NCBI GenBank assembly: GCA_015056795.1
Contig: SVFO01000016.1
Location: forward strand, 11,131 to 75,130
Direction: 5' to 3'
Origin: Lachnospiraceae bacterium
GTDB taxonomy: Bacteria; Bacillota; Clostridia; Lachnospirales; Lachnospiraceae
Length of the DNA: 64,000 nt
How positions within the stretch are numbered: the first letter of the stretch is position 1; each line of letters starts with the position of its first letter. Position numbers and translations under genes: made by a program. Positions 1 to 64,000 of the stretch are shown here, piece by piece. The notes beneath the pieces are model-generated. The model did no database searches. It was not told the DNA's origin and was given only the letters and a program-made list of their open reading frames with translations.

Positions 1-1
1 C

Positions 2-1021
2 TCCACGGGATATAATTATTCCCGCGTGCAGAATCCCACCCGTCAGGAGCTGGAGCGCACCATGGCCATCTTAGAGAATGGCGCAGAGGGCTTTGCTTTT
101 ACCAGCGGACAGGCTGCCAACATGGCAGTGTTCAATCTTCTTGAGAATGGAGATCACGTGATCCTGTGCGATGACATTTATGGCGGTACCTTCCGTATCT
201 GTGACGAGATTTTCAGCAAATTCAATTGCGAATTTTCCTATGTCGACATGACGGAGCTCGACAACATTAAGAACGCGCTTCGCCCTGAGACGAAGATGAT
301 TTTCCTCGAGACGCCCACCAATCCCATGATGAAGGTGGCCGACATTCAGGAGATCGCAAAGATCGCGAAGGAAAACAATTGTATTTTTGTCGTGGATAAC
401 ACCTTCCTGACCCCTTATTTCCAGAGACCTCTGGATCTCGGAGCAGATATTGTCGTACACAGCGGCACAAAGTATCTGACTGGTCATAATGACGTTATCG
501 CGGGCATTGTCGTGGTTAAGGATCCCGCGAGAATTCCCTTCTTCCAGGGACAGATCAAGTCCATGGGCGCACAGCTTGGTCCCTTCGACTGTTGGCTGAT
601 ACTGCGCGGCTTAAAGACTCTTTCCCTTCGTATGCGTCAGCATGACGAGAATGCCAGAAAGGTTGCAAATTGGCTTCTGACCCAGCCCAAGGTGAAGAAG
701 GTTTATTATGCGGGCTTCGAAAATCACAAGGGCTATGAAATCAGCAAGAAGCAGTGCACGGGCTTCGGTGGCATGATCTCCTTCGAGCTTGACAGTGAGG
801 AGACGGCGCAAAATCTCCTCTCCAACGTTAACATGATTCTGTTTGCGGAGAGTCTTGGCGGCACGGAGACCCTGATTACTTACCCTTGGACGCAGACCCA
901 TGAGTCCATTCCTGATGACACGAAGATGGCACTGGGCATCACGAAGGCCTTTGTCAGAATCTCCATCGGCATTGAGAATGTGGATGACATCATTAATGAC
1001 CTCGCACAGGCGCTAAGATAG
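2..1021 (+). CDS. Cys/Met-metabolism PLP-dependent enzyme (cystathionine beta-lyase/gamma-synthase family), 5' end cut by window edge
   Basis: Frame is open back to base 2 (STGYNYSRVQNPT...). YSRxxNPT motif and PLP-lysine context SGTKYLTGHND are typical of the trans-sulfuration family. The listed GTG at 26 is internal. Confidence 0.85.
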   Translation, partial: STGYNYSRVQNPTRQELERTMAILENGAEGFAFTSGQAANMAVFNLLENGDHVILCDDIYGGTFRICDEIFSKFNCEFSYVDMTELDNIKNALRPETKMIFLETPTNPMMKVADIQEIAKIAKENNCIFVVDNTFLTPYFQRPLDLGADIVVHSGTKYLTGHNDVIAGIVVVKDPARIPFFQGQIKSMGAQLGPFDCWLILRGLKTLSLRMRQHDENARKVANWLLTQPKVKKVYYAGFENHKGYEISKKQCTGFGGMISFELDSEETAQNLLSNVNMILFAESLGGTETLITYPWTQTHESIPDDTKMALGITKAFVRISIGIENVDDIINDLAQALR

Positions 1022-1098
1022 ATGAGACATGGGGACGGGGTTAGTGGATCAAAAAATGACCCATCAAACCCGTCCCTGGAGCTCATGGAGGGCGGAAA

Positions 1099-1941
1099 AT
1101 GGGAATTAAGTTTACGAAGATGCAGGCATATGGCAACGATTATGTGTATGTCGATGCCATTCATCAAACGATAGAAAATCCAAATGAGCTTTCAAAGAAG
1201 ATGTCGAATCGGCACTTTGGCATTGGTGCGGATGGGCTGGTATTGATCTGTCCGTCTGAGAAATGCGACTTCCGCATGCGCATCTTTAATCCCGACGGCA
1301 CGGAGGCGGAGATGTGCGGCAATGCCGTGCGCTCCGTTGGAAAATTTGTATATTATCACGGCCTGACCGACAAGACAATGGTGAAGATCGAGACACTCGG
1401 CGGAGAAAAGACGATTCTTCTGACCGTAAAGGATGGGATGGTGACGGACATTGAGGCGGCCATTGGCGAGCCGATTTTCACGCCGACGCTGATTCCGGTG
1501 ACGACGGACAAGGACGAGTTCCTCACGCAGCCGATCACCGTGGGCGACAAGACGATGATTGCATCGTCCCTTTCCTGGGGCAATCCTCATACCATGATCC
1601 AGGTGGACGATTTATCTACGCTGAACATTGAAACCTATGGCCCGTTGGTGGAGAACAATATCGTTTTCCCGCGCAGGACGAACGTGACCTTCGTTCAGCT
1701 TGTGGACAGGCAACATTTAAAAATTCGCGAATGGGAGCGTGGCACGGGTGAGACGATCGGCTGTGGCACGGGGTGTTGTACGGCGGTTGTGTTCATGCAT
1801 CGGCTTGGTCTTGTGGATCGCATTGTCGACGTGGAGCAGATTGGCGGCGTCTTGCACGTCGAGTGGGATGACCAGAACATTGTCCACATGAAGGGACCCT
1901 CCTATGTGGTGTATGAGGGAGAATATCATCCAGAGGCTTGA
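1099..1941 (+). CDS. dapF: Diaminopimelate epimerase
   Basis: N-terminal FTKMQAYGNDYVYVD signature, two catalytic-Cys contexts (MCGNAVR, GCGTGCC), 280 aa. Confidence 0.9.
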   Translation: MGIKFTKMQAYGNDYVYVDAIHQTIENPNELSKKMSNRHFGIGADGLVLICPSEKCDFRMRIFNPDGTEAEMCGNAVRSVGKFVYYHGLTDKTMVKIETLGGEKTILLTVKDGMVTDIEAAIGEPIFTPTLIPVTTDKDEFLTQPITVGDKTMIASSLSWGNPHTMIQVDDLSTLNIETYGPLVENNIVFPRRTNVTFVQLVDRQHLKIREWERGTGETIGCGTGCCTAVVFMHRLGLVDRIVDVEQIGGVLHVEWDDQNIVHMKGPSYVVYEGEYHPEA

Positions 1942-1951
1942 TATACTGATC

Positions 1952-2040
1952 GCAGAAGGGACAGTTTGCCAAGGAAAAGGGACGCAAAGCAGAAGGGACA
2001 GTTTGTCAAGGTAAAAGGGATATAAAGCAGAAGGGGAGTC
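1952..2040. repeat. Imperfect 37/38-bp intergenic tandem repeat, about 2.3 copies
   Basis: GCAGAAGGGACAGTTTG(C/T)CAAGG..AAAAGGGA units begin at 1952, 1989 and 2027. Confidence 0.8.
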
Positions 2041-2107
2041 AGGCCATCTGACAGAGGGCGACTCTGTTACGGAGGAGGAAATCAGATTTTTAGGGATCGT
2101 TTAAGAG

Positions 2108-3019
2108 ATGAAAGTACGTGAATTACGATATTCCAACACGAATACATATCTGATCGAAGGAGATCATGGAAAGCTTCTCTTCGACACGGGATGGGCTGGC
2201 ATGTTCCCCATGCTATGCAGGGCACTTGGCGAGCAAAAAACTTCCGTGCAGGAGATCAGCGGTGTCATGATCTCCCATTTTCATCCAGATCATATGGGAA
2301 TTGCACAGGAAATTGCGGATCAGGGCGCAGTGCTCTTGATTCCAGATCTGCAAAAGCCCTTTCTCCATGCAGCGGATGCTATTTTTGCGAAGGAAAAGGG
2401 TACAAGGTTTGTTCCGATCAAGGAGGAGCAGGCCAGATTTTTCTCCATCAAAGAAAGCCGTGCAGTACTAAAGGAGCTTGGCTTAAACGGTCAAGTTTTT
2501 CATACGCCTGGACATAGTGACGACAGCATTTCCCTTTGGCTTGATGAGGGAGCATTGTTTGTGGGAGACCTAAATCCCTTGTACGAATTGGAACTACACA
2601 AGGGCACGCAGATCGGAGAAAGCTGGGAAAGGCTTTTGAAATTACAGCCGAAAACGGTCTATTATGGGCATGCAAAGACGGCGGTGCTAGAAGAAACTCC
2701 AGAGGGGATATCATGGAAGGGATCCAAGGACAGGTCGTCAAGCCAGGAAAGGCAGTCGCACAGTTTATGCCTGAAAAAGCATTCTTTAGGAGCGCAACAG
2801 GAAGAAACGGCTAGTACCACCTTGTCCGACAGCGAAAAATATGCGTTGGTTTCCCGAATGATGAAGCTAATCGACAAGGGCTATGACGTCAAGAGGATCC
2901 AAAAGAAGACGCATGCAGACGAGAAATTTATCGAAAATGTCATGAGAATGTACCTAACCCATCAAAACATAAGTGTGCAGGGCATCCTCGATCGCATCGA
3001 GCTTCGTGCAATGCATTGA
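2108..3019 (+). CDS. MBL-fold metallo-hydrolase with about 90-aa C-terminal helical extension
   Basis: HFHPDHMG (HxHxDH) zinc motif, downstream TPGHSDDS and YYGH motifs. Confidence 0.8.
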   Translation: MKVRELRYSNTNTYLIEGDHGKLLFDTGWAGMFPMLCRALGEQKTSVQEISGVMISHFHPDHMGIAQEIADQGAVLLIPDLQKPFLHAADAIFAKEKGTRFVPIKEEQARFFSIKESRAVLKELGLNGQVFHTPGHSDDSISLWLDEGALFVGDLNPLYELELHKGTQIGESWERLLKLQPKTVYYGHAKTAVLEETPEGISWKGSKDRSSSQERQSHSLCLKKHSLGAQQEETASTTLSDSEKYALVSRMMKLIDKGYDVKRIQKKTHADEKFIENVMRMYLTHQNISVQGILDRIELRAMH

Positions 3020-3097
3020 TACTTGTGTAATGCCAGAAAACTAGATGGTGGCAGAAAGGATGGTTCCTGCCACGTTACCATAAACCGGAGGCCACAG

Positions 3098-4816
3098 ATG
3101 GCAAGACGTCACAGGACATTTGTCTCAACAAAATACCGTTCTATGCTATGCAGTGGTACCGTCTTGATGGTGCTGACAGCCATTATGGGCGTGGCAGATA
3201 CCCTGATCGCAGGAATCCTTCTTGGGGAAAATGCCGTTGCCGGGATCTGTCTAGCATTGCCGGTATACTCCATGGCCAGCTTCTTTGCAGTGTTCTTCTC
3301 CTATGGGGTGCCAATTCTGTATGCCGGAAAGATGGGGGCATTTCAGAAGGAGGAGGCGGACAAGTGCTTCGGTGTTGGATTGACGGTTGCCTCGTTGCTT
3401 GGCATTTTGATGTTTTTGGCCATTCTCTGTGGGGGCGAGGCTTTTTTGAAGGCCTATCATCCAGACAGTCAGGTGTATGCACATGCGTTGGATTATCTCA
3501 AATGGATGAAGTTTGGAGTTCTGCTATTGCCACTCAATGAGCTGTTGGATGGCATGCTTTTTGCGGATGGTGATGAGGCCATCAGTCTTGCGGCCAATGT
3601 GACGCAGGGGATCATGAAGATTATTTTGTCCGTGGTTTTATGCCAGCGGATCGGAGTGAAGGGACTTGCCCTAGCTTCCTTTCTCAGCTTTGCAATCTCC
3701 ATCATCATTTCCTTCCTGCATTTTTTCCGCCCGGGCAATACGCTGAAATTAAACCTGGCATTTTCGCCGACGCTTCTGAGGACCATTATGAAATATGGGA
3801 TCGTAGACGCAAGCACGCATTTGTCCGTATCCCTGTTTACGGTTGCCATAAACTTCTTTGTGCTGAGAACCTTTGGCTCGGAAATGCTGATTCTTGTTTC
3901 CGTGATCACGTTGCTCAAGGAAGCACAAATACTGTTTGAAGGAATTGGAGAGGCAATCACGCCGCTCATCAGTACCTATTATGGAGAAGAATGTTATCCT
4001 GGCGTTAAGGAGGTTTGGAGGCTTGCAAAGCTGAGTGTCAGGGTAGAAAGCCTACTTTCCACGGTGCTGCTCCTTGTCTTGGCACCATGCATTGTCAGCC
4101 TGATCAGCATTGAGGATCCTGTTACGGCAGAATATGCTGTCTGGGGACTACGCATACTGTCCTTGACGCTGATCTTTTCCTGTAGATTGTTCCTGGATTC
4201 CTCCTACTTCATCCTTGTGGATAACATATCTCTTGGCGTTTTAGATTCCTTCCTGCGGGATCTGTTCCCCGCCCTCCCACTGGCTATTTTGGGAGGCCTG
4301 TTCGGCGGTGTTTATGGAATGTACCTTGGGCTCATGCTGGCTCCGGCGTTAGGATATCTGCTGTCGGTCCTACATATCAAGCACAAATATGGCCGCGAGA
4401 ACTATCCGCTGTTACTCAGTGACATGGAACGCGGGAAAAACATAAAGCTTTTTGAGTTTTGCGTCTTACCTAGTGTTGTCACTAGCATCAGAGATCAAAT
4501 AGGGGTGGCCCTGAAGGAAGGTGGTTGCTCAGAGCAACTGATCAACCGGTCCATGTTTATTTTTGAAGAATTGTTTATGATGATCTATGATTGTAATGCT
4601 GGGAAGAGCGTCTGTGCCGAGTGTGCGGTGGAAATTGGAGAAAACATTCGCTTGATCACTAAGGACGATGGACAGATTGTCGATCTCACGGAAACGGATC
4701 GCGACGTGACCTCACTGCGCTCGTATGCCTTATCAAACATGCTCGGGACGCATACGACTCGGCGCGTGCATTCTTTGGTGCTGAGCTATAATCATAATGC
4801 TTTGGAAATACGATGA
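3098..4816 (+). CDS. MATE/MOP-superfamily-like multi-pass membrane protein with an extra soluble C-terminal domain
   Basis: ATG at 3098 is preceded by GGAGG at 7-nt spacing; the ORF-track start at 3023 is TTG without an SD. About 12 hydrophobic helices with a MATE-like N-terminal pattern (VADTLIAGILLGENAVAGICLALP). The last roughly 130 aa are hydrophilic. Confidence 0.55.
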   Translation: MARRHRTFVSTKYRSMLCSGTVLMVLTAIMGVADTLIAGILLGENAVAGICLALPVYSMASFFAVFFSYGVPILYAGKMGAFQKEEADKCFGVGLTVASLLGILMFLAILCGGEAFLKAYHPDSQVYAHALDYLKWMKFGVLLLPLNELLDGMLFADGDEAISLAANVTQGIMKIILSVVLCQRIGVKGLALASFLSFAISIIISFLHFFRPGNTLKLNLAFSPTLLRTIMKYGIVDASTHLSVSLFTVAINFFVLRTFGSEMLILVSVITLLKEAQILFEGIGEAITPLISTYYGEECYPGVKEVWRLAKLSVRVESLLSTVLLLVLAPCIVSLISIEDPVTAEYAVWGLRILSLTLIFSCRLFLDSSYFILVDNISLGVLDSFLRDLFPALPLAILGGLFGGVYGMYLGLMLAPALGYLLSVLHIKHKYGRENYPLLLSDMERGKNIKLFEFCVLPSVVTSIRDQIGVALKEGGCSEQLINRSMFIFEELFMMIYDCNAGKSVCAECAVEIGENIRLITKDDGQIVDLTETDRDVTSLRSYALSNMLGTHTTRRVHSLVLSYNHNALEIR

Positions 4817-4867
4817 GTCAGGCATGGCTGCCTAGACGGTGAAACTATAGAAAAGAGGATTGGGAAG

Positions 4868-6430
4868 ATGAAACTGAGAGAATTGCTTAAGGATATGGAG
4901 TATGAGTGCCTGCAGGGGAGCCTGGAGCAGGAGATTTCAGCTCTGGTCTATGACTCCCGAAAGGTGGAGAAGGGCTGCGCATTTGTATGCCTAAAGGGGG
5001 CGAAGTTTGACGCACATACCTTTGTGGGACAGGCAGCTGCCAATGGCGCCGCGGCGCTGATCATCGAGGACGCGGCGGCGCTAGAGAGAATTCAGGAAGC
5101 TGCTAATCAGGAAGCAAGTGTAGCTGGTCAAGTTGGGCAAGATAGCACAAAGAATCTTCCGGCGGTCATTCTTGTCAAGAACTCCCGCGAGGCGCTTGCT
5201 TATGCGGCGCGCAACTGGTTTGGAAATCCTGCCTCGAAGCTCAAGGTCATTGGTCTTACTGGCACGAAGGGCAAGACGACGACAACCCACATGATCAAGA
5301 AAATTCTCGAGGAGGCTGGAAACAAGGTCGGCATGATTGGAACCTTGGGAGCCTTCATCGGTACGGAGAAATATAAGACCGCGAACACGACACCGGAATC
5401 CTACGAGCTGCAGCGCCTTTTCGCAAAGATGCTGGAGGAGGGCTGCACCTATGCCGTGATGGAGGTATCCTCACAGGCCTTAAAGCTCGGCAGAACCGCA
5501 GGCATTGATTTTGCCTATGGTGCATTCCTAAATATTTCCCCCGACCACATTAGCCCTGATGAGCATAAGGATTTCCAGGAATATCTCGATTGTAAGAAGC
5601 TATTGTTCCTTCAGACGGGTCCCGTGATTGTCAACGTGGATGATCCGAGATGGCAGGAGGCAACGGAGCTCGCCAAGGATCGCCTGGTCACCGTCTCTCA
5701 GAAGGGCGAAGCGGATTATATGGCGAAGAATGCACATAATATCTGGGAGGGGAGCTTTCTCGGCGTAACCTTTACACTGTCCGGAAAGCGCAGCGCACAG
5801 GTAAATCTTCCGATGCCTGGCACCTTCAATGTGGAAAATGCACTGATTGCCATCGCCATCACGGCAGAGCTTGGGATCTCGACGGAGGCAATTTTGAATG
5901 GTCTTGCAAAGGTTTATGTCAAGGGACGCACGCAGCTGATGACCTGCATGGCGGGACATGGCACGATGCTGATCGACTATGCGCATAACGCAGTCAGCGC
6001 CGAGAATCTGTTGTCCATGCTGAAGGCATATCAGCCGGATCGCCTGATCTGTCTTTTTGGCGGTGGCGGAAATCGCGCGAAGGCTAGGCGCTATGACATG
6101 GGCGAAGCCTCCGGAAAGTATGCTGATTTGACTGTACTCACCATGGACAACCCCAGGGATGAGGAGGTTGAGGAGATCAATAAGACCATTATCGAGGGTC
6201 TGAATGTCCACGGCGGAAAGTATATCACCATCATCGACCGTGAGGAGGCCATTCATTACCTAATCGACAACGCAAGGCCCGGTGACATCATCGCCCTGCT
6301 TGGCAAGGGGCATGAGGAGTATCAGGAGATCAAGGGTCAAAAGTATTACTTCTCCGAGGAGAAGATTATTGAAGAATACTGCCGCGAGAAATTTGGCAAT
6401 ACGAACTCAGAGAAATCATCTAAGGGGTGA
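4868..6430 (+). CDS. murE: UDP-N-acetylmuramoyl-L-alanyl-D-glutamate--2,6-diaminopimelate ligase
   Basis: GLTGTKGKTTT P-loop, Mur-ligase layout, DNPR motif (MDNPRDEE) associated with meso-DAP-adding MurE. Confidence 0.9.
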   Translation: MKLRELLKDMEYECLQGSLEQEISALVYDSRKVEKGCAFVCLKGAKFDAHTFVGQAAANGAAALIIEDAAALERIQEAANQEASVAGQVGQDSTKNLPAVILVKNSREALAYAARNWFGNPASKLKVIGLTGTKGKTTTTHMIKKILEEAGNKVGMIGTLGAFIGTEKYKTANTTPESYELQRLFAKMLEEGCTYAVMEVSSQALKLGRTAGIDFAYGAFLNISPDHISPDEHKDFQEYLDCKKLLFLQTGPVIVNVDDPRWQEATELAKDRLVTVSQKGEADYMAKNAHNIWEGSFLGVTFTLSGKRSAQVNLPMPGTFNVENALIAIAITAELGISTEAILNGLAKVYVKGRTQLMTCMAGHGTMLIDYAHNAVSAENLLSMLKAYQPDRLICLFGGGGNRAKARRYDMGEASGKYADLTVLTMDNPRDEEVEEINKTIIEGLNVHGGKYITIIDREEAIHYLIDNARPGDIIALLGKGHEEYQEIKGQKYYFSEEKIIEEYCREKFGNTNSEKSSKG

Positions 6431-6635
6431 CCCTTGTCTGTGTATCTGAAAAAGGGTAGGCAGGGCTTTTAGGGCAAATGCCCCAAGATTTGGAAAAACA
6501 TACGGAAAAATGGCGCAAAAAGGCGTAAACCTCTGCTTTTTTGTGCTATTTTTTTATTTTTATTTATGATAAAATGTTCGCATCCGTGAGCCCGGAAATG
6601 AAAAAAGGCCAGAAAGCTTCCGTGTAAAAATGATG

Positions 6636-6785
6636 GATCATCTAAGAAGCATGACGTCAGAATGCAGGGAAATGCTGGATGATCTAAAAAGCATGGCGTC
6701 AGAATGCAGGGAAATGCTGGGTGATCTAAGAAGCATGGCGTCAGAATGCAGGGAAATGCTGGATAGTCTAAGAAGCATGGCAGCA
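6636..6785. repeat. 42-bp tandem repeat, about 3.5 copies, upstream of the L,D-transpeptidase gene
   Basis: TCTAA(G/A)AAGCATG(A/G)CGTCAGAATGCAGGGAAATGCTGG.. recurs with exact 42-nt phase at 6641, 6683, 6725 and 6767. Confidence 0.9.
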
Positions 6786-6819
6786 GTATCGTAAGAAATA
6801 TAGAGGTCTAAGTTAGAAA

Positions 6820-8472
6820 ATGAAATCGAAAAAGAAAATTGTTTTGATCGTAGTGAGTAGTATCCTTTTACTCTTGCTTTTCGCCGTGGGCGGGGTCTAT
6901 TTTTATGGCGTTTCCAGATACCAGTCGCAGTTCCTTCGCGGAACGCGCATCAATGGCATTGATTGCAGTGACATGGCACCTAGCGACGTTTGTACGATAT
7001 TAGACAGTCAGATCAGTGATTATACGCTGGAGGTCAGCGGGCGAGATCCGAGAAACCCGGAGGAAAAGGCCTTGCTAGGAACCATCACGCCCAGCGATAT
7101 TTCCCTGTGCAGAAAGGACACGGCCCTGCTTGTGGGACAGATCTTCGCCGCACAGAATCCGTATCAATGGTTTAAAATGCTTTGGGAGGATGGTCAGGAT
7201 TTTTCGTTCGAGCAGGAGATTACCTTTGAACCTGAGCAGCTTGCAAGCGTTGTAGGTGGCTGGGAGGCCTGCGCGAACGGCGTGACGATCGACCCGAAGG
7301 ATGCGTATATCAGTGACTATTTGACGGAAAACAATGCCTATGAGGTCGTTCCGGACACGCGCGGCAGCCGGATGGATAGCGCAAAGGCAATGCCTGCCAT
7401 AGAAAAGGCATTATATTCCATGGAAAAACAGGTAGATATTGAGGACACGGGATGTTATAATAGTGCTAGGATTACGGCGGATAATGTAGAATTATGTCGC
7501 GTGGTGGAGCAGGTTAATTCTTGGCTGGGCGCCAGCATTCATTATAACTGGTATGGCACGGAGTTCACCGTGGGACAGGAGCAGCTAAGTAATTGGGTGA
7601 GCCTGCAGGATGGAACGCCGACGCTGGACGAGGAGGCCGTGCGTGAATTCGTCAAGGAGGCAAAGAAGCAGTATGATCCTTATGGACATCAGTATGTCTT
7701 TCGCACCTCTTTGGGCGTGGATTTAAAGCTCAAGTGTAAGTCAGGCTGGGTGACTGATCCTGAGAAGGAGAGCGAGGAGCTCATCGCCTTGATCAAGGAG
7801 GGCGCCGTGACGGACAAGCAGCCTGTCAGCCAGACGGAGAATTATGTCTTCTTTGACGGAACTATCGGAGATTCCTACGCGGAAGTGGATTTAAGCAATC
7901 AGCATATGTATTTCTATTATAAGGGTGAGCTTTTGCTGGAGACGGATGTTGTTTCTGGCGACATGTTGACGAGCCATGCGACCCCTGAGGGGATTTATGT
8001 CGTGACCTTTAAGCAGCGGGATCGCATTTTGCGGGGACCTGGCTATGAGAGCTTTGTGCATTTTTGGATGCCCTTCTATGGAGGATATGGCATGCATGAT
8101 GCCATGTGGAGGAAGGCATTCGGAGGCTCCATTTTTCTGGAAAATGGTTCTCACGGATGTGTTAATCTTCCCTTGAAAAAAGCCGAAACTATTTATGGAT
8201 GTGTTGAAGTGGGCTTTCCCGTTGTCTGTTATTATTATCCGCAGGGCAAGAATCCCGTGGAGAACGCGGCACTTGCGGCAGCAGGAGCAGCTGAGGCCGG
8301 TAATGCGGGAACGACGGGCGCAAACGGGGAGCTTACGGGAACAGGTGGAACGGGAGCAGAAACAGGCGGCGTGCAGACAGGTACGGGAACGAGCGGCGAG
8401 GACGGTGAACGCATGGAGCCCGGTGCGCAGGGTACTATAACGGAGGATAACGAAATCCGTGGGCAGTGGTAG
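6820..8472 (+). CDS. L,D-transpeptidase (YkuD domain) with N-terminal membrane anchor and Gly/Thr/Ala-rich tail
   Basis: N-terminal TM helix (IVLIVVSSILLLLLFAVGGVYFYG). YkuD catalytic context ...GSHGCVNLP... near the C-terminus. Low-complexity AGAAEAGNAGTTGANGELTGTGGTG tail. Confidence 0.8.
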   Translation: MKSKKKIVLIVVSSILLLLLFAVGGVYFYGVSRYQSQFLRGTRINGIDCSDMAPSDVCTILDSQISDYTLEVSGRDPRNPEEKALLGTITPSDISLCRKDTALLVGQIFAAQNPYQWFKMLWEDGQDFSFEQEITFEPEQLASVVGGWEACANGVTIDPKDAYISDYLTENNAYEVVPDTRGSRMDSAKAMPAIEKALYSMEKQVDIEDTGCYNSARITADNVELCRVVEQVNSWLGASIHYNWYGTEFTVGQEQLSNWVSLQDGTPTLDEEAVREFVKEAKKQYDPYGHQYVFRTSLGVDLKLKCKSGWVTDPEKESEELIALIKEGAVTDKQPVSQTENYVFFDGTIGDSYAEVDLSNQHMYFYYKGELLLETDVVSGDMLTSHATPEGIYVVTFKQRDRILRGPGYESFVHFWMPFYGGYGMHDAMWRKAFGGSIFLENGSHGCVNLPLKKAETIYGCVEVGFPVVCYYYPQGKNPVENAALAAAGAAEAGNAGTTGANGELTGTGGTGAETGGVQTGTGTSGEDGERMEPGAQGTITEDNEIRGQW

Positions 8473-8601
8473 AAACAGGAAATCCGCGTAAGATCACGAA
8501 GCTGTAAGGACGACGAGGACGGGATCGAAGGGATCAGCGCGTCATGAAGGATGTAAGGAAAGCATCCGATTAGAGTATAAAAGAAAAAGGGATGGCATAG
8601 G

Positions 8602-9240
8602 ATGAAACAAAGAAGGGACAGCCTTCGTACCAGAAGACAGGCAGAGCGGTGGATGCGTAAGTTTGAACGGCACCGCGAGCTGCATCGCCAGATTCAGGCG
8701 GCGGCTCCTGATATTTTGGGATCTAGGAATTTTAATTCAACAAAGGGATATATTCAGCACGGCGACATGACGGTGAACCAGCATTGTCTCAACGTGGCGA
8801 AGCTCAGCATCGCCATCAGTGATAAGCTACACATTCGCTGTCAGCGGGAGGAAATGATCCGAGGCGCGCTGCTTCATGATTATTTTCTGTATGACTGGCA
8901 TATTGGGGATGCGAAAAAGCCGCATAATCTTCATGGATTTTATCATCCCGGCATCGCGCTGAAAAACGCTTCTCAGGATTATGATCTTACGCCCAGGGAG
9001 CGCGACATTATTGAGAAGCACATGTGGCCGCTGACGCTGACAAAGATTCCGAGGTGCAGGGAGGCGTGGATCGTGACCACGGCTGATAAATGGTGCTCCC
9101 TGCTTGAGACCGTGCACGTCATTCATGGACATGGCAAGGTGGAAGGCGTTGAGCCGGACCGCGTGACGGAGGCGCACAGGACGCTGAAGCCGCGCCAGTC
9201 AAAAAAATATGTTGAAATTGACAATGTGACGAAGAAGTAA
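8602..9240 (+). CDS. HD-domain phosphohydrolase family protein
   Basis: H...HD metal motif (LLHDYFLYDWH) and later HMWP/ADK motifs, about 210 aa. Confidence 0.7.
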   Translation: MKQRRDSLRTRRQAERWMRKFERHRELHRQIQAAAPDILGSRNFNSTKGYIQHGDMTVNQHCLNVAKLSIAISDKLHIRCQREEMIRGALLHDYFLYDWHIGDAKKPHNLHGFYHPGIALKNASQDYDLTPRERDIIEKHMWPLTLTKIPRCREAWIVTTADKWCSLLETVHVIHGHGKVEGVEPDRVTEAHRTLKPRQSKKYVEIDNVTKK

Positions 9241-9257
9241 TCAGTAGGAGAAATGCA

Positions 9258-10775
9258 TTGGAGCATTTATACGAGAAACTAAAGACGTATGCCGAAGGCG
9301 AGGATTACCCCTATCACATGCCGGGACATAAGCGCAGACTCTATGGCGAGATGCCGCCGGAGGTCTACAGGATGGACGTGACGGAGATCGATGGCTTTGA
9401 TGACCTGCATTGTCCCGAGGGGATTTTGAGGGATCTTCAGGAGAGAGTGGCCAAGCTCTATGGTGCGGAGGAAAGCTTTTGCCTTGTCGGCGGCAGTACG
9501 GCAGGGATCTTAAGTGCCTTGAGCGTGGCGCTTCCCGAAGGCGGACACCTTTTGATGGCAAGGAATTGTCATAAATCCGCTTACCATGCGGCCTACCTGA
9601 GGAATTTGAAGGTGACATATTTGATGCCGCCGCTGCTCGAAGAGTTTGGCATTTGCGATGGTATTCGGCCAAAGCAGGTTCAGAAAGCGTTGGAGGCAGA
9701 CCCTAGAGTTCAGGCGGTTTTGATCGTTTCACCGACCTACGAGGGAAGAATTTCTCCCGTGCGGGAGATTGCTGAGATTGTTCATCGATATGGAAAAATA
9801 CTGATCGTGGATGAGGCGCATGGGGCACACCTTGGACTTGTTGAGGAGAATGTTGCGGAAAACAGCTGTCAGGCTGGGGCAGATCTGGTGATTCACAGCG
9901 TACATAAAACCTTGCCTGCCATGACGCAGACGGCGCTGCTACATGTCAGTGGGGAGCGCGTGGACAGAGAGAGACTTCGTCGCTTCCTTCGCATTTATCA
10001 GTCCAGTAGCCCATCGTATGTCTTGATGGCAAGCATCGACAATGCCGTGACCTTGATGGGACAGGAAGGCGAAGGGCTCTACGAAGAGTTTCTAAGGAAT
10101 TTTACTTGGCTGACAAAGGAGCTGTCGGCATGTAAGCATTTCCGATTCCTCACAACAAAGGAATCCCGTACCAGTGGGATTCGGCAGGATTTAGGAAAGC
10201 TCGTCATTCATGCGGGAAGCAGCGGCCTGACGGGTCAGCAGATTTATGATATATTACGAGAAAAGTATCATTTACAGCTAGAGATGGCAGCAGGGGAATA
10301 TTGCCTTGCCATGTTTACGGTGGGGGATACGCAGGAAGGGTATCAGAGAATGCGTGATGCCTTGCTGGCGATGGATGAGGAAGCGGGATCATCCAATTGC
10401 GATCATGGTAAGCTGAGGGCGCAGTCTGCCGAAGACGAAAGAAAGAGATCGAACGATCATGTCATACGGGAAGCGTGGGATATGCCTGCGATCAAAAAGA
10501 CTCTGCACGAGACTTTAGAAATGCCCATAATCAAAAAGACCCTGTGCGAGGCGTGGGATGCGCCCTGGGAAGAGGTTGCGCTATCGGAATGTGAGGGCAG
10601 GATTGCCGCGGAGTTTGTCAATTTATATCCGCCAGGAACACCCATCGTGGTGCCAGGCGAAGCATTTACAAAGGAAATACGAGATGCCCTGCTGCGCTGG
10701 AGAGACCAAGGCCTACGTCTCCGCGGCGTTGCGGAAGACGGTGAGTGCAAGGTTCGTTGCCTTCTTAAGGCTTAA
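9258..10775 (+). CDS. Orn/Lys/Arg decarboxylase-family PLP enzyme (YaaO-like)
   Basis: HMPGHK near the N-terminus and PLP-lysine context SVHKTLPAMTQ. TTG start has AGGAG 7 nt upstream. Position upstream of holB matches Bacillus yaaO. Confidence 0.85.
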   Translation: MEHLYEKLKTYAEGEDYPYHMPGHKRRLYGEMPPEVYRMDVTEIDGFDDLHCPEGILRDLQERVAKLYGAEESFCLVGGSTAGILSALSVALPEGGHLLMARNCHKSAYHAAYLRNLKVTYLMPPLLEEFGICDGIRPKQVQKALEADPRVQAVLIVSPTYEGRISPVREIAEIVHRYGKILIVDEAHGAHLGLVEENVAENSCQAGADLVIHSVHKTLPAMTQTALLHVSGERVDRERLRRFLRIYQSSSPSYVLMASIDNAVTLMGQEGEGLYEEFLRNFTWLTKELSACKHFRFLTTKESRTSGIRQDLGKLVIHAGSSGLTGQQIYDILREKYHLQLEMAAGEYCLAMFTVGDTQEGYQRMRDALLAMDEEAGSSNCDHGKLRAQSAEDERKRSNDHVIREAWDMPAIKKTLHETLEMPIIKKTLCEAWDAPWEEVALSECEGRIAAEFVNLYPPGTPIVVPGEAFTKEIRDALLRWRDQGLRLRGVAEDGECKVRCLLKA

Positions 10776-10806
10776 CCGTTTCCACAGCCATAGGGCAATC
10801 ATGATA

Positions 10807-10904
10807 TTAAGTTAAGCTTTCCGCATCCTCGAGGGAAAGGTTTGGAGTGTCTTTTTGGGTCAAAAGTCTACCAGAAAGACACTCCAAACCTGGCCCGAGT
10901 TCTT
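10807..10904. repeat. Structured repeat element, copy A (20-bp stem hairpin 10839-10890)
   Basis: Near-identical to 41105-41203. Arms are GGTTTGGAGTGTCTTTTTGG / CCAGAAAGACACTCCAAACC with a 12-nt loop. Lies 30 nt after the decarboxylase stop. Confidence 0.75.
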
Positions 10905-10975
10905 GCGATAACATAATTTCATTGACCATAAGATAAGAGTCTACCAAAGAAATACAGTTTGAGGGGAAAAGAAAC

Positions 10976-11563
10976 ATGGGGAAAATTGTTTGTCTGATGG
11001 GGAAGAGCTCCACGGGTAAGGATACGATTTATAAGGAGCTGCGAAATCGCGGGGAGCTGCCCTTTCGGACAGTGGTGCCATACACGACGCGTCCCATTCG
11101 CGATGGCGAGAGAGAGGGTGTAGAGTATCATTTTACGGACGAGGCTGGATTTCAAAAGCTCTTAGCAGAGGGAAAGATTATAGAGCATCGCGCTTACAAT
11201 ACGGTTCATGGACTTTGGCGTTATTTTACTGTGAATGACGGAAGCATTCAGCTGGGGGAAGCGAATTACCTGATCATTGGGACGCTGGAATCCTATCAAG
11301 CCTTTCGCAAGTATTTTGGTGATGAGGCGATTCTTCCCGTCTATGTGATTTTGGATGACGGCGTTCGCCTGCAGAGGGCATTGGATCGTGAGAAGAAGCA
11401 GGAGCATCCGAAATATGAGGAAATGTGCCGCCGTTTTCTTGCGGACAGCGAGGACTTTTCAGAGGAGAAGCTGGCGGAAGCGGGAAATCCGAAGAGCTTC
11501 TACAACGATGACCTAGATCATTGCATTGAAGAGATTACGACATATTTAAAAGGCAATCTTTAG
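10976..11563 (+). CDS. Guanylate kinase-like protein
   Basis: P-loop GKSSTGKDT and TTRPIRDGEREGVEYHF (guanylate-kinase signature TTRxxRxGExxGxxYxF). Confidence 0.8.
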   Translation: MGKIVCLMGKSSTGKDTIYKELRNRGELPFRTVVPYTTRPIRDGEREGVEYHFTDEAGFQKLLAEGKIIEHRAYNTVHGLWRYFTVNDGSIQLGEANYLIIGTLESYQAFRKYFGDEAILPVYVILDDGVRLQRALDREKKQEHPKYEEMCRRFLADSEDFSEEKLAEAGNPKSFYNDDLDHCIEEITTYLKGNL

Positions 11564-11644
11564 AAAACAGTTGCTTCGTGAAGATCGAAACGAAGTATAT
11601 AGAAATAGATTTATCAATTCCTTACATACGAAAGGAGAACGTCT

Positions 11645-12652
11645 ATGGCAAGTTTTCGGGATATCATAGGGCAGGATCAAATAAGAGAGCATATGCACAA
11701 TGCCATTGCTTCCGGGAAGATTTCTCATGCTTATATCATCAACGGAGAGCAGTTTTCCGGAAAGGAATTCATTGCGAAAATCTTCGCCATGGCGCTGCAG
11801 TGCGAGGAGCGCGGAAAGGGGAATGGCGTCGAAATCCCTTGTCAGGAATGCCATTCCTGCAAGCAGGCCTTGTCAAACAACCAGCCTGACATTATCAAGG
11901 TCACACATGAAAAGCCGAATTCCATCAGCGTTGACGACATTCGTGCGCAGCTCAGCGGCGACGTTGGGATCAAACCGTATTCCAGCCCGTACAAGATTTA
12001 TATCATGAATGAGGCAGAGAAAATGACGACGCAGGCGCAGAATGCCCTGCTAAAAACGCTTGAGGAGCCGCCTGAGTATGTTGTGATCATGCTACTGACG
12101 ACAAACCTCAATGCGCTGCTTCCGACGATCCTTAGCCGCTGCGTCATCCTCAACATGAAACCGGTTGCGGATCATTTGGTTCGGAAGTACTTAATGTCGG
12201 AGCTTCAGCTCACCGACTATAAGGCAGAGGTCTGCGTGGCATTTGCCAGGGGAAACATTGGAAAGGCCCGTCAGCTTGCTTTCAGCGAAGGCTTTGAGAA
12301 CATGAAGGACGAGGCTCTTTCGATCCTAAAATATATCCAGGACATGGAGCTGCAGGAGATGGTTGCAGCGGCAAATCAGATCAAGGAATACAAGCTTGAT
12401 CGAAATGATCTGATCGACATCATGAGAGTATGGTACCGCGACGTGCTTTTGTTCAAGGCGACCAATGACATGAATCATCTGGTGTTCCGTGAGGAGGGCT
12501 CTGCCCTGCGTCAGGTGGCAAACCGCAGTAGCTATGAGGGGATCGAGGCCATTCTTGAGGCGCTGGAGAAGGCGAAAAAACGACTTGACGCCAACGTCAA
12601 TCCAGACCTTGTCATGGAGCTTTTGTTCCTGACCATGAAGGAAAATGGATAG
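11645..12652 (+). CDS. holB: DNA polymerase III subunit delta'
   Basis: ISHAYII..G..GKE clamp-loader N-terminus, Zn module CQECHSCK, and IMNEAEKMT..AQNALLKTLEEPP box. Confidence 0.9.
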   Translation: MASFRDIIGQDQIREHMHNAIASGKISHAYIINGEQFSGKEFIAKIFAMALQCEERGKGNGVEIPCQECHSCKQALSNNQPDIIKVTHEKPNSISVDDIRAQLSGDVGIKPYSSPYKIYIMNEAEKMTTQAQNALLKTLEEPPEYVVIMLLTTNLNALLPTILSRCVILNMKPVADHLVRKYLMSELQLTDYKAEVCVAFARGNIGKARQLAFSEGFENMKDEALSILKYIQDMELQEMVAAANQIKEYKLDRNDLIDIMRVWYRDVLLFKATNDMNHLVFREEGSALRQVANRSSYEGIEAILEALEKAKKRLDANVNPDLVMELLFLTMKENG

Positions 12653-12666
12653 GAGACGAAAGAGAA

Positions 12667-13098
12667 ATGACGATGGAGGAGTTACTGGCACGGGACGGAA
12701 AATTGATTTATAAGACCCGCGGCATCAGCATGGAGCCCATGCTTCGTCAAAACAGAGATCTTGTCATTTTAGAAACGCCCAAGGCCCGATTAAAACCGCT
12801 AGACGTAGCACTCTATAAGCGCGGGAAGGATCTTGTCCTTCACAGGGTATTAAAAGTGGAGGAGGATCATTACATGATCCGCGGGGACAATACCTATGCC
12901 TGGGAGAGAGTCCCGGACGATGCCGTCCTTGCCGTGCTGACGGGATTTCAGCGCAAGGGAAAGCAATACTCCGTGTCGGACGGGCGTTATCTTTTCTATG
13001 CAAAATTCTGGCATTCCATTTATCCGCTGCGATGGTTTGTCGTAAACGTGATTCGACGGATGAAACGCTGTGCGAGGCGCTTATTGGGAAGAAAATAA
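12667..13098 (+). CDS. S24/S26-family peptidase-like protein
   Basis: GISMEPML serine-nucleophile motif and downstream RGDN motif. Starts 14 nt after holB. Confidence 0.6.
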   Translation: MTMEELLARDGKLIYKTRGISMEPMLRQNRDLVILETPKARLKPLDVALYKRGKDLVLHRVLKVEEDHYMIRGDNTYAWERVPDDAVLAVLTGFQRKGKQYSVSDGRYLFYAKFWHSIYPLRWFVVNVIRRMKRCARRLLGRK

Positions 13099-13200
13099 AA
13101 GAAACCTTGCCGATTGGCAATTCCTTGAGGAGTAGGTGTTTTCTTGATGGAATATGGTGCTAAGGAAACAATACTCGGATGGAATCGAAGGAAAAGAATA

Positions 13201-13241
13201 TGCCGCAGGATTATCTGGAATCCTGCGGCATAAAATTTTTT
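13201..13241 (+). terminator. Rho-independent terminator candidate ending the holB transcription unit
   Basis: Perfect 12-bp stem TGCCGCAGGATT / AATCCTGCGGCA (13201-13212 / 13219-13230), 6-nt loop, then TAAAATTTTTT. Confidence 0.55.
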
Positions 13242-13918
13242 ATAATTGTCTCTTTTTTCACTTTCAAATTGTTTTATATATTAGATGACGATTTGGGCAG
13301 GTCACATATCATAAATTTAGTGTACCTGTCGTTTGCACTTGAAAAAATAACTTGCCAATGTTATAACTAGGATAGCTTTGCCGAGAGAACAAATGTTTGG
13401 CGGGGATTCGGAGGGAAAAGAGATGGAAGGGGAAGTATTTTATCAGGGCAGGTTGTGGTTCGTGTATTTGTCATTTTACGATGAGGAGTCATATGAACTG
13501 CAGGCTGCAAGACAAAAAAGTGTTGCATGAGTGGAAAGAATCCATTATACTGATAAATGATAATTTGCCCCGTAATTTAGGGGAATTTCGGAAACTGAAA
13601 AGAATTAGAAAAAAAGGAGGTTGCCGGATATGCCGCAAACTGCTATGATCAAGCAAGGCATAAATGCGCCTTTTTTATATTGTTGATACCCCGGATCGCA
13701 TAGATGGGGCTGGAAGTATCATTTTCAGGATGCCCTTACGGTTAGGCGGCGTCTTAGTGTGCGCCATCATGCCAAAAGCCGGGGACGGCAGACATATTTT
13801 AAGAAACAGGAAACAGTTTAATAATCGATTAAAAACAGAGGAATCCCGCGGACAACTTTCTAAAAGACCGGAGAATATCAGGGATTCAAGCGTTGCCTAA
13901 AAATAGGTGTGAGAGCAT

Positions 13919-14782
13919 ATGCCATTAAAACTTATGTACATAACAAATCGTGTTGACATTGCCGTGATTGCTCAGAAATATGGAGTTGATCGAGTGTGGG
14001 TCGATTTGGAAACGCTGGGAAAAGAAAATCGGCAAAGAGGTCGCAATACGGTGATTTCGAAGCATATTGTGGATGATATTTGGAAGATTAAACCGTACCT
14101 GACGACTTCTGAAATGCTGGTTAGGATCAATCAATGGAATGAGTACTCTGTAGAAGAGATTGAAGCAGTTATTCATGCCGGTGCGGATTTGATAATGCTC
14201 CCGTATTGGAAGACGACAAAAGAGGTCAATAAATTTGTTGAAGCCGTTAACGGTCGGTGCAGGACAACGCTTCTCTTGGAAACAAAGGAAGCCGTTCATT
14301 GCGTGGATGACGTCCTTGCAATCGGAGGTTTTGATGAAATCCATATTGGGCTGAACGATCTCCATCTTTCTTACGGAATGACTTTTATGTTTGAGCTTCT
14401 GGCGGACGGCACTGTGGAAAGTTTGTGTAGAAAAATACAATCTGCCGGGATACCATACGGATTTGGTGGGATAGCAAAGTTGGGTGACGGCCTGCTACCC
14501 GCTGAAAAGGTTATCATGGAACACTATCGCCTGGGTTCTACCAGAGCGATTCTTTCAAGAACGTTCTGTGACAATGCAAAGACGGATAGTGTTGAGGAAA
14601 TCGACAGGGTGTTTCGAGTCAATATGGCAAAATTACGAGAGTTTGAATTAAGCTTGTCTGGCATGACTCAGGAAGATTATCAAATAAACAAGGATGAAGT
14701 TCGCAACATTGTGAACGGGGTTGTTTCCAAAATGAAGAATAACTTGAATGCTGGAGGTACGGGGGCATGTCAACAAAGCTGA
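13919..14782 (+). CDS. HpcH/HpaI aldolase-fold (citrate-lyase-beta/PEP-utilising TIM barrel-like) protein
   Basis: Family-like blocks GADLIMLPYWKTTKEV and ETKEAVHCVDDVLAIGGFDEIHIGLNDL. First gene of the polysaccharide locus. Confidence 0.55.
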   Translation: MPLKLMYITNRVDIAVIAQKYGVDRVWVDLETLGKENRQRGRNTVISKHIVDDIWKIKPYLTTSEMLVRINQWNEYSVEEIEAVIHAGADLIMLPYWKTTKEVNKFVEAVNGRCRTTLLLETKEAVHCVDDVLAIGGFDEIHIGLNDLHLSYGMTFMFELLADGTVESLCRKIQSAGIPYGFGGIAKLGDGLLPAEKVIMEHYRLGSTRAILSRTFCDNAKTDSVEEIDRVFRVNMAKLREFELSLSGMTQEDYQINKDEVRNIVNGVVSKMKNNLNAGGTGACQQS

Positions 14783-15996
14783 CAACAGAGCTGCTTCATC
14801 GCCTTTCGGTTCAATATGGAAATGCGTTTTATCTTCTCGAGCCGGAGAACTTTGAACAAAACTATAAAGAGCTAAGTGCGGCTTTTCGCTCATATTATCC
14901 AAAATTTAACATTGCTTATTCCTATAAAACCAACTACACGCCAAAGCTTGTCAAGATGGTGGATTCTCTCGGCGGGTATGCAGAAGTCGTTTCCGAAATG
15001 GAACTGGACATAGCTTTACAGGCTGGCGTGGAAGCAAAGAGGATCATCTGGAATGGCCCGATTAAGAATGAGAGAAAGGTTGCGGAACTTTTATTGTCCG
15101 GCGGTACGGTCAATATGGATTCCATCTACGAGATTGAAAATATTAGAAAAACCGCCTGTGAACATCCCAGGCACATTCTCAATATTGGGATACGGCTGAA
15201 CTATGACGTCGGCGATGGCGTACTGAGCAGATTTGGTTTTGACGTTGACGGCAAGGATTTTGACGCAGCCCTTCGTTTGATCGCGGCTACACCGAATCTT
15301 CACCTCATGAATCTTCAAGCCCATTTTGCAAAGCGGTCACCTGAGTTCTGGATGGCCAGGGCGAAAGGAATGCTGAAGGCATATGACAGGGTGGTTGCCG
15401 AATACGGCTTGAAGCCGGAGCGCCTTGACATTGGCGGTGGTATCTATGGAAAGATGCCCCAAAGCCTGTGTTCTCAGCTTGGCATTGGACACGTGACTTA
15501 TGAAGATTATGCATCAAAATCGGCAAAATTGTTTGAGGATCGCTTTGGGAATGATCCCGACGCTCCAATCCTTTTTATCGAACCGGGTTCTGCCGTCGCC
15601 GGTGACTGCATGCGGTTTGTCTGCCGGATCGAGACGATCAAGACGGTAAGAGGCAAATGGATTGCCACGGCCACCGGTTCTCAACATAATATCAGCATGA
15701 ATCGTATCAATCCGCCGATGGAGGTGTTTCCCGGCGGTGCTGAGAGAGGATATGTTGAAAATTGTGACATAGTCGGTTTTACCTGCATGGAAGGTGACGT
15801 GCTTCAAAAGGACTATTCGGGAATATTGGGAGTGGGAGATTACGTCGTGATTGGCAACTGCGGCTCCTATTCCCTTGTCATGAAACCGCCGTTCATTTTG
15901 CCGAACTTCCCTGTGTTGGACATCACGGGCAAAGGAGTGGAAGTTATAAAACGCACGGAGACTTATGACGACTTGTTTCGTACGTTTAGTTTTTGA
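14767..15996 (+). CDS. Fold-type III PLP decarboxylase (Orn/DAP/Arg decarboxylase family)
   Basis: PLP-lysine context AYSYKTNY, then DIGGGIYG, EPGSAVAG and CMEGD motifs. Overlaps the upstream gene by 16 nt. Confidence 0.8.
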   Translation: MSTKLTTELLHRLSVQYGNAFYLLEPENFEQNYKELSAAFRSYYPKFNIAYSYKTNYTPKLVKMVDSLGGYAEVVSEMELDIALQAGVEAKRIIWNGPIKNERKVAELLLSGGTVNMDSIYEIENIRKTACEHPRHILNIGIRLNYDVGDGVLSRFGFDVDGKDFDAALRLIAATPNLHLMNLQAHFAKRSPEFWMARAKGMLKAYDRVVAEYGLKPERLDIGGGIYGKMPQSLCSQLGIGHVTYEDYASKSAKLFEDRFGNDPDAPILFIEPGSAVAGDCMRFVCRIETIKTVRGKWIATATGSQHNISMNRINPPMEVFPGGAERGYVENCDIVGFTCMEGDVLQKDYSGILGVGDYVVIGNCGSYSLVMKPPFILPNFPVLDITGKGVEVIKRTETYDDLFRTFSF

Positions 15997-16034
15997 TCAT
16001 ATAATGACACCAAAGCTGTTGGAGGATAGATCAG

Positions 16035-16718
16035 GTGCATAGAATCAATCTCTATATTAAACGCCTGTTTGACGTCGTATCAGCCGCTCTTCTTACAATA
16101 GTACTTATGCCAATATGGATCGTGGTGCCCATCTGGATCAAACTGGACTCTAAAGGGCCTGTGTTCTTTAAACAGAGCCGCAGGACCAAAGATGGTCAAG
16201 TATTCCAGATGCTCAAATTTCGATCCATGGTCGTGGATGCCGAGCAGATGGAAGCAGGGCTGTTCAACTACGAAAATGATCCAAGAGTGACAAAATCAGG
16301 CCGATTCCTGCGCAATAGCAGTATCGACGAGTTGCCGCAGCTCTTCAATATTCTGAGAGGTGACATGAGTGTTGTGGGTCCTCGCCCCTGTGTTATAGAC
16401 GAACTGGGAGATTTCGATACACTGAACAAAAGATATAGGAAGCGTTTTGAAATGAAGGCGGGACTGACCGGACTGGCGCAGGTGAAAGGTCGGAATAATA
16501 TCAGCTGGGATGATAAGGTTGGCTATGACAACCAATACATAGATCAATTTAAAAAGATCGGGGTATTTGAGGATGTTATGATATTGTTGTGGTCTGTTCT
16601 TAAGGTCTTCAAAAAAGAAGATATTTACGAGAAAAAGGCCGACGTTTCCATGACGGATGCGGAAGCAGCGAAGCACGCGGAAGAAGAGATCATAAGGATC
16701 GCACATCTCCCGGATTGA
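16035..16718 (+). CDS. Undecaprenyl-phosphate sugar phosphotransferase (small PglC/EpsL/WbaP-C type priming enzyme)
   Basis: KRLFDVVSA N-terminal re-entrant helix and DELPQLFNILRGDMSVVGPRP signature. Confidence 0.9.
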   Translation: MHRINLYIKRLFDVVSAALLTIVLMPIWIVVPIWIKLDSKGPVFFKQSRRTKDGQVFQMLKFRSMVVDAEQMEAGLFNYENDPRVTKSGRFLRNSSIDELPQLFNILRGDMSVVGPRPCVIDELGDFDTLNKRYRKRFEMKAGLTGLAQVKGRNNISWDDKVGYDNQYIDQFKKIGVFEDVMILLWSVLKVFKKEDIYEKKADVSMTDAEAAKHAEEEIIRIAHLPD

Positions 16719-16751
16719 TCTACGGCTGGTGAAAGGATAAGAACGATAAAG

Positions 16752-17669
16752 ATGAAATTTGACGTTTCCGAAAGAATGATCTGGTTTAAAGGAGAAATCC
16801 TTCACGTAAACGATGCAAAAGTCAACATACTTGCGCCCACCGCGCAGTTTGGCTTGAATGTTTTTGAGGGCATCCCCTGCTATTGGAACGATCAGGAGCA
16901 GCAGCTTTACGCCTTCAGACTTAATGATCACTATGAGCGTTTGATTCGCTCTGCCAGGCTCATACAGATTGATTGTCCATATACAAAAGATCAGCTGAAA
17001 AAAGCCTTTATCGATGTCGTAAAAGCGAACGAGTACGATGAAAATCTGTCTGTCCGTCAAACTCTGTTTGTGGATGGTTTTGGTTCCTGGGGATCAAATG
17101 GTCCCACGGAAATGTTCGTTGCGCCCATACCGAGAGGCAGAACGAGTGCGGAATACCATAAAGACGGATTAAAGGTTTGTGTCACCTCCTGGCGGCGGAT
17201 CAGTGAGAACGCATTGAGCCCAAGGATCAAATGCGGCGCGAATTATATCAACAGCCGATATGGCCAGCGTGAGGCGCTTCGGAATGGATATGATACCTGC
17301 ATTTTCCTCAACGAGTATGGCAAGGTTTCAGAAGGACCCGGAAGTTGCTTCTTCATGGTGAGGAACGGTGTTTTAATCACTCCGTCATTTACTGATGCGG
17401 TGCTGGAAAGCATAACAAGGGACTCGGTGGTCAAGCTGGCAAAGAGCATGGGCTATGAGGTCGAGGAGCGGACTATTGACAGAACGGAGCTTTACACAGC
17501 TGATGAAGCGTTTCTTTGTGGTTCTGCGATGGAATTAACGCCGGTGTTAAGTATTGACCAATATGAGCTTGGCGAAGGAGAGATCACGAAGAAGCTTCAT
17601 AAGACTTATGTTGACGCGGCAAGCGGAAGCATAGAGCAGTTCAAAAATTGGGTGACACCGATATACTGA
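16752..17669 (+). CDS. Fold-type IV aminotransferase (branched-chain/D-amino-acid aminotransferase family)
   Basis: Length and blocks typical of IlvE-like enzymes (FGLNVFEGI, KCGANYINS, GSAMELTPV). Confidence 0.8.
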   Translation: MKFDVSERMIWFKGEILHVNDAKVNILAPTAQFGLNVFEGIPCYWNDQEQQLYAFRLNDHYERLIRSARLIQIDCPYTKDQLKKAFIDVVKANEYDENLSVRQTLFVDGFGSWGSNGPTEMFVAPIPRGRTSAEYHKDGLKVCVTSWRRISENALSPRIKCGANYINSRYGQREALRNGYDTCIFLNEYGKVSEGPGSCFFMVRNGVLITPSFTDAVLESITRDSVVKLAKSMGYEVEERTIDRTELYTADEAFLCGSAMELTPVLSIDQYELGEGEITKKLHKTYVDAASGSIEQFKNWVTPIY

Positions 17670-17679
17670 GGTGGGAAAG

Positions 17680-18456
17680 ATGGAACGCAAATCGGAAGAG
17701 TACGTGAAGGGTTTGGTTTCGGTCATAACGCCGGTTTATAACAGTGAGAAATACATTGAGAGGACACTGGATTCGGTTCTTTCCCAGTCATATCAGGATA
17801 TTGAGATTATTCTTGTGGATGATCAGTCGAAAGACCGGTCGGCGGAAATTATCAGGAAATACCAGGAAACTCATTCGGAGATCGTGTACTTTCTCCAGCC
17901 AAAGAATTTGGGCGCCGGACATGCCCGGAATAAGGCACTGGAGCTTGCGAAAGGTCAGTATGTTGCCTTTCTTGACGCGGATGATCTGTGGAAGGCTGGG
18001 AAGATCGAAAAACAGGTGAATTTGCTTCAGAAAAAGCACGGAGGGTTTTGTTTTACCGCCATCGAGATGATAGATGGCAATGATCAAGTCATCAAAACCA
18101 AGAGAAGCGTAAAAGAGGAGGTTGATTATGCATTTCTCCTCTCTAACACAATGATTCCAACTTCCGGCGTGTTGATTGACAGAACCGTGAAGGGTGATTT
18201 TCGGATGCACCTGCGGCGTGGCGGGCAAGATTATGCAACGTGGCTTCGGCTTCTCCGGGACGGAAGTTTGGCCTATGGCATTGATGAGGCGTTGGTCGGA
18301 TACCGGATCGATGGCAAATCGTTGAGTTCGAACAAACTGGAGAGCGTAAGACAGATCTGGGAGATACAGACACGGGATGAAGGAATCCCAAAGGCAGCAG
18401 CTGCCTGGCACGTCATCAAATGGTGTTGGAATTCCATAAAGAAATACTGGATGTGA
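17680..18456 (+). CDS. Family 2 glycosyltransferase
   Basis: VSVITPVYNSEKYI ... VDDQSKD ... FLDADD (GT-A DxD). ATG at 17680 follows GAGGTGGG. Confidence 0.85.
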   Translation: MERKSEEYVKGLVSVITPVYNSEKYIERTLDSVLSQSYQDIEIILVDDQSKDRSAEIIRKYQETHSEIVYFLQPKNLGAGHARNKALELAKGQYVAFLDADDLWKAGKIEKQVNLLQKKHGGFCFTAIEMIDGNDQVIKTKRSVKEEVDYAFLLSNTMIPTSGVLIDRTVKGDFRMHLRRGGQDYATWLRLLRDGSLAYGIDEALVGYRIDGKSLSSNKLESVRQIWEIQTRDEGIPKAAAAWHVIKWCWNSIKKYWM

Positions 18457-18463
18457 GTAATGT

Positions 18464-19492
18464 ATGAATCGAGTTGGTATTATCGGACATTTTGGATATG
18501 GATTGAACCTGTCGAATGGGCAGACCATCAAAACGGAAATTATCACTGCCGGAGTCGAAAATCATTGTGGGGAGAAAGCAATGACAATCGATGCACACGG
18601 CGGAATTAAAGCGGTCATTCCCGTGGTTTTCGGCGCAATAAAGGCACTAAAGAGCTGTAATAACGTCATTGTAATGCTGACGGAAAATGGCCTAAAGGTA
18701 TGTGTGCCGATCCTGACGGCATTTAACCGTTTCTACGGAAGAAAGCTTCATTACGTTGTCGTCGGAGGCTGGCTTCCGGAGTTTATTGCTCCGCGAAAAT
18801 TGCTGCGGGAGAAGCTGAAGAAATTTGACTGCATTTACGTCGAAACCGGGAATATGGGGAAAGCACTTGAGAAGATGGGTTTTTCCAATGTTGTCACCAT
18901 GCCAAATTGCAAGCCGCTCCATATCATTGACGAGCCCTTTGGCTACGGAATGCCATATAAGCTCTGTACGTTTTCAAGGGTTATGAAGGAAAAGGGAATA
19001 GAGGACGCGGTGGAGGCGGTAAAGTACGTGAATTCCGCGAAAAAGGAAACCGTCTTTGCATTGGACATTTTCGGTCAGGTAGACCACAATCAGACAGAAT
19101 GGTTTAATGATCTCAAGAAAACCTTTCCTGATTACGTGAAATATCGCGGCGTGGCTCCGTCTGACAGAAGTTCGGAAATTCTGAAAGATTACTTCTTTTT
19201 ATTATTTCCAACATATTATTATGGGGAGGGTTTTGCGGGTACGGTGATCGATGCATTTTCCGCCGGAGTCCCTGTCATCGCAAGCAAGTGGAAGTATAAT
19301 GAAGAAATTGTTCATGACGGGGTCAATGGTCTTGTGTTTGAAGCAAAAAACAGGCAAAGCCTCATTGAAAAGCTGGAGATGCTGATCGCAAATCCGAAGC
19401 TCAGGGATGAGATGCATAAACGATGTATGGAAGAGGCAAAACAGTATCAGCCTGAAATTGTTCTGCAAACATTATTTGGGAATCTTGTGTAG
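18464..19492 (+). CDS. GT-B fold glycosyltransferase (GT4-like)
   Basis: C-terminal EGFAGTVIDAFSAGVPVIAS...DGVNGLVF block typical of GT4. Confidence 0.8.
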   Translation: MNRVGIIGHFGYGLNLSNGQTIKTEIITAGVENHCGEKAMTIDAHGGIKAVIPVVFGAIKALKSCNNVIVMLTENGLKVCVPILTAFNRFYGRKLHYVVVGGWLPEFIAPRKLLREKLKKFDCIYVETGNMGKALEKMGFSNVVTMPNCKPLHIIDEPFGYGMPYKLCTFSRVMKEKGIEDAVEAVKYVNSAKKETVFALDIFGQVDHNQTEWFNDLKKTFPDYVKYRGVAPSDRSSEILKDYFFLLFPTYYYGEGFAGTVIDAFSAGVPVIASKWKYNEEIVHDGVNGLVFEAKNRQSLIEKLEMLIANPKLRDEMHKRCMEEAKQYQPEIVLQTLFGNLV

Positions 19493-19505
19493 ATGGAGAA
19501 GCTAA

Positions 19506-20408
19506 ATGGGAATCAGTATCTATAAGGTCAGAAAATGGGTTAAAATGCTGACCGGTAATAGCATTTCTCACGTGAACCAGGGAATTGGGAAAGTGTATTC
19601 CGTTGGCAAGGTTGAGGGATATTATAATGACCTGACGGAAAAAGTCACGAAGAGAGAAGAATTAGGAGATCGTGTTCCGATTTCAAGCGTTGACACAGGG
19701 GAAACGCTGTATTTCTCCATAGAGATATTTCAGTACGGTTTAGGAGCGTATGACATGTATCTGTTGACGAAAGAAAGCAGATACCTGCAGAAGGTCAAAG
19801 CGGCAGCCGAGTGGGGCATTCTCAACCAACGGGAGGACGGAAGCTGGGTTACCTTTTCTTATGAAAATCCGGATCACCCATACTCCTCTATGGCCCAAGG
19901 GGAAGGGATCTCCTTGCTGATCAGAAGCTATCTCGCCCTTGGTGATGAGCGTTATTTGACAGCGGTAAAAAAAGCGCTGGAATTCATGCTCAAACCATTG
20001 GAAGAAGGCGGAACAACGAAGTACGCGGGAGATGACGTATATTTTTATGAATGTACCGAGGATCCGCTGATCCTGAACGGATGGATATTTTCGTTATGGG
20101 GCGTTATGGATTACTCCAAACTGTTTCCTGAGGCGGGTGTTTCCGACTTGCTGAATCGGACTCTGAAATCGCTTGAAAAACGTCTTCCGGATTTTGATTT
20201 AGGATATTGGAGCAAATATGAGGACGGAAAAAGGATATGCAGTCCTTTTTATCACAAATTGCACGTCGCACAGTTAAATGCCATGTATGAGCTGACGGGC
20301 AGGGAAATTTACAAGGAATACGCAGTAAAATGGGACGGTTATCAAAAAAGGCGGATTAACGTCATCAAAGCATTCATCGTAAAGGCAACGCAAAAAATCT
20401 TTGAATGA
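19506..20408 (+). CDS. D-glucuronyl C5-epimerase C-terminal-domain-like protein
   Basis: YSSMAQGEGISLLIRSY..GDERYL, LILNGWIFSLWGVMDY, YWSKY and YHKLHVAQL blocks follow the C5-epimerase C-terminal domain pattern as I recall it. Confidence 0.65.
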   Translation: MGISIYKVRKWVKMLTGNSISHVNQGIGKVYSVGKVEGYYNDLTEKVTKREELGDRVPISSVDTGETLYFSIEIFQYGLGAYDMYLLTKESRYLQKVKAAAEWGILNQREDGSWVTFSYENPDHPYSSMAQGEGISLLIRSYLALGDERYLTAVKKALEFMLKPLEEGGTTKYAGDDVYFYECTEDPLILNGWIFSLWGVMDYSKLFPEAGVSDLLNRTLKSLEKRLPDFDLGYWSKYEDGKRICSPFYHKLHVAQLNAMYELTGREIYKEYAVKWDGYQKRRINVIKAFIVKATQKIFE

Positions 20409-20421
20409 AACGGGAGAAACG

Positions 20422-21417
20422 ATGGCAAAGCAGGCATTCCTGTATATAAACTATAAAAATATCGTTGTACTGAAGGATTACCTGGACATTGTCAGGCAGG
20501 CATTGGAAGATAACGGTTATGATACGCGATACGTAAAATCGCTCGATGGTATCGACAAAACCTCGATGATCGTCTTTCCCATGGCTGTCGATGCGTTTAG
20601 GTATTATTGGAAGGGTTATAAAAGAATTATATTATGGCAACAGGGCGTGACCGCAGAAGAGTCATTTCTAAGGAATCACAGTAATCTCAGATTAATGATA
20701 CTGAATGGGATAGATTGCTTTATCATGAAAAAAGCAATCTCAATCCTTTTTGTTTCAAAGGAGCTCAAAAATTATTATGAAATAAGAGCGAGACAATCCT
20801 TTGAAAGCAAATCTTACGTCATGCCATGCTTCAACGAAGAATTGGACGTTTCCGTTTTACAAAAGAAAGACTATAAAGATCCGAGCTTTGTTTACGTAGG
20901 ATCTCTTGATTTGTGGCAGTGCTTTCAGCAGACGGTTTCGCTATATACGCAGATTGAAAGAAAGATTCCCGGTTGCAGACTTAAGGTGCTGACGTTTCAA
21001 ACAGAGGAAGCAGATCGGATCCTCAGGGAAGCCGGAGCAGGAAACTATTGTGTCAAGTGTGTTCCGAAAGAGCTCGTCAGGGAAGAACTGGAAGAGTGCT
21101 CCTTTGGATTTGTTTTACGGGAGGATATCGAAGTGAATCGAGTCGCGACGCCTACCAAGATTTCCTCCTATTTGGCCGCTGGCGTGATCCCGGTCGTGAC
21201 ACGTTCCGTAAGGGACTTCGCTGCGCTTGCAAAGGGAAAAAAATGTGCCTGTATCGTAAAAGACACGACGGATATAGAAACGATCATCAGTTTCATGAAT
21301 AGCGACGTCAAAAAAGACGACGTTGCGAAAGATATCATTGATATATTCGGCAGTTATTACAACAAAGACGTTCACGTGGATCATCTATCGGAGATGTTGA
21401 GGTTATGCTTAAAATAA
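20422..21417 (+). CDS. Putative GT-B fold glycosyltransferase
   Basis: C-terminal half resembles the GT1/GT4 nucleotide-sugar-binding half (FVYVGSLDLWQ..., PTKISSYLAAGVIPVV). ATG at 20422 has GGGAGA upstream. Confidence 0.45.
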   Translation: MAKQAFLYINYKNIVVLKDYLDIVRQALEDNGYDTRYVKSLDGIDKTSMIVFPMAVDAFRYYWKGYKRIILWQQGVTAEESFLRNHSNLRLMILNGIDCFIMKKAISILFVSKELKNYYEIRARQSFESKSYVMPCFNEELDVSVLQKKDYKDPSFVYVGSLDLWQCFQQTVSLYTQIERKIPGCRLKVLTFQTEEADRILREAGAGNYCVKCVPKELVREELEECSFGFVLREDIEVNRVATPTKISSYLAAGVIPVVTRSVRDFAALAKGKKCACIVKDTTDIETIISFMNSDVKKDDVAKDIIDIFGSYYNKDVHVDHLSEMLRLCLK

Positions 21418-22622
21418 GTGAATATGGCAAAGTCAGTTCCGCCGACGTTCTTGTTGCAATGCTTGCGTTACTGCCGATCACCGGACCTTATAGTCTGCCT
21501 TTTGTCGGTATCGCATTGCCGGACGCCATAGCTTTATTTATGGTGGGATTTTCTTTGCTGAAAAAAAGATGCTTGATACTTTATAAGGATTTAGTTTACC
21601 TATTGGGCCTGCTCGTGCTCGGCGGAGCAGTCGGGACCGTAATTGCGATGACGTCAGGCCCGGTTAACATTGTGCTGGCCGTCAAGGTTTTCATTGTTTT
21701 TATCTTATACATGATCATGGGAAGTAGTTTCTGGAGCCAAATAGAAGGAGAACGGTTTATATCAGTTGCCGTGACCATAGGCGTGGTTGCTGCCATTCTC
21801 TGCATCCTTCAATTTGTATTTGTATCAATTGGCTTTACAAATTTTTATTCCGGGAAACTACCATTGCCGATAAATAAGTATAGCATGTTCGGTTCACTTA
21901 TCGATATTACGGGTACGGTTCGTGCACATTCTTTTTTTGAGGAACCATCCTATTTGGCGATTTATGAGATCCCCGTTGCCGCATATTGCTTACAGAAAGG
22001 GAAATACGTTCAACTCGCGATCGTCGTTTCTTCATGCCTGCTTTCAGCGACGCTGTTAGGGCTTGCAGGGCTTTTTGTTGTTTTCATTTCTTCCGTTTGT
22101 TTCAGTCAAATGAAAATGGCCAACAAAATCAAACTCTTTTTTGTCGCGGCGATGGCTGTTATGATTATCCTTCTTCTGGCGAACTATAATGAAAACGTAG
22201 GCACGCTATTTAAGTATTACACCAAAAGATTGTTGAACGTATTTGATTTTTCCCGCGATACCTCATCATCCTCTCAAAGGATTATCGGCAATCTGTTTTT
22301 GTTTGAACGGTATGGTTTAGGGAATCAGTTGCTAGGCGTCGGAGTCAATCAATACCCCGTATATTTTAACTTGGCAACGGACTATTCGAATGATTTCGTT
22401 ACAACACTACTGAATTATGGCATATTTGGCGTGATCATTTTGATCGGTTGGATCATCAATCTTTTCAGAAAAGGAGGAAAAGAGGGTTTCGTTTATATTG
22501 CTTTTTTCCTGTTTGTTTTGATGTTCGATCATATATGGTTCAATGAGTATTTCTTCTATCTGCTGACATGGGTATATTTGTTTTCAAAGAAGAAGTCGGG
22601 GACGATCGAATTAAGAGTATAA
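21405..22622 (+). CDS. O-antigen polymerase/ligase-like (Wzy_C-type) polytopic membrane protein
   Basis: About 10 TM helices with one larger loop (SFFEEPSYLAIYE). Located inside the glycan locus; overlaps the upstream gene by 13 nt. Confidence 0.55.
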   Translation: MLKISEYGKVSSADVLVAMLALLPITGPYSLPFVGIALPDAIALFMVGFSLLKKRCLILYKDLVYLLGLLVLGGAVGTVIAMTSGPVNIVLAVKVFIVFILYMIMGSSFWSQIEGERFISVAVTIGVVAAILCILQFVFVSIGFTNFYSGKLPLPINKYSMFGSLIDITGTVRAHSFFEEPSYLAIYEIPVAAYCLQKGKYVQLAIVVSSCLLSATLLGLAGLFVVFISSVCFSQMKMANKIKLFFVAAMAVMIILLLANYNENVGTLFKYYTKRLLNVFDFSRDTSSSSQRIIGNLFLFERYGLGNQLLGVGVNQYPVYFNLATDYSNDFVTTLLNYGIFGVIILIGWIINLFRKGGKEGFVYIAFFLFVLMFDHIWFNEYFFYLLTWVYLFSKKKSGTIELRV

Positions 22623-22669
22623 TCGGAAAACCGCACGAAGAATCAATCTACAATGCGAGGATATTGTCC

Positions 22670-23671
22670 ATGCTTAGGGATACGGCGTTGGTTTCAATCG
22701 TTATTCCTGCCTACAATTGTCAGGATAAGATTTTACATACAATTAAATCTGTTTCAGGGCAATCATACGGTAATGTTGAAATGATTCTCTGTGATGATGG
22801 CTCGGCGGATCTCACTCTGTCCATTGCCAGAGAAGAGGCTTGTAAAGACCACAGGATCATTATCGTGAGCGATTCCAATCATGGTCCGGCTCATGCACGG
22901 AACGAGGGCATCAAGAGAGCACGTGGGAAGTACCTCGTGTTTGTCGATTCAGATGATTCCGTATCGGAGCATTATATTTCAGATATGCTGGAATTGGCGG
23001 AAGACAATGATTGCGATCTTGTGATCTCCGGATACAGGCGACGTTATGCCGATGGATCCGAACAGACTGTCCTTCCCCCGCCCGGCGTTTACGCAGCAGA
23101 CCGCTTTCCGGTGATTTTCGGTGAGCTGTTCAGAAAGAGCCTGATCCAGGGACCATGCTGGAAGATGTTCAGGATGGATGTCGTCAAAGAAAATCACGTG
23201 AGGTTCAGGGAAGATTGGAGGCTGGGCGAGGATGCCTGGTTCGTCTATTCTTATCTGGAACATGTCAAAAAGGCGGCTTTGGTCGATAAGGCGAACTATT
23301 CCTATACCATTCATGATAATGATAGCCTGAGCCGGGCTCCGACCATGGAAAAAATCGTCAACAACATTGCACTTACGAAAAAGCTTCTCACAGTTCAAGC
23401 CTTTGAATCGGCTTATGACTGCTTTGGGGAAGGCTTGTGCGGGAACTATACGGATTTTTGCGAAGGAATCCTTCGGGCAAAGCTTTCTTTCAACGAAAGG
23501 CTCTGCCAAATCAAAGCGGCCAACGACCATGTGCGCCGGTTCAAATGGTTTTTTGAATACAGGGAAAAGCATGCCGTCAGAATGCTTTACAGATTCCTGA
23601 TAAAACACAATTTCGCGGCAGCGATCTGTTTGCTGACATTTGCCCGTTTGAAAATCAAAAGGGTTCTATGA
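22670..23671 (+). CDS. Family 2 glycosyltransferase
   Basis: VSIVIPAYNCQDKI ... CDDGSAD ... FVDSDD. The ATG at 22670 avoids the 55-nt overlap implied by the ORF-track start. Confidence 0.8.
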   Translation: MLRDTALVSIVIPAYNCQDKILHTIKSVSGQSYGNVEMILCDDGSADLTLSIAREEACKDHRIIIVSDSNHGPAHARNEGIKRARGKYLVFVDSDDSVSEHYISDMLELAEDNDCDLVISGYRRRYADGSEQTVLPPPGVYAADRFPVIFGELFRKSLIQGPCWKMFRMDVVKENHVRFREDWRLGEDAWFVYSYLEHVKKAALVDKANYSYTIHDNDSLSRAPTMEKIVNNIALTKKLLTVQAFESAYDCFGEGLCGNYTDFCEGILRAKLSFNERLCQIKAANDHVRRFKWFFEYREKHAVRMLYRFLIKHNFAAAICLLTFARLKIKRVL

Positions 23672-23698
23672 ATCGGATAAGGAATTTTCATTATGATA

Positions 23699-24131
23699 CT
23701 AATCCAAATCTAAATTCTTGTAAAAGTCAAAAGAATATGTTACAATGAAAGATGAAGCGTTTTTGGATAACAGAAGCAGAGTACGAAGCAATCAAGGCTA
23801 AGGAAGCAACGATAAAAGACAAGAAGATCAGTCGTCGGCTGCAAGTGCTCATGTTAAGGCATGAGGGGAAGAAACTGGCAGAACTGTCGAAGCAGTATCC
23901 GGAGGATCTGATTCTCCTGGTGTGTGACGGTGCGGCATGGCACGGGTCGAAATTCCTGGCCTGCCCCAGTAATATACGCCTGTTGCCCATTCCGCCTTAC
24001 ACGCCTGAAATGAATCCCATCGAACAAATCTGGAAGCAGCTTCGCTCGATGGGATTCAGAAACAAGGTAGAAATAGTTAAGAGTATTACAGGCCACAAGT
24101 GGATTATTGAATGTTTTTAGATTTGATTTAG
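23699..24131. mobile_element. Internally deleted IS630/Tc1-mariner-family element (MITE-like, about 433 bp)
   Basis: Terminal inverted repeats CTAATCCAAATCTAAA (23699-) / TTTAGATTTGATTTAG (-24131). A TA dinucleotide flanks each end (23697-98, 24132-33). Encloses a fused transposase remnant. Confidence 0.75.
23752..24120 (+). pseudogene. IS630-family transposase remnant (HTH N-terminus fused to the C-terminal DDE segment)
   Basis: ISRRLQVLMLRHEGKKLAEL (HTH) is joined directly to LVCDGAAWHGSK...LPPYTPEMNPIEQIW. The central roughly 200 aa of a full transposase are missing. Confidence 0.75.
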
Positions 24132-24132
24132 T

Positions 24133-25041
24133 ATGAATAACAACCCGCTGATTTCCATTATCATTCCGCATTACAACACACCCGCGCTATTGAAGCGGCT
24201 CTTGGATTCCATTGGCTTCCATGAGGACGTTCAAATCATCGTGATCGATGACAATTCCACGAAAGACATTTCCTTGTACCAGGCGGTTCAGAAGGAATAC
24301 CAATCGGATCATACGATTTTCCTAAAGAATGATTCCGGAAAAAAGGGGGCCGGAGCCGCGAGAAATATTGGGCTGGAATATGCGGAAGGGCAATGGGTCA
24401 TGTTTGCCGATTCCGATGATGCTTTTCTCGAAACATGGTATGACACCGTCCTTCCCTTCACGGGGATGGCGTATGACGCCGTTTATTTTGCCCCGAAGAG
24501 CGTTTCGCTGGACGGCGTAAATCCGTCGGAAAGAGGGGCTTACTTAACCGATCTGTGCGCTTCCTATCTTTCCGGCGATAACAGCGTCAGCGAGATGGAT
24601 GTGCGCAGCAAGTTTTCGGTTCCCTGGTCCAAGCTGATCCGGCATCAGCTGATCCGGGAACACCATATTCGATTCGATCCGGTGATGCACGCCAATGACG
24701 TGATGTTTTCCTCCAAGGTTGGCTGCTTCGCAAAGACAATCCAGGTCGTAAGCGACCCGATCTATTGCCTGTGCGACACTTCTTCATCCTTAACAGCAAA
24801 TGTCAGCGAAAAAGCCTTTTATGTACGCACAGAAGTATTTTGCGATTATTACCGATTCTGGTCTTCCCATGGGCTGTATTTTGACGCTCAGCCGCTGGAG
24901 CGGCTCCAGTATGTTTTCAAGAACTTTGGGGTCAGGTATGTTCCCAAGTATATGAGGCTGTTCCGTAAAAACGGGATTCATTTATTGACCCGGCGTATGC
25001 TGAAGCTCAGCAAAATCAGGCGGCTGATGGAAAGGCGGTGA
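24133..25041 (+). CDS. Family 2 glycosyltransferase
   Basis: ISIIIPHYNTPALL ... IDDNSTKD ... FADSDD. The start codon abuts the IS remnant end. Confidence 0.8.
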   Translation: MNNNPLISIIIPHYNTPALLKRLLDSIGFHEDVQIIVIDDNSTKDISLYQAVQKEYQSDHTIFLKNDSGKKGAGAARNIGLEYAEGQWVMFADSDDAFLETWYDTVLPFTGMAYDAVYFAPKSVSLDGVNPSERGAYLTDLCASYLSGDNSVSEMDVRSKFSVPWSKLIRHQLIREHHIRFDPVMHANDVMFSSKVGCFAKTIQVVSDPIYCLCDTSSSLTANVSEKAFYVRTEVFCDYYRFWSSHGLYFDAQPLERLQYVFKNFGVRYVPKYMRLFRKNGIHLLTRRMLKLSKIRRLMERR

Positions 25042-25907
25042 TTTCCGTGGCTTTGGATAAAGAGGCAAAAACCGAGACCGTCACAGGGATCATTACGACT
25101 TTTCGGAGAGAGGCCGCCGTTGTAGAGCATGCGATCAGCAGTATGCTCGCACAGACATATCCTCTGCTGGAAATCATCGTTGTGGACGACAATGTAAATG
25201 AGAGCCGCCTTTGTTCCCAAATTCAGGATATGTGCGGCAAATACCGGAATGTAATCTATATCAAGCAGGACGGAAACAAAGGGGCGTGTGCCGCCAGAAA
25301 CTTAGGAATTGAACATGCGCGTGGAGAATATCTGGCCTTTCTCGACGACGATGACCGCTGGCTTCCAGAGAAAATTGAGAAACAGCGGCAGGCTTTCCGG
25401 CAGGCGGACGATTCTGTTGGCCTTGTTTATTGCTGCGGAACTCTGCTGGATGAGAATACAAATGTTGAGAGCGATTACTATACCAACAGTCATTTTTTGA
25501 AAAATGCCCGATTTGAGGATATGCTGGAATTTGACCATGTCGGTTCCACATCCAACCCCCTGATTCGAAAGTGCTGTTTTGAGGCGGTCGGCGGATTTTG
25601 GGTGGAACAGCCCGCGCGGCAGGACTATGAGATGTGGCTTAGGATCTCAAAGCAGTTTGGAATGATCGGGGTTTCGGAAAAACTTTTTGTCCATGTCATT
25701 CATTCCGGGGAACAGATATCCAAGAATAAAGCCCGTGCGCAAAAAGGATATATCAACATTTATAAGCGATACAAAGAAGCATACAGGAAAAACCCGAGCG
25801 CGATGTATTACATTTTGAATTGTATTACCGGAACCAGGGATTCCAATTCCATATCCAATATAAAATACATCATTCTGCGCAGGCTGGCTGAATTGCGCAA
25901 CAAATAA
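25038..25907 (+). CDS. Family 2 glycosyltransferase
   Basis: VDDNVNES ... FLDDDD. GTGA start/stop overlap with the upstream GT2. Confidence 0.8.
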   Translation: MISVALDKEAKTETVTGIITTFRREAAVVEHAISSMLAQTYPLLEIIVVDDNVNESRLCSQIQDMCGKYRNVIYIKQDGNKGACAARNLGIEHARGEYLAFLDDDDRWLPEKIEKQRQAFRQADDSVGLVYCCGTLLDENTNVESDYYTNSHFLKNARFEDMLEFDHVGSTSNPLIRKCCFEAVGGFWVEQPARQDYEMWLRISKQFGMIGVSEKLFVHVIHSGEQISKNKARAQKGYINIYKRYKEAYRKNPSAMYYILNCITGTRDSNSISNIKYIILRRLAELRNK

Positions 25908-25932
25908 TCCTTTCTGATGAGGTACAAACACG

Positions 25933-26802
25933 ATGAATGAAGCCAAAGCGTTCAAAATAAGCATTACGTCCGAGCACAGGCTGTTTGATCTCCACCTGAA
26001 GGAGACGTTCCAATACCGGGATCTGATCTTTCTCTTTGTGAAGCGGGACTTCACCGCGTTTTACAAGCAGACGATCCTCGGCCCGCTGTGGGCGGTCATC
26101 CAGCCGCTGCTGACAACGGTGGTATTTACCGTCATCTTCGGGAATCTGGCAAAGCTGACGACCGCGGATGTGCCAGGGGATTTTATTATCCCTTCCTTCC
26201 TGTTTTATATGGCGGGAAACATCTGCTGGAGCTATTTCTCCACAACGCTCCAGGCTACCTCAAACACCTTCCTGAATAACCGCAACATTATGGGCAAGGT
26301 CTATTATCCTCGCCTTGTTTCTCCCATCGCAACGTCTTTATCCAATCTGATCGCCTTCGGCATCCAGCTTTTTCTGCTTCTGGCAATTTGGGCGTACTAT
26401 CTCATCAAAGGCGGTACGTCCATCCAGGTGACGCCGATGCTGGCCCTGCTGCCGCTGCTGGCGATCCAGATGATGATCGTGGCGGTGGGCTTCGGCATCA
26501 TCATCTCCTCCGTCACCACCAAATACCGCGATCTGGCGATGCTGGTGGGTTTTGGCCTCCAGCTCTGGCACTACGCCTGCCCGGTGGCTTACGGTTTGCA
26601 GCTTGTGCCGGAGAATTGGATGGCGGTTTATATGCTCAATCCTGTCACACCGATCATTACTACCTTTCGATATGCTGTATTCGGGTTCGGATATTTTGAC
26701 CTGGTGTACTATCTGATCAGCTGGGCGATCAGTCTGTTGGTGTTTTTCTTTGGATTGATCTTATTCAGCCGCATAGAACGCACATTTTTGGATACGATTT
26801 GA
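25933..26802 (+). CDS. ABC-2 type polysaccharide/teichoic-acid export permease (Wzm/TagG-like)
   Basis: 6 TM helices and an N-terminal YRDLIFLFVKRDFTAFYKQTILGPLWAVIQPL signature. Confidence 0.85.
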   Translation: MNEAKAFKISITSEHRLFDLHLKETFQYRDLIFLFVKRDFTAFYKQTILGPLWAVIQPLLTTVVFTVIFGNLAKLTTADVPGDFIIPSFLFYMAGNICWSYFSTTLQATSNTFLNNRNIMGKVYYPRLVSPIATSLSNLIAFGIQLFLLLAIWAYYLIKGGTSIQVTPMLALLPLLAIQMMIVAVGFGIIISSVTTKYRDLAMLVGFGLQLWHYACPVAYGLQLVPENWMAVYMLNPVTPIITTFRYAVFGFGYFDLVYYLISWAISLLVFFFGLILFSRIERTFLDTI

Positions 26803-26816
26803 GGAGGATACAGAGA

Positions 26817-27878
26817 ATGAAGCCTTTGCCCAAGGTTTCCGTAATCATTCCGGTCTATAACACTGAAAAATATCTGCGCGAATGTCTGAACAGCGTTGTC
26901 GATCAGACATTGCGAGACATTGAGATCATCTGCATTGACGACGGTTCGACGGATGAATCCCCTCGCATCCTTGAGATGTATTCCGAACAGGATAAGAGAA
27001 TTTGCCTTATACGCCAGCCAAACAGTGGTTCCGGCACCGCCAGAAACAAAGGGATTCTGACCGCAAAAGGTGAGTATATTGCCTTTATGGATGCCGATGA
27101 TCTGTATCCCGAGCGCACAACACTGGAAAGGCTGTATCAAACTGCAACTGAAAATGATGTAAATATCTGCGGGGGGTCTTTGTATAGATTACAAAATGGT
27201 GTCTTAATCAAAAGATTTTCGGATTTGTACAGTGGGTATATCTTCCGTGAAGAAGGAGAAATCCTCTATAAAGACTATCAGTTTGAATATGGATACTATC
27301 GTTTTATATTCAAGCGCACATTCCTGCTTGACCACCATATTCTGTTTCCTGACTATCTGAGATTTCAGGATCCTCCCTTTTTTGTGAGGGCGATGATCGC
27401 CGCTCAGCGCTTTTATGCGATCCCCGATGTGACCTATCTGTATCGACAGCATGACAGCCATTTTACTGCGAACGAAAAAAAGGTGACGGATGCAATTTTG
27501 GGCATTACAGAAGTGATTCAGCTCGCAAAAGAGAATGATCTACAAAAACTGTATGAAACGATGGTCAACAGATGCTGCGGCGATTATTGGTTCCCGATGC
27601 TGACCACCGCTGAACGCTTTGAAAACGAAGACGCTCACAAAGCCTTGAAGAAATTGAATGAATCCATAGATCTGAATCGTTTCTATGGGATAGACAGCGA
27701 AATATACAAGCTGCACCTTATTGTACGTCAAACTGACTCCGACAAAGTCCGCTTGTCGGCCTCTTATCGAACCGGACATGTCGTGACCTGGATTCCGCGC
27801 TTGATGGTAAGCGCATACTGCGCTTTCCGGAATAATATATTGCGGAAGCACCACGGAAAGAAACAGGGCGGAAAGTGA
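26817..27878 (+). CDS. Family 2 glycosyltransferase
   Basis: VSVIIPVYNTEKYL ... IDDGSTDES ... FMDADD. ATG at 26817 follows GAGGAGG. Confidence 0.8.
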   Translation: MKPLPKVSVIIPVYNTEKYLRECLNSVVDQTLRDIEIICIDDGSTDESPRILEMYSEQDKRICLIRQPNSGSGTARNKGILTAKGEYIAFMDADDLYPERTTLERLYQTATENDVNICGGSLYRLQNGVLIKRFSDLYSGYIFREEGEILYKDYQFEYGYYRFIFKRTFLLDHHILFPDYLRFQDPPFFVRAMIAAQRFYAIPDVTYLYRQHDSHFTANEKKVTDAILGITEVIQLAKENDLQKLYETMVNRCCGDYWFPMLTTAERFENEDAHKALKKLNESIDLNRFYGIDSEIYKLHLIVRQTDSDKVRLSASYRTGHVVTWIPRLMVSAYCAFRNNILRKHHGKKQGGK

Positions 27879-27912
27879 TAAAAACGTCCGCTCCACAAGA
27901 GAGGAACTGAAG

Positions 27913-29199
27913 ATGGAAGAAACAATGCTGAAAATCGACAACGTGTCCAAGCTGTACAAGCTGGGTCAGATCGGCGGGACGACGCTGCGGGAGGATTTAC
28001 AGCGCCTTAGCGCGAGATTGCGTGGAAAAGAAGATCCCACAAAACGGATCGGTGCCAGGAGCTACAAGAAGGGCGAGACCTTACTTGCGCTTGACGGCGT
28101 TTCCTTTGAGGTGAAAAAGGGCGAGCGCGTGGGCGTCATTGGCCATAACGGTGCGGGCAAGTCCACCCTGCTCAAGCTGATCTCCCGTGTCACGGCTCCT
28201 ACCGGCGGAAGAATCGACATGAATGGGCGCGTGGCCTCCATGCTGGAGGTGGGCACCGGCTTCCATCCGGAGCTCACGGGGCGGGAGAATATCTACATGA
28301 ACGGCGCAATCCTTGGCATGACCAAAAAGGAGATCGACACAAAGGTTGAGCAAATCATTGATTTTTCCGAGTGCCGCCAATTTATCGACACTCCGGTGAA
28401 GCGCTATTCCAGCGGTATGTATGTAAAGCTGGCGTTCTCTGTGTCCGCCCACTTAGAAAGCGAGATCATGATCATGGACGAGGTGCTGGCGGTTGGCGAT
28501 ATGGCGTTCCAGAAGAAGTGTTTGGACAAAATGAACGATGTGTCCAGAACGAATGGACGCACCATCCTCTATGTTTCCCACAACATGAACACCATCCGCG
28601 AGCTTTGCAACCGGCTTATTGTGCTGGATCAAGGGAAAGTTACGTTTGATGGGACCGTGGAAGAGGGGATCGCCATGTATATGGAAACATCATTCCACAA
28701 TGAATTATCCATTGATTACAGTAATATCCCCCGTTACGCATTCCTCAGGAATTCAAAAATCAGAACGACATATACAGCCTTTGTTGATGGAAGAAACGTA
28801 TTTGAGCATGATGAAAAAATGCGAATTCTGTTTCGCTGGATCAATGAAAAAGACGTTACGAACCTATGCTTGAGAATTGAGATCCTGACTCTTGACAGAA
28901 CGCCAATCGGCACCATGTTCTTATATGATTTTTATGATGGTTGCCAAAATGATCAGGGAAAAGTGTGCGTTTCAGTTGATTTAAGTAGCATTGCACCAGG
29001 AAGATACACAATGTACTGTAATTTCTTTCAAAGAGACAAACACGGACACACCTCAACTGCTGATTGTGTACAGGGGTTGTGCTTTGAAGTATTTCCCTAT
29101 CGTGATATTGTCTGGAACAAAAAAAGGTGGGGAAGTATCATGTTGCCTGGTCTGCAGATACAGGCTTTTGAAAAGAAAACCATTAAACCCGATATATAA
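27913..29199 (+). CDS. Polysaccharide ABC exporter ATP-binding protein (Wzt/TagH-like) with C-terminal beta-sandwich (Wzt_C-type) domain
   Basis: Walker A GHNGAGKST, signature YSSGM, Walker B IMIMDE. An extra roughly 170-aa C-terminal domain is absent from minimal TagH ATPases. Confidence 0.85.
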   Translation: MEETMLKIDNVSKLYKLGQIGGTTLREDLQRLSARLRGKEDPTKRIGARSYKKGETLLALDGVSFEVKKGERVGVIGHNGAGKSTLLKLISRVTAPTGGRIDMNGRVASMLEVGTGFHPELTGRENIYMNGAILGMTKKEIDTKVEQIIDFSECRQFIDTPVKRYSSGMYVKLAFSVSAHLESEIMIMDEVLAVGDMAFQKKCLDKMNDVSRTNGRTILYVSHNMNTIRELCNRLIVLDQGKVTFDGTVEEGIAMYMETSFHNELSIDYSNIPRYAFLRNSKIRTTYTAFVDGRNVFEHDEKMRILFRWINEKDVTNLCLRIEILTLDRTPIGTMFLYDFYDGCQNDQGKVCVSVDLSSIAPGRYTMYCNFFQRDKHGHTSTADCVQGLCFEVFPYRDIVWNKKRWGSIMLPGLQIQAFEKKTIKPDI

Positions 29200-29226
29200 T
29201 TCCGCATAGTCAAAGAGAGATTAGAT

Positions 29227-30015
29227 ATGAAAAATAATACAATGTATACTCTCGCACAAAAGAGCGTATGCTTTTACAATTGGTTGTTAAAACGATACGG
29301 ATTAAGGATGGAAGTGGCTCGTGAGGGGAGATTGGTAACCAGAGAAATGGCATACGACGCCGTTGACGATAATACTTCGCGAATAGAGTTTGATAAATAT
29401 GAGGACTATACCAGATACAGGACACTTGAACTTGTTGTTGAGGAAATCAGAAAGAAGTACAGTCCGGAAGAGTTGTCCTGCTTTTGTGTCGCTGAAGCAG
29501 GGGTATTCAAGGGTGATTTCGCGTGGATCATTAACGAAAAATTCCCCGAATGTGAGATGTTTCTTTATGATACTTTTGAAGGTTTTGAAAAAAAAGATAT
29601 ACTAGACGAATTCAATCACTCCTTTACAGAAGAAGGAAAACTTAAAAGGCTTAATGGTCATTTTGGAAACTTGGCCGGAAGCCCTGAAAAAAGGATCGAA
29701 GCGGTGATGAGCAAACTAAAATACAAGGATACATGTCATTTACGAAAAGGATATTTCCCCGATTCGGCTAATGATGAAAAAGAGAAACGCTGGATTTTTG
29801 TATCACTGGATATGGACTTATACCAGCCGATGAAAGCGGGACTGTTTTACTTCTGGCCAAATATAGTCGATGGCGGGTTTATATTTGTTCATGACTATAA
29901 TAACAAAGATTTTTGGGGAATAAAAGAAGCTGTTTCAGAACTCGAAAAGGAATTCGGCAGGATTTATAGAATCCCGATCAGCGATCAAGGTGGGACAATC
30001 ATTCTTTGTAAATGA
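29227..30015 (+). CDS. TylF/MycF-family SAM-dependent O-methyltransferase
   Basis: VAEAGVFKGDF..., YDTFEGF, and SLDMDLY...GGFIFVHDYN blocks. Confidence 0.75.
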   Translation: MKNNTMYTLAQKSVCFYNWLLKRYGLRMEVAREGRLVTREMAYDAVDDNTSRIEFDKYEDYTRYRTLELVVEEIRKKYSPEELSCFCVAEAGVFKGDFAWIINEKFPECEMFLYDTFEGFEKKDILDEFNHSFTEEGKLKRLNGHFGNLAGSPEKRIEAVMSKLKYKDTCHLRKGYFPDSANDEKEKRWIFVSLDMDLYQPMKAGLFYFWPNIVDGGFIFVHDYNNKDFWGIKEAVSELEKEFGRIYRIPISDQGGTIILCK

Positions 30016-30093
30016 AAGCACTAATCCCTCAGCTATGCTGGGGAGAATGAAATAAGCGATCGCTTTACGGACAATATCTATAGGAGGATGATT

Positions 30094-31176
30094 ATGGAGC
30101 CCACTTCACGTCCATATGTTAGCGTTATTATCCCAGCATATAATGCACAAGCCTTTATCTCGTTCGCAATTGAGTCTGTAATGATACAACCATTCAAGGA
30201 AATTGAAGTGTTGGTTTTAGACGATCAATCATCTGATGATACACTGTCTGTTTGCAGAACACTGAAAAAAACTTATCCGCGTTTGCGTATTTTTGAACTA
30301 AGAAAATGTGGTGCTGGCGCGGCGAGGAATATAGGAATCCGTAACGCGGAAGGTGTATGGGTGATGTTCATCGACAGCGACGATCTATATCTAAAAGATG
30401 CTATCAATGAGAGCTTTTCTAATAAACTCAGGGAATTTGAAAAGAACGGGGTTGATGTGATTTATACACCGACGGCATTCTCGGATTATGCCATAGTAGA
30501 GCAACTCAAAAAGATTCCTTTAGAGACTGACCCTGGAATCATCCCCAGTACTCACTTCGGTGGATGCATCTACAGAAGAGAATTTCTAATAAATAAACAT
30601 CTCGCTTTCTATGAATATCAGAAGCAGGATATTGAGACTGCTTTTCGGTTTCTGGTCAAACTTTCGGCGGACAAAATAGTTGCAGACGACAGTATGCTGT
30701 TCTATCTCCGCCGCGATAATCCTAAAAGCAATACTCACACGTGGGATATACAGGACGTTTCGGAAGTTAAGAGTCTTGTGTATTATGACCTGTATAAAAA
30801 AAATACAAACGACGAAAAAATACGAGATTTGCTATATAAAGTCTGCTTGCAGCAAATGAATTACTATTTTAGAAACTGCAATTGCACCCGATTTGTTAAA
30901 GACAGGGCTGCATTTTCTAAGATGAGAAGCATCTACATGATCTCGCTAATGAAAAACGGCTTTTTGACACGCAGGATCTTTGGATATAGATGGATACTTG
31001 GATCGCTTCGAGATTATGTTCAGGCAGTTTTGTTTTCAAGGAATTCTTCCCCAAAAACCGGAACGACCAAAGTCGAGGAAAAGCCACTCCCCGAGATTAA
31101 CTCAACTTGTTTGTTTAGACGATATATGTTAGCAAGCTCATTCCTTTTAGAACGATCTAGTGAGACATTTAAATGA
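30094..31176 (+). CDS. Family 2 glycosyltransferase
   Basis: VSVIIPAYNAQAFI ... LDDQSSDD ... FIDSDD. ATG at 30094 is 6 nt after GGAGG. Confidence 0.8.
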   Translation: MEPTSRPYVSVIIPAYNAQAFISFAIESVMIQPFKEIEVLVLDDQSSDDTLSVCRTLKKTYPRLRIFELRKCGAGAARNIGIRNAEGVWVMFIDSDDLYLKDAINESFSNKLREFEKNGVDVIYTPTAFSDYAIVEQLKKIPLETDPGIIPSTHFGGCIYRREFLINKHLAFYEYQKQDIETAFRFLVKLSADKIVADDSMLFYLRRDNPKSNTHTWDIQDVSEVKSLVYYDLYKKNTNDEKIRDLLYKVCLQQMNYYFRNCNCTRFVKDRAAFSKMRSIYMISLMKNGFLTRRIFGYRWILGSLRDYVQAVLFSRNSSPKTGTTKVEEKPLPEINSTCLFRRYMLASSFLLERSSETFK

Positions 31177-31488
31177 AACGAATACCATTATCCGCAATTT
31201 TGGCTGAAAATTCTGGCGTTGCTTAAATAGTCGAAATCTTGTTATGGCAGACTCAGTTTGTTGTCGATTGACAAAGCATACGTCGGCAAAACAGGTTAAG
31301 AGCTCCATTTTGGAGCGTAATTGCGTTTCATTTACCCTTATTTATTGATACTATAGTAAGCGACATATATTTTTGCACATTGAGCAATTCGCGTTGCTTG
31401 CATCACGGACGCGCAATGAACCCCTACACAGTCAAAGTGCGAATGTTTTTTGTTTACTATAAATATATTAGTCAAAAGGAAGATCAAC

Positions 31489-32307
31489 ATGTATAGAGTA
31501 AAGTATGCTAATATTCCTAATGCAGGTGATCAGCTTAATGTTTATATCATGAAGCGGCTTTTCCATATCGATATAGTATGTGCGGATTCGCCGCTGAATT
31601 CAGATATTGTTGGGATTGGAAGTGGCTTAGACAGATTTTACTATGACAATAATTTTAAAATTAGAGTATCTCAAGTATTACATCAGAAAACTGTCATTCA
31701 TGTTTGGGGAACTGGTTATTTATTTGAACATGAAGAAAAAAAACATAGATTCTTCCGTAAGATGGTCTTTCATGCGCTTAGAGGAGAATTATCAAAGAAG
31801 CGTGTGGAGAAAATTACAAGAAAAACTTTGGGTGCCATCCCTCTTTGCGACGGGGGAATTTTAACATCTGAATTATTCGATCATAGGATTGAAAAGGAAT
31901 ATGAACTTGGCATTATTCCTCACTTTAGGGAGCAAGATGAACCTTTGTTTCAAGAAATGAAGAGAATCAGTAAAAAGTCAGTTCTGATTAATCTGTGTGA
32001 AGACCCTATGAAGGTATACGAGAAAATAGGTTCGTGCGAATATATACTATCAAGTAGTCTGCATGGGTTAATCATTGCTGATAGTTTTCACATCCCCAAT
32101 TTACATATAAAGGTATCAAATAAACCGATTGGAGATGGGTTTAAATTCAGAGATTATTATTCAGGCTATGGGTTTGAAGCAAATACAGTTGACGCAAATA
32201 TCAGAATTCCATCACTAAATGATATTATTGATAATTATAAAATTGAACCATCAGTTGTTGAACAAAAAAAACGCGAAATGTATCAGTGTTTTCCTTTTAA
32301 GGGATGA
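31489..32307 (+). CDS. Polysaccharide pyruvyl transferase family protein (CsaB/WcaK-like)
   Basis: NIPNAGDQLN N-terminal motif and SSSLHGLIIADSFHIPN C-terminal motif. ATG at 31489 follows AAAGGAAG. Confidence 0.7.
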   Translation: MYRVKYANIPNAGDQLNVYIMKRLFHIDIVCADSPLNSDIVGIGSGLDRFYYDNNFKIRVSQVLHQKTVIHVWGTGYLFEHEEKKHRFFRKMVFHALRGELSKKRVEKITRKTLGAIPLCDGGILTSELFDHRIEKEYELGIIPHFREQDEPLFQEMKRISKKSVLINLCEDPMKVYEKIGSCEYILSSSLHGLIIADSFHIPNLHIKVSNKPIGDGFKFRDYYSGYGFEANTVDANIRIPSLNDIIDNYKIEPSVVEQKKREMYQCFPFKG

Positions 32308-32494
32308 TAATGAGAACACAAATATAAGTGTTGCGCGAAATGGCTGCATGAAGTAGGGAGCGGGAGAAAACAACACTTTGGGGATTCAGAAGATTATTTC
32401 AACCTGGCTTCTGCTTAAAAAATCCGATGCGTGGAGAAAAATCGTGCGTTGATAAATTTTTTAAGTCAAAAATGTTATGGAAGGGGTGGCTCAT

Positions 32495-33499
32495 ATGCCC
32501 TCGGTCAGCGTTATTGTTCCGGTCTATAAAGTGGAGCCGTATCTCCGTCAGTGCGTGGACAGTGTGCTGGCGCAAACCTATACCGATTTTGAACTGATCC
32601 TTGTGGACGATGGCAGTCCCGACGCCTGCGGAGCAATCTGCGATGCGTATGCCGCACGGGAAAGCAAGATTAATGTGATCCATCAGGAAAACGGGGGACT
32701 GGGAAATGCCCGGAACGCGGGTCTGGATCAGGCGGTCGGGAAGTATATCATCTTCTTGGACAGCGATGACTACTGGCTGCCGACGACGCTGGAAACGCTG
32801 TATGCGGAGGCAGAACGGAATCAGACACAGGTGCTGGTTTTTGGGGCGATCCCTTTTTGGGATGGGATGAAGGAACCTGAAACCCATCTTGTATATCAGC
32901 ATACCGTTCAGAATGGCACTGTCAAATCCGGTTCGAAGATCCTGAAAACAGCACTGGATGCAGGGGAATATTATGCCTCGGCGTGGCTGCGGTTTTACCT
33001 TTTAGAATACCTTCGTGATGTCGGATTTCGCTTTGATGAGGGGGTTATCCATGAAGATAATACCCATTCTTTTCTCACAGTTCTCCTGGCAGAACGGGTG
33101 GAATGTATTGGGGATCAGCTTTATCAGCGGCGCTACCGCCCGGGCTCGATCATGACCGGGAAGTCTCTCCAAAACTCCGCCCACGGCTACTGCGTGGCGC
33201 TGAATGGTCTGTTGGATGCATATGAGACCTATCCGCTTTCCGTGCTGGGAAGGGAGCAGCTTGCGAGATATATTGTGACGAGAGGCGAAATGGTTTGTGA
33301 TCAGTTCAGGCAGGCTTTCAGAAAGGATCGGAAAACCGCTGCATGGATTCAGAGGGATGTTCGAAAAACGATGAAACGGGTTAGAGCGATTCCGGGGCTA
33401 TCACGCCCGCTCCGGCTGGCTACTTATGATCTTCGTTTGAGCCATGCTGTTACCAGCGCTTACCGGAGGCTCCGTAGTCTGGTCGGCGGTAAACCATAA
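32495..33499 (+). CDS. Family 2 glycosyltransferase
   Basis: VSVIVPVYKVEPYL ... VDDGSPD ... FLDSDD. Confidence 0.85.
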   Translation: MPSVSVIVPVYKVEPYLRQCVDSVLAQTYTDFELILVDDGSPDACGAICDAYAARESKINVIHQENGGLGNARNAGLDQAVGKYIIFLDSDDYWLPTTLETLYAEAERNQTQVLVFGAIPFWDGMKEPETHLVYQHTVQNGTVKSGSKILKTALDAGEYYASAWLRFYLLEYLRDVGFRFDEGVIHEDNTHSFLTVLLAERVECIGDQLYQRRYRPGSIMTGKSLQNSAHGYCVALNGLLDAYETYPLSVLGREQLARYIVTRGEMVCDQFRQAFRKDRKTAAWIQRDVRKTMKRVRAIPGLSRPLRLATYDLRLSHAVTSAYRRLRSLVGGKP

Positions 33500-33529
33500 A
33501 CCGGCGAAAAACCGTAATAGGAGACAATT

Positions 33530-34666
33530 ATGTCAAAGAAAAAGATCATGTGCGTCTTTGGCACTCGACCGGAGGCAATCAAAATCTGCCCGTTGATTCT
33601 TGAAATGAAAAAGCGCTCGTCTTTGGATGTGATCGTTTGCGTGACCGCGCAGCACAGGCAAATGCTCGATCAGGTTCTTCAGACCTTCGGCGTTATTCCT
33701 GACTATGATCTGAACATCATGCAGAATCGTCAGACGCTTTTTGATATCACTGCGGCTGTGCTGAACGGTATAAAGGATGTGCTGGAGGAGGTAAGACCGA
33801 ATGTCGTTCTTGTCCATGGCGATACGTCAACGACCTTCGTTACTGCACTGGCCTGCTTTTATCTCCGGATTCCCGTGGGGCATGTAGAGGCCGGTTTACG
33901 TACGTATAATATTTTTTCGCCTTACCCCGAGGAATTCAACAGAGAAGCTGTTTCCATTATCTGCCGGTACAATTTTGCACCGACGTCGCTGGCCCGCGAC
34001 AATCTCCTCCGAGAGGGAAGGAATCCTGCCAATATTTACGTGACCGGCAATACGGTCATTGACGCGATGCGCCATACGGTCAGGTCGGACTACACCCATC
34101 CTGTGCTTGACTGGGTTGGTGATAACAAACTGATCTTCATTACGGCGCACCGTCGGGAAAATCTCGGAGAGCCCCTGCACAGGATGTTCCGGGCAATCCG
34201 ACGCGTCCTGGAGGAGCATCCCGATTGTCGCGCCGTCTATCCGATCCACATGAATCCGGCTGTGAGGGAGGTGGCAGAGGCAGAATTTAGAGGCTGTGAC
34301 CATATCCGCATCATAGAACCGATAGACGTTATTGATTGCCATAACTTTGAAGCGCGTTCTTTCCTGTGCCTCACAGATTCCGGTGGAATCCAGGAAGAGT
34401 GCCCAAGCTATGGCGTCCCGGTGTTAGTCATGCGTGATACCACGGAGCGTCCCGAGGGCGTAGAGGCAGGGACGTTGAGGCTGGTTGGAACGGATGAAGA
34501 AATGATCTATCATCATTTTTCGATGCTTTTGGAAGATAAAACAGAATACGACAGGATGTCTCATGCCTGCAATCCCTATGGCGACGGACATGCCTGCGAG
34601 CGTATAGCCGATATTTTGGAAGGGAAAGTGTATAGCCCCTGGGAATTACCGAAAGGTTGGTGCTGA
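33530..34666 (+). CDS. mnaA: UDP-N-acetylglucosamine 2-epimerase (non-hydrolysing)
   Basis: FGTRPEAIK, VHGDTSTT, HVEAGLRT and TDSGGIQEE motifs of the WecB/MnaA family. Confidence 0.9.
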   Translation: MSKKKIMCVFGTRPEAIKICPLILEMKKRSSLDVIVCVTAQHRQMLDQVLQTFGVIPDYDLNIMQNRQTLFDITAAVLNGIKDVLEEVRPNVVLVHGDTSTTFVTALACFYLRIPVGHVEAGLRTYNIFSPYPEEFNREAVSIICRYNFAPTSLARDNLLREGRNPANIYVTGNTVIDAMRHTVRSDYTHPVLDWVGDNKLIFITAHRRENLGEPLHRMFRAIRRVLEEHPDCRAVYPIHMNPAVREVAEAEFRGCDHIRIIEPIDVIDCHNFEARSFLCLTDSGGIQEECPSYGVPVLVMRDTTERPEGVEAGTLRLVGTDEEMIYHHFSMLLEDKTEYDRMSHACNPYGDGHACERIADILEGKVYSPWELPKGWC

Positions 34667-34841
34667 TGGTATACTGGCAGATGAATAACATTCACCCTTC
34701 GGAAAGGACGCAGGAAGAAGGCAAAAAAGGCCCGAAAAGCACGTACAGGGATCTGCGCATCATGCGCTATGATGCCGCAGAGTATCAAAGGCAGGCAAAC
34801 GCACACCGCAGCTTCGTCACCTAATGCAACAATAGCAGAGA

Positions 34842-34892
34842 CAAAAAAGAGGAGTTGTAAGGCGGATTCGCCGACAACTCCTCTTGGTTTTT
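34842..34892. terminator. Bidirectional rho-independent terminator between the glycan locus and the convergent dynamin-like gene
   Basis: AAAAAA-AGAGGAGTTGT(34848-58)...ACAACTCCTCT(34874-84)-TGGTTTTT. The A-run and T-run flank an 11-bp stem. Confidence 0.7.
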
Positions 34893-34895
34893 GCA

Positions 34896-37412
34896 TTATT
34901 TCAGTTCGCCCCAGATTCTCTGGTTCAGTTCCTTATCTCTGGCATCTACCAGCTCGAGAACGGCCTTTGCCTTCTCCTGCATCTTTGCAGCTTCCTTCTC
35001 GTCATTGATCAGGAATTCGAGGTTGCTGGAGATCGTGTCAATATTGTTTTTGAACTCGGTCTTAAGCTCTGCCGTCTTCGCCTTTGCAACGGAGATGATC
35101 TCTGCCATGTAGGACTCATACTGCTGCATGGTCGTTGCGGCAAACATTGCCTCGATGTCGTTCTTATAGGACTTCTTGTCGTTGGTCGAGAAGATGAAGA
35201 TCGCCTTCTGCTTATTGATGTACTCATCCATGCGCAGGGCCTTTAAGGAGGAAGGCGGGATCTGCGTATCGGATACGTTCGCGATACGTCTTACCAGCTC
35301 TTCGTCAATGCCCTGATAGCCTGTGATGGTCTTTACCAGACGGTTGCGGAGATCCTCAATCTGAAGCTTTAGGATGATCTCACGATTTACCTTGTAGTAC
35401 TCATCAATCTCCATCAGGTAGCGGTTCAGCTCCTGACGGATCAGGTTATTCTTTTCTTCAAAGACCTCAGGACGAATGGCAATCCACTTCATTTTATCGG
35501 CAATCTTAGAGGCCTGCGCCTTGCGGGATTCGATGATCTCCGTAAAGGCCTGAACCTCAAGGAAGCGGGAGTAGATGCTCTTGGGATTTAAGTCCTCAAG
35601 GTACTCCTCGCAGGCCTTGTCGATGTCGCTTACCATCGTGGTCTTCATGGTCTTGATGTTCTGGGAGATCTGCTCCTTGGAGAGTCTCGCCTGTGCCTCG
35701 ATGGCCTTGTAGTCATCGCGGATGAAGTTGACAACGCTGGAAATGCTGTCATACAGACCCTTTGCCTTTACGGCGAGGGCATATTTCTGACCATAGCGGA
35801 TGATTTCCTTCTCAACGGCAAACATACCAGAGTTGACATAAACCCTGTGAAGAATGGGATAGAGGCTGTTGTCGTTGGGCTCGTCACATTTCTTCAGCTC
35901 CTCCATGCAATCCTCTAACAGGCGCTGGGTATCGTTGTCGGCGTTTGCCATCTTGTTGAGCTTGAAGTACATTCCGGTCTCCACCTCGGAATCCTCGTCC
36001 TTCTTGAGAAGCGGATCCATGAGAGGTGTGTTGTTGATCTCATTTCTATGGTTTGCCAGCCAGAGGCGCTCGTCCTCGGTATCAACGTTGGCCTCAATGG
36101 CCTTTGCAATGTAAGCGGCCTTGGAGGAAACGAAGAACAGACGCTCCGTCGCGAGATCAATGTATTCCGCCTGCTCGTTATAAATCTTATCCGTCTCCTT
36201 TAAGGAGATGCCGACCTTCTTATTTTTCAGGTTTGCAAGATCCGTCAGGCTTCTTGTGTCGGCCTGATTGATGATGTGCAGGGAACGGGTTAGGTCGATG
36301 TGCACCTGATCCTTCGTGTCCACGCTCTCGCGGGAGGAATGGATCAATTTATACAGCGTTGAGTTACCGGTGCCCTCCATCTTCGTCGGCTCGTAAAGGA
36401 CGATCAGGATGGAGTTGGTCTGCTGCTGCAGGGCCTTCTGCAATACCAAAAGGTGCTCGTTGGAATTACTGTCCGTACCAGGGGTATCGTAGAAGGTGAA
36501 ATTCAAATTCGGATCCAACTGGCTCGGGTAGTTGACGTCGATAATGCCGTCCACGTACTCGTTTGCGTCATCAGATACCGCATTGGGGAGCTCGTTGATG
36601 CTCTTCAGGATCTGGTAGAGCTGCTCGTGCGGCTGGAGATGGAAGACGAGCGCATTGTTGATCTCATTCTGGATCTTGCGCTTTGTGGTCTCACAGGGAC
36701 GCTCTGACTCAAAGACAAATTTCTTCTTCGACTCGTTCCAGGACAGGGTCACCTTATTCGGCTGCGTATTGTCGGAGGAGCAAAGATTAAACGTAATCGA
36801 AGGATTCTTTGCATTCCGAATGCGGAACATTTTTGCCGTCTCGGAGTTAATGCTCTCGGGAAGAATACGGCGTCCGATCAGCGTGTTGATAAAGGTGGAC
36901 TTACCGGAGCTGTACGTACCAACGAGACAGATGTTGATGTCGCTGCAGCTCATCAGCTCACGCTTCTTGAAGAACTCCTGCTTTCTGTTCTGGAAGGACT
37001 GCTGAATCTCGGAGTCCTTGAGCTCGGAATCGAAGAGATTCAAGGTTTCATCACAGAAATCACTGATGCGGCTGAAAATTTCCGTCACGGAAGGAAGCTC
37101 GATGAAGTTGCTGATCGTAAAGCGATCCTCACCGGCATATTTATTATACTCAGCAATTTTCTCGCAGAAATCCTCGTAATCTACCTGCGTTCCCTTGAAC
37201 ACCAGACTGATTTTCTCATTGGAAAACTGCTCATAAATGTCATTGAAGAATTTATTGCCCTGATTTTGGAGCAGGAACTCACCGTGTTCGGGGGAATAGG
37301 GGATCAGATTTGGACAGATCTTGTAAGGTACCTCCAGAAACTCTCCCTTCACCTTTGCGAGGAAATGGATTTCCTTCTTGACAGGGTGATACATGATCAT
37401 TAATTCTTTCAC
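34896..37412 (-). CDS. Bacterial dynamin-like GTPase (BDLP family), 838 aa
   Basis: G1 GTYSSGKSTFINTLIGRRILP, G3 FYDTPGTDS, G4-like INQAD, and a long helical C-terminal stalk. GTG start has GGGAGGG 7 nt upstream. Confidence 0.75.
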   Translation of the reverse strand: MKELMIMYHPVKKEIHFLAKVKGEFLEVPYKICPNLIPYSPEHGEFLLQNQGNKFFNDIYEQFSNEKISLVFKGTQVDYEDFCEKIAEYNKYAGEDRFTISNFIELPSVTEIFSRISDFCDETLNLFDSELKDSEIQQSFQNRKQEFFKKRELMSCSDINICLVGTYSSGKSTFINTLIGRRILPESINSETAKMFRIRNAKNPSITFNLCSSDNTQPNKVTLSWNESKKKFVFESERPCETTKRKIQNEINNALVFHLQPHEQLYQILKSINELPNAVSDDANEYVDGIIDVNYPSQLDPNLNFTFYDTPGTDSNSNEHLLVLQKALQQQTNSILIVLYEPTKMEGTGNSTLYKLIHSSRESVDTKDQVHIDLTRSLHIINQADTRSLTDLANLKNKKVGISLKETDKIYNEQAEYIDLATERLFFVSSKAAYIAKAIEANVDTEDERLWLANHRNEINNTPLMDPLLKKDEDSEVETGMYFKLNKMANADNDTQRLLEDCMEELKKCDEPNDNSLYPILHRVYVNSGMFAVEKEIIRYGQKYALAVKAKGLYDSISSVVNFIRDDYKAIEAQARLSKEQISQNIKTMKTTMVSDIDKACEEYLEDLNPKSIYSRFLEVQAFTEIIESRKAQASKIADKMKWIAIRPEVFEEKNNLIRQELNRYLMEIDEYYKVNREIILKLQIEDLRNRLVKTITGYQGIDEELVRRIANVSDTQIPPSSLKALRMDEYINKQKAIFIFSTNDKKSYKNDIEAMFAATTMQQYESYMAEIISVAKAKTAELKTEFKNNIDTISSNLEFLINDEKEAAKMQEKAKAVLELVDARDKELNQRIWGELK

Positions 37413-37500
37413 TTGCTTGCCCTCCCGCGCATCCTATCGATTCGCATGACGATTCTAGTTTTATTGCATAATATTCCCACAGAAAATAACCCTATTTTTT

Positions 37501-37528
37501 ATTATAACACAACTTCTTTAAATGTCAA
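37501..37528 (-). promoter_or_regulatory. Consensus sigma-A-type promoter for the dynamin-like gene
   Basis: Minus strand reads TTGACA (37528-23), 16-nt spacer, TGtTATAAT (37509-01), about 90 nt upstream of the start codon. Confidence 0.65.
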
Positions 37529-37625
37529 AAGAAAGACGAAAGTGTTTTTAGGATTTCGACCATGATTCTGTATATATGAGCACAGGAGGTAAAAATGTCG
37601 CGAATGAACGAAAAAGAAATAATGA

Positions 37626-37654
37626 TTGTAGGAATACAATTTTAGTGATATAAT
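37626..37654 (+). promoter_or_regulatory. Candidate extended -10 promoter for ricT
   Basis: TTGTAG, 17-nt spacer to TATAAT (TGaTATAAT spans 37646-54). Confidence 0.45.
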
Positions 37655-37743
37655 AGAGTCGTTATAGTATGGAGAAATCCGAGTTTCACGTGTGGTTGAT
37701 AGATTGTCAGAAAGGAAGTGCCATGAGGCACGAGGGAAAAGAA

Positions 37744-39312
37744 ATGGTAAGAGTAGTTGGAGTAAGATTTCGGACGGCGGGCAAGATTTATTTTTTTGAC
37801 CCGCTTGATTTTTCGATAAAACGCGGGGAGAACGTCATTGTGGAGACCGCGAGGGGCATTGAATTTGGAACGGTAGTCTCTGACATCCGCGAGGTGGACG
37901 AGGCAAACGTCGTGCAGCCCCTAAAGCCGATCCTGCGCATCGCTAATCAGAGAGACAAGGAGCAGGAGGCCGGAAACAAGGTGAAGGAAAAGGAAGCCTT
38001 CAAGATCTGCCTCGAAAAGATCCGCAAGCACGGGCTGGAGATGAAGCTGATTGATGCGGAGTACACCTTTGACAACAACAAGGTGCTCTTTTATTTCACG
38101 GCGGATGGACGTATTGATTTCCGTGAGCTGGTAAAGGATTTGGCAGCCGTGTTTAAGACCAGAATTGAGCTGCGTCAGATCGGCGTCCGCGACGAGACGA
38201 AGATAATGGGCGGCATTGGCATCTGCGGCAGACCGCTTTGCTGCCACAGCTATCTTTCTGATTTCATTGCCGTGTCGATTAAGATGGCAAAGGAACAGAA
38301 CCTGTCCTTAAATCCCACGAAGATTTCGGGAGTTTGTGGCAGGCTGATGTGCTGTCTGAAGAATGAAGAGGACACCTATGAGGAGCTGAATCGGAGACTT
38401 CCGAACGTGGGAGATACTGTAGTCATGCTGGATGGAATGAAGGGTGAGGTTCACAGCGTGAACGTCCTTCGCCAGAAGGTCAAGGTGCTCATCGAGTCGG
38501 GTGACGATAAGGAAATCAAGGAATTTGACGTAGGACAGCTGAAGTTCCATAAGCATCACGGGAAGAAGGGACAGCAGAATGTTTCTCCCGAGGAGCTGAA
38601 GGAGCTGGAGAAGCTCGAGAAGGAAGAGGAAGAAGAGATCGAGGCAGCGGGCGCGGCTGAAAAGGAAGCAGGAACGCTGGTAGAAAAGGGTCAGCGCCAT
38701 GGAAAAGGAGGCGAGGGCCGCAGGGCGCGCCAGGATAGGGGCGAGCGCCAGGAGAGAGTCGACCGTCAGGAAAGAGGCGAGCGTCAGGAGAGAGGCGAAC
38801 GTCAGGAAAGAGGCGAACGTCAGGAAAGAGTCGACCGCCAGGAAAGAGGCGAGCGTCAGGAAAGAGGCGAGCGTCAGGAAAGAGTCGACCGTCAGGAGAG
38901 AGGCGAACGTCAGGACAGAGTCGAGCGCCAGGAGAGAGGCGAGCGCCAAGGAAAGGGTGATCGCCAGGACAGAGGCCGTCAGGGAGGAGACCGTCAGGGA
39001 AAGCAGAATGACGGACAGAAGAACCAGGGTAAACCTCGTCAGGAAAAATGGGATAAGAACCGCGGTAATGAAGGCGGCGAGGAGAGACAAAAGAACCATC
39101 ATAACAGGCAGGATCGCGGTCAGCAAAAGGAGCAGGGAGACCGTCAGGGAAGAAACGAGGAGCGTCAGGGAAGGCCTGAGGGAGAAGGTGGCCAAGAGGG
39201 CGGAAGAAATCGCGGCCGTGGGAACCGTCCCTTCAGAAACCGTAATCGTGACAGGGACGGCGATGCCAAGGGCGGCGATGCCAAGGGCGGTCAAGGCGGC
39301 GCAAAAGAATAA
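37744..39312 (+). CDS. ricT: PSP1-domain protein RicT/YaaT with long Arg/Gln/Glu/Gly-rich C-terminal tail
   Basis: MVRVVGVRFRTAGKIYFFDP... matches the family N-terminus. Cys cluster GICGRPLCCHSY...CGRLMCCL. ATG at 37744 follows GAGGGA. The ORF-track start at 37669 lies only 15 nt from the -10 box. Confidence 0.85.
   Translation: MVRVVGVRFRTAGKIYFFDPLDFSIKRGENVIVETARGIEFGTVVSDIREVDEANVVQPLKPILRIANQRDKEQEAGNKVKEKEAFKICLEKIRKHGLEMKLIDAEYTFDNNKVLFYFTADGRIDFRELVKDLAAVFKTRIELRQIGVRDETKIMGGIGICGRPLCCHSYLSDFIAVSIKMAKEQNLSLNPTKISGVCGRLMCCLKNEEDTYEELNRRLPNVGDTVVMLDGMKGEVHSVNVLRQKVKVLIESGDDKEIKEFDVGQLKFHKHHGKKGQQNVSPEELKELEKLEKEEEEEIEAAGAAEKEAGTLVEKGQRHGKGGEGRRARQDRGERQERVDRQERGERQERGERQERGERQERVDRQERGERQERGERQERVDRQERGERQDRVERQERGERQGKGDRQDRGRQGGDRQGKQNDGQKNQGKPRQEKWDKNRGNEGGEERQKNHHNRQDRGQQKEQGDRQGRNEERQGRPEGEGGQEGGRNRGRGNRPFRNRNRDRDGDAKGGDAKGGQGGAKE
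38740..38973 (+). repeat. 18-nt (hexapeptide [G/V][E/D]RQ[E/D]R) in-frame tandem repeat, 13 copies, inside ricT
   Basis: GGCGAGCGTCAGGAAAGA-type units give GERQER VDRQER GERQER ... . Confidence 0.9.
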
Positions 39313-39333
39313 GCAATACCTAGGAGACGGTAG

Positions 39334-40077
39334 ATGTCAGGGGAAAGTAAACTGAAAGAGAAAGAGAGACTGGATGACCTGCAGCTTTCAGGGCTTCAGA
39401 TCATTCAGGATCCCGATAAGTTCTGCTTTGGCATGGACGCGGTTTTGCTCTCCGGTTTTGTGAAAGCAAGGCGGGGAGACGAGCTTTTGGACCTTGGGAC
39501 GGGCACGGGAATTTTGCCGCTCCTTTTGTCGGCAAAGACGGAGTGTGGCCATCTGACAGGTCTGGAGATCCAGGAGGAGAGCGCGGACATGGCGAGAAGG
39601 AGCGTGGCGCTCAATCACCTGGAGGAGAAAATCTCCATTGTAACCGGTGACTTGAAGGAAGCAGGCACAATCTTTGCGCCTGCCTCTTTTGATTGTATTA
39701 CCTGCAATCCGCCATACATGATCGGCAATCACGGCATCCAAAATCCGGAGGCACCGAAGGCCATTGCAAGGCATGAAATTCTTTGTACCTTTGAGGATGT
39801 TGCGGCAGCGGCGGAAAAGCTCCTAAAGAGCGGCGGAAAATTCTTTTTGGTGCATCGGCCGTTTCGTCTGGCAGAGATTATCGTGACGCTGACAAGGCAC
39901 AGGCTCGAGCCCAAGCGCATGAGACTGGTATACCCCTTCGCGGACAAGGAGCCCAACATGGTGCTGATCGAGGCCGTGCGGGGCGGGAATTCCCGCATGA
40001 CGGTGGAAGCACCATTGATTTTGTTCGAAGCGCCAGGGATCTATTCACAGGAGATTCAGCGAGATTTCGGGTATTAA
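39334..40077 (+). CDS. SAM-dependent N6-adenine methyltransferase, YabB/TrmN6-like
   Basis: LDLGTGTGILPL SAM motif and CNPPY catalytic motif. Position between ricT and rsmI as in Bacillus yabB. Confidence 0.8.
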   Translation: MSGESKLKEKERLDDLQLSGLQIIQDPDKFCFGMDAVLLSGFVKARRGDELLDLGTGTGILPLLLSAKTECGHLTGLEIQEESADMARRSVALNHLEEKISIVTGDLKEAGTIFAPASFDCITCNPPYMIGNHGIQNPEAPKAIARHEILCTFEDVAAAAEKLLKSGGKFFLVHRPFRLAEIIVTLTRHRLEPKRMRLVYPFADKEPNMVLIEAVRGGNSRMTVEAPLILFEAPGIYSQEIQRDFGY

Positions 40078-40191
40078 CTACAGGATGGATAGCAGCAATG
40101 CTGGTGGGAAAACGATAAACAATAGTGCTTGTGAGAAACGATAAGTTGGTTGGAATATGGATATGATCCTGAGAATTCATTGAGGGACGAT

Positions 40192-41046
40192 ATGGCTGGG
40201 ACATTATATTTGTGCGCGACTCCCATTGGAAATCTGGGGGACATGACGCCGAGGGTCGTGGAGACGCTAAAGACCGTGGATTTGATTGCCGCGGAGGATA
40301 CGAGAAACAGCATCAAGCTTTTAAATCATTTTGAGATTCATACGCCCATGACTGCATATCATGAATTTAATAAGGTCGAGAAGGCGAAGGAACTCGTGCT
40401 AAAGCTTCTTGAGGGCACGAACGTCGCGCTGATTACGGATGCGGGCACTCCCGCCATTTCCGACCCGGGTGAGGTTTTGGTGCAGTATTGTCAGGAGGCA
40501 GGCGTGCCCGTGACGAGTCTTCCCGGCGCAGCGGCCTGCATTACGGCGCTGACGCTCTCGGGCCTGTCCACCAGACGCTTTTGCTTTGAGGGCTTTCTGC
40601 CGACGGAAAAGGCGGACAAGAAGGAGCGGCGTGCCATCCTTGAGGAGCTTAAGGGCGAGAGCCGCACCATGATCCTCTATGAAGCGCCCCATCATCTCAA
40701 GGCAACGCTGGAGGATCTGTATGAAGCGCTCGGAGACCGCCGGATTACCCTTTGCCGCGAGCTCACAAAGAAATTTGAGACCATCCTTCCGACGACCCTG
40801 GCTGAAGCGAACGCCATGTATGAGAAGGAAGAGCCGCGAGGCGAATATGTTCTTGTCATCGAGGGCAGGAGCCGCGAAGAAAAGATGCGGGAGGAGCAGG
40901 CCTCCTGGGAAAGCCTATCGATTGAGGAGCACGTGGCACATTACGAGGCTCAGGGCATAGACCACAAGGAAGCCATGAAGCTTGCCGCAAAGGACCGCGG
41001 CATCTCTAAACGCGACGTCTACGCCCACCTGCATGCTTCCAACTAA
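40192..41046 (+). CDS. rsmI: 16S rRNA (cytidine1402-2'-O)-methyltransferase
   Basis: GTLYLCATPIGNLGDMTPR, AEDTR, ITDAGTPAISDPG and LYEAPHH motifs. Confidence 0.9.
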   Translation: MAGTLYLCATPIGNLGDMTPRVVETLKTVDLIAAEDTRNSIKLLNHFEIHTPMTAYHEFNKVEKAKELVLKLLEGTNVALITDAGTPAISDPGEVLVQYCQEAGVPVTSLPGAAACITALTLSGLSTRRFCFEGFLPTEKADKKERRAILEELKGESRTMILYEAPHHLKATLEDLYEALGDRRITLCRELTKKFETILPTTLAEANAMYEKEEPRGEYVLVIEGRSREEKMREEQASWESLSIEEHVAHYEAQGIDHKEAMKLAAKDRGISKRDVYAHLHASN

Positions 41047-41104
41047 GCGTAAAAATATACAACCTTGCTTTGCAATAATCTCAATAGGATGTTTCGGACT
41101 GCCT

Positions 41105-41203
41105 TTAAGTTAAGCTTTTCATATCCTCGAGGGGAAGGTTTGGATTGTCTTTCTGGGTCTAAAGTCTACCAGAAAGACAATCCTAACCTAGCCCCGAGTT
41201 CTT
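41105..41203. repeat. Structured repeat element, copy B (stem 41137-41156 / 41169-41188)
   Basis: Aligns end to end with 10807-10904. Lies about 60 nt after the rsmI stop. Confidence 0.75.
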
Positions 41204-41224
41204 AAGGAAAAAAGGAGAAACAGT

Positions 41225-41401
41225 ATGGCTGCAAGTTGCGAATATTGCTGTTATTTTACGTATGACGAAGAGACGGAGGAGTATGTCTGCGACGTCAACA
41301 TGGATGAGGATGATTACGGAAGGCTCATGAGCAATGGCTTCCGGGAATGCCCGTATTTTAAGGACGGGGATGAATATAAGGTGGTTCGCCACCAGATGTA
41401 A
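41225..41401 (+). CDS. Small (58 aa) acidic Cys-rich protein, not in the ORF track (<60 aa)
   Basis: AAGGAGA SD is 7 nt before the ATG. MAASCEYCCYFTYDEETEEYVCDVNMDEDDYGRLMSNGFRECPYFKDGDEYKVVRHQM. Cys spacing suggests a small metal-binding fold. Confidence 0.6.
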   Translation: MAASCEYCCYFTYDEETEEYVCDVNMDEDDYGRLMSNGFRECPYFKDGDEYKVVRHQM

Positions 41402-41425
41402 ATTGGTACAAGAAGGAACAAAGCA

Positions 41426-42172
41426 TTGGAAAAGAAGATCTCATTTGCATATAAATGCATCAAGGCAAGCGTGCGGTTTTTCTATCCAAAGACGTCGGTT
41501 TATGGAGCGGAGAACCTGCCGGAGGGGCCCTGTATCGTTGTAGGGAATCACTCTCAGGCCAACGGCCCTATCGCAGTGGAGCTATATTTTCCAGGGAAGC
41601 ATGCGACCTGGACCATCGGGGAAATGATGGATCGAAAGACGGTTCCAGCGTATGCCTATCAAGATTTTTGGTCAAAAAAGCCCAAGGGGATTCGCTGGTT
41701 TTATAAGATTGTTGCGCATCTCATCGGTCCTCTTTCGGAATGTGTGTTTAATAATGCGGACACGATTCCTGTTTATAAGGACCGCAGGATTCTCGAAACC
41801 TTTCAGAAATCCGTGGATGCGATGAAGGAGGGAACTCGGGTGGTCATCTTTCCCGAGCAATATGACGAGTATAACAATATCGTGCACCAGTTCCAGCAAG
41901 GCTTTGTGGACGTGGCGAAGCGATATTACCGTGAGACGAAGGAGGAGATTTCCTTTGTACCCCTGTATGTCTGCCCGGCCCTAAAGCGGCTGGTGATCGG
42001 TAAGCCGATCTATTACAATCATGAGGCAAAGATCAAGGATGAGCAACTTCGGATCACGGAATATCTGATGGATGAAATCTCGGAGATGGCCTATGCGCTC
42101 CCAAGGCACAGGGTCGTGCCCTATCCGAACGTCTCGAAGAAGGAATATCCGGAGAACGTCAGAGAATCATAA
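41426..42172 (+). CDS. Lysophospholipid (PlsC-type) acyltransferase-like protein
   Basis: N-terminal hydrophobic segment, VGNHSQANGP at the HX4D position, and a FPE block (VVIFPEQ) typical of AGPAT-family proteins. Confidence 0.65.
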   Translation: MEKKISFAYKCIKASVRFFYPKTSVYGAENLPEGPCIVVGNHSQANGPIAVELYFPGKHATWTIGEMMDRKTVPAYAYQDFWSKKPKGIRWFYKIVAHLIGPLSECVFNNADTIPVYKDRRILETFQKSVDAMKEGTRVVIFPEQYDEYNNIVHQFQQGFVDVAKRYYRETKEEISFVPLYVCPALKRLVIGKPIYYNHEAKIKDEQLRITEYLMDEISEMAYALPRHRVVPYPNVSKKEYPENVRES

Positions 42173-42201
42173 CATTAACAAAAATTAGGCGGTAGAAAGC
42201 A

Positions 42202-42918
42202 TTGAACATAAAAAAACCTGAGGTGGATTACCTCAAATTCCGATTTTCAAAAATAAATAATCCCGAATATAAGCATTTATGGCTTTTACTAGGATGGGTT
42301 TGGTATTTGATCATGTACTTCCTTACGGAGAATCTGATTTCGCCGGAACAATGCCATGAGGTGCATAGCGTTGTCGATGATATTATACCGTTCAATGCGA
42401 ATTTTATCCTGGCCTATTGTTCCTGGTATTTCTTGCTTGTGGGGTCAATTTTGTATTTCATGCTTTATGACATAAAAAGCTTTGTCAGATTACAGAAATT
42501 TATCATCGCAACGCAGGTGATCGGCATTGGAACCTGCATTCTCTGGCCGTCCATCCAATATCTTCGACCGGCAGAGCCCACGGGAAATGCGTTTTGCGTG
42601 TTCCTCGTAAAATGCATATACGGCGTGGATACGCCGACGGGCGTTTGTCCGTCACTCCACGTGGGATATTCGATGGGAATTCTTTCCGCATGGTTGAAGA
42701 GAGAGGAGTCCAAACCCTGGTGGAAAGCCGTGATTACAATTTGGGTGCTACTCATTAGCATTTCCGTTTGCTTTGTAAAACAGCATTCCTTTACCGACGT
42801 ATGGGTGGCGGGAGTGATGTGTGCGCTGATCGAAATAGTACTGTTTCGGAAATATTGGATGGAGAAGATCTTTGCGGCAAAAAGGCAGCAGGCCTCTGAC
42901 AAGCTGGCGGAGAGCTAA
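42202..42918 (+). CDS. PAP2_C / sphingomyelin-synthase-like membrane phosphotransferase family protein
   Basis: 6 TM helices. CPSLHVGYS and KQHSFTDVWVAGV motifs (S-x-H ... H-x3-D). Confidence 0.6.
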   Translation: MNIKKPEVDYLKFRFSKINNPEYKHLWLLLGWVWYLIMYFLTENLISPEQCHEVHSVVDDIIPFNANFILAYCSWYFLLVGSILYFMLYDIKSFVRLQKFIIATQVIGIGTCILWPSIQYLRPAEPTGNAFCVFLVKCIYGVDTPTGVCPSLHVGYSMGILSAWLKREESKPWWKAVITIWVLLISISVCFVKQHSFTDVWVAGVMCALIEIVLFRKYWMEKIFAAKRQQASDKLAES

Positions 42919-42979
42919 GGCACGGGTCTGGAAAAAAGCAGAAGGCGGAGATCATTTGCGGAGTGGAAAGGGTGAACAT

Positions 42980-43831
42980 ATGGCAAAAAGAAGATGGGGT
43001 GACAGAAGAGACGGAAAACTCATTCGGGACATTGACGGCATGCATTACGTGATGCCTTTGATGTATCCAAACCGTTGCGATAATGAAGCCTTTATGACCA
43101 TGCACATACATCTGGATAAGACGGAGGAATATATCAGGCAATGGAATCAAGAGCATCCTGAGGAGAATTTGTCTCTCTTTCAGGTAGTGATTGCGGCGAC
43201 GCTGAAAACCATCTGGCATCGTCCGCAGATGAATCGCTTTATCGCGAACAAAAACATGTATCAGCGCAACGAAGTGACGGCAGCCTTTACCGTAAAGAAG
43301 ACCTTTTCGGACGAGGGGGATGAGACTCTGGCGCGGATCGTTGCAAAGAAGGACGATACCTTGCAGAGCCTAAATAAGCAGATTCAGGAGCAAATTATGC
43401 TCTGCAAAACCAGTACGGATGCCTCCACGGACGCCATGGAGATCATTAAGAAAATTCCCGGCAAGCATCTGATTGGCGTCATTGCGAGATTCCTTGACCG
43501 GCATGGCTGGATGCCGCAAAGCGTGATTGCAACGGATCCCTATCAGTGCTCCGTCGTGCTTTCAAATCTCGGATCCATCGGCATGAACATAGGCTATCAC
43601 CACCTGATGAACTGGGGGACGACGTCGATTTTTGTCGTGATCGGAAAAAAGCGAAAGAAACCCCGCTATCATCAGGATGGTCAGGTCAGCTTTGTGAAGG
43701 AACTGGATATTTCCTTTACCATTGACGAGAGAATTTCGGACGGCTTTTATTATGCAAGAACCTTGAAGCTATTGAAAAAATTGGTGGAAAATCCTGAACT
43801 TTTGGAGCTTCCCATGGAACAAGAGGTTTAA
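42980..43831 (+). CDS. Stand-alone 2-oxoacid-dehydrogenase E2/CAT-type acyltransferase catalytic-domain protein
   Basis: C-terminal ...SFTIDERISDGFYYARTLKLLKKLVENPELL mirrors the E2 DHRxxDG...P..L block. No lipoyl or E3-binding domains. Confidence 0.7.
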   Translation: MAKRRWGDRRDGKLIRDIDGMHYVMPLMYPNRCDNEAFMTMHIHLDKTEEYIRQWNQEHPEENLSLFQVVIAATLKTIWHRPQMNRFIANKNMYQRNEVTAAFTVKKTFSDEGDETLARIVAKKDDTLQSLNKQIQEQIMLCKTSTDASTDAMEIIKKIPGKHLIGVIARFLDRHGWMPQSVIATDPYQCSVVLSNLGSIGMNIGYHHLMNWGTTSIFVVIGKKRKKPRYHQDGQVSFVKELDISFTIDERISDGFYYARTLKLLKKLVENPELLELPMEQEV

Positions 43832-43888
43832 GCCGTTCGGTGGCAGGTAACAGTAAAGACACGGAATTTTGGCAAGGAGGAGTATGAC

Positions 43889-44872
43889 ATGTTTTGTGTA
43901 GAATGTGGCAAAGAACTTCCTGACGAAGCAATATTTTGTGACAACTGTGGGACTCGCATTCAGCAGGAAAAAGCAGACGAGTACGAGACAAAAAAGAAAG
44001 AAGAAAACGGACAAAAAGAAAGCCCAAACGTGGCGCGGATAATGGAACAGTTAGCTTCGACGCAGCCAGGTGAAGTGGCGCTGGATGCCTTCGGAAATCT
44101 GACGGGAGAAGCATCCGAATTGACATCCAAAGCCGCTGCGCCCGCCCTGGAAATCGTGGGTCCGTTCATGACCTTACTTCGCGGGGTGAAATCCTTCGCG
44201 CAAGGTTTTCTTGGCATGATCAAAAACAAACAATGGATCAAACTGGCATTGGCCATCCTGCTTGCGGCAGGATGGCTTGTTTTGATGATTCTGTCCTACA
44301 ACGAGACGGAAATAGATTTCCTGAACTGGCTGACCTTTGCTCAGGGAGGCATGGGGCGAAGTGTTGTCGGATGGCTTGGCGGGTTGCTTGGAAAAACGAC
44401 CGTGGCGGCCATGCTGTTCTCCTTATTTGGAGGGGGCTTTAAATCCCTGGGAAGCGGCGTGAAGTCGCTTTTTAGAAAAACCAATTTTCAGAAAAACATG
44501 TTGGGCTCGCTGATGCTTGGCGCAGGCTTTGCGTTGATCGCCTATCAGGCCTTTGCGGGAGACGCAAGCCTTACGGACACCATGTCTGCCATCTCTGGCG
44601 CACTGCTTTCCGTCATGGCATTGGGACGTTGTAACGGATTCCTTTGGAGCATGGCGCAGTCCATAACCGCGAGAAAGACAGGGAAAATGCGTACTGCCCA
44701 AAAGGAAAAGCTTCAGGGCATGCTCACCGGCATGACCTTTGGTTTTACGTTGGGCGCACTTGTCACCTTCATTCCATTTGGATGGCTTCCCGTCATTCTC
44801 GGAGGTGTCCTCCTTGTCACAGGAATTGTTTTGACCCTTGTTTTTGGAAAAGCAAAGGAGGTGGCCGCATGA
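43889..44872 (+). CDS. Zinc-ribbon (CxxC-x10-CxxC) N-terminal domain fused to a Gly-rich multi-pass membrane domain
   Basis: MFCVECGKELPDEAIFCDNCG. At least 5 hydrophobic Gly-rich helices. AAGGAGG SD upstream. Confidence 0.7.
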   Translation: MFCVECGKELPDEAIFCDNCGTRIQQEKADEYETKKKEENGQKESPNVARIMEQLASTQPGEVALDAFGNLTGEASELTSKAAAPALEIVGPFMTLLRGVKSFAQGFLGMIKNKQWIKLALAILLAAGWLVLMILSYNETEIDFLNWLTFAQGGMGRSVVGWLGGLLGKTTVAAMLFSLFGGGFKSLGSGVKSLFRKTNFQKNMLGSLMLGAGFALIAYQAFAGDASLTDTMSAISGALLSVMALGRCNGFLWSMAQSITARKTGKMRTAQKEKLQGMLTGMTFGFTLGALVTFIPFGWLPVILGGVLLVTGIVLTLVFGKAKEVAA

Positions 44873-47800
44873 GAAAGAGACGAATGAAACGCATCACGGG
44901 ATGGTTGGTCGCTGTTTTGGTGACATGCCTTACCCTTGCGGCTCCGGTTATGGCAGCCATGACCAGCGCGGAAGACTTGGCGTGGGCTAGAACTACGAGC
45001 CTTGAGGAAGTTAGGAGTAAGCTGGGAGATTTACAGAAGTATTTGGTTCCGTTTGACGATTGGTATACCTACCGCTATTGGGTGCAATATCGCCTTGGCG
45101 GCGGCACCAATCAGGGAAATGCAGATGGCTACAGCAACACTCTTTCGTATATTGTCGGGACGGATGTAATAACGGATCAAAAATATCAATCTGGACTAAC
45201 AATAGCATATTGCCGTTTTGATTTAGAGTTGCCTGATCTTCCACATTTTGATGGACATGAGAATCATGTATTCTACTATGTTGAAACACCCTCTTCAACG
45301 GAATGGGAAGAGATTAAGGAATATAATCATCTCAAGGAGGATGCAAACGGCGGATATATCACTAGTATTGGCGGGTATCCTGCAAAAGGTTATTATACCT
45401 GGAACAAAACAGGTTACAACTTGGAGGTTTACGTAAATTTGCATAATCTGATGCCATGGGCTCCGGAAAATGAGACAAAGAGATGTATTCTCTATTTTCA
45501 TATCAAATCGTATTCTAATGAAGAAGCGCTAGCCAAGGCAAGGCAAATTGAAGAACTGATCAAAAACTGGCAGCCCAAGCTCTCTGATCCCGTGGTGATC
45601 GGAGCGGATCCCGAACTGTTCGAGAAATATGGCATTAAAACTGGAGGAGTAGATGTCGTGGTCGATACCTACGCGGAGGATGAGCCCGGCGAAGACAGTA
45701 CGATTTCTTCCAATGAGGACGATAAGTCTGGTAAAAAGGAAGGCAATAAAGAACGCGACAAGGACGAGGACAAGAAATCAAAGGGTCATGAGGACGGAGG
45801 AACAACGATTCCGGCGATTATTATCCTTGGGACGCTGGGCACGGCAGGCGCGGCAGCGGCAGCGGGAGCAGCAGGAGCGGGCGCAGGAAGCGGAAGTGAA
45901 AAACCAGACGGATCCGACGAAAAGAAGCGTTCCACCTTCAAAATGTATATCAACAAGGATTTTGGCAATAAACTGAAGAAGGGCGATGAACCCAAGGCAG
46001 TTTATGCGAGAATTGTGGAGAGAAAGCCGAGCGGCGAGGAGGTCGACAGGACGGACCTTACGGAGCAAATCCAGGTCTTTTCTTCTGATGGATCGCTTGT
46101 CGTGACGGACGGCGGCATGAGCACGAACGGGTATCGCTGTGCCATGGCCTGCGTGCCTGAAGTGGACGAACCAGAGTCCGAAGGAAAGGTTAGCTTTTTC
46201 TTTGAGGGCGAGGGTGGCACCTTTACGCAGAATGTCATCTTTAATATTACCATTCCTGGAATTAAGTTCTTCCAGGATAATTTGACGCTGCCTGCGGGAG
46301 AACTGGATGAGCCCGAATTCCTGCCCTTTGAGGTTCAGGAAATGGGCGATAAATATGACATAGAGGTTTCCTATAACGGCGAGGATTATGAGATTGATCT
46401 GGCGGAATGTGACGATCCCGAGATGAAGGACGTGCACTATGTCGCACTCATGGAAAAGAATAAACAGGTATTTGACGCCGGTGTTTATACGGAATCCTGG
46501 GTGAACGTGACGGTGAAGAACGAGACCCAAAAGATTACCGCGAGTGTAAAGATCATTCGCATGAGCATGGGCCTGAACGTCACCGTAAAGGCGCTGAACT
46601 GCTATCGCGTGCCCAAGAAGGAATCCGCGGGCAAGGAAATGAAGAAGATGACGATTGCGGATTTTGAAACCGCGACCACGGAAGCCATGGCCTATGTTCT
46701 GTACTATGACAAGGAAGAACACGTGGTGCGTCAGCAGGCGGCTTTCCCGTCGGTAACCTTAGAGCCTCTTGACGGCGAAGCGGAGGAGAGAAAGAAGCAG
46801 GTCAGCGAATCCCTTGCGCAGATTAAGATAAACTGCAAGCTTCTGCGCACGGAGGATCAATTTTCTGTCTGTGTATTTGTTTGTGAAGGCGGATTCCTGG
46901 ATGCTCCGGCCAGATACAACGTGAAGCTATGCATGACTGCGGAAATCCCTGTAGGAGAAGGGGAAAAGCAGCACATGGTGAAGTATCAGGCCGAGCGTAT
47001 CGTGCTTTTGCGTAGCCAGCCCAGCAGGATTGTGGCGGGTGTGAAAGAAAACTATGAAGTTGACAAATATGACGATCAGATCACGGACATGCTGTATCGG
47101 ATCAAAGAGATCGTGTTTGACAACTACATGAACCATCTGTTTTCTTTGTATCACATGATCGACCGCATGACGGACGGATACGACCGCGCGTATGGCTATG
47201 ATCCTTACCAAGTGGCAAAGGTGGTTGACGTTTGGGACAGGTTCCAAAGAGGGGAATTACTGGGCGCCAACGCGGAGGCGAAAGGCTACGGCGTGGCGGA
47301 CGAGCTGGAGGCGCTGGCGGCGGCCACGAGAAGCTGGGACGGTTGGCAGGGCATTGTTCTCAGGATTTCCCTTGACGTCATGACCGGCGGTGCGTCGGAG
47401 ATTGCCATGGTGGCCTTGGACATGAACCGCGGTGCCATGGACTACCGCAAGGAGACCGGAGGACAGGGTACGGCATTTGGTTATTTCAAGGCAGCGGGAA
47501 TTCCGCTTTTGTTTGGTGCAGGATTTGGCGTGGCGGCAGCCGTGGGTAAGGGCGCATCCAAGCTGGTTGGAACGCAGGCAAAGAAGCTTTTCCCGAAGAA
47601 GACGGCGGCACTGTTAAAGAAGGCAGAGGCCGTGAAAAACACGGCGAAGGAGATGGCGGAGCTCGCAGCCAAGGACGTGAAAGCTGCGGCGGGTTACGTA
47701 AGCTCAGTCATTCCACAGGGTGCCAAAACGGCCAGTGCTAAGATCGGGAATCTCGTGAATGCGGTTGTGGAAACCGTGGACAGCGTTGATCCCAGACTTT

Positions 47801-49167
47801 ACGTACCGAAAGCAAAAATGGCGAATAGCGTGGTAAGCACCAGCGTTAACAAGGGTAAGACCACGGGCGACGCATTGATTGGTGAGGCAAAGGCGGCGCA
47901 GAAAAACATACGCGAGAAGTGCATCGACATGGCGGGAAATGCTACGAACAAAGAGGGCGAGATCATTTATAACGAGATGATCGCGGCGAAAAAGGCGCTT
48001 CAGGCGGATCCTACAAGTGGTGCAGCGCAGCTTCGATACAATCAGTCCCTGATGGAGTTTAAGGCGAGCCATGCGGCAATTGAGCATGCCAACAGCATCA
48101 TGCCCGGTCAAAACCTGAATATGCGTGAAATGATCAACGCGGATCTTGAAAAGATGACATCTATGGTAGAAGGTAAGGTAAAGACCAAGGCTGGAGATTG
48201 GTATAACATTGATCCAAATACGGTGAAGGTGGAGCGGGCAACGGCAAACAAGGGTGCAGGTCTGAAGTTTGGACGAGACTGTGACATGACGCCGAAGGTT
48301 GTCACGAAGGAGGGTGGTACAAAATACATAAGTCAGGCCACGACGGACACAATTTTGGAAGAAGCCGTTCATGAGACCATTGAAGAGACATGTGGAAAGG
48401 AGTTCGCAAATCAATTTGCACCGAAAGGTAAATTCTCCCAGAAGATGGATTTCACGGGGTGTACCGTGCAACACGCGGATTATTTCCAAGGCGGTCTGGA
48501 CACCGTGCAGCAGGTGACGGATAAGGCACGCATGAGTGAGTTTATGGGAGCGGAGCAAGCCAGAAGCGTGGCAGATACGCTTCGCTACAAGGGAGTGCAT
48601 CCTTATGAGGCCGGCGCAAAGCTAGAAAAGGAAGTGCTTTCCAAGCTGACGGACGGGGAGGCGGATGCCCTGCTTAAGGAGTTGGAGGCTTATGCAAAGG
48701 CCGACGCGAATGTTGCCAAAACCATGCAATTGTCCGAAAACGCAAAGAAATTAAAAGAGGCCTATGCACTGATGGAAGAAGGCTTGTATCAACCCTCAAA
48801 ATATGGGAAAAAAGTTGTGGAGAAGGAATGGGTATCCATTAAGGCTGGTTACGGGGAAACGCTCACGGGTCAGGATTATGTGAATGCACGCATTCTTGAC
48901 CGTGGAAGCGGACAGGCGTTGACGGAAGAGATGAAGCATCGCACGGAGGAATGGGTAGGAGAGCGTATTACTCTTTCTGAAGCCAGAAAGGCCTGCGAAT
49001 TAAATGGCACCACCATCGAAAAAGCAATTAAAGGCGTTGGGGACGCTTTTGAAAGACTGGACAAGAATTTCAAATATGGTTCCGTTTCCTCGGTGACGAG
49101 TGCCGTTGGAATAGGCGGCGCGATCAACGCTGGCCGGAATGCCACAAATGGTTCCAAGAAGAAATAA
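44869..49167 (+). CDS. Orphan 1,432-aa membrane protein (signal peptide, ectodomain, acidic linker, TM helix, about 1,090-aa C-terminal region)
   Basis: ATGA start/stop overlap with the upstream gene. MRKRRMKRITGWLVAVLVTCLTLAAPVMA signal-like N-terminus. TM at nt ~45803-45890. No family recognised. Confidence 0.7.
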   Translation: MRKRRMKRITGWLVAVLVTCLTLAAPVMAAMTSAEDLAWARTTSLEEVRSKLGDLQKYLVPFDDWYTYRYWVQYRLGGGTNQGNADGYSNTLSYIVGTDVITDQKYQSGLTIAYCRFDLELPDLPHFDGHENHVFYYVETPSSTEWEEIKEYNHLKEDANGGYITSIGGYPAKGYYTWNKTGYNLEVYVNLHNLMPWAPENETKRCILYFHIKSYSNEEALAKARQIEELIKNWQPKLSDPVVIGADPELFEKYGIKTGGVDVVVDTYAEDEPGEDSTISSNEDDKSGKKEGNKERDKDEDKKSKGHEDGGTTIPAIIILGTLGTAGAAAAAGAAGAGAGSGSEKPDGSDEKKRSTFKMYINKDFGNKLKKGDEPKAVYARIVERKPSGEEVDRTDLTEQIQVFSSDGSLVVTDGGMSTNGYRCAMACVPEVDEPESEGKVSFFFEGEGGTFTQNVIFNITIPGIKFFQDNLTLPAGELDEPEFLPFEVQEMGDKYDIEVSYNGEDYEIDLAECDDPEMKDVHYVALMEKNKQVFDAGVYTESWVNVTVKNETQKITASVKIIRMSMGLNVTVKALNCYRVPKKESAGKEMKKMTIADFETATTEAMAYVLYYDKEEHVVRQQAAFPSVTLEPLDGEAEERKKQVSESLAQIKINCKLLRTEDQFSVCVFVCEGGFLDAPARYNVKLCMTAEIPVGEGEKQHMVKYQAERIVLLRSQPSRIVAGVKENYEVDKYDDQITDMLYRIKEIVFDNYMNHLFSLYHMIDRMTDGYDRAYGYDPYQVAKVVDVWDRFQRGELLGANAEAKGYGVADELEALAAATRSWDGWQGIVLRISLDVMTGGASEIAMVALDMNRGAMDYRKETGGQGTAFGYFKAAGIPLLFGAGFGVAAAVGKGASKLVGTQAKKLFPKKTAALLKKAEAVKNTAKEMAELAAKDVKAAAGYVSSVIPQGAKTASAKIGNLVNAVVETVDSVDPRLYVPKAKMANSVVSTSVNKGKTTGDALIGEAKAAQKNIREKCIDMAGNATNKEGEIIYNEMIAAKKALQADPTSGAAQLRYNQSLMEFKASHAAIEHANSIMPGQNLNMREMINADLEKMTSMVEGKVKTKAGDWYNIDPNTVKVERATANKGAGLKFGRDCDMTPKVVTKEGGTKYISQATTDTILEEAVHETIEETCGKEFANQFAPKGKFSQKMDFTGCTVQHADYFQGGLDTVQQVTDKARMSEFMGAEQARSVADTLRYKGVHPYEAGAKLEKEVLSKLTDGEADALLKELEAYAKADANVAKTMQLSENAKKLKEAYALMEEGLYQPSKYGKKVVEKEWVSIKAGYGETLTGQDYVNARILDRGSGQALTEEMKHRTEEWVGERITLSEARKACELNGTTIEKAIKGVGDAFERLDKNFKYGSVSSVTSAVGIGGAINAGRNATNGSKKK

Positions 49168-49182
49168 ATGGGAGGTGCAAGC

Positions 49183-50601
49183 ATGAGGGTATTGATTTTA
49201 AATGGTTCACCGTCAGGTGAAAACAGCATTACGCTGCAGACCATGCATTACATTCAAAAGTTTTACCCCAAGCAGGAATATCATGAGCTCCACGTAGGGC
49301 AGAAGATCCGGATGTTTGAGACGGACTTCTCGAAGGCGGCGGAGGAGCTTAAGGCTGCAGAGTTAGTGGTCTTCTGTTATCCCGTCTATACTTTTTTAGC
49401 ACCGGCGCAGCTTCACCGTTTTATCGAACTGATGAAGGAGAGTGGGATTGATTTTCGTGGAAAGTACGCGACGCAGGTAACGACCTCCAAGCATTTTTAT
49501 GACGTTACGGCACATGAATACATGCGTGAGAACGCCGAGGACATGGGATTTACGGTGATCAGGGGCCTTTCGGCGGACATGGAGGACCTTCTGCATCCGA
49601 AGGGTCAAAAGGAGGCGCGGGCATTCTTCCGACATGTCCTTTGGTCAATCAAATATGACAGGGGAGAGCTGCCCAAGGCAACTGCGGAAATTGATCAGGG
49701 AAAGAAGATCGCCATTGTGGCCGACGTCGCGGAGGGCAATGAGGTGTTGCCAAAGATGATCGAGGAGTTTCAGGCGGCATCGGCGGCGGAAGTCACCGTA
49801 GTCAATATCCGTGAGTTTCCTTTCGCGGGCGGGTGTCTTGGCTGCTTCCACTGCGCGGCGGATGGCACCTGCATCTATAAAGATCGGTTCGATGAGTTCC
49901 TTCGGGAGAAGATCCAGACGGCGGATGCCTGCGTTTACGCCTTTTCGATCAAGGATCATTCCATGGGGCAGCGCTTTAAGCTCTTTGATGACAGACAGTT
50001 TTGTAATGGTCACCGCACCGTGACCATGGGAAAACCCGTGGGATATCTCATTGACGGGGATTACAAGAAGGAACCCAACCTGCGGACGCTGATCGAGGCG
50101 AGGGCACAAGTGGGCGGCAACTATTTCGCGGGCGCCGTGGCGTGGACTGATACGGTGCAGGCTCACGGAATGACGGAACAATATGAAGTAAAAGCAGGCG
50201 AAGATGGGACGGCAGATGTCGCGATGGCGGGAAAAGCCGGAACAAAAGGGCAAAGCGAAGGAAACGTCAAGGTGGAGATCCGGCGGCTTGCGGCAGAGCT
50301 TTCTTACTGCATGCGTCATCGTTATAATCAGCCCGCCGATTTTTATGGCGTGGGCGGAATGAAGATCTTCCGCGACCTGATCTACCAGATGCAGGGCATG
50401 ATGCGGGAGGACCACAGGTTCTACAAGGAGCATGGCTTCTACGACTTCCCGCAAAAGCGCATGGGAACGATTCTGGGAATGTATCTCGTGGGAGCGATGA
50501 TAAACAATCCAAAGCTCAGTAAGAAGATTGGCGGCAACATGACCAAGGGAATGCTAATGCCTTATCAGAGCGTAATTGACAAGGCAAAGCCGCGTAAATA
50601 A
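49183..50601 (+). CDS. Two-domain flavodoxin-like NAD(P)H-dependent oxidoreductase / iron-sulfur flavoprotein-like
   Basis: MRVLILNGSPSGENS flavodoxin-fold start. Second domain has the GGCLGCFHCAADGTC Cys motif. GGAGG SD lies just after the stop codon of the upstream gene. Confidence 0.65.
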   Translation: MRVLILNGSPSGENSITLQTMHYIQKFYPKQEYHELHVGQKIRMFETDFSKAAEELKAAELVVFCYPVYTFLAPAQLHRFIELMKESGIDFRGKYATQVTTSKHFYDVTAHEYMRENAEDMGFTVIRGLSADMEDLLHPKGQKEARAFFRHVLWSIKYDRGELPKATAEIDQGKKIAIVADVAEGNEVLPKMIEEFQAASAAEVTVVNIREFPFAGGCLGCFHCAADGTCIYKDRFDEFLREKIQTADACVYAFSIKDHSMGQRFKLFDDRQFCNGHRTVTMGKPVGYLIDGDYKKEPNLRTLIEARAQVGGNYFAGAVAWTDTVQAHGMTEQYEVKAGEDGTADVAMAGKAGTKGQSEGNVKVEIRRLAAELSYCMRHRYNQPADFYGVGGMKIFRDLIYQMQGMMREDHRFYKEHGFYDFPQKRMGTILGMYLVGAMINNPKLSKKIGGNMTKGMLMPYQSVIDKAKPRK

Positions 50602-50610
50602 AATCGGCGC

Positions 50611-50679
50611 GGCAGGTGAGAAAAGGCTTGATAGGCAAGTGAGAAAAGGCTTGATAGGCAAGCGAGAAAAGGCTTTATG
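50611..50679. repeat. 23-bp intergenic tandem repeat, 3 copies
   Basis: GGCA(G/A)G(T/C)GAGAAAAGGCTT(G/T)AT(A/G) units at 50611, 50634 and 50657. Confidence 0.85.
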
Positions 50680-50745
50680 GGTTTACAAGGAAAATAATTT
50701 AGGAACGATAAGAAACATCAGTATAAGATGGCAGGAGGGAAAAAT

Positions 50746-51789
50746 ATGAGAACGTTAGAAGGATTTCACAAGGGCGTGAATTTGGGCGGTTGGCTTTCGC
50801 AGTGCGGCGAAGGAAATTACACGAAAGAGCATTTTGACACCTTTATGATAGAGCGTGATTTTGCGCTGGTGAAGGAGTGGGGATTGGATCACGTGCGCGT
50901 TCCCGTGGATGCGGAGACGATTCAGGAGGAAGACGGAACCATGAAGGAGGATGGTCTCGCGTATATTGACAAGGCTATCGCATGGTGCCAAAAGTATGGT
51001 CTTGGCATGGTGCTTGATCTTCACAAGGCCCATGGCTATGTCTTCGATGACGCGAATAACTGCCAGTTCTTTTATCAGGAAAAGCTTCAGGACATCTATG
51101 TGGAGCTTTGGAAATGTCTTGTGACAAGGTATGGAAAATATCGTGATTTTGTATTGTTTGAGCTCTTAAATGAAGTGACCTCCAAGGAATTTACGGACCC
51201 CTGGAACAAGATCGCCGCGAGAACCATCAAGGCGATCCGTGAGATCGATAAGGAAGCACGCATTGTCGTTGGCGGCATCTACAACGACAGCATTTATGGA
51301 CTGACGCTGCTGGATCCTCCTGCGGATGAGAACATTGTGTTTACCTTCCATTGCTACAGCCCGCTGGCCTTTACGCATCAGGGCGCGCACTGGGTGGATC
51401 GCATGCCCAGAGACCCTGAAAAGTGGAAGTTCTCCTATCCCGGAACGGTTGCAGCCTATAAGGCCAGATCTGAGGAATTCTTTGGACATGATTTTGATTC
51501 CGAATTCCCTGATACGCTGCCGGAGCAGATGAATGGCGCTTACTTTGAGAACCTCATGCAGCCCGCCCTGCAGGTTGCCGAGAAGTACAACGTGCCCCTT
51601 TATTGCGGCGAGTACGGCGTCATAGATTTGGCAGACCCGAAGGATGCGCTTGCTTGGTACAAGGACATGAACAGCGCTCTGGAAAAGTTTGGCATTCACC
51701 GTGCGGCATGGTCACATCACGGCATGAACTTCGGCCTTGCAGATCCTTGGCTGGATGGCGTAAGGGATCAGCTGGTGAAGTATCTGTAA
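50746..51789 (+). CDS. Glycoside hydrolase family 5 (cellulase-type), no signal peptide
   Basis: GVNLGGWL, acid/base FELLNEV and nucleophile CGEYG motifs. Confidence 0.85.
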   Translation: MRTLEGFHKGVNLGGWLSQCGEGNYTKEHFDTFMIERDFALVKEWGLDHVRVPVDAETIQEEDGTMKEDGLAYIDKAIAWCQKYGLGMVLDLHKAHGYVFDDANNCQFFYQEKLQDIYVELWKCLVTRYGKYRDFVLFELLNEVTSKEFTDPWNKIAARTIKAIREIDKEARIVVGGIYNDSIYGLTLLDPPADENIVFTFHCYSPLAFTHQGAHWVDRMPRDPEKWKFSYPGTVAAYKARSEEFFGHDFDSEFPDTLPEQMNGAYFENLMQPALQVAEKYNVPLYCGEYGVIDLADPKDALAWYKDMNSALEKFGIHRAAWSHHGMNFGLADPWLDGVRDQLVKYL

Positions 51790-51838
51790 AGGATGCGTGA
51801 GAAGCAAATAGTCGTTTTACGAGGATTGAAAAAAGGAC

Positions 51839-52435
51839 ATGAACGAAAGACTAGAGCCTCAGGCAGAGGTACGGCTTGCAACGCTGGAGGATGCGGAGCG
51901 GCTGCTAGAGATTTATCAATATTACGTGGAGAACACGGCCATAACGTTTGAGTATGAGACGCCTACCCTGAAGGAATTTCAGGGTAGGATGTCTTCGATT
52001 ATGGAAAAATATCCTTATCTTGTCGCCGTGCAAGGCGGCAGGATCGTAGGGTATGCCTATGCGGGAGCCTTTCACCCGCGGGCGGCCTATCACTGGGCAT
52101 CGGAGGTTACCATCTATTTGGACAGGGACGCGCGAAAGGCGGGGCTTGGAAGGCTCCTATATGAGCATCTGGAGGAGTGTTTGAAGCAGATGGGGATTTT
52201 GAATTTATATGCCTGCATCGGATATCCCGAGACGGAGGACGAGTACCTGACCGCGAACAGTGCAAGGTTTCATGAGCACATGGGATACCGTTTGGTTGGG
52301 ACCTTCCAAAACTGCGGCTATAAGTTTCAGCACTGGTATCACATGATCTTCATGGAAAAAATGATCGGGGAACACGTGACGGGTCAAGCGGAGGTAATCT
52401 GGTTCCCAGAGATAAAAAACAAGGATGACAGGTAG
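51839..52435 (+). CDS. GNAT N-acetyltransferase (phosphinothricin-acetyltransferase-like)
   Basis: PAT-like N-terminus (ATLEDAERLLEIYQYYVENTAITFE) and acetyl-CoA loop (RDARKAGLGRLL). Confidence 0.8.
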   Translation: MNERLEPQAEVRLATLEDAERLLEIYQYYVENTAITFEYETPTLKEFQGRMSSIMEKYPYLVAVQGGRIVGYAYAGAFHPRAAYHWASEVTIYLDRDARKAGLGRLLYEHLEECLKQMGILNLYACIGYPETEDEYLTANSARFHEHMGYRLVGTFQNCGYKFQHWYHMIFMEKMIGEHVTGQAEVIWFPEIKNKDDR

Positions 52436-52438
52436 AGC

Positions 52439-53278
52439 ATGGAAAGAAAAACCAAGATTTTAGCTCTTGTTGGGAAGGGCGGCGTCGGGAAGACGACGCT
52501 CTGCTCGGCGTTTGTGCGGCTGTTAAGTGAACAAAATCCGGAGGCAAGGATCCTGGCCATCGACGCGGATCCGGCCGTGGGACTTGCTACGGCGCTTGGC
52601 GTGGAGGTCAAGGAAACCCTGGATGACCTTCGCCTTGCAATTATCGAAAAGGCCGCGCAGGGCGCCGGGAAGGAGGCCGTTGAGCTTCTCGGCGAGGTCC
52701 GCTATCGCATCTTTGATGCTCTGGTGGAGGCCGGAAACATCGCCTTTTTGGCCATCGGACGGCCGGAGGGTGCGGGGTGCTACTGTGCCGTAAATGCCTA
52801 TCTGAAAGAAGTCATTGAGATGATCAGCAAGGATTTTGATTATGTTGTGATCGATGGCGAAGCCGGGATTGAGCAGGTCAACCGCAGGGTCATGGAGAAG
52901 GTGACACACTTATTTTTGGTGACGGACGGAAGTAAAAAAGGGATGCAGGTCATCGAGTCCATTCGTCAGGTGGCGGATGAGCTGGTTTCCTATGAAAGGT
53001 GCGGCGTGATCGTGAATCGCATGGACGATCCCGAGCTTCTGTTAAGTTACGTTGATGCCAAGACGGCAGAGATGACAAGGAATGAGGCCGCAGGCAATCC
53101 AACGGGGGAGGATTTGGCACAAGCAAGTCTTCGGGGAATGGAGCTTCTCAGTATCATTCCCAGCGACCCCGCCCATGCAAAAAATGATATTTTAGGGAAA
53201 ACGATTTTCGACTTACCGCCGGACGCCCCGGTGCTTTTGGGCGCAGCGAAGGCCTTAAGGTATATGCTGCAGGTGTGA
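52439..53278 (+). CDS. CooC-type (MinD/ParA-class) nickel-insertion ATPase-like protein
   Basis: Deviant Walker A VGKGGVGKTT and a CxC motif (GAGCYCAVN) at the position of the CooC metal-binding Cys-x-Cys. Confidence 0.7.
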   Translation: MERKTKILALVGKGGVGKTTLCSAFVRLLSEQNPEARILAIDADPAVGLATALGVEVKETLDDLRLAIIEKAAQGAGKEAVELLGEVRYRIFDALVEAGNIAFLAIGRPEGAGCYCAVNAYLKEVIEMISKDFDYVVIDGEAGIEQVNRRVMEKVTHLFLVTDGSKKGMQVIESIRQVADELVSYERCGVIVNRMDDPELLLSYVDAKTAEMTRNEAAGNPTGEDLAQASLRGMELLSIIPSDPAHAKNDILGKTIFDLPPDAPVLLGAAKALRYMLQV

Positions 53279-53413
53279 TCAAAACAAGCCTTTGGTTGTA
53301 AGGAATGTAGGTCGGGAACCATGTACTTTGAGGGCACGGACGCGGACTATCATATGGCTTCGAAACGGCTGCGCTACTAAGAGCTTGTCTTTTTGTAGTC
53401 GAGGAGTAAGATA

Positions 53414-54154
53414 GTGAATAAACTAATTGCGATCATATCATTGTTAATAACGCTTACCTCTTCCATCATGGGGAGCGCTCAAGAATTGAAAAAGGAGAAC
53501 ATGGATTATCAGGATTCGCCTAAATGGGTGGCGCAGCTCGGAAAAGAAAAGGAGGCAACGCAGCTTTTTGTGGTTGCCGCCGTGGGACAGACAACGGCAT
53601 ATGTTTCCATGCATGAAAAGGATGCACGTGGGCAGTGGAAGGAAATCATGACTACCCCCGGCTATATCGGAAAGAAGGGTCTTGGCAAGACCAAAGAGGG
53701 CGATGAAAAGACGCCGCAGGGAACCTACCACTTTAACGCGGCTTTCGGAATTGCGGCGGATCCGGGATGCGCCTTGCCGTATCATCAGGTCACGAAGGAT
53801 GATTATTGGTCGGGTGATCCGAGGGAGGGATATGCTTATAATCAGCTCGTGAGCATCAAAGAGTATCCTGGGCTTGACGTGAAAAACGTCAATACGGAGC
53901 ATTTGATTCAATGTGATCCCGAATATACCTATTGCCTGAACATTAGCTATAATGAGGATTGTGTCCCTGGGGTTGGCGGTGCGATCTTTTTACACTGTAC
54001 TGGAAAGATCAAGCCCTTTACCGGCGGCTGCGTTGCAATCCCCGAGGAATACATGCTTCAAGTGATGCAAAACGTTAAGCCGGAATGCGTTGTCGTGATT
54101 GATGAGCTGAAAACGCTGAGTCCGGAGACCTGGAAAAGGCTGAGGCTGGACTAG
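53414..54154 (+). CDS. L,D-transpeptidase catalytic-domain family protein (COG3786-like) with signal peptide
   Basis: N-terminal signal-like helix. GGAIFLHC...TGGCVAIPEEYM catalytic Cys context. Confidence 0.65.
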   Translation: MNKLIAIISLLITLTSSIMGSAQELKKENMDYQDSPKWVAQLGKEKEATQLFVVAAVGQTTAYVSMHEKDARGQWKEIMTTPGYIGKKGLGKTKEGDEKTPQGTYHFNAAFGIAADPGCALPYHQVTKDDYWSGDPREGYAYNQLVSIKEYPGLDVKNVNTEHLIQCDPEYTYCLNISYNEDCVPGVGGAIFLHCTGKIKPFTGGCVAIPEEYMLQVMQNVKPECVVVIDELKTLSPETWKRLRLD

Positions 54155-54230
54155 GGTAGTTGAAAAGCTGGGACTGGGATTAGGATGACTGGAAAATCCA
54201 GTACGGGATTAGAATTGACGCAGCAGGAGA

Positions 54231-54557
54231 TTAAGCAAGTGCAGGCAACATCCAGATCACGCGATAGGCAATTCTGCGATACCACTTGTCGCCATTGTCC
54301 TCAAGGTCAACGCCATTGGCAACGCTGTTGTAAAAGGACTTTACGATCTTTGCGCTGCGAAGGAACTTCGGAACAAATCTGAAATTGTAATAAATATATG
54401 CATGTGCGAAGATTTCGCACGAAAGCTGACTTAAGGACATGCCGGTGATTTTCTCCTCACCGGCAATTTCTTTTGCCATTTCCTGGCAGTTTGCACGGCT
54501 GTATAATTCTCTTCCCATGGGGATGTTCATGTACTTCTTGCTCATCATTTCACTCAT
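54231..54557 (-). CDS. Hypothetical 108-aa protein, divergent from the TIR gene
   Basis: ATG has GGAGG 8 nt upstream on the minus strand. No recognisable motif. Confidence 0.5.
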   Translation of the reverse strand: MSEMMSKKYMNIPMGRELYSRANCQEMAKEIAGEEKITGMSLSQLSCEIFAHAYIYYNFRFVPKFLRSAKIVKSFYNSVANGVDLEDNGDKWYRRIAYRVIWMLPALA

Positions 54558-54787
54558 CGATTCTTCCTCCTGCTTTCTTGCTTTGTACCGTTTTTGTTTC
54601 CCTTAAGGCATGTCTCTTGTTTTGTTCGGTTCTTGTTTCCTTTAAGGCACATCATTTCCTTGTCTGTAAGCTTAGGATATCATGCCTTTCTGGGAAACGC
54701 CATCGAATCTCCTTACAGAAATCTTACGCTTTTGTAAGAAACAGGATGGTGCGCTATCTCTTGCACGATATTTACCCAGAAAAGTCA

Positions 54788-54816
54788 TTGCATCTTTAGT
54801 GAAAACTCATTATAAT
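54788..54816 (+). promoter_or_regulatory. Near-consensus sigma-A promoter of the TIR-Sel1 gene
   Basis: TTGCAT (54788-93), 17-nt spacer, TATAAT (54811-16). GAGGAGG SD at ~54849. Confidence 0.6.
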
Positions 54817-54862
54817 TTAGATAAGTGTGGCCTAAAAACCATTACGTGAGGAGGAAACCTAA

Positions 54863-57856
54863 ATGGAAACAGAACAAAAGAATGATACCATAGAAGAACA
54901 GGAGACCGCGCAAGGGGCGACAGCAAGCGAGGCGACAACACCTGCAAGCGAGACGACAGCAAGTGGGGCGACAACAGCTGCAAGCGAGGCGACGCAGGAA
55001 ACAAAGGCCATAAACAATGGGCTGGACGTCTTTATCAGTTATTCTACGAAAAATAAAAACGTGGCAGATGCGGTGGTTGCGAACTTCGAACAGCACGGGA
55101 TCCGCTGTTGGTATGCACCGAGGGACATTCTCCCCGGACAGGAATGGGTGTCCGCGATCAAGGAGGCACTTCATAAGGCGAAGATTTTCGTCCTGATTTA
55201 CACGGATGAATCCAACGCCTCCAGACAGGTTATGAACGAGGTGGCGCTGGCCTTCAACGCCAATAAGACGATTGTGCCTTTCCGCCTGACCGAGGGCAAC
55301 ATGAATGATGAATTGGAATACTATCTTACCAGAGTGCATTGGCTTGACGCCGTATCAAAGCCTTTGGAGAGAAACATAGACGCACTGCGTAATTACGTGG
55401 AAGCGAACTTAAATCGCCCGAAAACGGAGGCGTCAGGTGCGAATGCGTCGCAAAGCGGAACGAGTCCTTCAGAGAAGGCTGGATCGAAGGATTCTAAAGC
55501 CGCTACGAACGCCGCAGGAAAGAAAAAGAGTAAGGCAGGCGTATGGATCGCCGTGGCAGCGGTTGCCGTATTGCTAATCGCGGGAGGAATTTTGGCCTAC
55601 CTTAAATTTCGAGGACCGAACAAGGAAGAGCTTATGGCATCAGGCTATAATACCCTCTTTTATACGGAGCAAGGCACAGAAAATAACGCGGCTGCTAAGG
55701 AAATTTACGAACAGGCAGTTAAGGCAGGCGTGGTGGACGCCTACTATTACCTTGGGCTGATCGAGACGAGAGCCTATGACTATAAGGCAGCTAAGGAATA
55801 TTACGAGCAAGGCGTTGACAAGGATAGCAATCTTTGCCGCCTTGGATTAGGATATTTGTATCAGAAAGGATATGGCGTCAAGGCTGACTCGGAGAAGGCT
55901 TGGAAGCTCTATAATGAAGCCTTGGACAACGGTTGCGTGGAGGCAGATTACTACCGCGCATTGATTGTGAAGGTCGGTCTTGCAAAACAGGAAATCAGCG
56001 GTACAAAGGCTGCGAAATATCTCAACAATGTGATTGACGAGAGCCAGGATCAGCACTTCGTTGCCTTGGCTTATAATCAATTGGGCCTATTGTATAAAAA
56101 TGGTACGGCAGACTTCGCAGAGGATAAGCAGGCTGCCATCCAAAATTTTGAAAAGATCACAGAGACCATGGACAGCACGGAAAACCGCTTTATGCAGGAA
56201 TATAATATCGGTTTAACATACCGCTCCATGGGTGAAGACGTTAAGGCAGGTGACCACTTCCGCGAGGCCTACGCAGCGCTCGAAAAGATGGCGGTCGCTG
56301 GCTCTCCCAATGCCATTTACTGGTGTGGCATCATGAAGCAATATGGCTATGGCTTTGACAGTGACTATGAAGAGGCGATTCGTCTGTACACGAAGGCGAA
56401 TGACACCGTAAAGGAACAAAATGATAGGGCTTGCTGCTATGAAGCCATGGAATATGCCGGAAAGATCTATGTTAATGGAGGGGGCAATGTCACGAAGGAT
56501 CTGGATAAGGCGTATGACTTCTTTAAGGAAGCAGCGGATGCAGGATATGGCGTTGCTGCGTACCAGATAGGACTACTTTACAATAATAACGGATATCAGG
56601 GAAAAGGTAAAGAAGCGGACACGGAAAATCCGAACTATGACATGGCAAGGCAGTGGTATGACAAGGCTACGGAATATGGCTGCGTTGATGCCTATGCCAA
56701 TATCGGATTACTCTATGGCACTGGTAAAGTCTTGCCGGAAGGAAATCAGAAAGCCGAAGACATAGCCATGGAATGGTATCAGAGGGGTGCAGATCTTGGA
56801 AGCGCAACATGTATTTATAACATGGGTGCAGTCTGTGAAGGTTTGAAGGAGTATGAAAAAGCCTTCTCTTACTTCGAAAAAGCAGCATATTTGGAGTATT
56901 TGAGCGCACAAAAGGCATTAGGCGTATATTACGAGAATGGCTGGGGAGTGGCAAAGGACGATCAGAAGGCATTAGAATGGTATCTCAAGGCTGCGGAGGG
57001 AAATAATACCTATGCATTGGAGAGATTGGCGAAAGCTTATTACTTTGAGAATCTTTCTGTCAAGAAAGATGTTGAAGAGTCATTTAAATGGGCTCTAAAA
57101 GGTGCGGAAAACGGGAATTCCTATTGCATGTATTTCGTTGGCTGTTTGTATAGAGGCGGTGAGGGGACAGAACAAGACCTTGTTGCGGCAAATAGTTGGT
57201 TTGCAAAAGGCGCCGTGGCTGGGGATAAGTTTGCCATGTATGATTATGCAAAGGCGCTTGAAAAAGGCTCTGAGGGCATAGAACAAAATGAAAAAGAAGC
57301 GATTAAGTGGTATTTGAAGTCGGCGGAATTGGGATATAACTATGCTATGGCACATCTGGCAGATTATTATCGTAAGAATAATGAGGAAGAAAAAGCCTTT
57401 ACCTGGTATCTGAAATGTGCGGATACAGGATATGAAAGTATGAACCTGTACAAATACCTGGGGCAGTATTACCGTCAGGGGAAGGGAACGACGAAGAATG
57501 AGGACGAAGCGTTCAATTGGCTTAGCAAGGCGTATGATGCTGGCGCAACCTTGGATAAGGATGACCTTCGGTTCTTGACCTTCCGTTTTTATCCAGACGA
57601 TAAAAAGAGTTCGTTCCCGTATGCCAAGGCTGGGGCAGAAGCAGGAGAGGCTCTTTGCATGGCTGTCCTGGGTCAATTATATGAACTTGGAGAGGGAACG
57701 ACATCTGATATTAAGCTTGCGTTAAAATGGAATGGGGAAGCGATTCTTTCAGGAAACCTAAGTGAATCCAATTTAGAGGTCTGCAGAAATCGAATCAATC
57801 GATATGTGCAGGAGGGCTTGATCACCGAAGAGGAAGCGGCTCCCTATCTTCAGTAA
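54863..57856 (+). CDS. TIR domain, single TM helix and about 750-aa Sel1-like repeat (SLR) protein
   Basis: TIR: LDVFISYSTKNKNVADAV...WYAPRDILPGQEW...SNASRQVMNEVALAF. TM: GVWIAVAAVAVLLIAGGILAYL. Many A..YY.LG..Y..G.GV..D...A..WY.KAA..G repeats. Confidence 0.85.
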   Translation: METEQKNDTIEEQETAQGATASEATTPASETTASGATTAASEATQETKAINNGLDVFISYSTKNKNVADAVVANFEQHGIRCWYAPRDILPGQEWVSAIKEALHKAKIFVLIYTDESNASRQVMNEVALAFNANKTIVPFRLTEGNMNDELEYYLTRVHWLDAVSKPLERNIDALRNYVEANLNRPKTEASGANASQSGTSPSEKAGSKDSKAATNAAGKKKSKAGVWIAVAAVAVLLIAGGILAYLKFRGPNKEELMASGYNTLFYTEQGTENNAAAKEIYEQAVKAGVVDAYYYLGLIETRAYDYKAAKEYYEQGVDKDSNLCRLGLGYLYQKGYGVKADSEKAWKLYNEALDNGCVEADYYRALIVKVGLAKQEISGTKAAKYLNNVIDESQDQHFVALAYNQLGLLYKNGTADFAEDKQAAIQNFEKITETMDSTENRFMQEYNIGLTYRSMGEDVKAGDHFREAYAALEKMAVAGSPNAIYWCGIMKQYGYGFDSDYEEAIRLYTKANDTVKEQNDRACCYEAMEYAGKIYVNGGGNVTKDLDKAYDFFKEAADAGYGVAAYQIGLLYNNNGYQGKGKEADTENPNYDMARQWYDKATEYGCVDAYANIGLLYGTGKVLPEGNQKAEDIAMEWYQRGADLGSATCIYNMGAVCEGLKEYEKAFSYFEKAAYLEYLSAQKALGVYYENGWGVAKDDQKALEWYLKAAEGNNTYALERLAKAYYFENLSVKKDVEESFKWALKGAENGNSYCMYFVGCLYRGGEGTEQDLVAANSWFAKGAVAGDKFAMYDYAKALEKGSEGIEQNEKEAIKWYLKSAELGYNYAMAHLADYYRKNNEEEKAFTWYLKCADTGYESMNLYKYLGQYYRQGKGTTKNEDEAFNWLSKAYDAGATLDKDDLRFLTFRFYPDDKKSSFPYAKAGAEAGEALCMAVLGQLYELGEGTTSDIKLALKWNGEAILSGNLSESNLEVCRNRINRYVQEGLITEEEAAPYLQ

Positions 57857-57921
57857 AATTGGTTTCGATATCGTACTATATATGATTGAATTTATAATGA
57901 ATGGAAACGGAGCAGTAGTTC

Positions 57922-58716
57922 ATGAAATATTTTGGCGGTTGTGACGTGGGTTCTACTTATACGAAGGCGGTGATCCTGGACGAGACGGGGAAAATGGTCT
58001 CGTCTGCGACGATCCGCAGCAAAATTCGCGCGGAGGAGTCGGCGAGAAGCGCCATGCAGGAGGTTCTTACGGCAGCAGGCCTTCAGGATTCGAAGGATCT
58101 GACTTACCTGATCGGTACGGGCTACGGACGAAACAAGGTGCCCTTTGCGGATGAAAACGTATCGGAGATTTCCTGCCATGCCATGGGCGTGCACGTGACG
58201 GATCCGAGCGTTAAGGCGATCATTGACATCGGCGGTCAGGACGTCAAGGGCATTGCCGTGGATACGGACGGAACCGTCAAGAATTTCGCGATGAATGACA
58301 AGTGTGCGGCAGGAACGGGGCGCTTTTATGAGGCGATGGCGCGCTCCTTTGAGATGGAGCTTCCGGAGTTTTCAAAGCTTTCGCTTAAGGCAAAGAACGT
58401 GATTCCGATCACGGCGCAGTGTACCGTGTTTGCGGAGTCGGAGGTCATCAGTCTTGTCGGTGAGGGAAAGCCCATGGAGGAGATCGCGGCAGGCATTCAG
58501 ATGGCGGTGGCAAAGCGCTGCTTCGTCATGGCAAAGAAAGCGGGAGCCGTGGACAGTATTGCGCTGACGGGCGGCTGCGCAAAGAATGACGGATTAAAGG
58601 CCGCGATTGAAAAGGTTTTAAAGATCAAGGTCATTGAGCTGAAGGTGGATCCCCAGCTCATGGGGGCGCTTGGCGCGGCAGAATTTGCAAGGCAAAAGGG
58701 CCTGAAAATGGCTTGA
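57922..58716 (+). CDS. 2-hydroxyacyl-CoA dehydratase/benzoyl-CoA reductase-type activase (BcrAD_BadFG ATPase)
   Basis: GCDVGSTYTKAV, IDIGGQD, NDKCAAGTGRF and QCTVFAESE motifs. Confidence 0.9.
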   Translation: MKYFGGCDVGSTYTKAVILDETGKMVSSATIRSKIRAEESARSAMQEVLTAAGLQDSKDLTYLIGTGYGRNKVPFADENVSEISCHAMGVHVTDPSVKAIIDIGGQDVKGIAVDTDGTVKNFAMNDKCAAGTGRFYEAMARSFEMELPEFSKLSLKAKNVIPITAQCTVFAESEVISLVGEGKPMEEIAAGIQMAVAKRCFVMAKKAGAVDSIALTGGCAKNDGLKAAIEKVLKIKVIELKVDPQLMGALGAAEFARQKGLKMA

Positions 58717-58741
58717 CGGACAGCTGACGGAGGTAGCGTTT

Positions 58742-59914
58742 ATGTATTATGCAAGCTTTGGAATGCTGGCACTAGTAGTGATTCTTATCATTAATTATGC
58801 GGCGTTGAAAAACCAGAAGAATGCAAGAAGGCCCATGGTAAGAAGCAGGTATCGCCGGTTCCTGATTGTCATCATGGCGTACCTGATCACGGACGCCCTG
58901 TGGGGAATCCTATATGACCTGCAGTACGTCGCGCTGACTTACGTTGACACAGTCATTTACTTCCTTCTGATGGTGGCTTCCCTGCTCTTGTGGACCAGAT
59001 TTGTAGTTTCTTATTTGGAAAATAAAGGTGTTTTTGAGAAGCTTTTGCTCATTGCGGGTTATCTTCTTGCAGTCTACTCGATCGTTATGCTTGGCATTAA
59101 TTTTTATACGCCGATCGCGTTTGGTTTTGATGAGCAGGGGCAATATTTTCCCGGGCGGGCAAGATTTATCCTGTTAATTGCGCAGGTCGGACTGTTCCTG
59201 GCGACCTCTGCTTACACGCTGATCATTGCATATAGGCTGAGCGGTCTTGCCAGATCCCGTTACAGGGCCATAGGTATATCCGGCATTGTCATGATGACCT
59301 TCGTTGTCCTGCAGTCTGTCTGGCCCCTGCTGCCGCTTTATGGCGTTGGATGCCTGTTGGCAACCTGCGTCATTCATACCTTCGTTTACTCCGACGAAAT
59401 GACGGAGCATACGCAAGAAATGGATTCTGCAAAGCAGATGGCGTATTTTGATGCCTTGACGGGTGCGCATAACAAATTGGCGTATCAGGAAAAGGAGACG
59501 GAGATAGACTCGGAATTAGTCAGCGGATCCCTGAAGGCTTTTGGCGTGATTGTATTTGATTTGAATGGCCTGAAAAGGGTCAACGACACGCGGGGACATG
59601 AGGCCGGAGATGAATACATTAAGCAGGCCTGTCATGAGATCAGCGGGAAGTTTACGCACAGCCCCCTCTACCGTATCGGCGGAGACGAGTTTGTTGTGAT
59701 TCTCGAGGGGCGTGATTATGTGGACAGAAATCGTCTGCTTCTGACGTTCGAGGAGGAGATCGAGAACAACCAGGAGGAAGGACGAGTCGTGGTCTCAAGC
59801 GGGATGGGCGTATTCAAGCCATATGACGACAAATGCTACAATGACGTGTTTGTGCGGGCGGACAGAAAGATGTATGAGAGAAAAGGGTATTTAAAGGGAT
59901 TGGCGAAGGAATAA
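58742..59914 (+). CDS. Membrane-anchored diguanylate cyclase (GGDEF)
   Basis: About 6-7 N-terminal TM helices. DALTGAHNK, LNGLKRVND and RIGGDEFVV motifs. Confidence 0.9.
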   Translation: MYYASFGMLALVVILIINYAALKNQKNARRPMVRSRYRRFLIVIMAYLITDALWGILYDLQYVALTYVDTVIYFLLMVASLLLWTRFVVSYLENKGVFEKLLLIAGYLLAVYSIVMLGINFYTPIAFGFDEQGQYFPGRARFILLIAQVGLFLATSAYTLIIAYRLSGLARSRYRAIGISGIVMMTFVVLQSVWPLLPLYGVGCLLATCVIHTFVYSDEMTEHTQEMDSAKQMAYFDALTGAHNKLAYQEKETEIDSELVSGSLKAFGVIVFDLNGLKRVNDTRGHEAGDEYIKQACHEISGKFTHSPLYRIGGDEFVVILEGRDYVDRNRLLLTFEEEIENNQEEGRVVVSSGMGVFKPYDDKCYNDVFVRADRKMYERKGYLKGLAKE

Positions 59915-59926
59915 GGGGCGACGGGT

Positions 59927-60853
59927 ATGATGCAATTATATGATTCCATGATTCTTCGCGTAAGAGACCTGCTAAGTGGCATGCCTATGGCGTGCCATTC
60001 CTATGATGAGGGGAAGGCATGGCCTGAAAATGCAGACTTTGAGATCCTGTTTCAGAAGGATGTCGCGTATGAATTGGGCGGCGGAAGGACGATGAGTGCA
60101 AACCTGACCTGTGTGACGGAGAATGCAAGGCTGTTTGCAGGGAGCCCCGCGAATTCTGCAGGCGGGGAGGAAACGGAAGGTCAGGCGCCTGTAAAAGAAC
60201 AGACGTCGGCAGAAGAACCGATGGCTGTAAAGGATCAAATCGTGGTTTATGGACCTGATTTGCAGGAGCTTCAAGGAAACGTAAGCTACGCCAGAATTTG
60301 CGAGATATTGGTAAGAGGACAAGAAGAAAAAGAGGGGCTCGAAGAAAGCCTGAAATCTGCAGACATAAAACGGGAGGCCGATTTAGAACGGGAGGCCGAT
60401 TCGGGGCGAACGCTCAAACTCTTACAGGACCTTGATTTTGTAAAGTTTCATGTCTATGGGAAGGGGTTTATGATGCGTACCTCGGGGCAGTCGGCAAGGG
60501 AGCCGGTACGTGTTTCCAAGAAGGCCCTGCAGGACGGAATTTCGTTCGAACGGATGGGAAATACCTTTATTTCCCATTATAAGAAAAATCCGAACGTTCT
60601 TGCCGTTCGGGTAAGCTTTATCACTGCTGAGGGATTTGACTATGCGAAGCTTTCCGAGGAGGGAAGGATTGCCGTAGAGATCCGAAACTCTCTCTCGAAG
60701 ATTCAAAAAGGGTTGCCGACGGAATGCTCCGTCTGTGACATTCGCGAGATTTGTAATGAGGTCGAGGGACTTCGGGAGCTCCACTTTGGAAAGCAGGAAA
60801 AGAAGGCTGATGCCAGGCAGCAGGTACTGACAGAGAGGGCAAAACTATTCTAA
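59927..60853 (+). CDS. Uncharacterised protein; possible homologue of the central domain of acetyl-CoA synthase (AcsB/CdhC)
   Basis: KDVAYELGGG, QIVVYGPDLQEL and VRVSKKALQDGISFERMG blocks resemble my recollection of the Moorella AcsB middle domain. C-terminal CSVCDIREIC motif. Not verified. Confidence 0.35.
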   Translation: MMQLYDSMILRVRDLLSGMPMACHSYDEGKAWPENADFEILFQKDVAYELGGGRTMSANLTCVTENARLFAGSPANSAGGEETEGQAPVKEQTSAEEPMAVKDQIVVYGPDLQELQGNVSYARICEILVRGQEEKEGLEESLKSADIKREADLEREADSGRTLKLLQDLDFVKFHVYGKGFMMRTSGQSAREPVRVSKKALQDGISFERMGNTFISHYKKNPNVLAVRVSFITAEGFDYAKLSEEGRIAVEIRNSLSKIQKGLPTECSVCDIREICNEVEGLRELHFGKQEKKADARQQVLTERAKLF

Positions 60854-60963
60854 GGCTAAGATTGATAAAACAAGGAAACGATTAAGCCTGGAATGCTAAG
60901 GCTAAAAATGTAAGGTTTAAAATCATATAAAGCTGAATGGAAAGAAATGGCTCAAAGGTTTAT

Positions 60964-61164
60964 TTATGCTTGCTCCGTGGGACGGACATAGACAAAGTTC
61001 TCCACGAGATCCACGTGTGCGATTTCGCCCTTGACCGTGGTCGGTATGCCCAGGACATTTTTTAGGATTAGCTGATTATTTTCCCTGGTGATGGATGCAA
61101 CATTTTTACAGAGCAGTTCCTTTTCCTGATTTGATTTGACAAGATATACGGTGGAAAGACACAT
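60964..61164 (-). CDS. cooT: CooT-family nickel-binding protein
   Basis: 66 aa, N-terminal Met-Cys (MCLSTVYL...), and a small beta-barrel-like pattern typical of CooT. Starts 11 nt after the His-rich gene. Confidence 0.7.
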   Translation of the reverse strand: MCLSTVYLVKSNQEKELLCKNVASITRENNQLILKNVLGIPTTVKGEIAHVDLVENFVYVRPTEQA

Positions 61165-61175
61165 GTCGGTTCTCC

Positions 61176-61562
61176 TTATGCATGGTTTTTCATTTCATCC
61201 AGCGCAAGCTCTAGCTGTTTGTTTCCTTCATCAAAAAGCGAAATCGCCTTCGTCAGGGCTTCCCTGGCAGTGCCATCTGCCTGCTTGGCGAGCTCGGACA
61301 GCTCCTCGGCATGGTGCTGATTATGAGACACCATATAGGACAGGAGCGCTAAAAGCTCTTCTCGTGAGACGGAAGTCTCCTTGGATGAATGGTCATGGCA
61401 TTCGTGATGATGGTCATGGCTCTCATGGCTGTGTTCATGGTTTTCGTGATGATGGTCATGGCTCTCGTGGCTGTGGTCATGGTTTTCGTGATGATGGTCA
61501 TGGCTCTCGTGGCTATGATCATGGCATTCGTGATGATCATGAATTTCGTGATTTTCCTGCAT
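61176..61562 (-). CDS. Histidine-rich metal-binding protein (128 aa)
   Basis: ATG at 61562 has AGGAGG 5 nt upstream. The first roughly 55 aa are HDHHECHDHSHESHDHHHENHDHSHESHDHHHENHEHSHESHDHHHECHDHS, followed by a helical C-terminal domain. Confidence 0.75.
   Translation of the reverse strand: MQENHEIHDHHECHDHSHESHDHHHENHDHSHESHDHHHENHEHSHESHDHHHECHDHSSKETSVSREELLALLSYMVSHNQHHAEELSELAKQADGTAREALTKAISLFDEGNKQLELALDEMKNHA
61390..61560. repeat. 42-bp in-frame tandem repeat (about 4 copies) encoding the His-rich tract
   Basis: TCGTGATGATGGTCATGGCTCTC recurs at 61402, 61444, 61486 (and diverged at 61528), period 42. Confidence 0.9.
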
Positions 61563-61753
61563 GGCATCCTCCTTTAGGAAGCAAGTGTTTTTGGCAAATA
61601 TTTTGTATGGGATGTATGCCAACCTTTATTTTGCATTCATTTTAGCATGAAGGAATGAGTAAGTCAAACATATGAAGGATACGAAAGCTTTGATCAGAAT
61701 ACATAAGCCAGTGTATAACTGAAAAATACGAAAATTTGGGGGGAGAATTTCAG

Positions 61754-62743
61754 ATGAAAAAGAATGACGAGTCCTTTACAATTGATAAAGGCCTGGCCCT
61801 GGGCCTGGCATTTGTGGTATTACTTAGAGGAATCCTGGAGGTGTTCTTCGCTTCCAAGCTGAAATCTTCGGCGTTTACGCAGGGCCTGCGAACGCTTGGA
61901 TGGGGACTTTTTGCGGCAAGTTTTTTTTGTTTGGTGATCCGGTTTTTCAAAAATGCGTTGGGGAAGGCCAAGGGAAGGATGCTTCTTTGTCTGGCAGCCC
62001 TTCTCATAGCGCTGGGGATTATAATGTTGATCCTTTCCATCAACCAGAGTGCACTGTCAGCACGTTTAGTGATCGACTTTCTGATTTCTATTGACGGATC
62101 CAAGCCGGTTCTTGGAATCATAGCCATCGTTTTTCTCCTTCTTCTTTTGGTGGGAACGATTGGTAGTGCCGTTTTGCTGACAAAGGAAGCAAGCACCAAG
62201 TCAGGCTTTTCGTGGCTTTTCTTGGCAGCGATTTTTTCAAATCTAGCCGTTTTAGTGCTGCGACACAAGTGGGCGATCATTTTAGTTGGCGCTGTAGTGA
62301 TCATCATAAATCTTGCATCCGGTTCTTCCAAGAGAAAGAGACGGGGATCATCTTCTTATTACAGGACAAGCAGCTCTTCGCCCTCTACAAGCTCCTATTC
62401 CTCTACGCCCCGGAGTACCTATTCCTCCACGTCCCAGAATACCTATTCCTCTTCCTCTGGTTCGCAGAGCTCTTCCGGTTCGGATCATCACCGGGATGAT
62501 GCTGAGATCAGAAGATATGAGGGACTGCTAGACAATGTAAAGGATGGCATAAAAGATAAAGAACGGGCGTTGTCCGATTTTAGGAGCAATCTGAATTCTG
62601 CAGTGAAAAACGGTGGAAGGAGTGGTCTGTATACGGCTGATGAATATCGTGACATGATCCGTAATACGGAGTATGCGCTGGATGATTTGGTTCGAAGGAA
62701 AAAGGAATACGAGAACGAGATTGCAAGACTTAAGAGGGGATAA
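61754..62743 (+). CDS. Membrane protein (about 6 TM) with Ser/Tyr/Thr-rich linker and charged helical C-terminus
   Basis: Hydrophobic N-terminal 200 aa, then SSSYYRTSSSSPSTSSYSSTPRSTYSSTSQNTYSSSSGSQSSSGS, then a helical tail. GGGGGAG SD. Confidence 0.55.
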   Translation: MKKNDESFTIDKGLALGLAFVVLLRGILEVFFASKLKSSAFTQGLRTLGWGLFAASFFCLVIRFFKNALGKAKGRMLLCLAALLIALGIIMLILSINQSALSARLVIDFLISIDGSKPVLGIIAIVFLLLLLVGTIGSAVLLTKEASTKSGFSWLFLAAIFSNLAVLVLRHKWAIILVGAVVIIINLASGSSKRKRRGSSSYYRTSSSSPSTSSYSSTPRSTYSSTSQNTYSSSSGSQSSSGSDHHRDDAEIRRYEGLLDNVKDGIKDKERALSDFRSNLNSAVKNGGRSGLYTADEYRDMIRNTEYALDDLVRRKKEYENEIARLKRG

Positions 62744-62789
62744 ACAGATCCATACATAAGCCAACAACGATGAAATACGTGAGGTTAGC

Positions 62790-63974
62790 ATGAGAGATTT
62801 AAAGCATTTGTATTATTTTGAGAATTTATTACAATCGGCAAACAATGACCTGGTGCAGGAGGCAAAGAGCGAGGGCCGGATCTGCGTAGCCTATCTGTGC
62901 GAGAATACTCCGGAGCCCCTGATGAACCTTGGTAACTCTTTTGGCGTGCGGCTGTTTGCACCCAACACGGGATCCATGGACATCGCCTCCTATTACATGA
63001 CAAATCTTCTTTGTGAGACGGTGCGGGCGATCTTAGAGCGCGCCGTGGAGGGCGGTTATAATTTTGCAGATTGCCTGATCGCACCGGACGGCTGCACCAT
63101 GATGAACCGATGCGCTGAGAACATGGAGCTTTTGCATGCCATGGAGGGGAATGAAAGGTTCTTTTATGAGCATATGGAGATTCCCTTTAAGGCGGACGAT
63201 AACGGCGTAAAGCTCCTTACATTGCAATGCAAAAACCATATTTTGAAACCGCTCTCCGAGGTTTATGGCATCGACGTATCTGACGAGTCGATCCGGAAGG
63301 CCGTGGAGGTACATAACCGGGTTTGCGAGCTGATCCGTGCCATTGGAGAATTTCGTAAGGAGGAAAAGCCGAGGATCACGGGCTACGAGTTTGCGGTGTT
63401 GACACTTGCAACCTATGTCTGCCCGAAGGAGCTTCTCCTTGACAAATTGGAGGAGACCTTGGAAGAGCTAAGGACCAGAGAGCCGGACGATAAGAAATGG
63501 CGCGCAAGGCTTGTGGTGGTTGGATCGGAGATGGATGATCCCGAGTACATTAAGCTGATTGAGGAATGCGGCGCCTATGTCTGCGCAGACAGGTATTGCT
63601 TTGGCTCGTTCCCGGGCAGGGATCCGATTGCGCTGACGGAGGACCGGGATGCCCTGACGCAGGTTTGCGAGCATTATGTCTATCACGGCCAGTGTCCGCG
63701 CCAGATGAACATGGAAAAGGTTTACGGGCGTAAGGCTTACGTGGCGGAGCTGGCGAAGGAATTCCATGCGGACGGTGTTATCTATAATCAGGTGAAATTC
63801 TGCGATCCCTGGGCATACGAGCGCCTGACAGGCACCACGGCCCTGCGTGAGGACTTTGGTTATCCCGTGCTCTCCGTGGACAGACCCTATAACATCCGTT
63901 CCTCTGAAGGGCAGATGCGCACCAGAGTGCAGGCCTTTATCGAGAGCATAGAGATCAAGAAGCTTCGAAAGTAG
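62790..63974 (+). CDS. 2-hydroxyacyl-CoA dehydratase family subunit (HGD-D / HgdB-FldC-like)
   Basis: Family-like blocks AYLCENTPEPL, APDGCTMMNRC and VIYNQVKFCDPWAYE...GYPVLSVD. Confidence 0.8.
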   Translation: MRDLKHLYYFENLLQSANNDLVQEAKSEGRICVAYLCENTPEPLMNLGNSFGVRLFAPNTGSMDIASYYMTNLLCETVRAILERAVEGGYNFADCLIAPDGCTMMNRCAENMELLHAMEGNERFFYEHMEIPFKADDNGVKLLTLQCKNHILKPLSEVYGIDVSDESIRKAVEVHNRVCELIRAIGEFRKEEKPRITGYEFAVLTLATYVCPKELLLDKLEETLEELRTREPDDKKWRARLVVVGSEMDDPEYIKLIEECGAYVCADRYCFGSFPGRDPIALTEDRDALTQVCEHYVYHGQCPRQMNMEKVYGRKAYVAELAKEFHADGVIYNQVKFCDPWAYERLTGTTALREDFGYPVLSVDRPYNIRSSEGQMRTRVQAFIESIEIKKLRK

Positions 63975-63981
63975 GGGAAGG

Positions 63982-64000
63982 ATGGAAGATCGAATGAAGC
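63982..64000 (+). CDS. Start of a further CDS truncated by the window edge (possibly the partner dehydratase subunit)
   Basis: ATG at 63982 (or 63994) right after a GGGGAAGG purine tract. Only about 6 codons are visible, so the product cannot be called. Confidence 0.25.

What the first reader, a model, noticed from the sequence alone, without database searches (positions are those of the whole stretch)
43889..50601. Orphan module: zinc-ribbon membrane protein coupled to a 1,432-aa single-TM giant, followed by a double flavodoxin
Gene 1 encodes a cytoplasmic CxxC-x10-CxxC zinc ribbon followed by at least 5 glycine-rich TM helices. Its stop overlaps the start of gene 2 (ATGA). Gene 2 has a signal-peptide-like N-terminus (…LAAPVMA/AM), then a roughly 280-aa Trp/Tyr-rich ectodomain, a roughly 45-aa D/E/K linker and an Ala/Gly TM helix (nt ~45803-45890). 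About 1,090 residues follow. They begin with beta-rich, Ig-like-looking modules (e.g. KVSFFFEGEGGTFTQNVIFNITIPG). They continue as a long Ala/Lys/Glu helical region with a second Gly/Ala hydrophobic patch (nt ~47480-47550) and an unassigned globular C-terminus. I recognise no catalytic motif, no LPXTG, no toxin or secretion-system signature and no known family in either protein. The SD of the next gene lies directly after the stop codon of gene 2, which suggests one transcript. That gene is a two-domain flavodoxin/iron-sulfur-flavoprotein-like oxidoreductase. A type-I membrane protein with a cytoplasmic part this large, coupled to a zinc-ribbon channel-like partner, looks like a trans-envelope signalling or scaffold device that I cannot place. 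This is my candidate for something undescribed, but novelty cannot be judged without searches.
Basis: partly seen in the sequence, partly recalled or inferred. Interest (0 to 1): 0.65.

Follow-up and report, generated by a model that had tools for sequence, protein, structure and literature searches.

The report
Undescribed two-protein membrane receptor module
Two overlapping genes of a rumen Lachnospiraceae bacterium encode the two halves of a conserved membrane complex with no known relatives: its outer part varies from strain to strain and its large inner part is conserved, while the flavoprotein gene next door is only a neighbour.

Summary
Gene 1 (43889-44872) encodes a zinc ribbon plus a glycine-rich multi-pass membrane domain. 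Gene 2 (44869-49167, 1,432 aa) overlaps it by ATGA. It has a signal peptide, an ectodomain, one TM helix and about 1,090 cytoplasmic residues.

No Pfam, NCBIfam, PADLOC, PHROG or PDB-sequence match was found beyond the zinc ribbon. All named homologues are 'hypothetical'.

New findings:
- **A conserved pair.** The two genes stay adjacent across Bacillota and Acholeplasmataceae, usually with the same 4-nt overlap. In at least 8 representative proteins they are fused into one polypeptide, so they form one unit.
- **A large family.** An exhaustive profile search finds 519 clusters (50% identity), so the pair is not an orphan.
- **A variable ectodomain.** There are 8 unrelated types among 19 close relatives. 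Against the nearest genome the ectodomain shows 71% identity and dS 0.72, versus about 98% and 0.1 for flanking parts.
- **A conserved inner part.** It holds four Ig-like modules, helices and a C-terminal domain with near-invariant R…DxD[TS]…D…K…E…K.
- **The flavoprotein is not part of the module.** It is absent elsewhere, and it lies upstream of the pair in a syntenic relative.

Best reading (inferred): an outside-in receptor or sensor complex. Function is untested.

The parts
43889..44872 (+). Gene 1 (327 aa). N-terminal cytoplasmic zinc ribbon (aa 2-23), variable linker, conserved 'QPGE' segment, then a glycine-rich multi-pass membrane domain (aa 117-320).
   Evidence: ORF. Pfam PF13240, E=2e-8. 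Hydropathy. Family alignment with invariant Gly, Arg and Lys. 22 close clusters, on the same contigs as gene 2.
44855..44872 (+). Translational-coupling junction: SD AAGGAGGTG (44855-44863) and ATGA, where the start of gene 2 overlaps the stop of gene 1.
   Evidence: Sequence. The same 4-nt overlap occurs in L001, L002, L004, L005, L017, L019, L020, L023, L025 and L026.
44869..44955 (+). Gene 2 signal peptide or signal anchor (aa 1-29: MRKRRMKR, hydrophobic core, VMA/AM).
   Evidence: Hydropathy 2.33. Present in 62% of full-length family members. In fusion proteins it directly follows the last TM helix and the basic loop of gene 1.
44956..45738 (+). Gene 2 exported ectodomain (aa 30-290), aromatic-rich and polymorphic.
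   Evidence: 8 unrelated ectodomain types among 19 close relatives. Against L006: 71% aa identity, dS 0.72, dN/dS 0.25, versus dS about 0.1 in flanking parts. No Pfam hit in any member.
45739..45801 (+). K/E/D-rich linker (aa 291-311), present only in the closest relatives.
   Evidence: Alignment. Composition.
45808..45888 (+). Ala/Gly-rich transmembrane helix (aa 314-340). It is preceded by a conserved acidic GEDxGTxIP and followed by a basic KKRS.
   Evidence: Across the family the N-flank has 0.9 K+R and 4.2 D+E, and the C-flank has 6.6 K+R.
45925..47028 (+). Four cytoplasmic beta-sandwich (Ig-like) modules (aa 353-720). The first, juxtamembrane module (FKMYINKxFG...ARIVE) is the most conserved part of the whole family.
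   Evidence: AlphaFold pLDDT about 80-88. Foldseek hits to tandem Ig, cadherin and S-layer proteins, E about 1e-6. K363, F365, G366 and A380 are conserved in 92-99% of 167 sequences. Distant relatives share only aa 308-470.
47029..47808 (+). Helical region (aa 721-980). It includes the conserved YGYDPYQV and TGGASE motifs, the hydrophobic patch aa 875-893 and an Ala/Lys-rich stretch.
   Evidence: AlphaFold predicts helices but with pLDDT about 30 for aa 798-980. The patch is hydrophobic in only 23% of members.
47809..49167 (+). C-terminal helical plus small alpha/beta domain (aa 981-1432) with a near-invariant polar constellation: R1086, D1137-x-D1139-h-T1141 (nt 48277-48291), D1194, K1241, E1304, Q1308, K1311.
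   Evidence: pLDDT 80-93. Conservation is 92-99% over 96-145 sequences at 50% identity or less. No PDB, Pfam or NCBIfam match.
49183..50601 (+). Neighbouring gene, not part of the module: a two-domain flavodoxin-like FMN reductase with a CxxCxxCx5C cluster. It is probably co-transcribed here only by position.
   Evidence: Pfam FMN_red, 62.9 bits. Not linked to the pair in other genomes, and its order is swapped in L005. No terminator-like site between genes 2 and 3.

Best explanation
Genes 1 and 2 encode the two subunits of one conserved membrane complex. The complex belongs to an undescribed family that is widespread in uncultured gut and rumen Bacillota.

Shown:
- The genes are translationally coupled, stay adjacent across distant lineages and are fused into one polypeptide in several of them.
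- The gene 2 product exposes a polymorphic, recombining ectodomain outside the cell.
- It crosses the membrane once through an Ala/Gly helix.
- It carries a conserved cytoplasmic arm of about 1,090 aa: four Ig-like modules, helices and a C-terminal domain with a near-invariant R...DxD[TS]...D...K...E...K site.

Inferred:
- The glycine-zipper helices of gene 1 pack around the small-residue TM helix of gene 2.
- The Ig modules form a rod of about 15 nm that holds the C-terminal domain away from the membrane.
- The complex works as an outside-in receptor. An event at the variable ectodomain (a ligand, a phage or a neighbouring cell) is passed through the membrane to the conserved cytoplasmic domain.
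- The acidic DxD...D site suggests a metal-dependent enzymatic or ligand-binding output. It may be nucleotidyltransferase-like.
- In several genomes a cytoplasmic double-HTH protein of about 600 aa is encoded beside the pair and may be the downstream regulator. The window has none.
- The flavoprotein gene is only a neighbour.
For: - **Pairing.** A gene 1 homologue lies next to a gene 2 homologue in almost all of 34 loci. This holds even where the gene 2 similarity is only the TM helix plus the first Ig module.
- **Fusions.** P0069, P0108, P0112, P0091, P0052, P0125, P0117 and P0073 are fusions. The P0069 type is seen on 5 independent contigs.
- **Family size.** 519 representatives at E<=1e-3.
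- **Topology.** Charge bias is consistent over 147 members, and the fusion junction architecture agrees.
- **Ectodomain turnover.**
- **Ig modules and a confident C-terminal domain.**
- **Conserved polar site.**
- **HTH neighbour.** Present in 10 loci.
- **Paralogue arrays.** More than one pair per genome, as in sensor families.
- **Flavoprotein unlinked.**
Against: - No experiment bears on function, and no homology to any characterised protein was found.
- The gene 1 model is unreliable (pLDDT 51). No complex model could be made.
- The catalytic reading of the DxD site rests on motif and secondary-structure order only. Profile searches against PDB, Pfam and NCBIfam gave nothing.
- Tandem Ig-like domains are unusual in the bacterial cytoplasm, so the topology needs experimental proof.
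- The window lacks the HTH partner.
- The RNA data available are contig-level and flat, so the operon structure is not shown.
Confidence: 0.4

Rival explanations
1. Anti-phage or anti-mobile-element defence of the abortive-infection type. The polymorphic ectodomain senses phage adsorption or envelope damage, and the gene 1 glycine-zipper membrane protein is the pore-forming effector.
For: - Patchy distribution, with near-identical short versions (about 994 aa) in Acholeplasmataceae, a Staphylococcaceae MAG and a Bacillota MAG. These sit next to IS21, IS3, serine recombinase, Fic and NYN genes.
- The pair is more diverged (73-78% nt) than its syntenic backbone (85-95%) and sits in a different slot.
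- The ectodomain shows a recombination mosaic.
- A transposase, barnase-barstar or TIR-Sel1 gene lies nearby in some loci.
Against: - No PADLOC hit for any of the three proteins.
- No occurrence on viral contigs.
- In Lachnospiraceae and Clostridia most immediate neighbours are housekeeping genes: GH77, aspartokinase, tRNA synthetase, MscS, ThiT and lipid acyltransferases.
- No recognisable nuclease, NADase or other effector domain.
Confidence: 0.2
2. A structural or adhesive envelope component. It would be a surface-exposed polymorphic protein (adhesin, or kin- or phage-recognition target) anchored to a cytoplasmic scaffold, with no signalling or catalysis. The ectodomain varies only because it is exposed.
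For: - A variable exposed ectodomain.
- Ig-like rods and long Ala/Lys/Glu helices are typical of scaffolds.
- No catalytic family was detected.
Against: - The most conserved residues of the C-terminal domain are charged or polar (R, DxD, D, K, E, Q, K at 92-99%). This is unusual for a mere scaffold.
- The pair is present in wall-less Acholeplasmataceae.
- There is a recurrent adjacent HTH protein.
Confidence: 0.15
3. One reading: the zinc-ribbon protein, the giant and the double flavodoxin work together as a redox-coupled trans-envelope unit.
For: In this window there is no terminator-like site between genes 2 and 3, and the SD of gene 3 follows the stop of gene 2 directly. The same order is seen in L006 and L028.
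Against: - The flavoprotein is absent beside the pair in L001, L002, L004, L023, L025 and L026.
- It lies upstream of gene 1 in syntenic L005.
- It clusters only with the window's own lineage.
Confidence: 0.03

Closest known systems
RsgI/SigI-type transmembrane sensors of Clostridia (multiple paralogues with different extracellular sensing modules and a conserved intracellular domain)
   Same: A bitopic protein that is variable outside and conserved inside. Several paralogues can occur per genome. A transcription-factor gene is often adjacent (here a double-HTH protein in 10 loci).
   Different: There is no RsgI_N anti-sigma domain and no sigma factor gene. The orientation is reversed: here the N-terminus is outside and the large conserved part inside. 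There is an obligatory polytopic partner. No sequence similarity was found.
TcaA and other Firmicutes membrane proteins with an N-terminal PF13240 zinc ribbon
   Same: A cytoplasmic N-terminal CxxC-x10-CxxC zinc ribbon followed by membrane helices. There is a weak NCBIfam hit to the TcaA zinc ribbon.
   Different: The score is 15.5 bits against a cut-off of 550. TcaA has one TM helix and a large extracellular domain. Gene 1 has a glycine-rich multi-pass domain and almost no extracellular part.
Membrane-anchored anti-phage systems such as Zorya (ZorAB) and Kiwa (KwaAB)
   Same: A small operon encoding a polytopic membrane protein plus a protein with a long cytoplasmic extension. Distribution is patchy.
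   Different: There is no homology (PADLOC gave no hit). There is no MotAB-like or DUF4868 domain. The variable ectodomain and the Ig-like rod are not features of those systems.
Nucleotidyltransferase-fold (Pol beta-like) domains
   Same: The C-terminal domain has the motif order h-[ST]-G-[NS], then 10-16 aa, then D-x-D-h-[TS], then about 55 aa, then h-D-h. The predicted order of secondary structure is helix, strand, (loop), strand with DxD, helices, strand with D.
   Different: No sequence or profile match to any NTase family or structure was found. The fold could not be searched on its own. The resemblance is a lead, not a test.
Filamin/titin-type intracellular Ig-domain rods
   Same: Tandem beta-sandwich modules on the cytoplasmic side, acting as a spacer.
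   Different: Those are eukaryotic proteins. Only a generic fold resemblance was seen (TM-scores 0.1-0.35). No homology is claimed.

Membership tests
Pfam PF13240 Zn_Ribbon_1 (gene 1 N-terminus) | CxxC-x(8-20)-CxxC ribbon scoring above the gathering threshold | tested here: met
   34.1 bits against a cut-off of 25, aa 2-23. Conserved in 16 of 17 aligned partners.
TcaA (NCBIfam NF053815) | A full-length match at or above 550 bits: zinc ribbon, single TM helix and extracellular domain | tested here: not met
   15.5 bits, zinc ribbon only.
Known anti-phage defence systems (PADLOC-DB 2.0.0) | A match of any component to a defence-system HMM | tested here: not met
   Genes 2 and 3 gave no hits. Gene 1 gave only E about 0.01 hits on the zinc-ribbon region.
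Phage structural proteins such as tape measure (PHROGs) | A PHROG family match, or presence on viral contigs | tested here: not met
   Gene 2 gave no PHROG hit. Gene 1 matched only zinc-ribbon PHROGs of unknown function. No relative was found in IMG/VR.
Sortase-anchored (LPXTG) surface proteins | A C-terminal LPXTG motif, then a hydrophobic segment and a basic tail at the protein's end | tested here: not met
   There is no LPXTG. The hydrophobic segment with its KKRS tail is at aa 314-355 of 1,432, followed by 1,090 conserved residues.
Tandem Ig-like beta-sandwich fold (aa 353-720) | A structural match of the predicted model to Ig, cadherin or Big-type tandem domains | tested here: met
   Foldseek probability 1.0, E about 1e-6, with protocadherins, SbsC, Sap and NCAM. 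The TM-scores are low because the arrays differ in geometry. This is a fold class only, not a family.
Nucleotidyltransferase fold (C-terminal domain) | hG[GS], [DE]h[DE]h on strand 2, h[DE]h on strand 3, within an alpha/beta/alpha sandwich | tested here: inconclusive
   The motif pattern and secondary-structure order are compatible. No profile hit was found to PDB, Pfam or NCBIfam. A fold search of the isolated domain was not possible.
HAD phosphatases | DxDx[TV] at the C-terminal end of strand 1 of a five-stranded Rossmannoid fold, plus motifs II-IV | tested here: not met
   DxDx[TS] is present (98-99%). However, it lies at the start of a strand, and the domain has only about 4 short strands, followed by long helices that carry K1241 and E1304.
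Flavodoxin-like FMN reductase (gene 3, neighbour) | A PF03358 match above threshold | tested here: met
   62.9 bits against a cut-off of 24, in two stretches.
Gene 1 and gene 2 as one functional unit | Conserved adjacency, translational coupling, and fusion in some genomes | tested here: met

The most novel reading that the evidence does not exclude
This is a new class of bacterial transmembrane receptor. A strain-variable ectodomain controls a previously unseen two-metal (nucleotidyltransferase-like) enzyme. The enzyme is held on a cytoplasmic Ig-domain rod and is assembled with a glycine-zipper membrane partner. Together they would form a surface-sensing signalling or immune pathway of gut and rumen Bacillota, with its own double-HTH output regulator in some lineages.
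Probability: 0.2. Interest if true: 0.85.

Novelty: categorically new. Interest (0 to 1): 0.6.

Why it matters
This is a family of giant membrane proteins with more than 500 clusters and an obligatory partner. It is common in uncultured rumen and gut Clostridia and is completely unannotated. Its layout is a polymorphic exposed domain, a conserved cytoplasmic Ig rod and a domain with a near-invariant acidic site. That is the layout of a receptor with an intracellular output.

If so, it would add a new way for Gram-positive anaerobes to sense phages, neighbours or substrates at their surface. A cultured carrier exists: Butyrivibrio sp. XPD2006, protein WP_022766135.1. The question is therefore directly testable.

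Tried and rejected
- **Family and structure searches.** Pfam, NCBIfam, PADLOC and PHROGs on the full proteins gave nothing beyond the zinc ribbon and FMN_red. Pfam on all 20 close gene 2 relatives, on distant relatives and on 22 isolated C-terminal domains gave nothing consistent. The same held for NCBIfam on the C-terminal domains. PDB profile searches with the whole gene 2 family, the C-terminal domain and the gene 1 family gave no hits, or zinc-ribbon hits only.
- **Foldseek.** The gene 2 cytoplasmic model was searched against PDB and BFVD. The Ig-array hits swamp the list, so nothing was learned about the C-terminal domain.
- **Gene 1 model.** The AlphaFold model is too poor (pLDDT 51) to search.
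- **Diversity-generating retroelement idea.** The pair has no repeat elsewhere in the 64 kb.
- **Operon confirmation by RNA.** The only RNA-labelled runs are contig-level with flat depth over 13-60 kb, so they are uninformative.
- **Deep synteny with lipid and envelope genes.** The window's neighbours cluster only with its own lineage.
- **Literature.** Searches on PF13240 and on zinc-ribbon, Ig-like and defence terms found nothing describing this pair.
- **Rarity.** The word-index homology search suggested extreme rarity (18-19 clusters). The exhaustive search corrected this to 519.
Full report
**1. The observation**

The three ORFs exist as described.

Gene 1 (43889-44872, 327 aa):
- It begins with C3xxC6-x10-C17xxC20. 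This is the only part of either protein that any library recognises (Pfam Zn_Ribbon_1, 34.1 bits against a cut-off of 25).
- Behind it lie 5-6 glycine-rich hydrophobic segments.

Gene 2:
- It starts at ATG 44869 within ATGA, 6 nt after the SD AAGGAGGTG.
- The longer TTG-initiated ORF in the ORF list is not the gene. All homologues begin at the equivalent basic N-terminus.

Gene 3 more probably starts at ATG 49183 (MRVLIL), as in its orthologues, with its SD directly after the stop of gene 2.

**2. No known family**

- Pfam, NCBIfam, PADLOC and PHROGs give nothing for gene 2. For gene 1 they give only zinc-ribbon matches.
- A PDB profile search with the whole gene 2 family returns no chain even at E<=10.
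- The gene 1 profile hits only other zinc ribbons, such as ArnA.
- Every named homologue is 'hypothetical protein'. This includes WP_022766135.1 of the cultured Butyrivibrio sp. XPD2006.

**3. The pair is one unit**

- The word-index search found 18-19 clusters for gene 2 and 22 for gene 1, on the same contigs.
- In every context retrieved, a gene 1 homologue lies next to the gene 2 homologue. It usually lies immediately upstream, with the same 4-nt overlap (L001, L002, L004, L005, L017, L019, L020, L023, L025, L026).
- tblastn over 22 loci shows this holds even where gene 2 similarity is reduced to aa 308-470, the TM helix plus the first beta-sandwich. That group covers Eubacteriales, Bacillota, Acholeplasmataceae and Staphylococcaceae MAGs.
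- At least eight representatives carry a complete gene 1 domain fused N-terminally to a complete gene 2 protein: P0069, P0108, P0112, P0091, P0052, P0125, P0117 and P0073.
- The P0069 type is seen at full length on five separate contigs, so it is not an assembly artefact.
- In the fusions, the last gene 1 helix is followed by a short basic loop and then by the gene 2 'signal peptide'. This fixes the relative topology of the two proteins.

**4. The family is large**

- An exhaustive profile search of 1.84 billion representatives finds 519 proteins at E<=1e-3 and 181 at E<=1e-30.
- Nearly all are 1,200-1,700 aa, with a variable N-terminal region of 250-560 aa and a conserved part of about 1,000 aa.
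- 'Orphan' is therefore wrong, but 'undescribed' stands.
- The pattern-based genome scan found 17 species genomes, which is a lower bound. They are Lachnospiraceae, Oscillospiraceae, Ruminococcaceae, Butyrivibrio, Acetatifactor and Acholeplasmataceae, mostly from rumen and gut.
- L006 (Lachnospiraceae RGIG6651, sheep rumen) is nearly identical and probably the source species.
- No relative lies on IMG/VR viral contigs.

**5. The flavoprotein is a neighbour**

- It is absent beside the pair in L001, L002, L004, L023, L025 and L026.
- In L005 the backbone is syntenic and 85-95% identical to the window: 2-oxoacid_dh-like acyltransferase, flavoprotein, GH5 cellulase, GNAT, CbiA, YkuD, TIR protein.
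- There the flavoprotein gene lies upstream of the pair, and the pair itself is only 73-78% identical.
- Any co-transcription in this window (no terminator-like site) is positional.

**6. Anatomy of the giant**

- *Topology.* Over 147 family members, the helix preceding the conserved region has an acidic N-flank (0.9 K+R, 4.2 D+E) and a basic C-flank (6.6 K+R). This places the conserved ~1,090 residues in the cytoplasm. The second hydrophobic patch is hydrophobic in only 23% of members and is not a general TM helix.
- *Model.* AlphaFold on aa 340-1432 (20-sequence alignment, mean pLDDT 69.8) gives four beta-sandwich modules at aa 353-720 (pLDDT about 80-88). It gives helices to aa ~793, an unreliable helical stretch at aa 798-980 (pLDDT about 30), and a confident helical plus small alpha/beta C-terminal domain at aa 981-1400 (pLDDT 80-93).
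- *Fold search.* Foldseek against PDB and BFVD returns only tandem Ig, cadherin, S-layer and phage-tail Ig arrays. This confirms the fold class of the rod but says nothing about the C-terminal domain.

**7. Conserved sites**

- In an HMM alignment of 167 representatives (50% identity or less), the juxtamembrane module is the signature of the family: K363, F365, G366 and A380 at 92-99%.
- The C-terminal domain carries R1086 (92%), D1137 (98%), D1139 (99%), T/S1141 (94%), D1194 (79%), K1241 (96%), E1304 (94%), Q1308 (90%) and K1311 (99%).
- The motif order is h-[ST]-G-[NS], then 10-16 aa, then DxDh[TS], then about 55 aa, then hDh. The predicted secondary-structure order is helix, strand, strand (DxD), helices, strand (D). 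Both are compatible with a nucleotidyltransferase-type two-metal site.
- A HAD reading of DxDxT does not fit the predicted secondary structure.
- This is a lead only. Profile searches of the isolated domain against PDB, Pfam and NCBIfam found nothing.

**8. The ectodomain turns over**

- Among 19 close relatives there are 8 ectodomain types with no BLAST similarity to one another.
- The types are shuffled relative to the cytoplasmic phylogeny. P0016 is 33% identical inside but shares the window's ectodomain type. P0007 is 70% identical inside but has an unrelated one.
- Comparison with L006:

| Region | dS | aa identity |
|---|---|---|
| gene 1 | 0.10 | 97.9% |
| gene 3 | 0.13 | 98.3% |
| gene 2, Ig region | 0.13 | 98.7% |
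| gene 2, ectodomain | 0.72 | 71% |

- The ectodomain dN/dS is 0.25. This is a recombination mosaic rather than simple positive selection.
- No template-like repeat of the pair exists in the window, so a diversity-generating retroelement is not the cause.

**9. Context elsewhere**

- A cytoplasmic protein of about 600 aa with two XRE-type HTH motifs flanks the pair in 10 loci, often divergently (L001, L004, L007, L014, L018, L031, L010/L025/L030, and a fragment in L015). It has no homologue in the window.
- Extra zinc-ribbon membrane proteins and second or third pairs occur in L004, L007, L008, L011, L025, L026 and L031.
- The short versions of about 994 aa sit among IS21, IS3, serine-recombinase, Fic and NYN genes.
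- In Lachnospiraceae and Clostridia the immediate neighbours are mostly housekeeping genes.

**10. Interpretation**

Firmly supported:
- A conserved, sometimes fused, two-subunit membrane complex of an undescribed family.
- A polymorphic exposed domain and a conserved cytoplasmic arm.

Inferred (confidence about 0.4): an outside-in receptor whose output is the C-terminal domain, with gene 1 as the membrane-embedded partner.

Rivals:
- An abortive-infection-type defence system (0.2). It is weakened by the lack of PADLOC hits and by the housekeeping contexts.
- A purely structural or adhesive role (0.15). It is weakened by the near-invariant charged site.
It is largely refuted by comparative context.

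**11. Novelty and score**

- Both proteins fail every membership test except the generic zinc ribbon and the generic Ig-like fold. No paper found describes them.
- I rate the pair as categorically new at the level of family and architecture.
- Interest is 0.6. It is a real, widespread, experimentally approachable unknown, but it has no demonstrated function.

Noticed in passing
window 41103-41203: A long palindromic element (CTCGAGGGGAAGGTTTGGATTGTCTTTCTGG...CCAGAAAGACAATCCTAACCTAGCCCCGAG) in the intergenic region after the rsmI-like gene. It appears to be multi-copy: the assembled contigs of four public runs all break there, and other contigs match it with 1-3 mismatches.
   Followed up: partly
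window 50602-50727: Three tandem copies of a ~23-nt unit (GGCAAG[T/C]GAGAAAAGGCTT[G/T]AT) between the flavoprotein gene and the GH5 cellulase gene. A strong sigma-70-like site (TTGACA-17-TAAAAT) lies at 50576-50604. L005 has a different tandem repeat at the equivalent position.
   Followed up: no
window 54863-57856: A 997-aa protein with an N-terminal TIR domain (PF13676, 79.9 bits) and five Sel1 repeats, four genes downstream of the module. Its middle and C-terminal parts are far more diverged from the L005 orthologue than the surrounding backbone.
   Followed up: partly
L001:12374-14188(-), L004:2753-4600(-), L007:5711-7519(-), L014:14262-16118(-), L031:16732-18516(-), L010:13265-14734(+): An uncharacterised cytoplasmic protein family of about 600 aa, with two XRE-type HTH motifs and an unknown C-terminal region of about 400 aa. 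It recurs next to the pair in other genomes. No homologue is in the window.
   Followed up: partly
L007:7659-17453 and 19029-22675; L031:2872-16709: Arrays of two or three 'zinc-ribbon membrane protein plus large exported protein' pairs or paralogues in one locus. This suggests an expanding family of such modules.
   Followed up: no
L019:8190-12067, L020:997-4874, L021, L022: Short versions of the pair (298 aa plus 994 aa). The copies read in full (L019, L020, L022) begin with near-identical sequences, in a Bacillota MAG and two Acholeplasmataceae MAGs; a Staphylococcaceae MAG (L021) gives tblastn matches with the same identities as L019. In L019 they sit beside IS21, IS3, serine-recombinase, Fic and NYN genes, which suggests horizontal transfer.
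   Followed up: partly
window 34896-37412 (-): An 838-aa dynamin-family GTPase (Dynamin_N, 69.5 bits) on the opposite strand, about 7 kb upstream of the module.
   Followed up: no
window 41000-53000 in runs X3-X8: Runs labelled METATRANSCRIPTOMIC hold the whole region in 13-60 kb contigs at flat depth. They behave like DNA assemblies and cannot be used as evidence of expression or operon structure.
   Followed up: yes

Follow-up and report, generated by a model that had tools for sequence, protein, structure and literature searches.

Animal Toll-like receptors (TLRs) are type I proteins composed of a signal peptide, an N-terminal LRR ectodomain, a transmembrane (TM) segment and a C-terminal TIR domain, and their TIR domains are not known to be NADases. 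Bacterial TIR proteins characterised so far are mostly defence proteins; to our knowledge, every one of them acts via NAD+ chemistry, and the bacterial TIR systems characterised to date all respond to cues arising in the cytoplasm. The NAD+-cleaving TIRs, such as SARM1, AbTir, the plant TIRs, SPARTA TIR-APAZ, ThsB and TIR-STING, respond to cytoplasmic triggers (the NMN/NAD ratio, cyclic nucleotides, guide-target duplexes or phage proteins), and none of those listed has a TM segment plus an extracellular domain. The Tcp virulence factors (TcpB/BtpA and TcpC) are soluble, secreted proteins of pathogens with a C-terminal TIR domain, which act on host TLR signalling. An aromatic residue (W204 in AbTir, W638 in SARM1) is shared by all known cyclase TIRs; it stacks on the substrate, and the mutations W638A in SARM1 and W204A in AbTir reduce activity (Manik et al.). 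TirC of Dictyostelium, a TIR NADase that derives from bacteria, is tethered by a TM segment, and this membrane tether has been inferred to be essential for taming the NADase activity in the amoeba (bioRxiv 10.64898/2026.04.30.722052). Sel1 repeats preceded by a TM segment have been classed as a peptidoglycan-associating, membrane-proximal module, and Sel1, PEGA, PASTA and OmpA modules occur in iSTAND conflict systems, in which TIR is among the effector domains (Kaur et al. 2020, PMC7159879).

In this work we focused on a gene of a rumen Lachnospiraceae bacterium, lying in a 64,000-nt stretch of DNA (the window), whose product joins a TIR domain, a TM helix and a long Sel1 solenoid, and is best read as a type II single-pass, receptor-like protein. 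Our literature search found no published characterisation or earlier description of this TIR-TM-Sel1 architecture. The gene (54863..57856, + strand, from the ORF list) is complete from ATG to TAA and encodes 997 aa. Full-length orthologues were found (P0001 at 95% identity, P0002 at 74%), and dN/dS values of 0.03-0.15 indicate that the gene is functional.

All features of the protein are given on the + strand. An acidic N-terminal tail rich in T, A, E and S (aa 1-52, 54863..55018), disordered with a pLDDT below 50 and without a hydrophobic segment, precedes the TIR domain (aa 53-185, 55019..55417), which is predicted to be cytoplasmic. The tail varies in length, the TIR domain beginning at aa 3 to 200 among homologues. 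It is followed by a disordered linker rich in S, A, G and K and ending in KKKSK (aa 186-225, 55418..55537), with a net charge of +5 adjoining the membrane and spanned by a low-confidence stretch of the AF2 model (aa 185-232, pLDDT below 50). Next come a single TM helix of the type II signal anchor kind (aa 226-249, 55538..55609) and an alpha-solenoid of approximately 20 Sel1-like repeats, assigned as extracytoplasmic (aa 254-996, 55622..57850). The full-length AF2 model (pLDDT 85.6) places the TM helix at 227-249 and shows the solenoid as 40 consecutive, uninterrupted helices at 254-996, mostly with a pLDDT above 90. The Pfam Sel1 match (E 3.3e-57, 189 bits against a cut-off of 30.7) identifies an SLR protein. 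The predicted order of domains was thus confirmed by Pfam, hydropathy and AF2.

Only one segment of the protein is hydrophobic, with a 19-aa Kyte-Doolittle mean of up to 2.67; elsewhere no 19-aa window reaches 1.4. By hydropathy no signal peptide was found, the N-terminus being hydrophilic and acidic. The TM helix, flanked on its N side by KKKSK, is kept at a conserved position in approximately 113 of 120 homologues and in 73 of 74 complete genome copies. Among 192 family members the mean number of K+R was 4.58 on the TIR side and 2.69 on the Sel1 side (Wilcoxon p = 2.6e-23), with the excess on the N side in 140 members and on the C side in 17. The Sel1 relatives of solved structure are presumably secreted, periplasmic or ER-luminal proteins. 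The single TM helix, the lack of a signal peptide and the topology with the TIR domain inside and the solenoid outside, all proposed originally, are therefore upheld by hydropathy, AF2 and the positive-inside statistics, and we consider the architecture together with the N-in/C-out topology to be highly probable. In a Gram-positive-type cell, a membrane-tethered solenoid of some 20 repeats would probably be found inside the wall or close to it instead of forming an exposed surface for contact with phages.

The protein is not a one-off but one paralogue of a large multi-copy Lachnospiraceae family. The occurrence survey suggested earlier was run and yielded 427 copies of the TIR-TM family in GTDB species-representative genomes, several per genome and mostly in rumen Lachnospiraceae, with tandem paralogues and thousands of sequence clusters. 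The TIR-TM-x layout is found in 53 of 63 single-TIR representatives, and the ectodomains are of the Sel1 type in 70 of 75 cases, BspA-LRR in 2/75 and Lectin_C in 2/75. The pattern is thus an almost invariant TIR-TM module joined to ectodomains that differ in length and sequence.

This layout recalls that of animal TLRs in several respects: a single pass, an extracytoplasmic solenoid, a cytoplasmic TIR domain, and families of many paralogues with conserved TIR domains and variable ectodomains, rare members here even carrying LRR ectodomains. In contrast to TLRs, the protein is of type II, with an N-terminal TIR domain, a reversed order and orientation and no signal peptide, its solenoid is built of Sel1 alpha-hairpins and not of LRRs, and no MyD88-like adaptor is known. 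The 'reversed TLR' logic put forward earlier holds for layout and topology and does not extend to membership of the TLR family; since homology can be traced for the TIR domain alone, the resemblance is one of logic. Dictyostelium TirC likewise has one hydrophobic helix and a low-complexity linker that hold a TIR domain at the membrane, but it is eukaryotic, its TM segment is N-terminal to the TIR domain, it lacks an ectodomain and its TIR domain is related to that of SfTIR-STING.

Pfam TIR_2 (PF13676) matched aa 56-166 with 79.9 bits (cut-off 28, E 2.9e-22), which places the domain in the TIR superfamily, and an AF2 model of the TIR domain alone (pLDDT 91.3) has the flavodoxin-like TIR fold. 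The best Foldseek matches of this model were SARM1, SPARTA TIR-APAZ, TIR-1 and MyD88 (TM-scores up to 0.79), the probability being 1.00 for SARM1, TIR-APAZ, MyD88 and RPP1; the fold is shared with the NAD+-cleaving TIRs at TM-scores of 0.67-0.79, and the MyD88 and MAL filaments are also structurally near. When the family profile was compared with the PDB, TIR-STING, Hydra TRR-2, TLR6/1/2 and MAL ranked above AbTIR, PdTIR 3h16 and BtpA, the last being only a distant match (E 0.09).

Boxes 1 and 2 of the family TIR domain (DVFISYS and RDxxPG) are of the TLR type. Box 2 lies in the BB-loop region APRDILPGQEW (55115..55147), in which A85, P86 and R87 do not vary in the family alignment and P91, G92 and W95 hardly vary, and which aligns to the RDxxPG/RNxxPG of TIR-STING, TRR-2, TLR6 and MAL. 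A conserved BB loop, needed for the composite active site, is also a property of the NAD+-cleaving TIRs. Seventeen TIR residues are conserved in at least 116 of 118 family sequences and ten in all 118, among them E126 (55238..55240), the candidate catalytic Glu of helix alpha-C. By hhalign profile alignment, using a SARM1 sequence checked against the PDB, E126 corresponds to SARM1 E642 (probability 95.6%), so that the original alignment of this residue with the catalytic Glu of NADase TIRs stands. The surrounding segment SNxSxQVMNE is invariant as well (118/118). However, the position four residues before the Glu, aromatic in NAD+-cleaving TIRs, is occupied by Q122 (55226..55228), which is found in all 118 sequences and is paired by hhalign with SARM1 W638, the Trp of WxxxE (AbTir W204). 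This invariant Gln argues against the production of cADPR isomers, weakening the 'signal production' of the original prediction, and the family TIR domain is probably no cyclase; with the stacking aromatic replaced, it may be inactive or use other chemistry. Nor is a conserved Glu sufficient for NADase activity, because TLR6 carries a Glu at the aligned position and TLR TIR domains are not known to be NADases. The family TIR domain is a candidate NADase. Members of this subfamily were absent from the supplements of the Weagley et al. screen. The natural Gln at the Trp position offers a test of the role of this position in TIR chemistry.

The closest relatives of the ectodomain with solved structures are EsiB, Oxalobacter Sel1 proteins, 6deh, HcpC and SEL1L, the E values of EsiB, HcpC, Oxalobacter Sel1 and 6deh ranging from 4e-48 to 1e-6. 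These four share the alpha-solenoid protein-binding scaffold but are much shorter (PDB chains of 135-523 aa), and we take them to be soluble, exported by a signal peptide and devoid of a cytoplasmic signalling domain. Within the family, the median identity is 71% for the TIR domain against 32% for the ectodomain, and dN/dS is 0.03-0.04 against 0.11-0.15. The ectodomain is therefore under purifying selection overall, not under positive or diversifying selection. The TIR domain is strongly conserved while the solenoid evolves fast.

In the window the gene is flanked by a divergent 108-aa gene and YkuD on one side and by BcrAD and GGDEF on the other. The synteny block is of the housekeeping kind, and the chromosomal position is stable among metabolic genes in several species. 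In approximately 7 independent synteny groups a GGDEF gene lies at most two genes away, and 13 loci have histidine kinases nearby. No ThsA-type effector (SIR2/SLOG, Macro or TM effector) adjoins the gene, and none is recurrent in 80 related loci, which, together with PADLOC matches to ThsB that are weak and confined to the TIR domain, sets the locus apart from Thoeris (ThsB + ThsA). Likewise, no SAVED or other effector, defence island or conserved partner was found in the window or the related loci, and no phage or plasmid copies of the family were found. The iSTAND conflict systems also have Sel1 repeats behind a TM segment, and TIR among their effector domains, but they are three-gene vWA-MoxR-iSTAND systems, and linked vWA, MoxR or iSTAND NTPase genes are absent near the gene and among the recurrent neighbours of its relatives. 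The immune role suggested originally thus receives no support from the context.

We propose the following mechanism. A flexible tether and one TM helix connect the cytoplasmic TIR domain to the solenoid, a rigid structure of approximately 20 Sel1 repeats that probably stands inside the cell wall or close to it. The solenoid would bind an extracytoplasmic ligand, for example a component of the wall or envelope or a molecule of a foreign surface, thereby altering the clustering of receptors in the plane of the membrane. Once clustered, the TIR domains would associate via their BB loops on the cytoplasmic side and become active as an assembly, whose output would most likely be simple NAD+ hydrolysis to ADPR and nicotinamide rather than synthesis of a cyclic ADPR isomer, leading to a metabolic or growth-arrest response or to a non-cyclic signal. 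The conserved TIR output module, E126, the RDxxPG oligomerisation motif and the multi-copy, receptor-like nature of the family speak for such a mechanism, and the closest structural neighbours of the modelled TIR domain are NADase TIRs. Against it count Q122, the Glu of TLRs, the absence of a partner or of a defence or mobile context, and purifying selection on the ectodomain. Enzymatic activity, ligand and physiological role, be it immunity or envelope signalling, are what we infer, and the mechanism taken as a whole, from type II receptor through ligand-driven clustering and TIR assembly to NAD+ hydrolysis, is tentative, with chances that we put a little short of even.

Alternatively, the TIR domain might be non-enzymatic and serve purely in interactions, homotypic or heterotypic, as in TLRs, MyD88 and MAL, clustering wall-associated Sel1 proteins or recruiting a cytoplasmic partner such as a c-di-GMP or two-component protein without NAD+ cleavage. 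The ranking of metazoan receptor and adaptor TIRs above bacterial ones in the PDB profile comparison, the TLR-type boxes, the missing WxxxE Trp, the closeness of the MyD88 and MAL filaments, and the GGDEF and histidine kinase genes nearby all fit this explanation. The invariance of E126 and its segment, however, points to an active site more than to an interface, the best Foldseek matches are NADase TIRs, no partner gene is conserved beside the family, and NAD+ chemistry is, as far as we know, the rule for characterised bacterial TIRs; we regard a pure adaptor as unlikely, if worth keeping in mind. We consider it distinctly improbable that, as suggested originally, the surface solenoid senses phages as they adsorb or inject at the envelope and triggers NADase suicide or a Thoeris-like cyclic signal. 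The defensive role of most bacterial TIRs, the candidate catalytic Glu, the many copies with variable ectodomains and PADLOC matches, though weak, to TIR modules from SAVED-TIR, ThsB and TIR-pAgo are in favour of such a role, but these matches span the generic TIR fold only, Q122 argues against cADPR-isomer signals, the dN/dS of the ectodomain is far below 1, and the stable metabolic-gene locus holds no ThsA, SLOG, Macro or SAVED gene or defence island, nor were phage or plasmid copies found. Finally, an inverted or released protein, with cytoplasmic Sel1 repeats and a TIR domain exposed or secreted to modulate host immunity, has a precedent in the Tcp proteins and would suit an inhabitant of the animal gut, but is very improbable given the 225-aa hydrophilic N-terminus without a signal peptide before the only TM helix, positive-inside statistics pointing strongly the opposite way, extracytoplasmic Sel1 relatives, and 427 copies of a membrane-anchored protein with an N-terminal TIR domain, mostly in commensal rumen Lachnospiraceae.

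Returning to the receptor mechanism, its broadest form would be that rumen Lachnospiraceae hold a true outside-in TIR receptor family. Single-pass paralogues, numbering from dozens to thousands, would use ectodomains of the Sel1, LRR or lectin kind to bind ligands that differ between receptors and are extracellular or belong to the cell wall, and their near-identical cytoplasmic TIR domains would turn ligand-induced clustering into a common NAD+- or adaptor-based response. We think this possible, albeit on the doubtful side. If true, it would be the first prokaryotic system working on Toll-like receptor logic and possibly a clue to the origin of TM-coupled TIR signalling. With a TIR domain coupled across the membrane to a solenoid outside the cell, bacterial TIR biology would extend to envelope sensing, and the family would offer a simple, genetically tractable analogue of activation by TLR-type clustering. 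Given its abundance in fibre-degrading Lachnospiraceae of the rumen, its function could matter for the ecology of an economically important microbiome.

The divergent 108-aa gene (orf108, 54231..54557, - strand), described earlier as an orphan, is instead a conserved hypothetical gene with 51 homologue clusters (43-97% identity, about 105 aa), without a match in Pfam, PADLOC, NCBIfam or PHROG. Its homologues are usually unlinked to TIR genes, either varying in their position relative to them or having none close by, and it is probably a neighbour and not a functional partner. The spacer between the two genes is 305 nt long, as predicted, but calling it pyrimidine-rich was an overstatement, with 58% pyrimidine overall and 67% in the first 150 nt. 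Its direct repeat was confirmed (2 matches where 0.05 were expected) and is longer than first reported: two tandem 35-nt units of 86% identity (54576-54610 and 54615-54649) lie 19 nt from the orf108 start, on its upstream side. The repeat has no Rfam match and is species-specific, being present only in the window and in locus L001. The promoter, read from the sequence, was less close to consensus than claimed: the putative -10 box TATAAT (54811-16) is perfect, but 17 nt upstream of it the -35 box TTGCAT (54788-93) matches 3/6 positions only, and for this reason a consensus scan did not call it. These putative signals (54788..54854, + strand) end with GGAGG (54850-54), which stands 8 nt 5' of the ATG.

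The gene located at 54863..57856 on the forward strand of the window encodes a 997-aa protein, correctly described in the original prediction as a TIR domain followed by a single transmembrane (TM) segment and Sel1 repeats, according to Pfam, hydropathy and AlphaFold2. Pfam places a TIR_2 domain at residues 56-166 (79.9 bits, cut-off 28, E 2.9e-22) and detects the Sel1 repeats with an E value of 3.3e-57. A single strongly hydrophobic segment, GVWIAVAAVAVLLIAGGILAYL, reaches a 19-aa Kyte-Doolittle mean of up to 2.67, and no 19-aa window elsewhere in the protein reaches 1.4. Because the N-terminus is acidic and hydrophilic and contains no hydrophobic window, a signal peptide is absent. The TIR domain and the full-length protein were modelled by AlphaFold2 with family alignments (pLDDT 91.3 and 85.6, respectively). 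The full-length model comprises a disordered tail (residues 1-52), the TIR domain (residues 55-183), a disordered linker (residues 185-226, within a low-confidence stretch, 185-232, that extends to the first residues of the TM helix), a single long helix corresponding to the TM segment (residues 227-249) and 40 consecutive helices arranged in approximately 20 Sel1-like hairpins (residues 254-996), with no globular domain besides the TIR and the solenoid. The protein, hitherto uncharacterised, has its TIR domain arranged as in a membrane receptor. It matches no NCBIfam or PHROGs family, and a literature search, limited to open-access papers and therefore no proof of novelty, turned up no account of a bacterial protein with the TIR-TM-Sel1 architecture. 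The nearest concepts are the amoeba TirC, a TM-tethered NADase, and the TM-Sel1 modules of the iSTAND systems.

The 15 residues preceding the TM segment contain 5 K/R and no acidic residue, and the 15 residues following it 3 K/R and 2 D/E. The same bias was seen over 192 family members, with a K+R mean of 4.58 on the TIR side versus 2.69 on the Sel1 side; the positive charge was higher on the N-terminal side in 140 members and lower in 17 (Wilcoxon p = 2.6e-23). Among solved structures, the Sel1 proteins nearest to the ectodomain are EsiB, HcpC, the Oxalobacter Sel1 proteins and SEL1L, all of which we take to be extracytoplasmic. Charge statistics, lack of a signal peptide and the nature of these relatives together support the topology claimed at the outset, in which the TIR is cytoplasmic and the solenoid external. 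Kaur et al. 2020 (PMC7159879) independently place Sel1 repeats that follow a TM segment among the peptidoglycan-associating modules. In a monoderm, a solenoid of about 20 repeats anchored in this way would probably lie inside the wall or barely past it, and not far out on the surface.

A profile built from 21 family TIRs (A1), used for the PDB and hhalign comparisons because a single-sequence PDB search was too insensitive, matched many solved TIRs. The Glu that had been aligned by eye with the catalytic residue of NAD-cleaving TIRs, E126, falls exactly on the catalytic E642 of SARM1 (hhalign versus A1, probability 95.6%), which bears out that reading; the human SARM1 TIR sequence used is 100% identical to the PDB chains, its residue 1 being residue 560. 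Ten residues, E76, C82, A85, R87, N118, S120, Q122, E126, Y154 and W160, are invariant in 118/118 family sequences. Foldseek ranked NADase TIRs at the top (SARM1, the SPARTA TIR-APAZ, TIR-1 and RPP1), with MyD88 and MAL close after. By sequence profile, the best matches were TIRs of metazoan receptors and adaptors (oyster TIR-STING, Hydra TRR-2, TLR6/1/2 and MAL), and the RDxxPG motif of the BB loop is of the TLR type.

At the position where SARM1 has W638 and AbTir W204, the 'WxxxE' Trp, the family has an invariant Gln. According to Manik et al. (bioRxiv 10.1101/2022.05.07.491051), the residue at this position is aromatic in every cyclase TIR, and the W204A substitution reduces NADase activity as well as cyclisation. 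Since the Gln replaces this aromatic residue, cADPR isomers are an unlikely product of the family, and since W204A lowers NADase activity, the NADase activity of the family is not assured. In the profile alignment TLR6 also has a Glu at the position of E126, and TLR TIRs are not known to be NADases, so that this residue is necessary but not sufficient. No tested member of the TIR-TM-Sel1 subfamily was found in the supplements of Weagley et al.

The gene is a member of a large family and not a singleton. More than 100 homologue clusters, mostly from Lachnospiraceae MAGs (Acetatifactor, Butyrivibrio), combine TIR_2 and Sel1 and are annotated merely as 'TIR domain-containing protein'; the TIR is directly followed by a single TM segment in about 113 of 120 homologues. 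Scanning 185,579 species genomes yielded 427 copies; nearly all of the best 80 belong to rumen Lachnospiraceae, the cultured isolates AC2028, G41, P6A3 and AB2028 among them. Several genomes contain more than one copy, and some of them tandem paralogues. The order TIR, one TM segment and C-terminal region was found in 73 of 74 complete genes, for total lengths of 339-1080 aa, and the ectodomains were of the Sel1/TPR (70/75), BspA/DUF285-LRR (2/75) or C-type lectin (2/75) type. An exhaustive TIR profile search with a cut-off of E <= 1e-30 resulted in 7,011 representative clusters; the TIR-TM-x layout was present in 53 of the 63 best-scoring single-TIR representatives, and SxQxxxE was kept in all 63. 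The same search surfaced 57 proteins with 2-7 tandem TIR domains and up to 2,330 aa (within P0172-P0291; for example P0179, P0183, P0243, P0257, P0259 and P0272). Most of them lack SxQxxxE and several have a single TM segment behind the TIR array; such multi-TIR arrays joined to a TM segment look unusual.

Median identity was 71% for the TIR versus 32% for the ectodomain, and dN/dS 0.03-0.04 versus 0.11-0.15. These values indicate that both parts are under purifying selection and that the ectodomain changes faster, with no sign of diversifying selection on it at the gene-wide level. Between the window gene and its Acetatifactor orthologue (P0002, locus L081), dS was 0.65 in the TIR segment (55019-55417), less than half the 1.50 of the ectodomain, which could reflect gene conversion among paralogous TIR segments or an extra constraint on the TIR coding sequence.

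Several features fit a receptor: a type II single pass, a flexible tether, an extremely constrained TIR that has the catalytic Glu and a BB loop like that of TLRs, a rigid and faster-evolving external solenoid, and many paralogues, among which the ectodomain varies in repeat number and, in rare cases, in type. TIR NADases such as SARM1, AbTir, SPARTA and the plant TIRs require oligomerisation to build their active site, and clustering is a general signalling mode of single-pass receptors. For these reasons we propose that events at the ectodomain would control TIR-TIR assembly in the cytoplasm, the output of which would most likely be NAD+ hydrolysis. The main rival is a TIR acting as a pure scaffold, without catalysis. 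A dedicated anti-phage role is possible but has no support from the genomic context. The observation behind the original prediction is thus confirmed, and its interpretation as a surface-coupled sensor-effector is upheld only in part; all that we state on function we infer.

In the window the TIR gene sits in a housekeeping and metabolic block, in the order GH5 cellulase, GNAT, CooC/ParA-like ATPase, YkuD L,D-transpeptidase, orf108, TIR gene, BcrAD/BadFG ATPase, GGDEF protein and CdhC-like protein. The same block recurs in other species (L003 and L080) with neither YkuD nor orf108 detected, L002, whose contig ends early, retains its upstream genes only, and in Acetatifactor it is kept with an added orf108 homologue. 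The GC content (0.472 versus 0.480 for the window) is unremarkable. Clustering of all ORFs in 80 related loci revealed no conserved neighbour, with nothing in common beyond local synteny, and no defence-like genes among the recurrent neighbour families. PADLOC gave weak matches only, confined to the TIR, and the phage and plasmid collections generic Sel1 matches only, with no copy of the gene. A defence island or mobile element was rejected in view of the Pfam context, the normal GC content and the lack of phage or plasmid copies. The commonest neighbours were GGDEF proteins (15 loci), histidine kinases (13 loci) and an ABC ATPase (9 loci), representing a modest enrichment at most.

In about 7 independent synteny groups (15/80 loci) a TIR-TM gene has a GGDEF diguanylate-cyclase gene no more than two genes away, mostly downstream and on the same strand (L004, L006, L012, L057, L067/L068, L071/L074 and positions 58742-59914 of the window). 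This recurrence may point to a link with c-di-GMP signalling or merely to the high density of GGDEF genes in Lachnospiraceae. The YkuD-type gene (53414-54154, forward strand), located upstream of the TIR gene just past orf108, encodes a protein whose N-terminus has a hydrophobic, signal-like segment; among the 80 loci it was detected in L001 only, essentially the same species as the window. The presence of this peptidoglycan-crosslinking enzyme beside a putatively wall-associated Sel1 protein is probably a coincidence.

The 108-aa gene orf108 (54231..54557, reverse strand) diverges from the TIR gene across 305 nt. It had wrongly been called an orphan: 51 homologue clusters (P0121-P0171), every one without annotation, were found in Lachnospiraceae and Saccharofermentans, with a length of about 105 aa and 43-97% identity. 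This well-conserved small protein lacks a TM segment and matches nothing in Pfam, NCBIfam, PHROG or PADLOC. The gene was detected in 1/80 TIR loci (L001), its Acetatifactor homologue follows a second TIR paralogue in convergent orientation, and two more distant genomes carry a homologue with no TIR gene nearby. On these findings orf108 was rejected as a partner of the TIR protein; it is a lineage-specific neighbour.

The short direct repeat noted in the spacer is real and longer than first described, with a 35-nt unit present twice at 86% identity (54576-54649; 2 matches versus 0.05 expected) and containing the palindromic core CCTTAAGG. It precedes the start codon of orf108 by 19 nt, is not near the TIR promoter and is confined to one species (the window and L001). 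The absence of any Rfam match and this species specificity speak against a riboswitch or known RNA; the repeat may be an operator or may have arisen by recent duplication. The putative TIR promoter, proposed to be near-consensus, has a perfect -10 box followed by a strong GGAGG ribosome-binding site, but its -35 box matches at 3/6 positions only.

Double-zinc-ribbon membrane proteins (cluster c19) flank TIR-TM paralogues in L039, L051 and L052, and the window contains a gene for a 327-aa zinc-ribbon protein at 43889-44872. Zinc-ribbon domains also occur beside the TIR in the homologues P0027 and P0030, together with DUF2225 in P0027. This suggests a broader Lachnospiraceae class of type II membrane proteins with swappable small cytoplasmic heads. 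The end of the 327-aa gene overlaps the start of a 1,507-aa ORF (44644-49167, forward strand) with no Pfam match at E <= 1e-5. Proteins of cluster c15 (about 620-1,190 aa, no Pfam match) are encoded adjacent to the TIR-TM gene, or one gene away from it, in five loci, L009 (6401-9842), L006, L013, L014 and L021, and are accompanied in L009 and L021 by an ion-channel/RyR-domain protein (c47).
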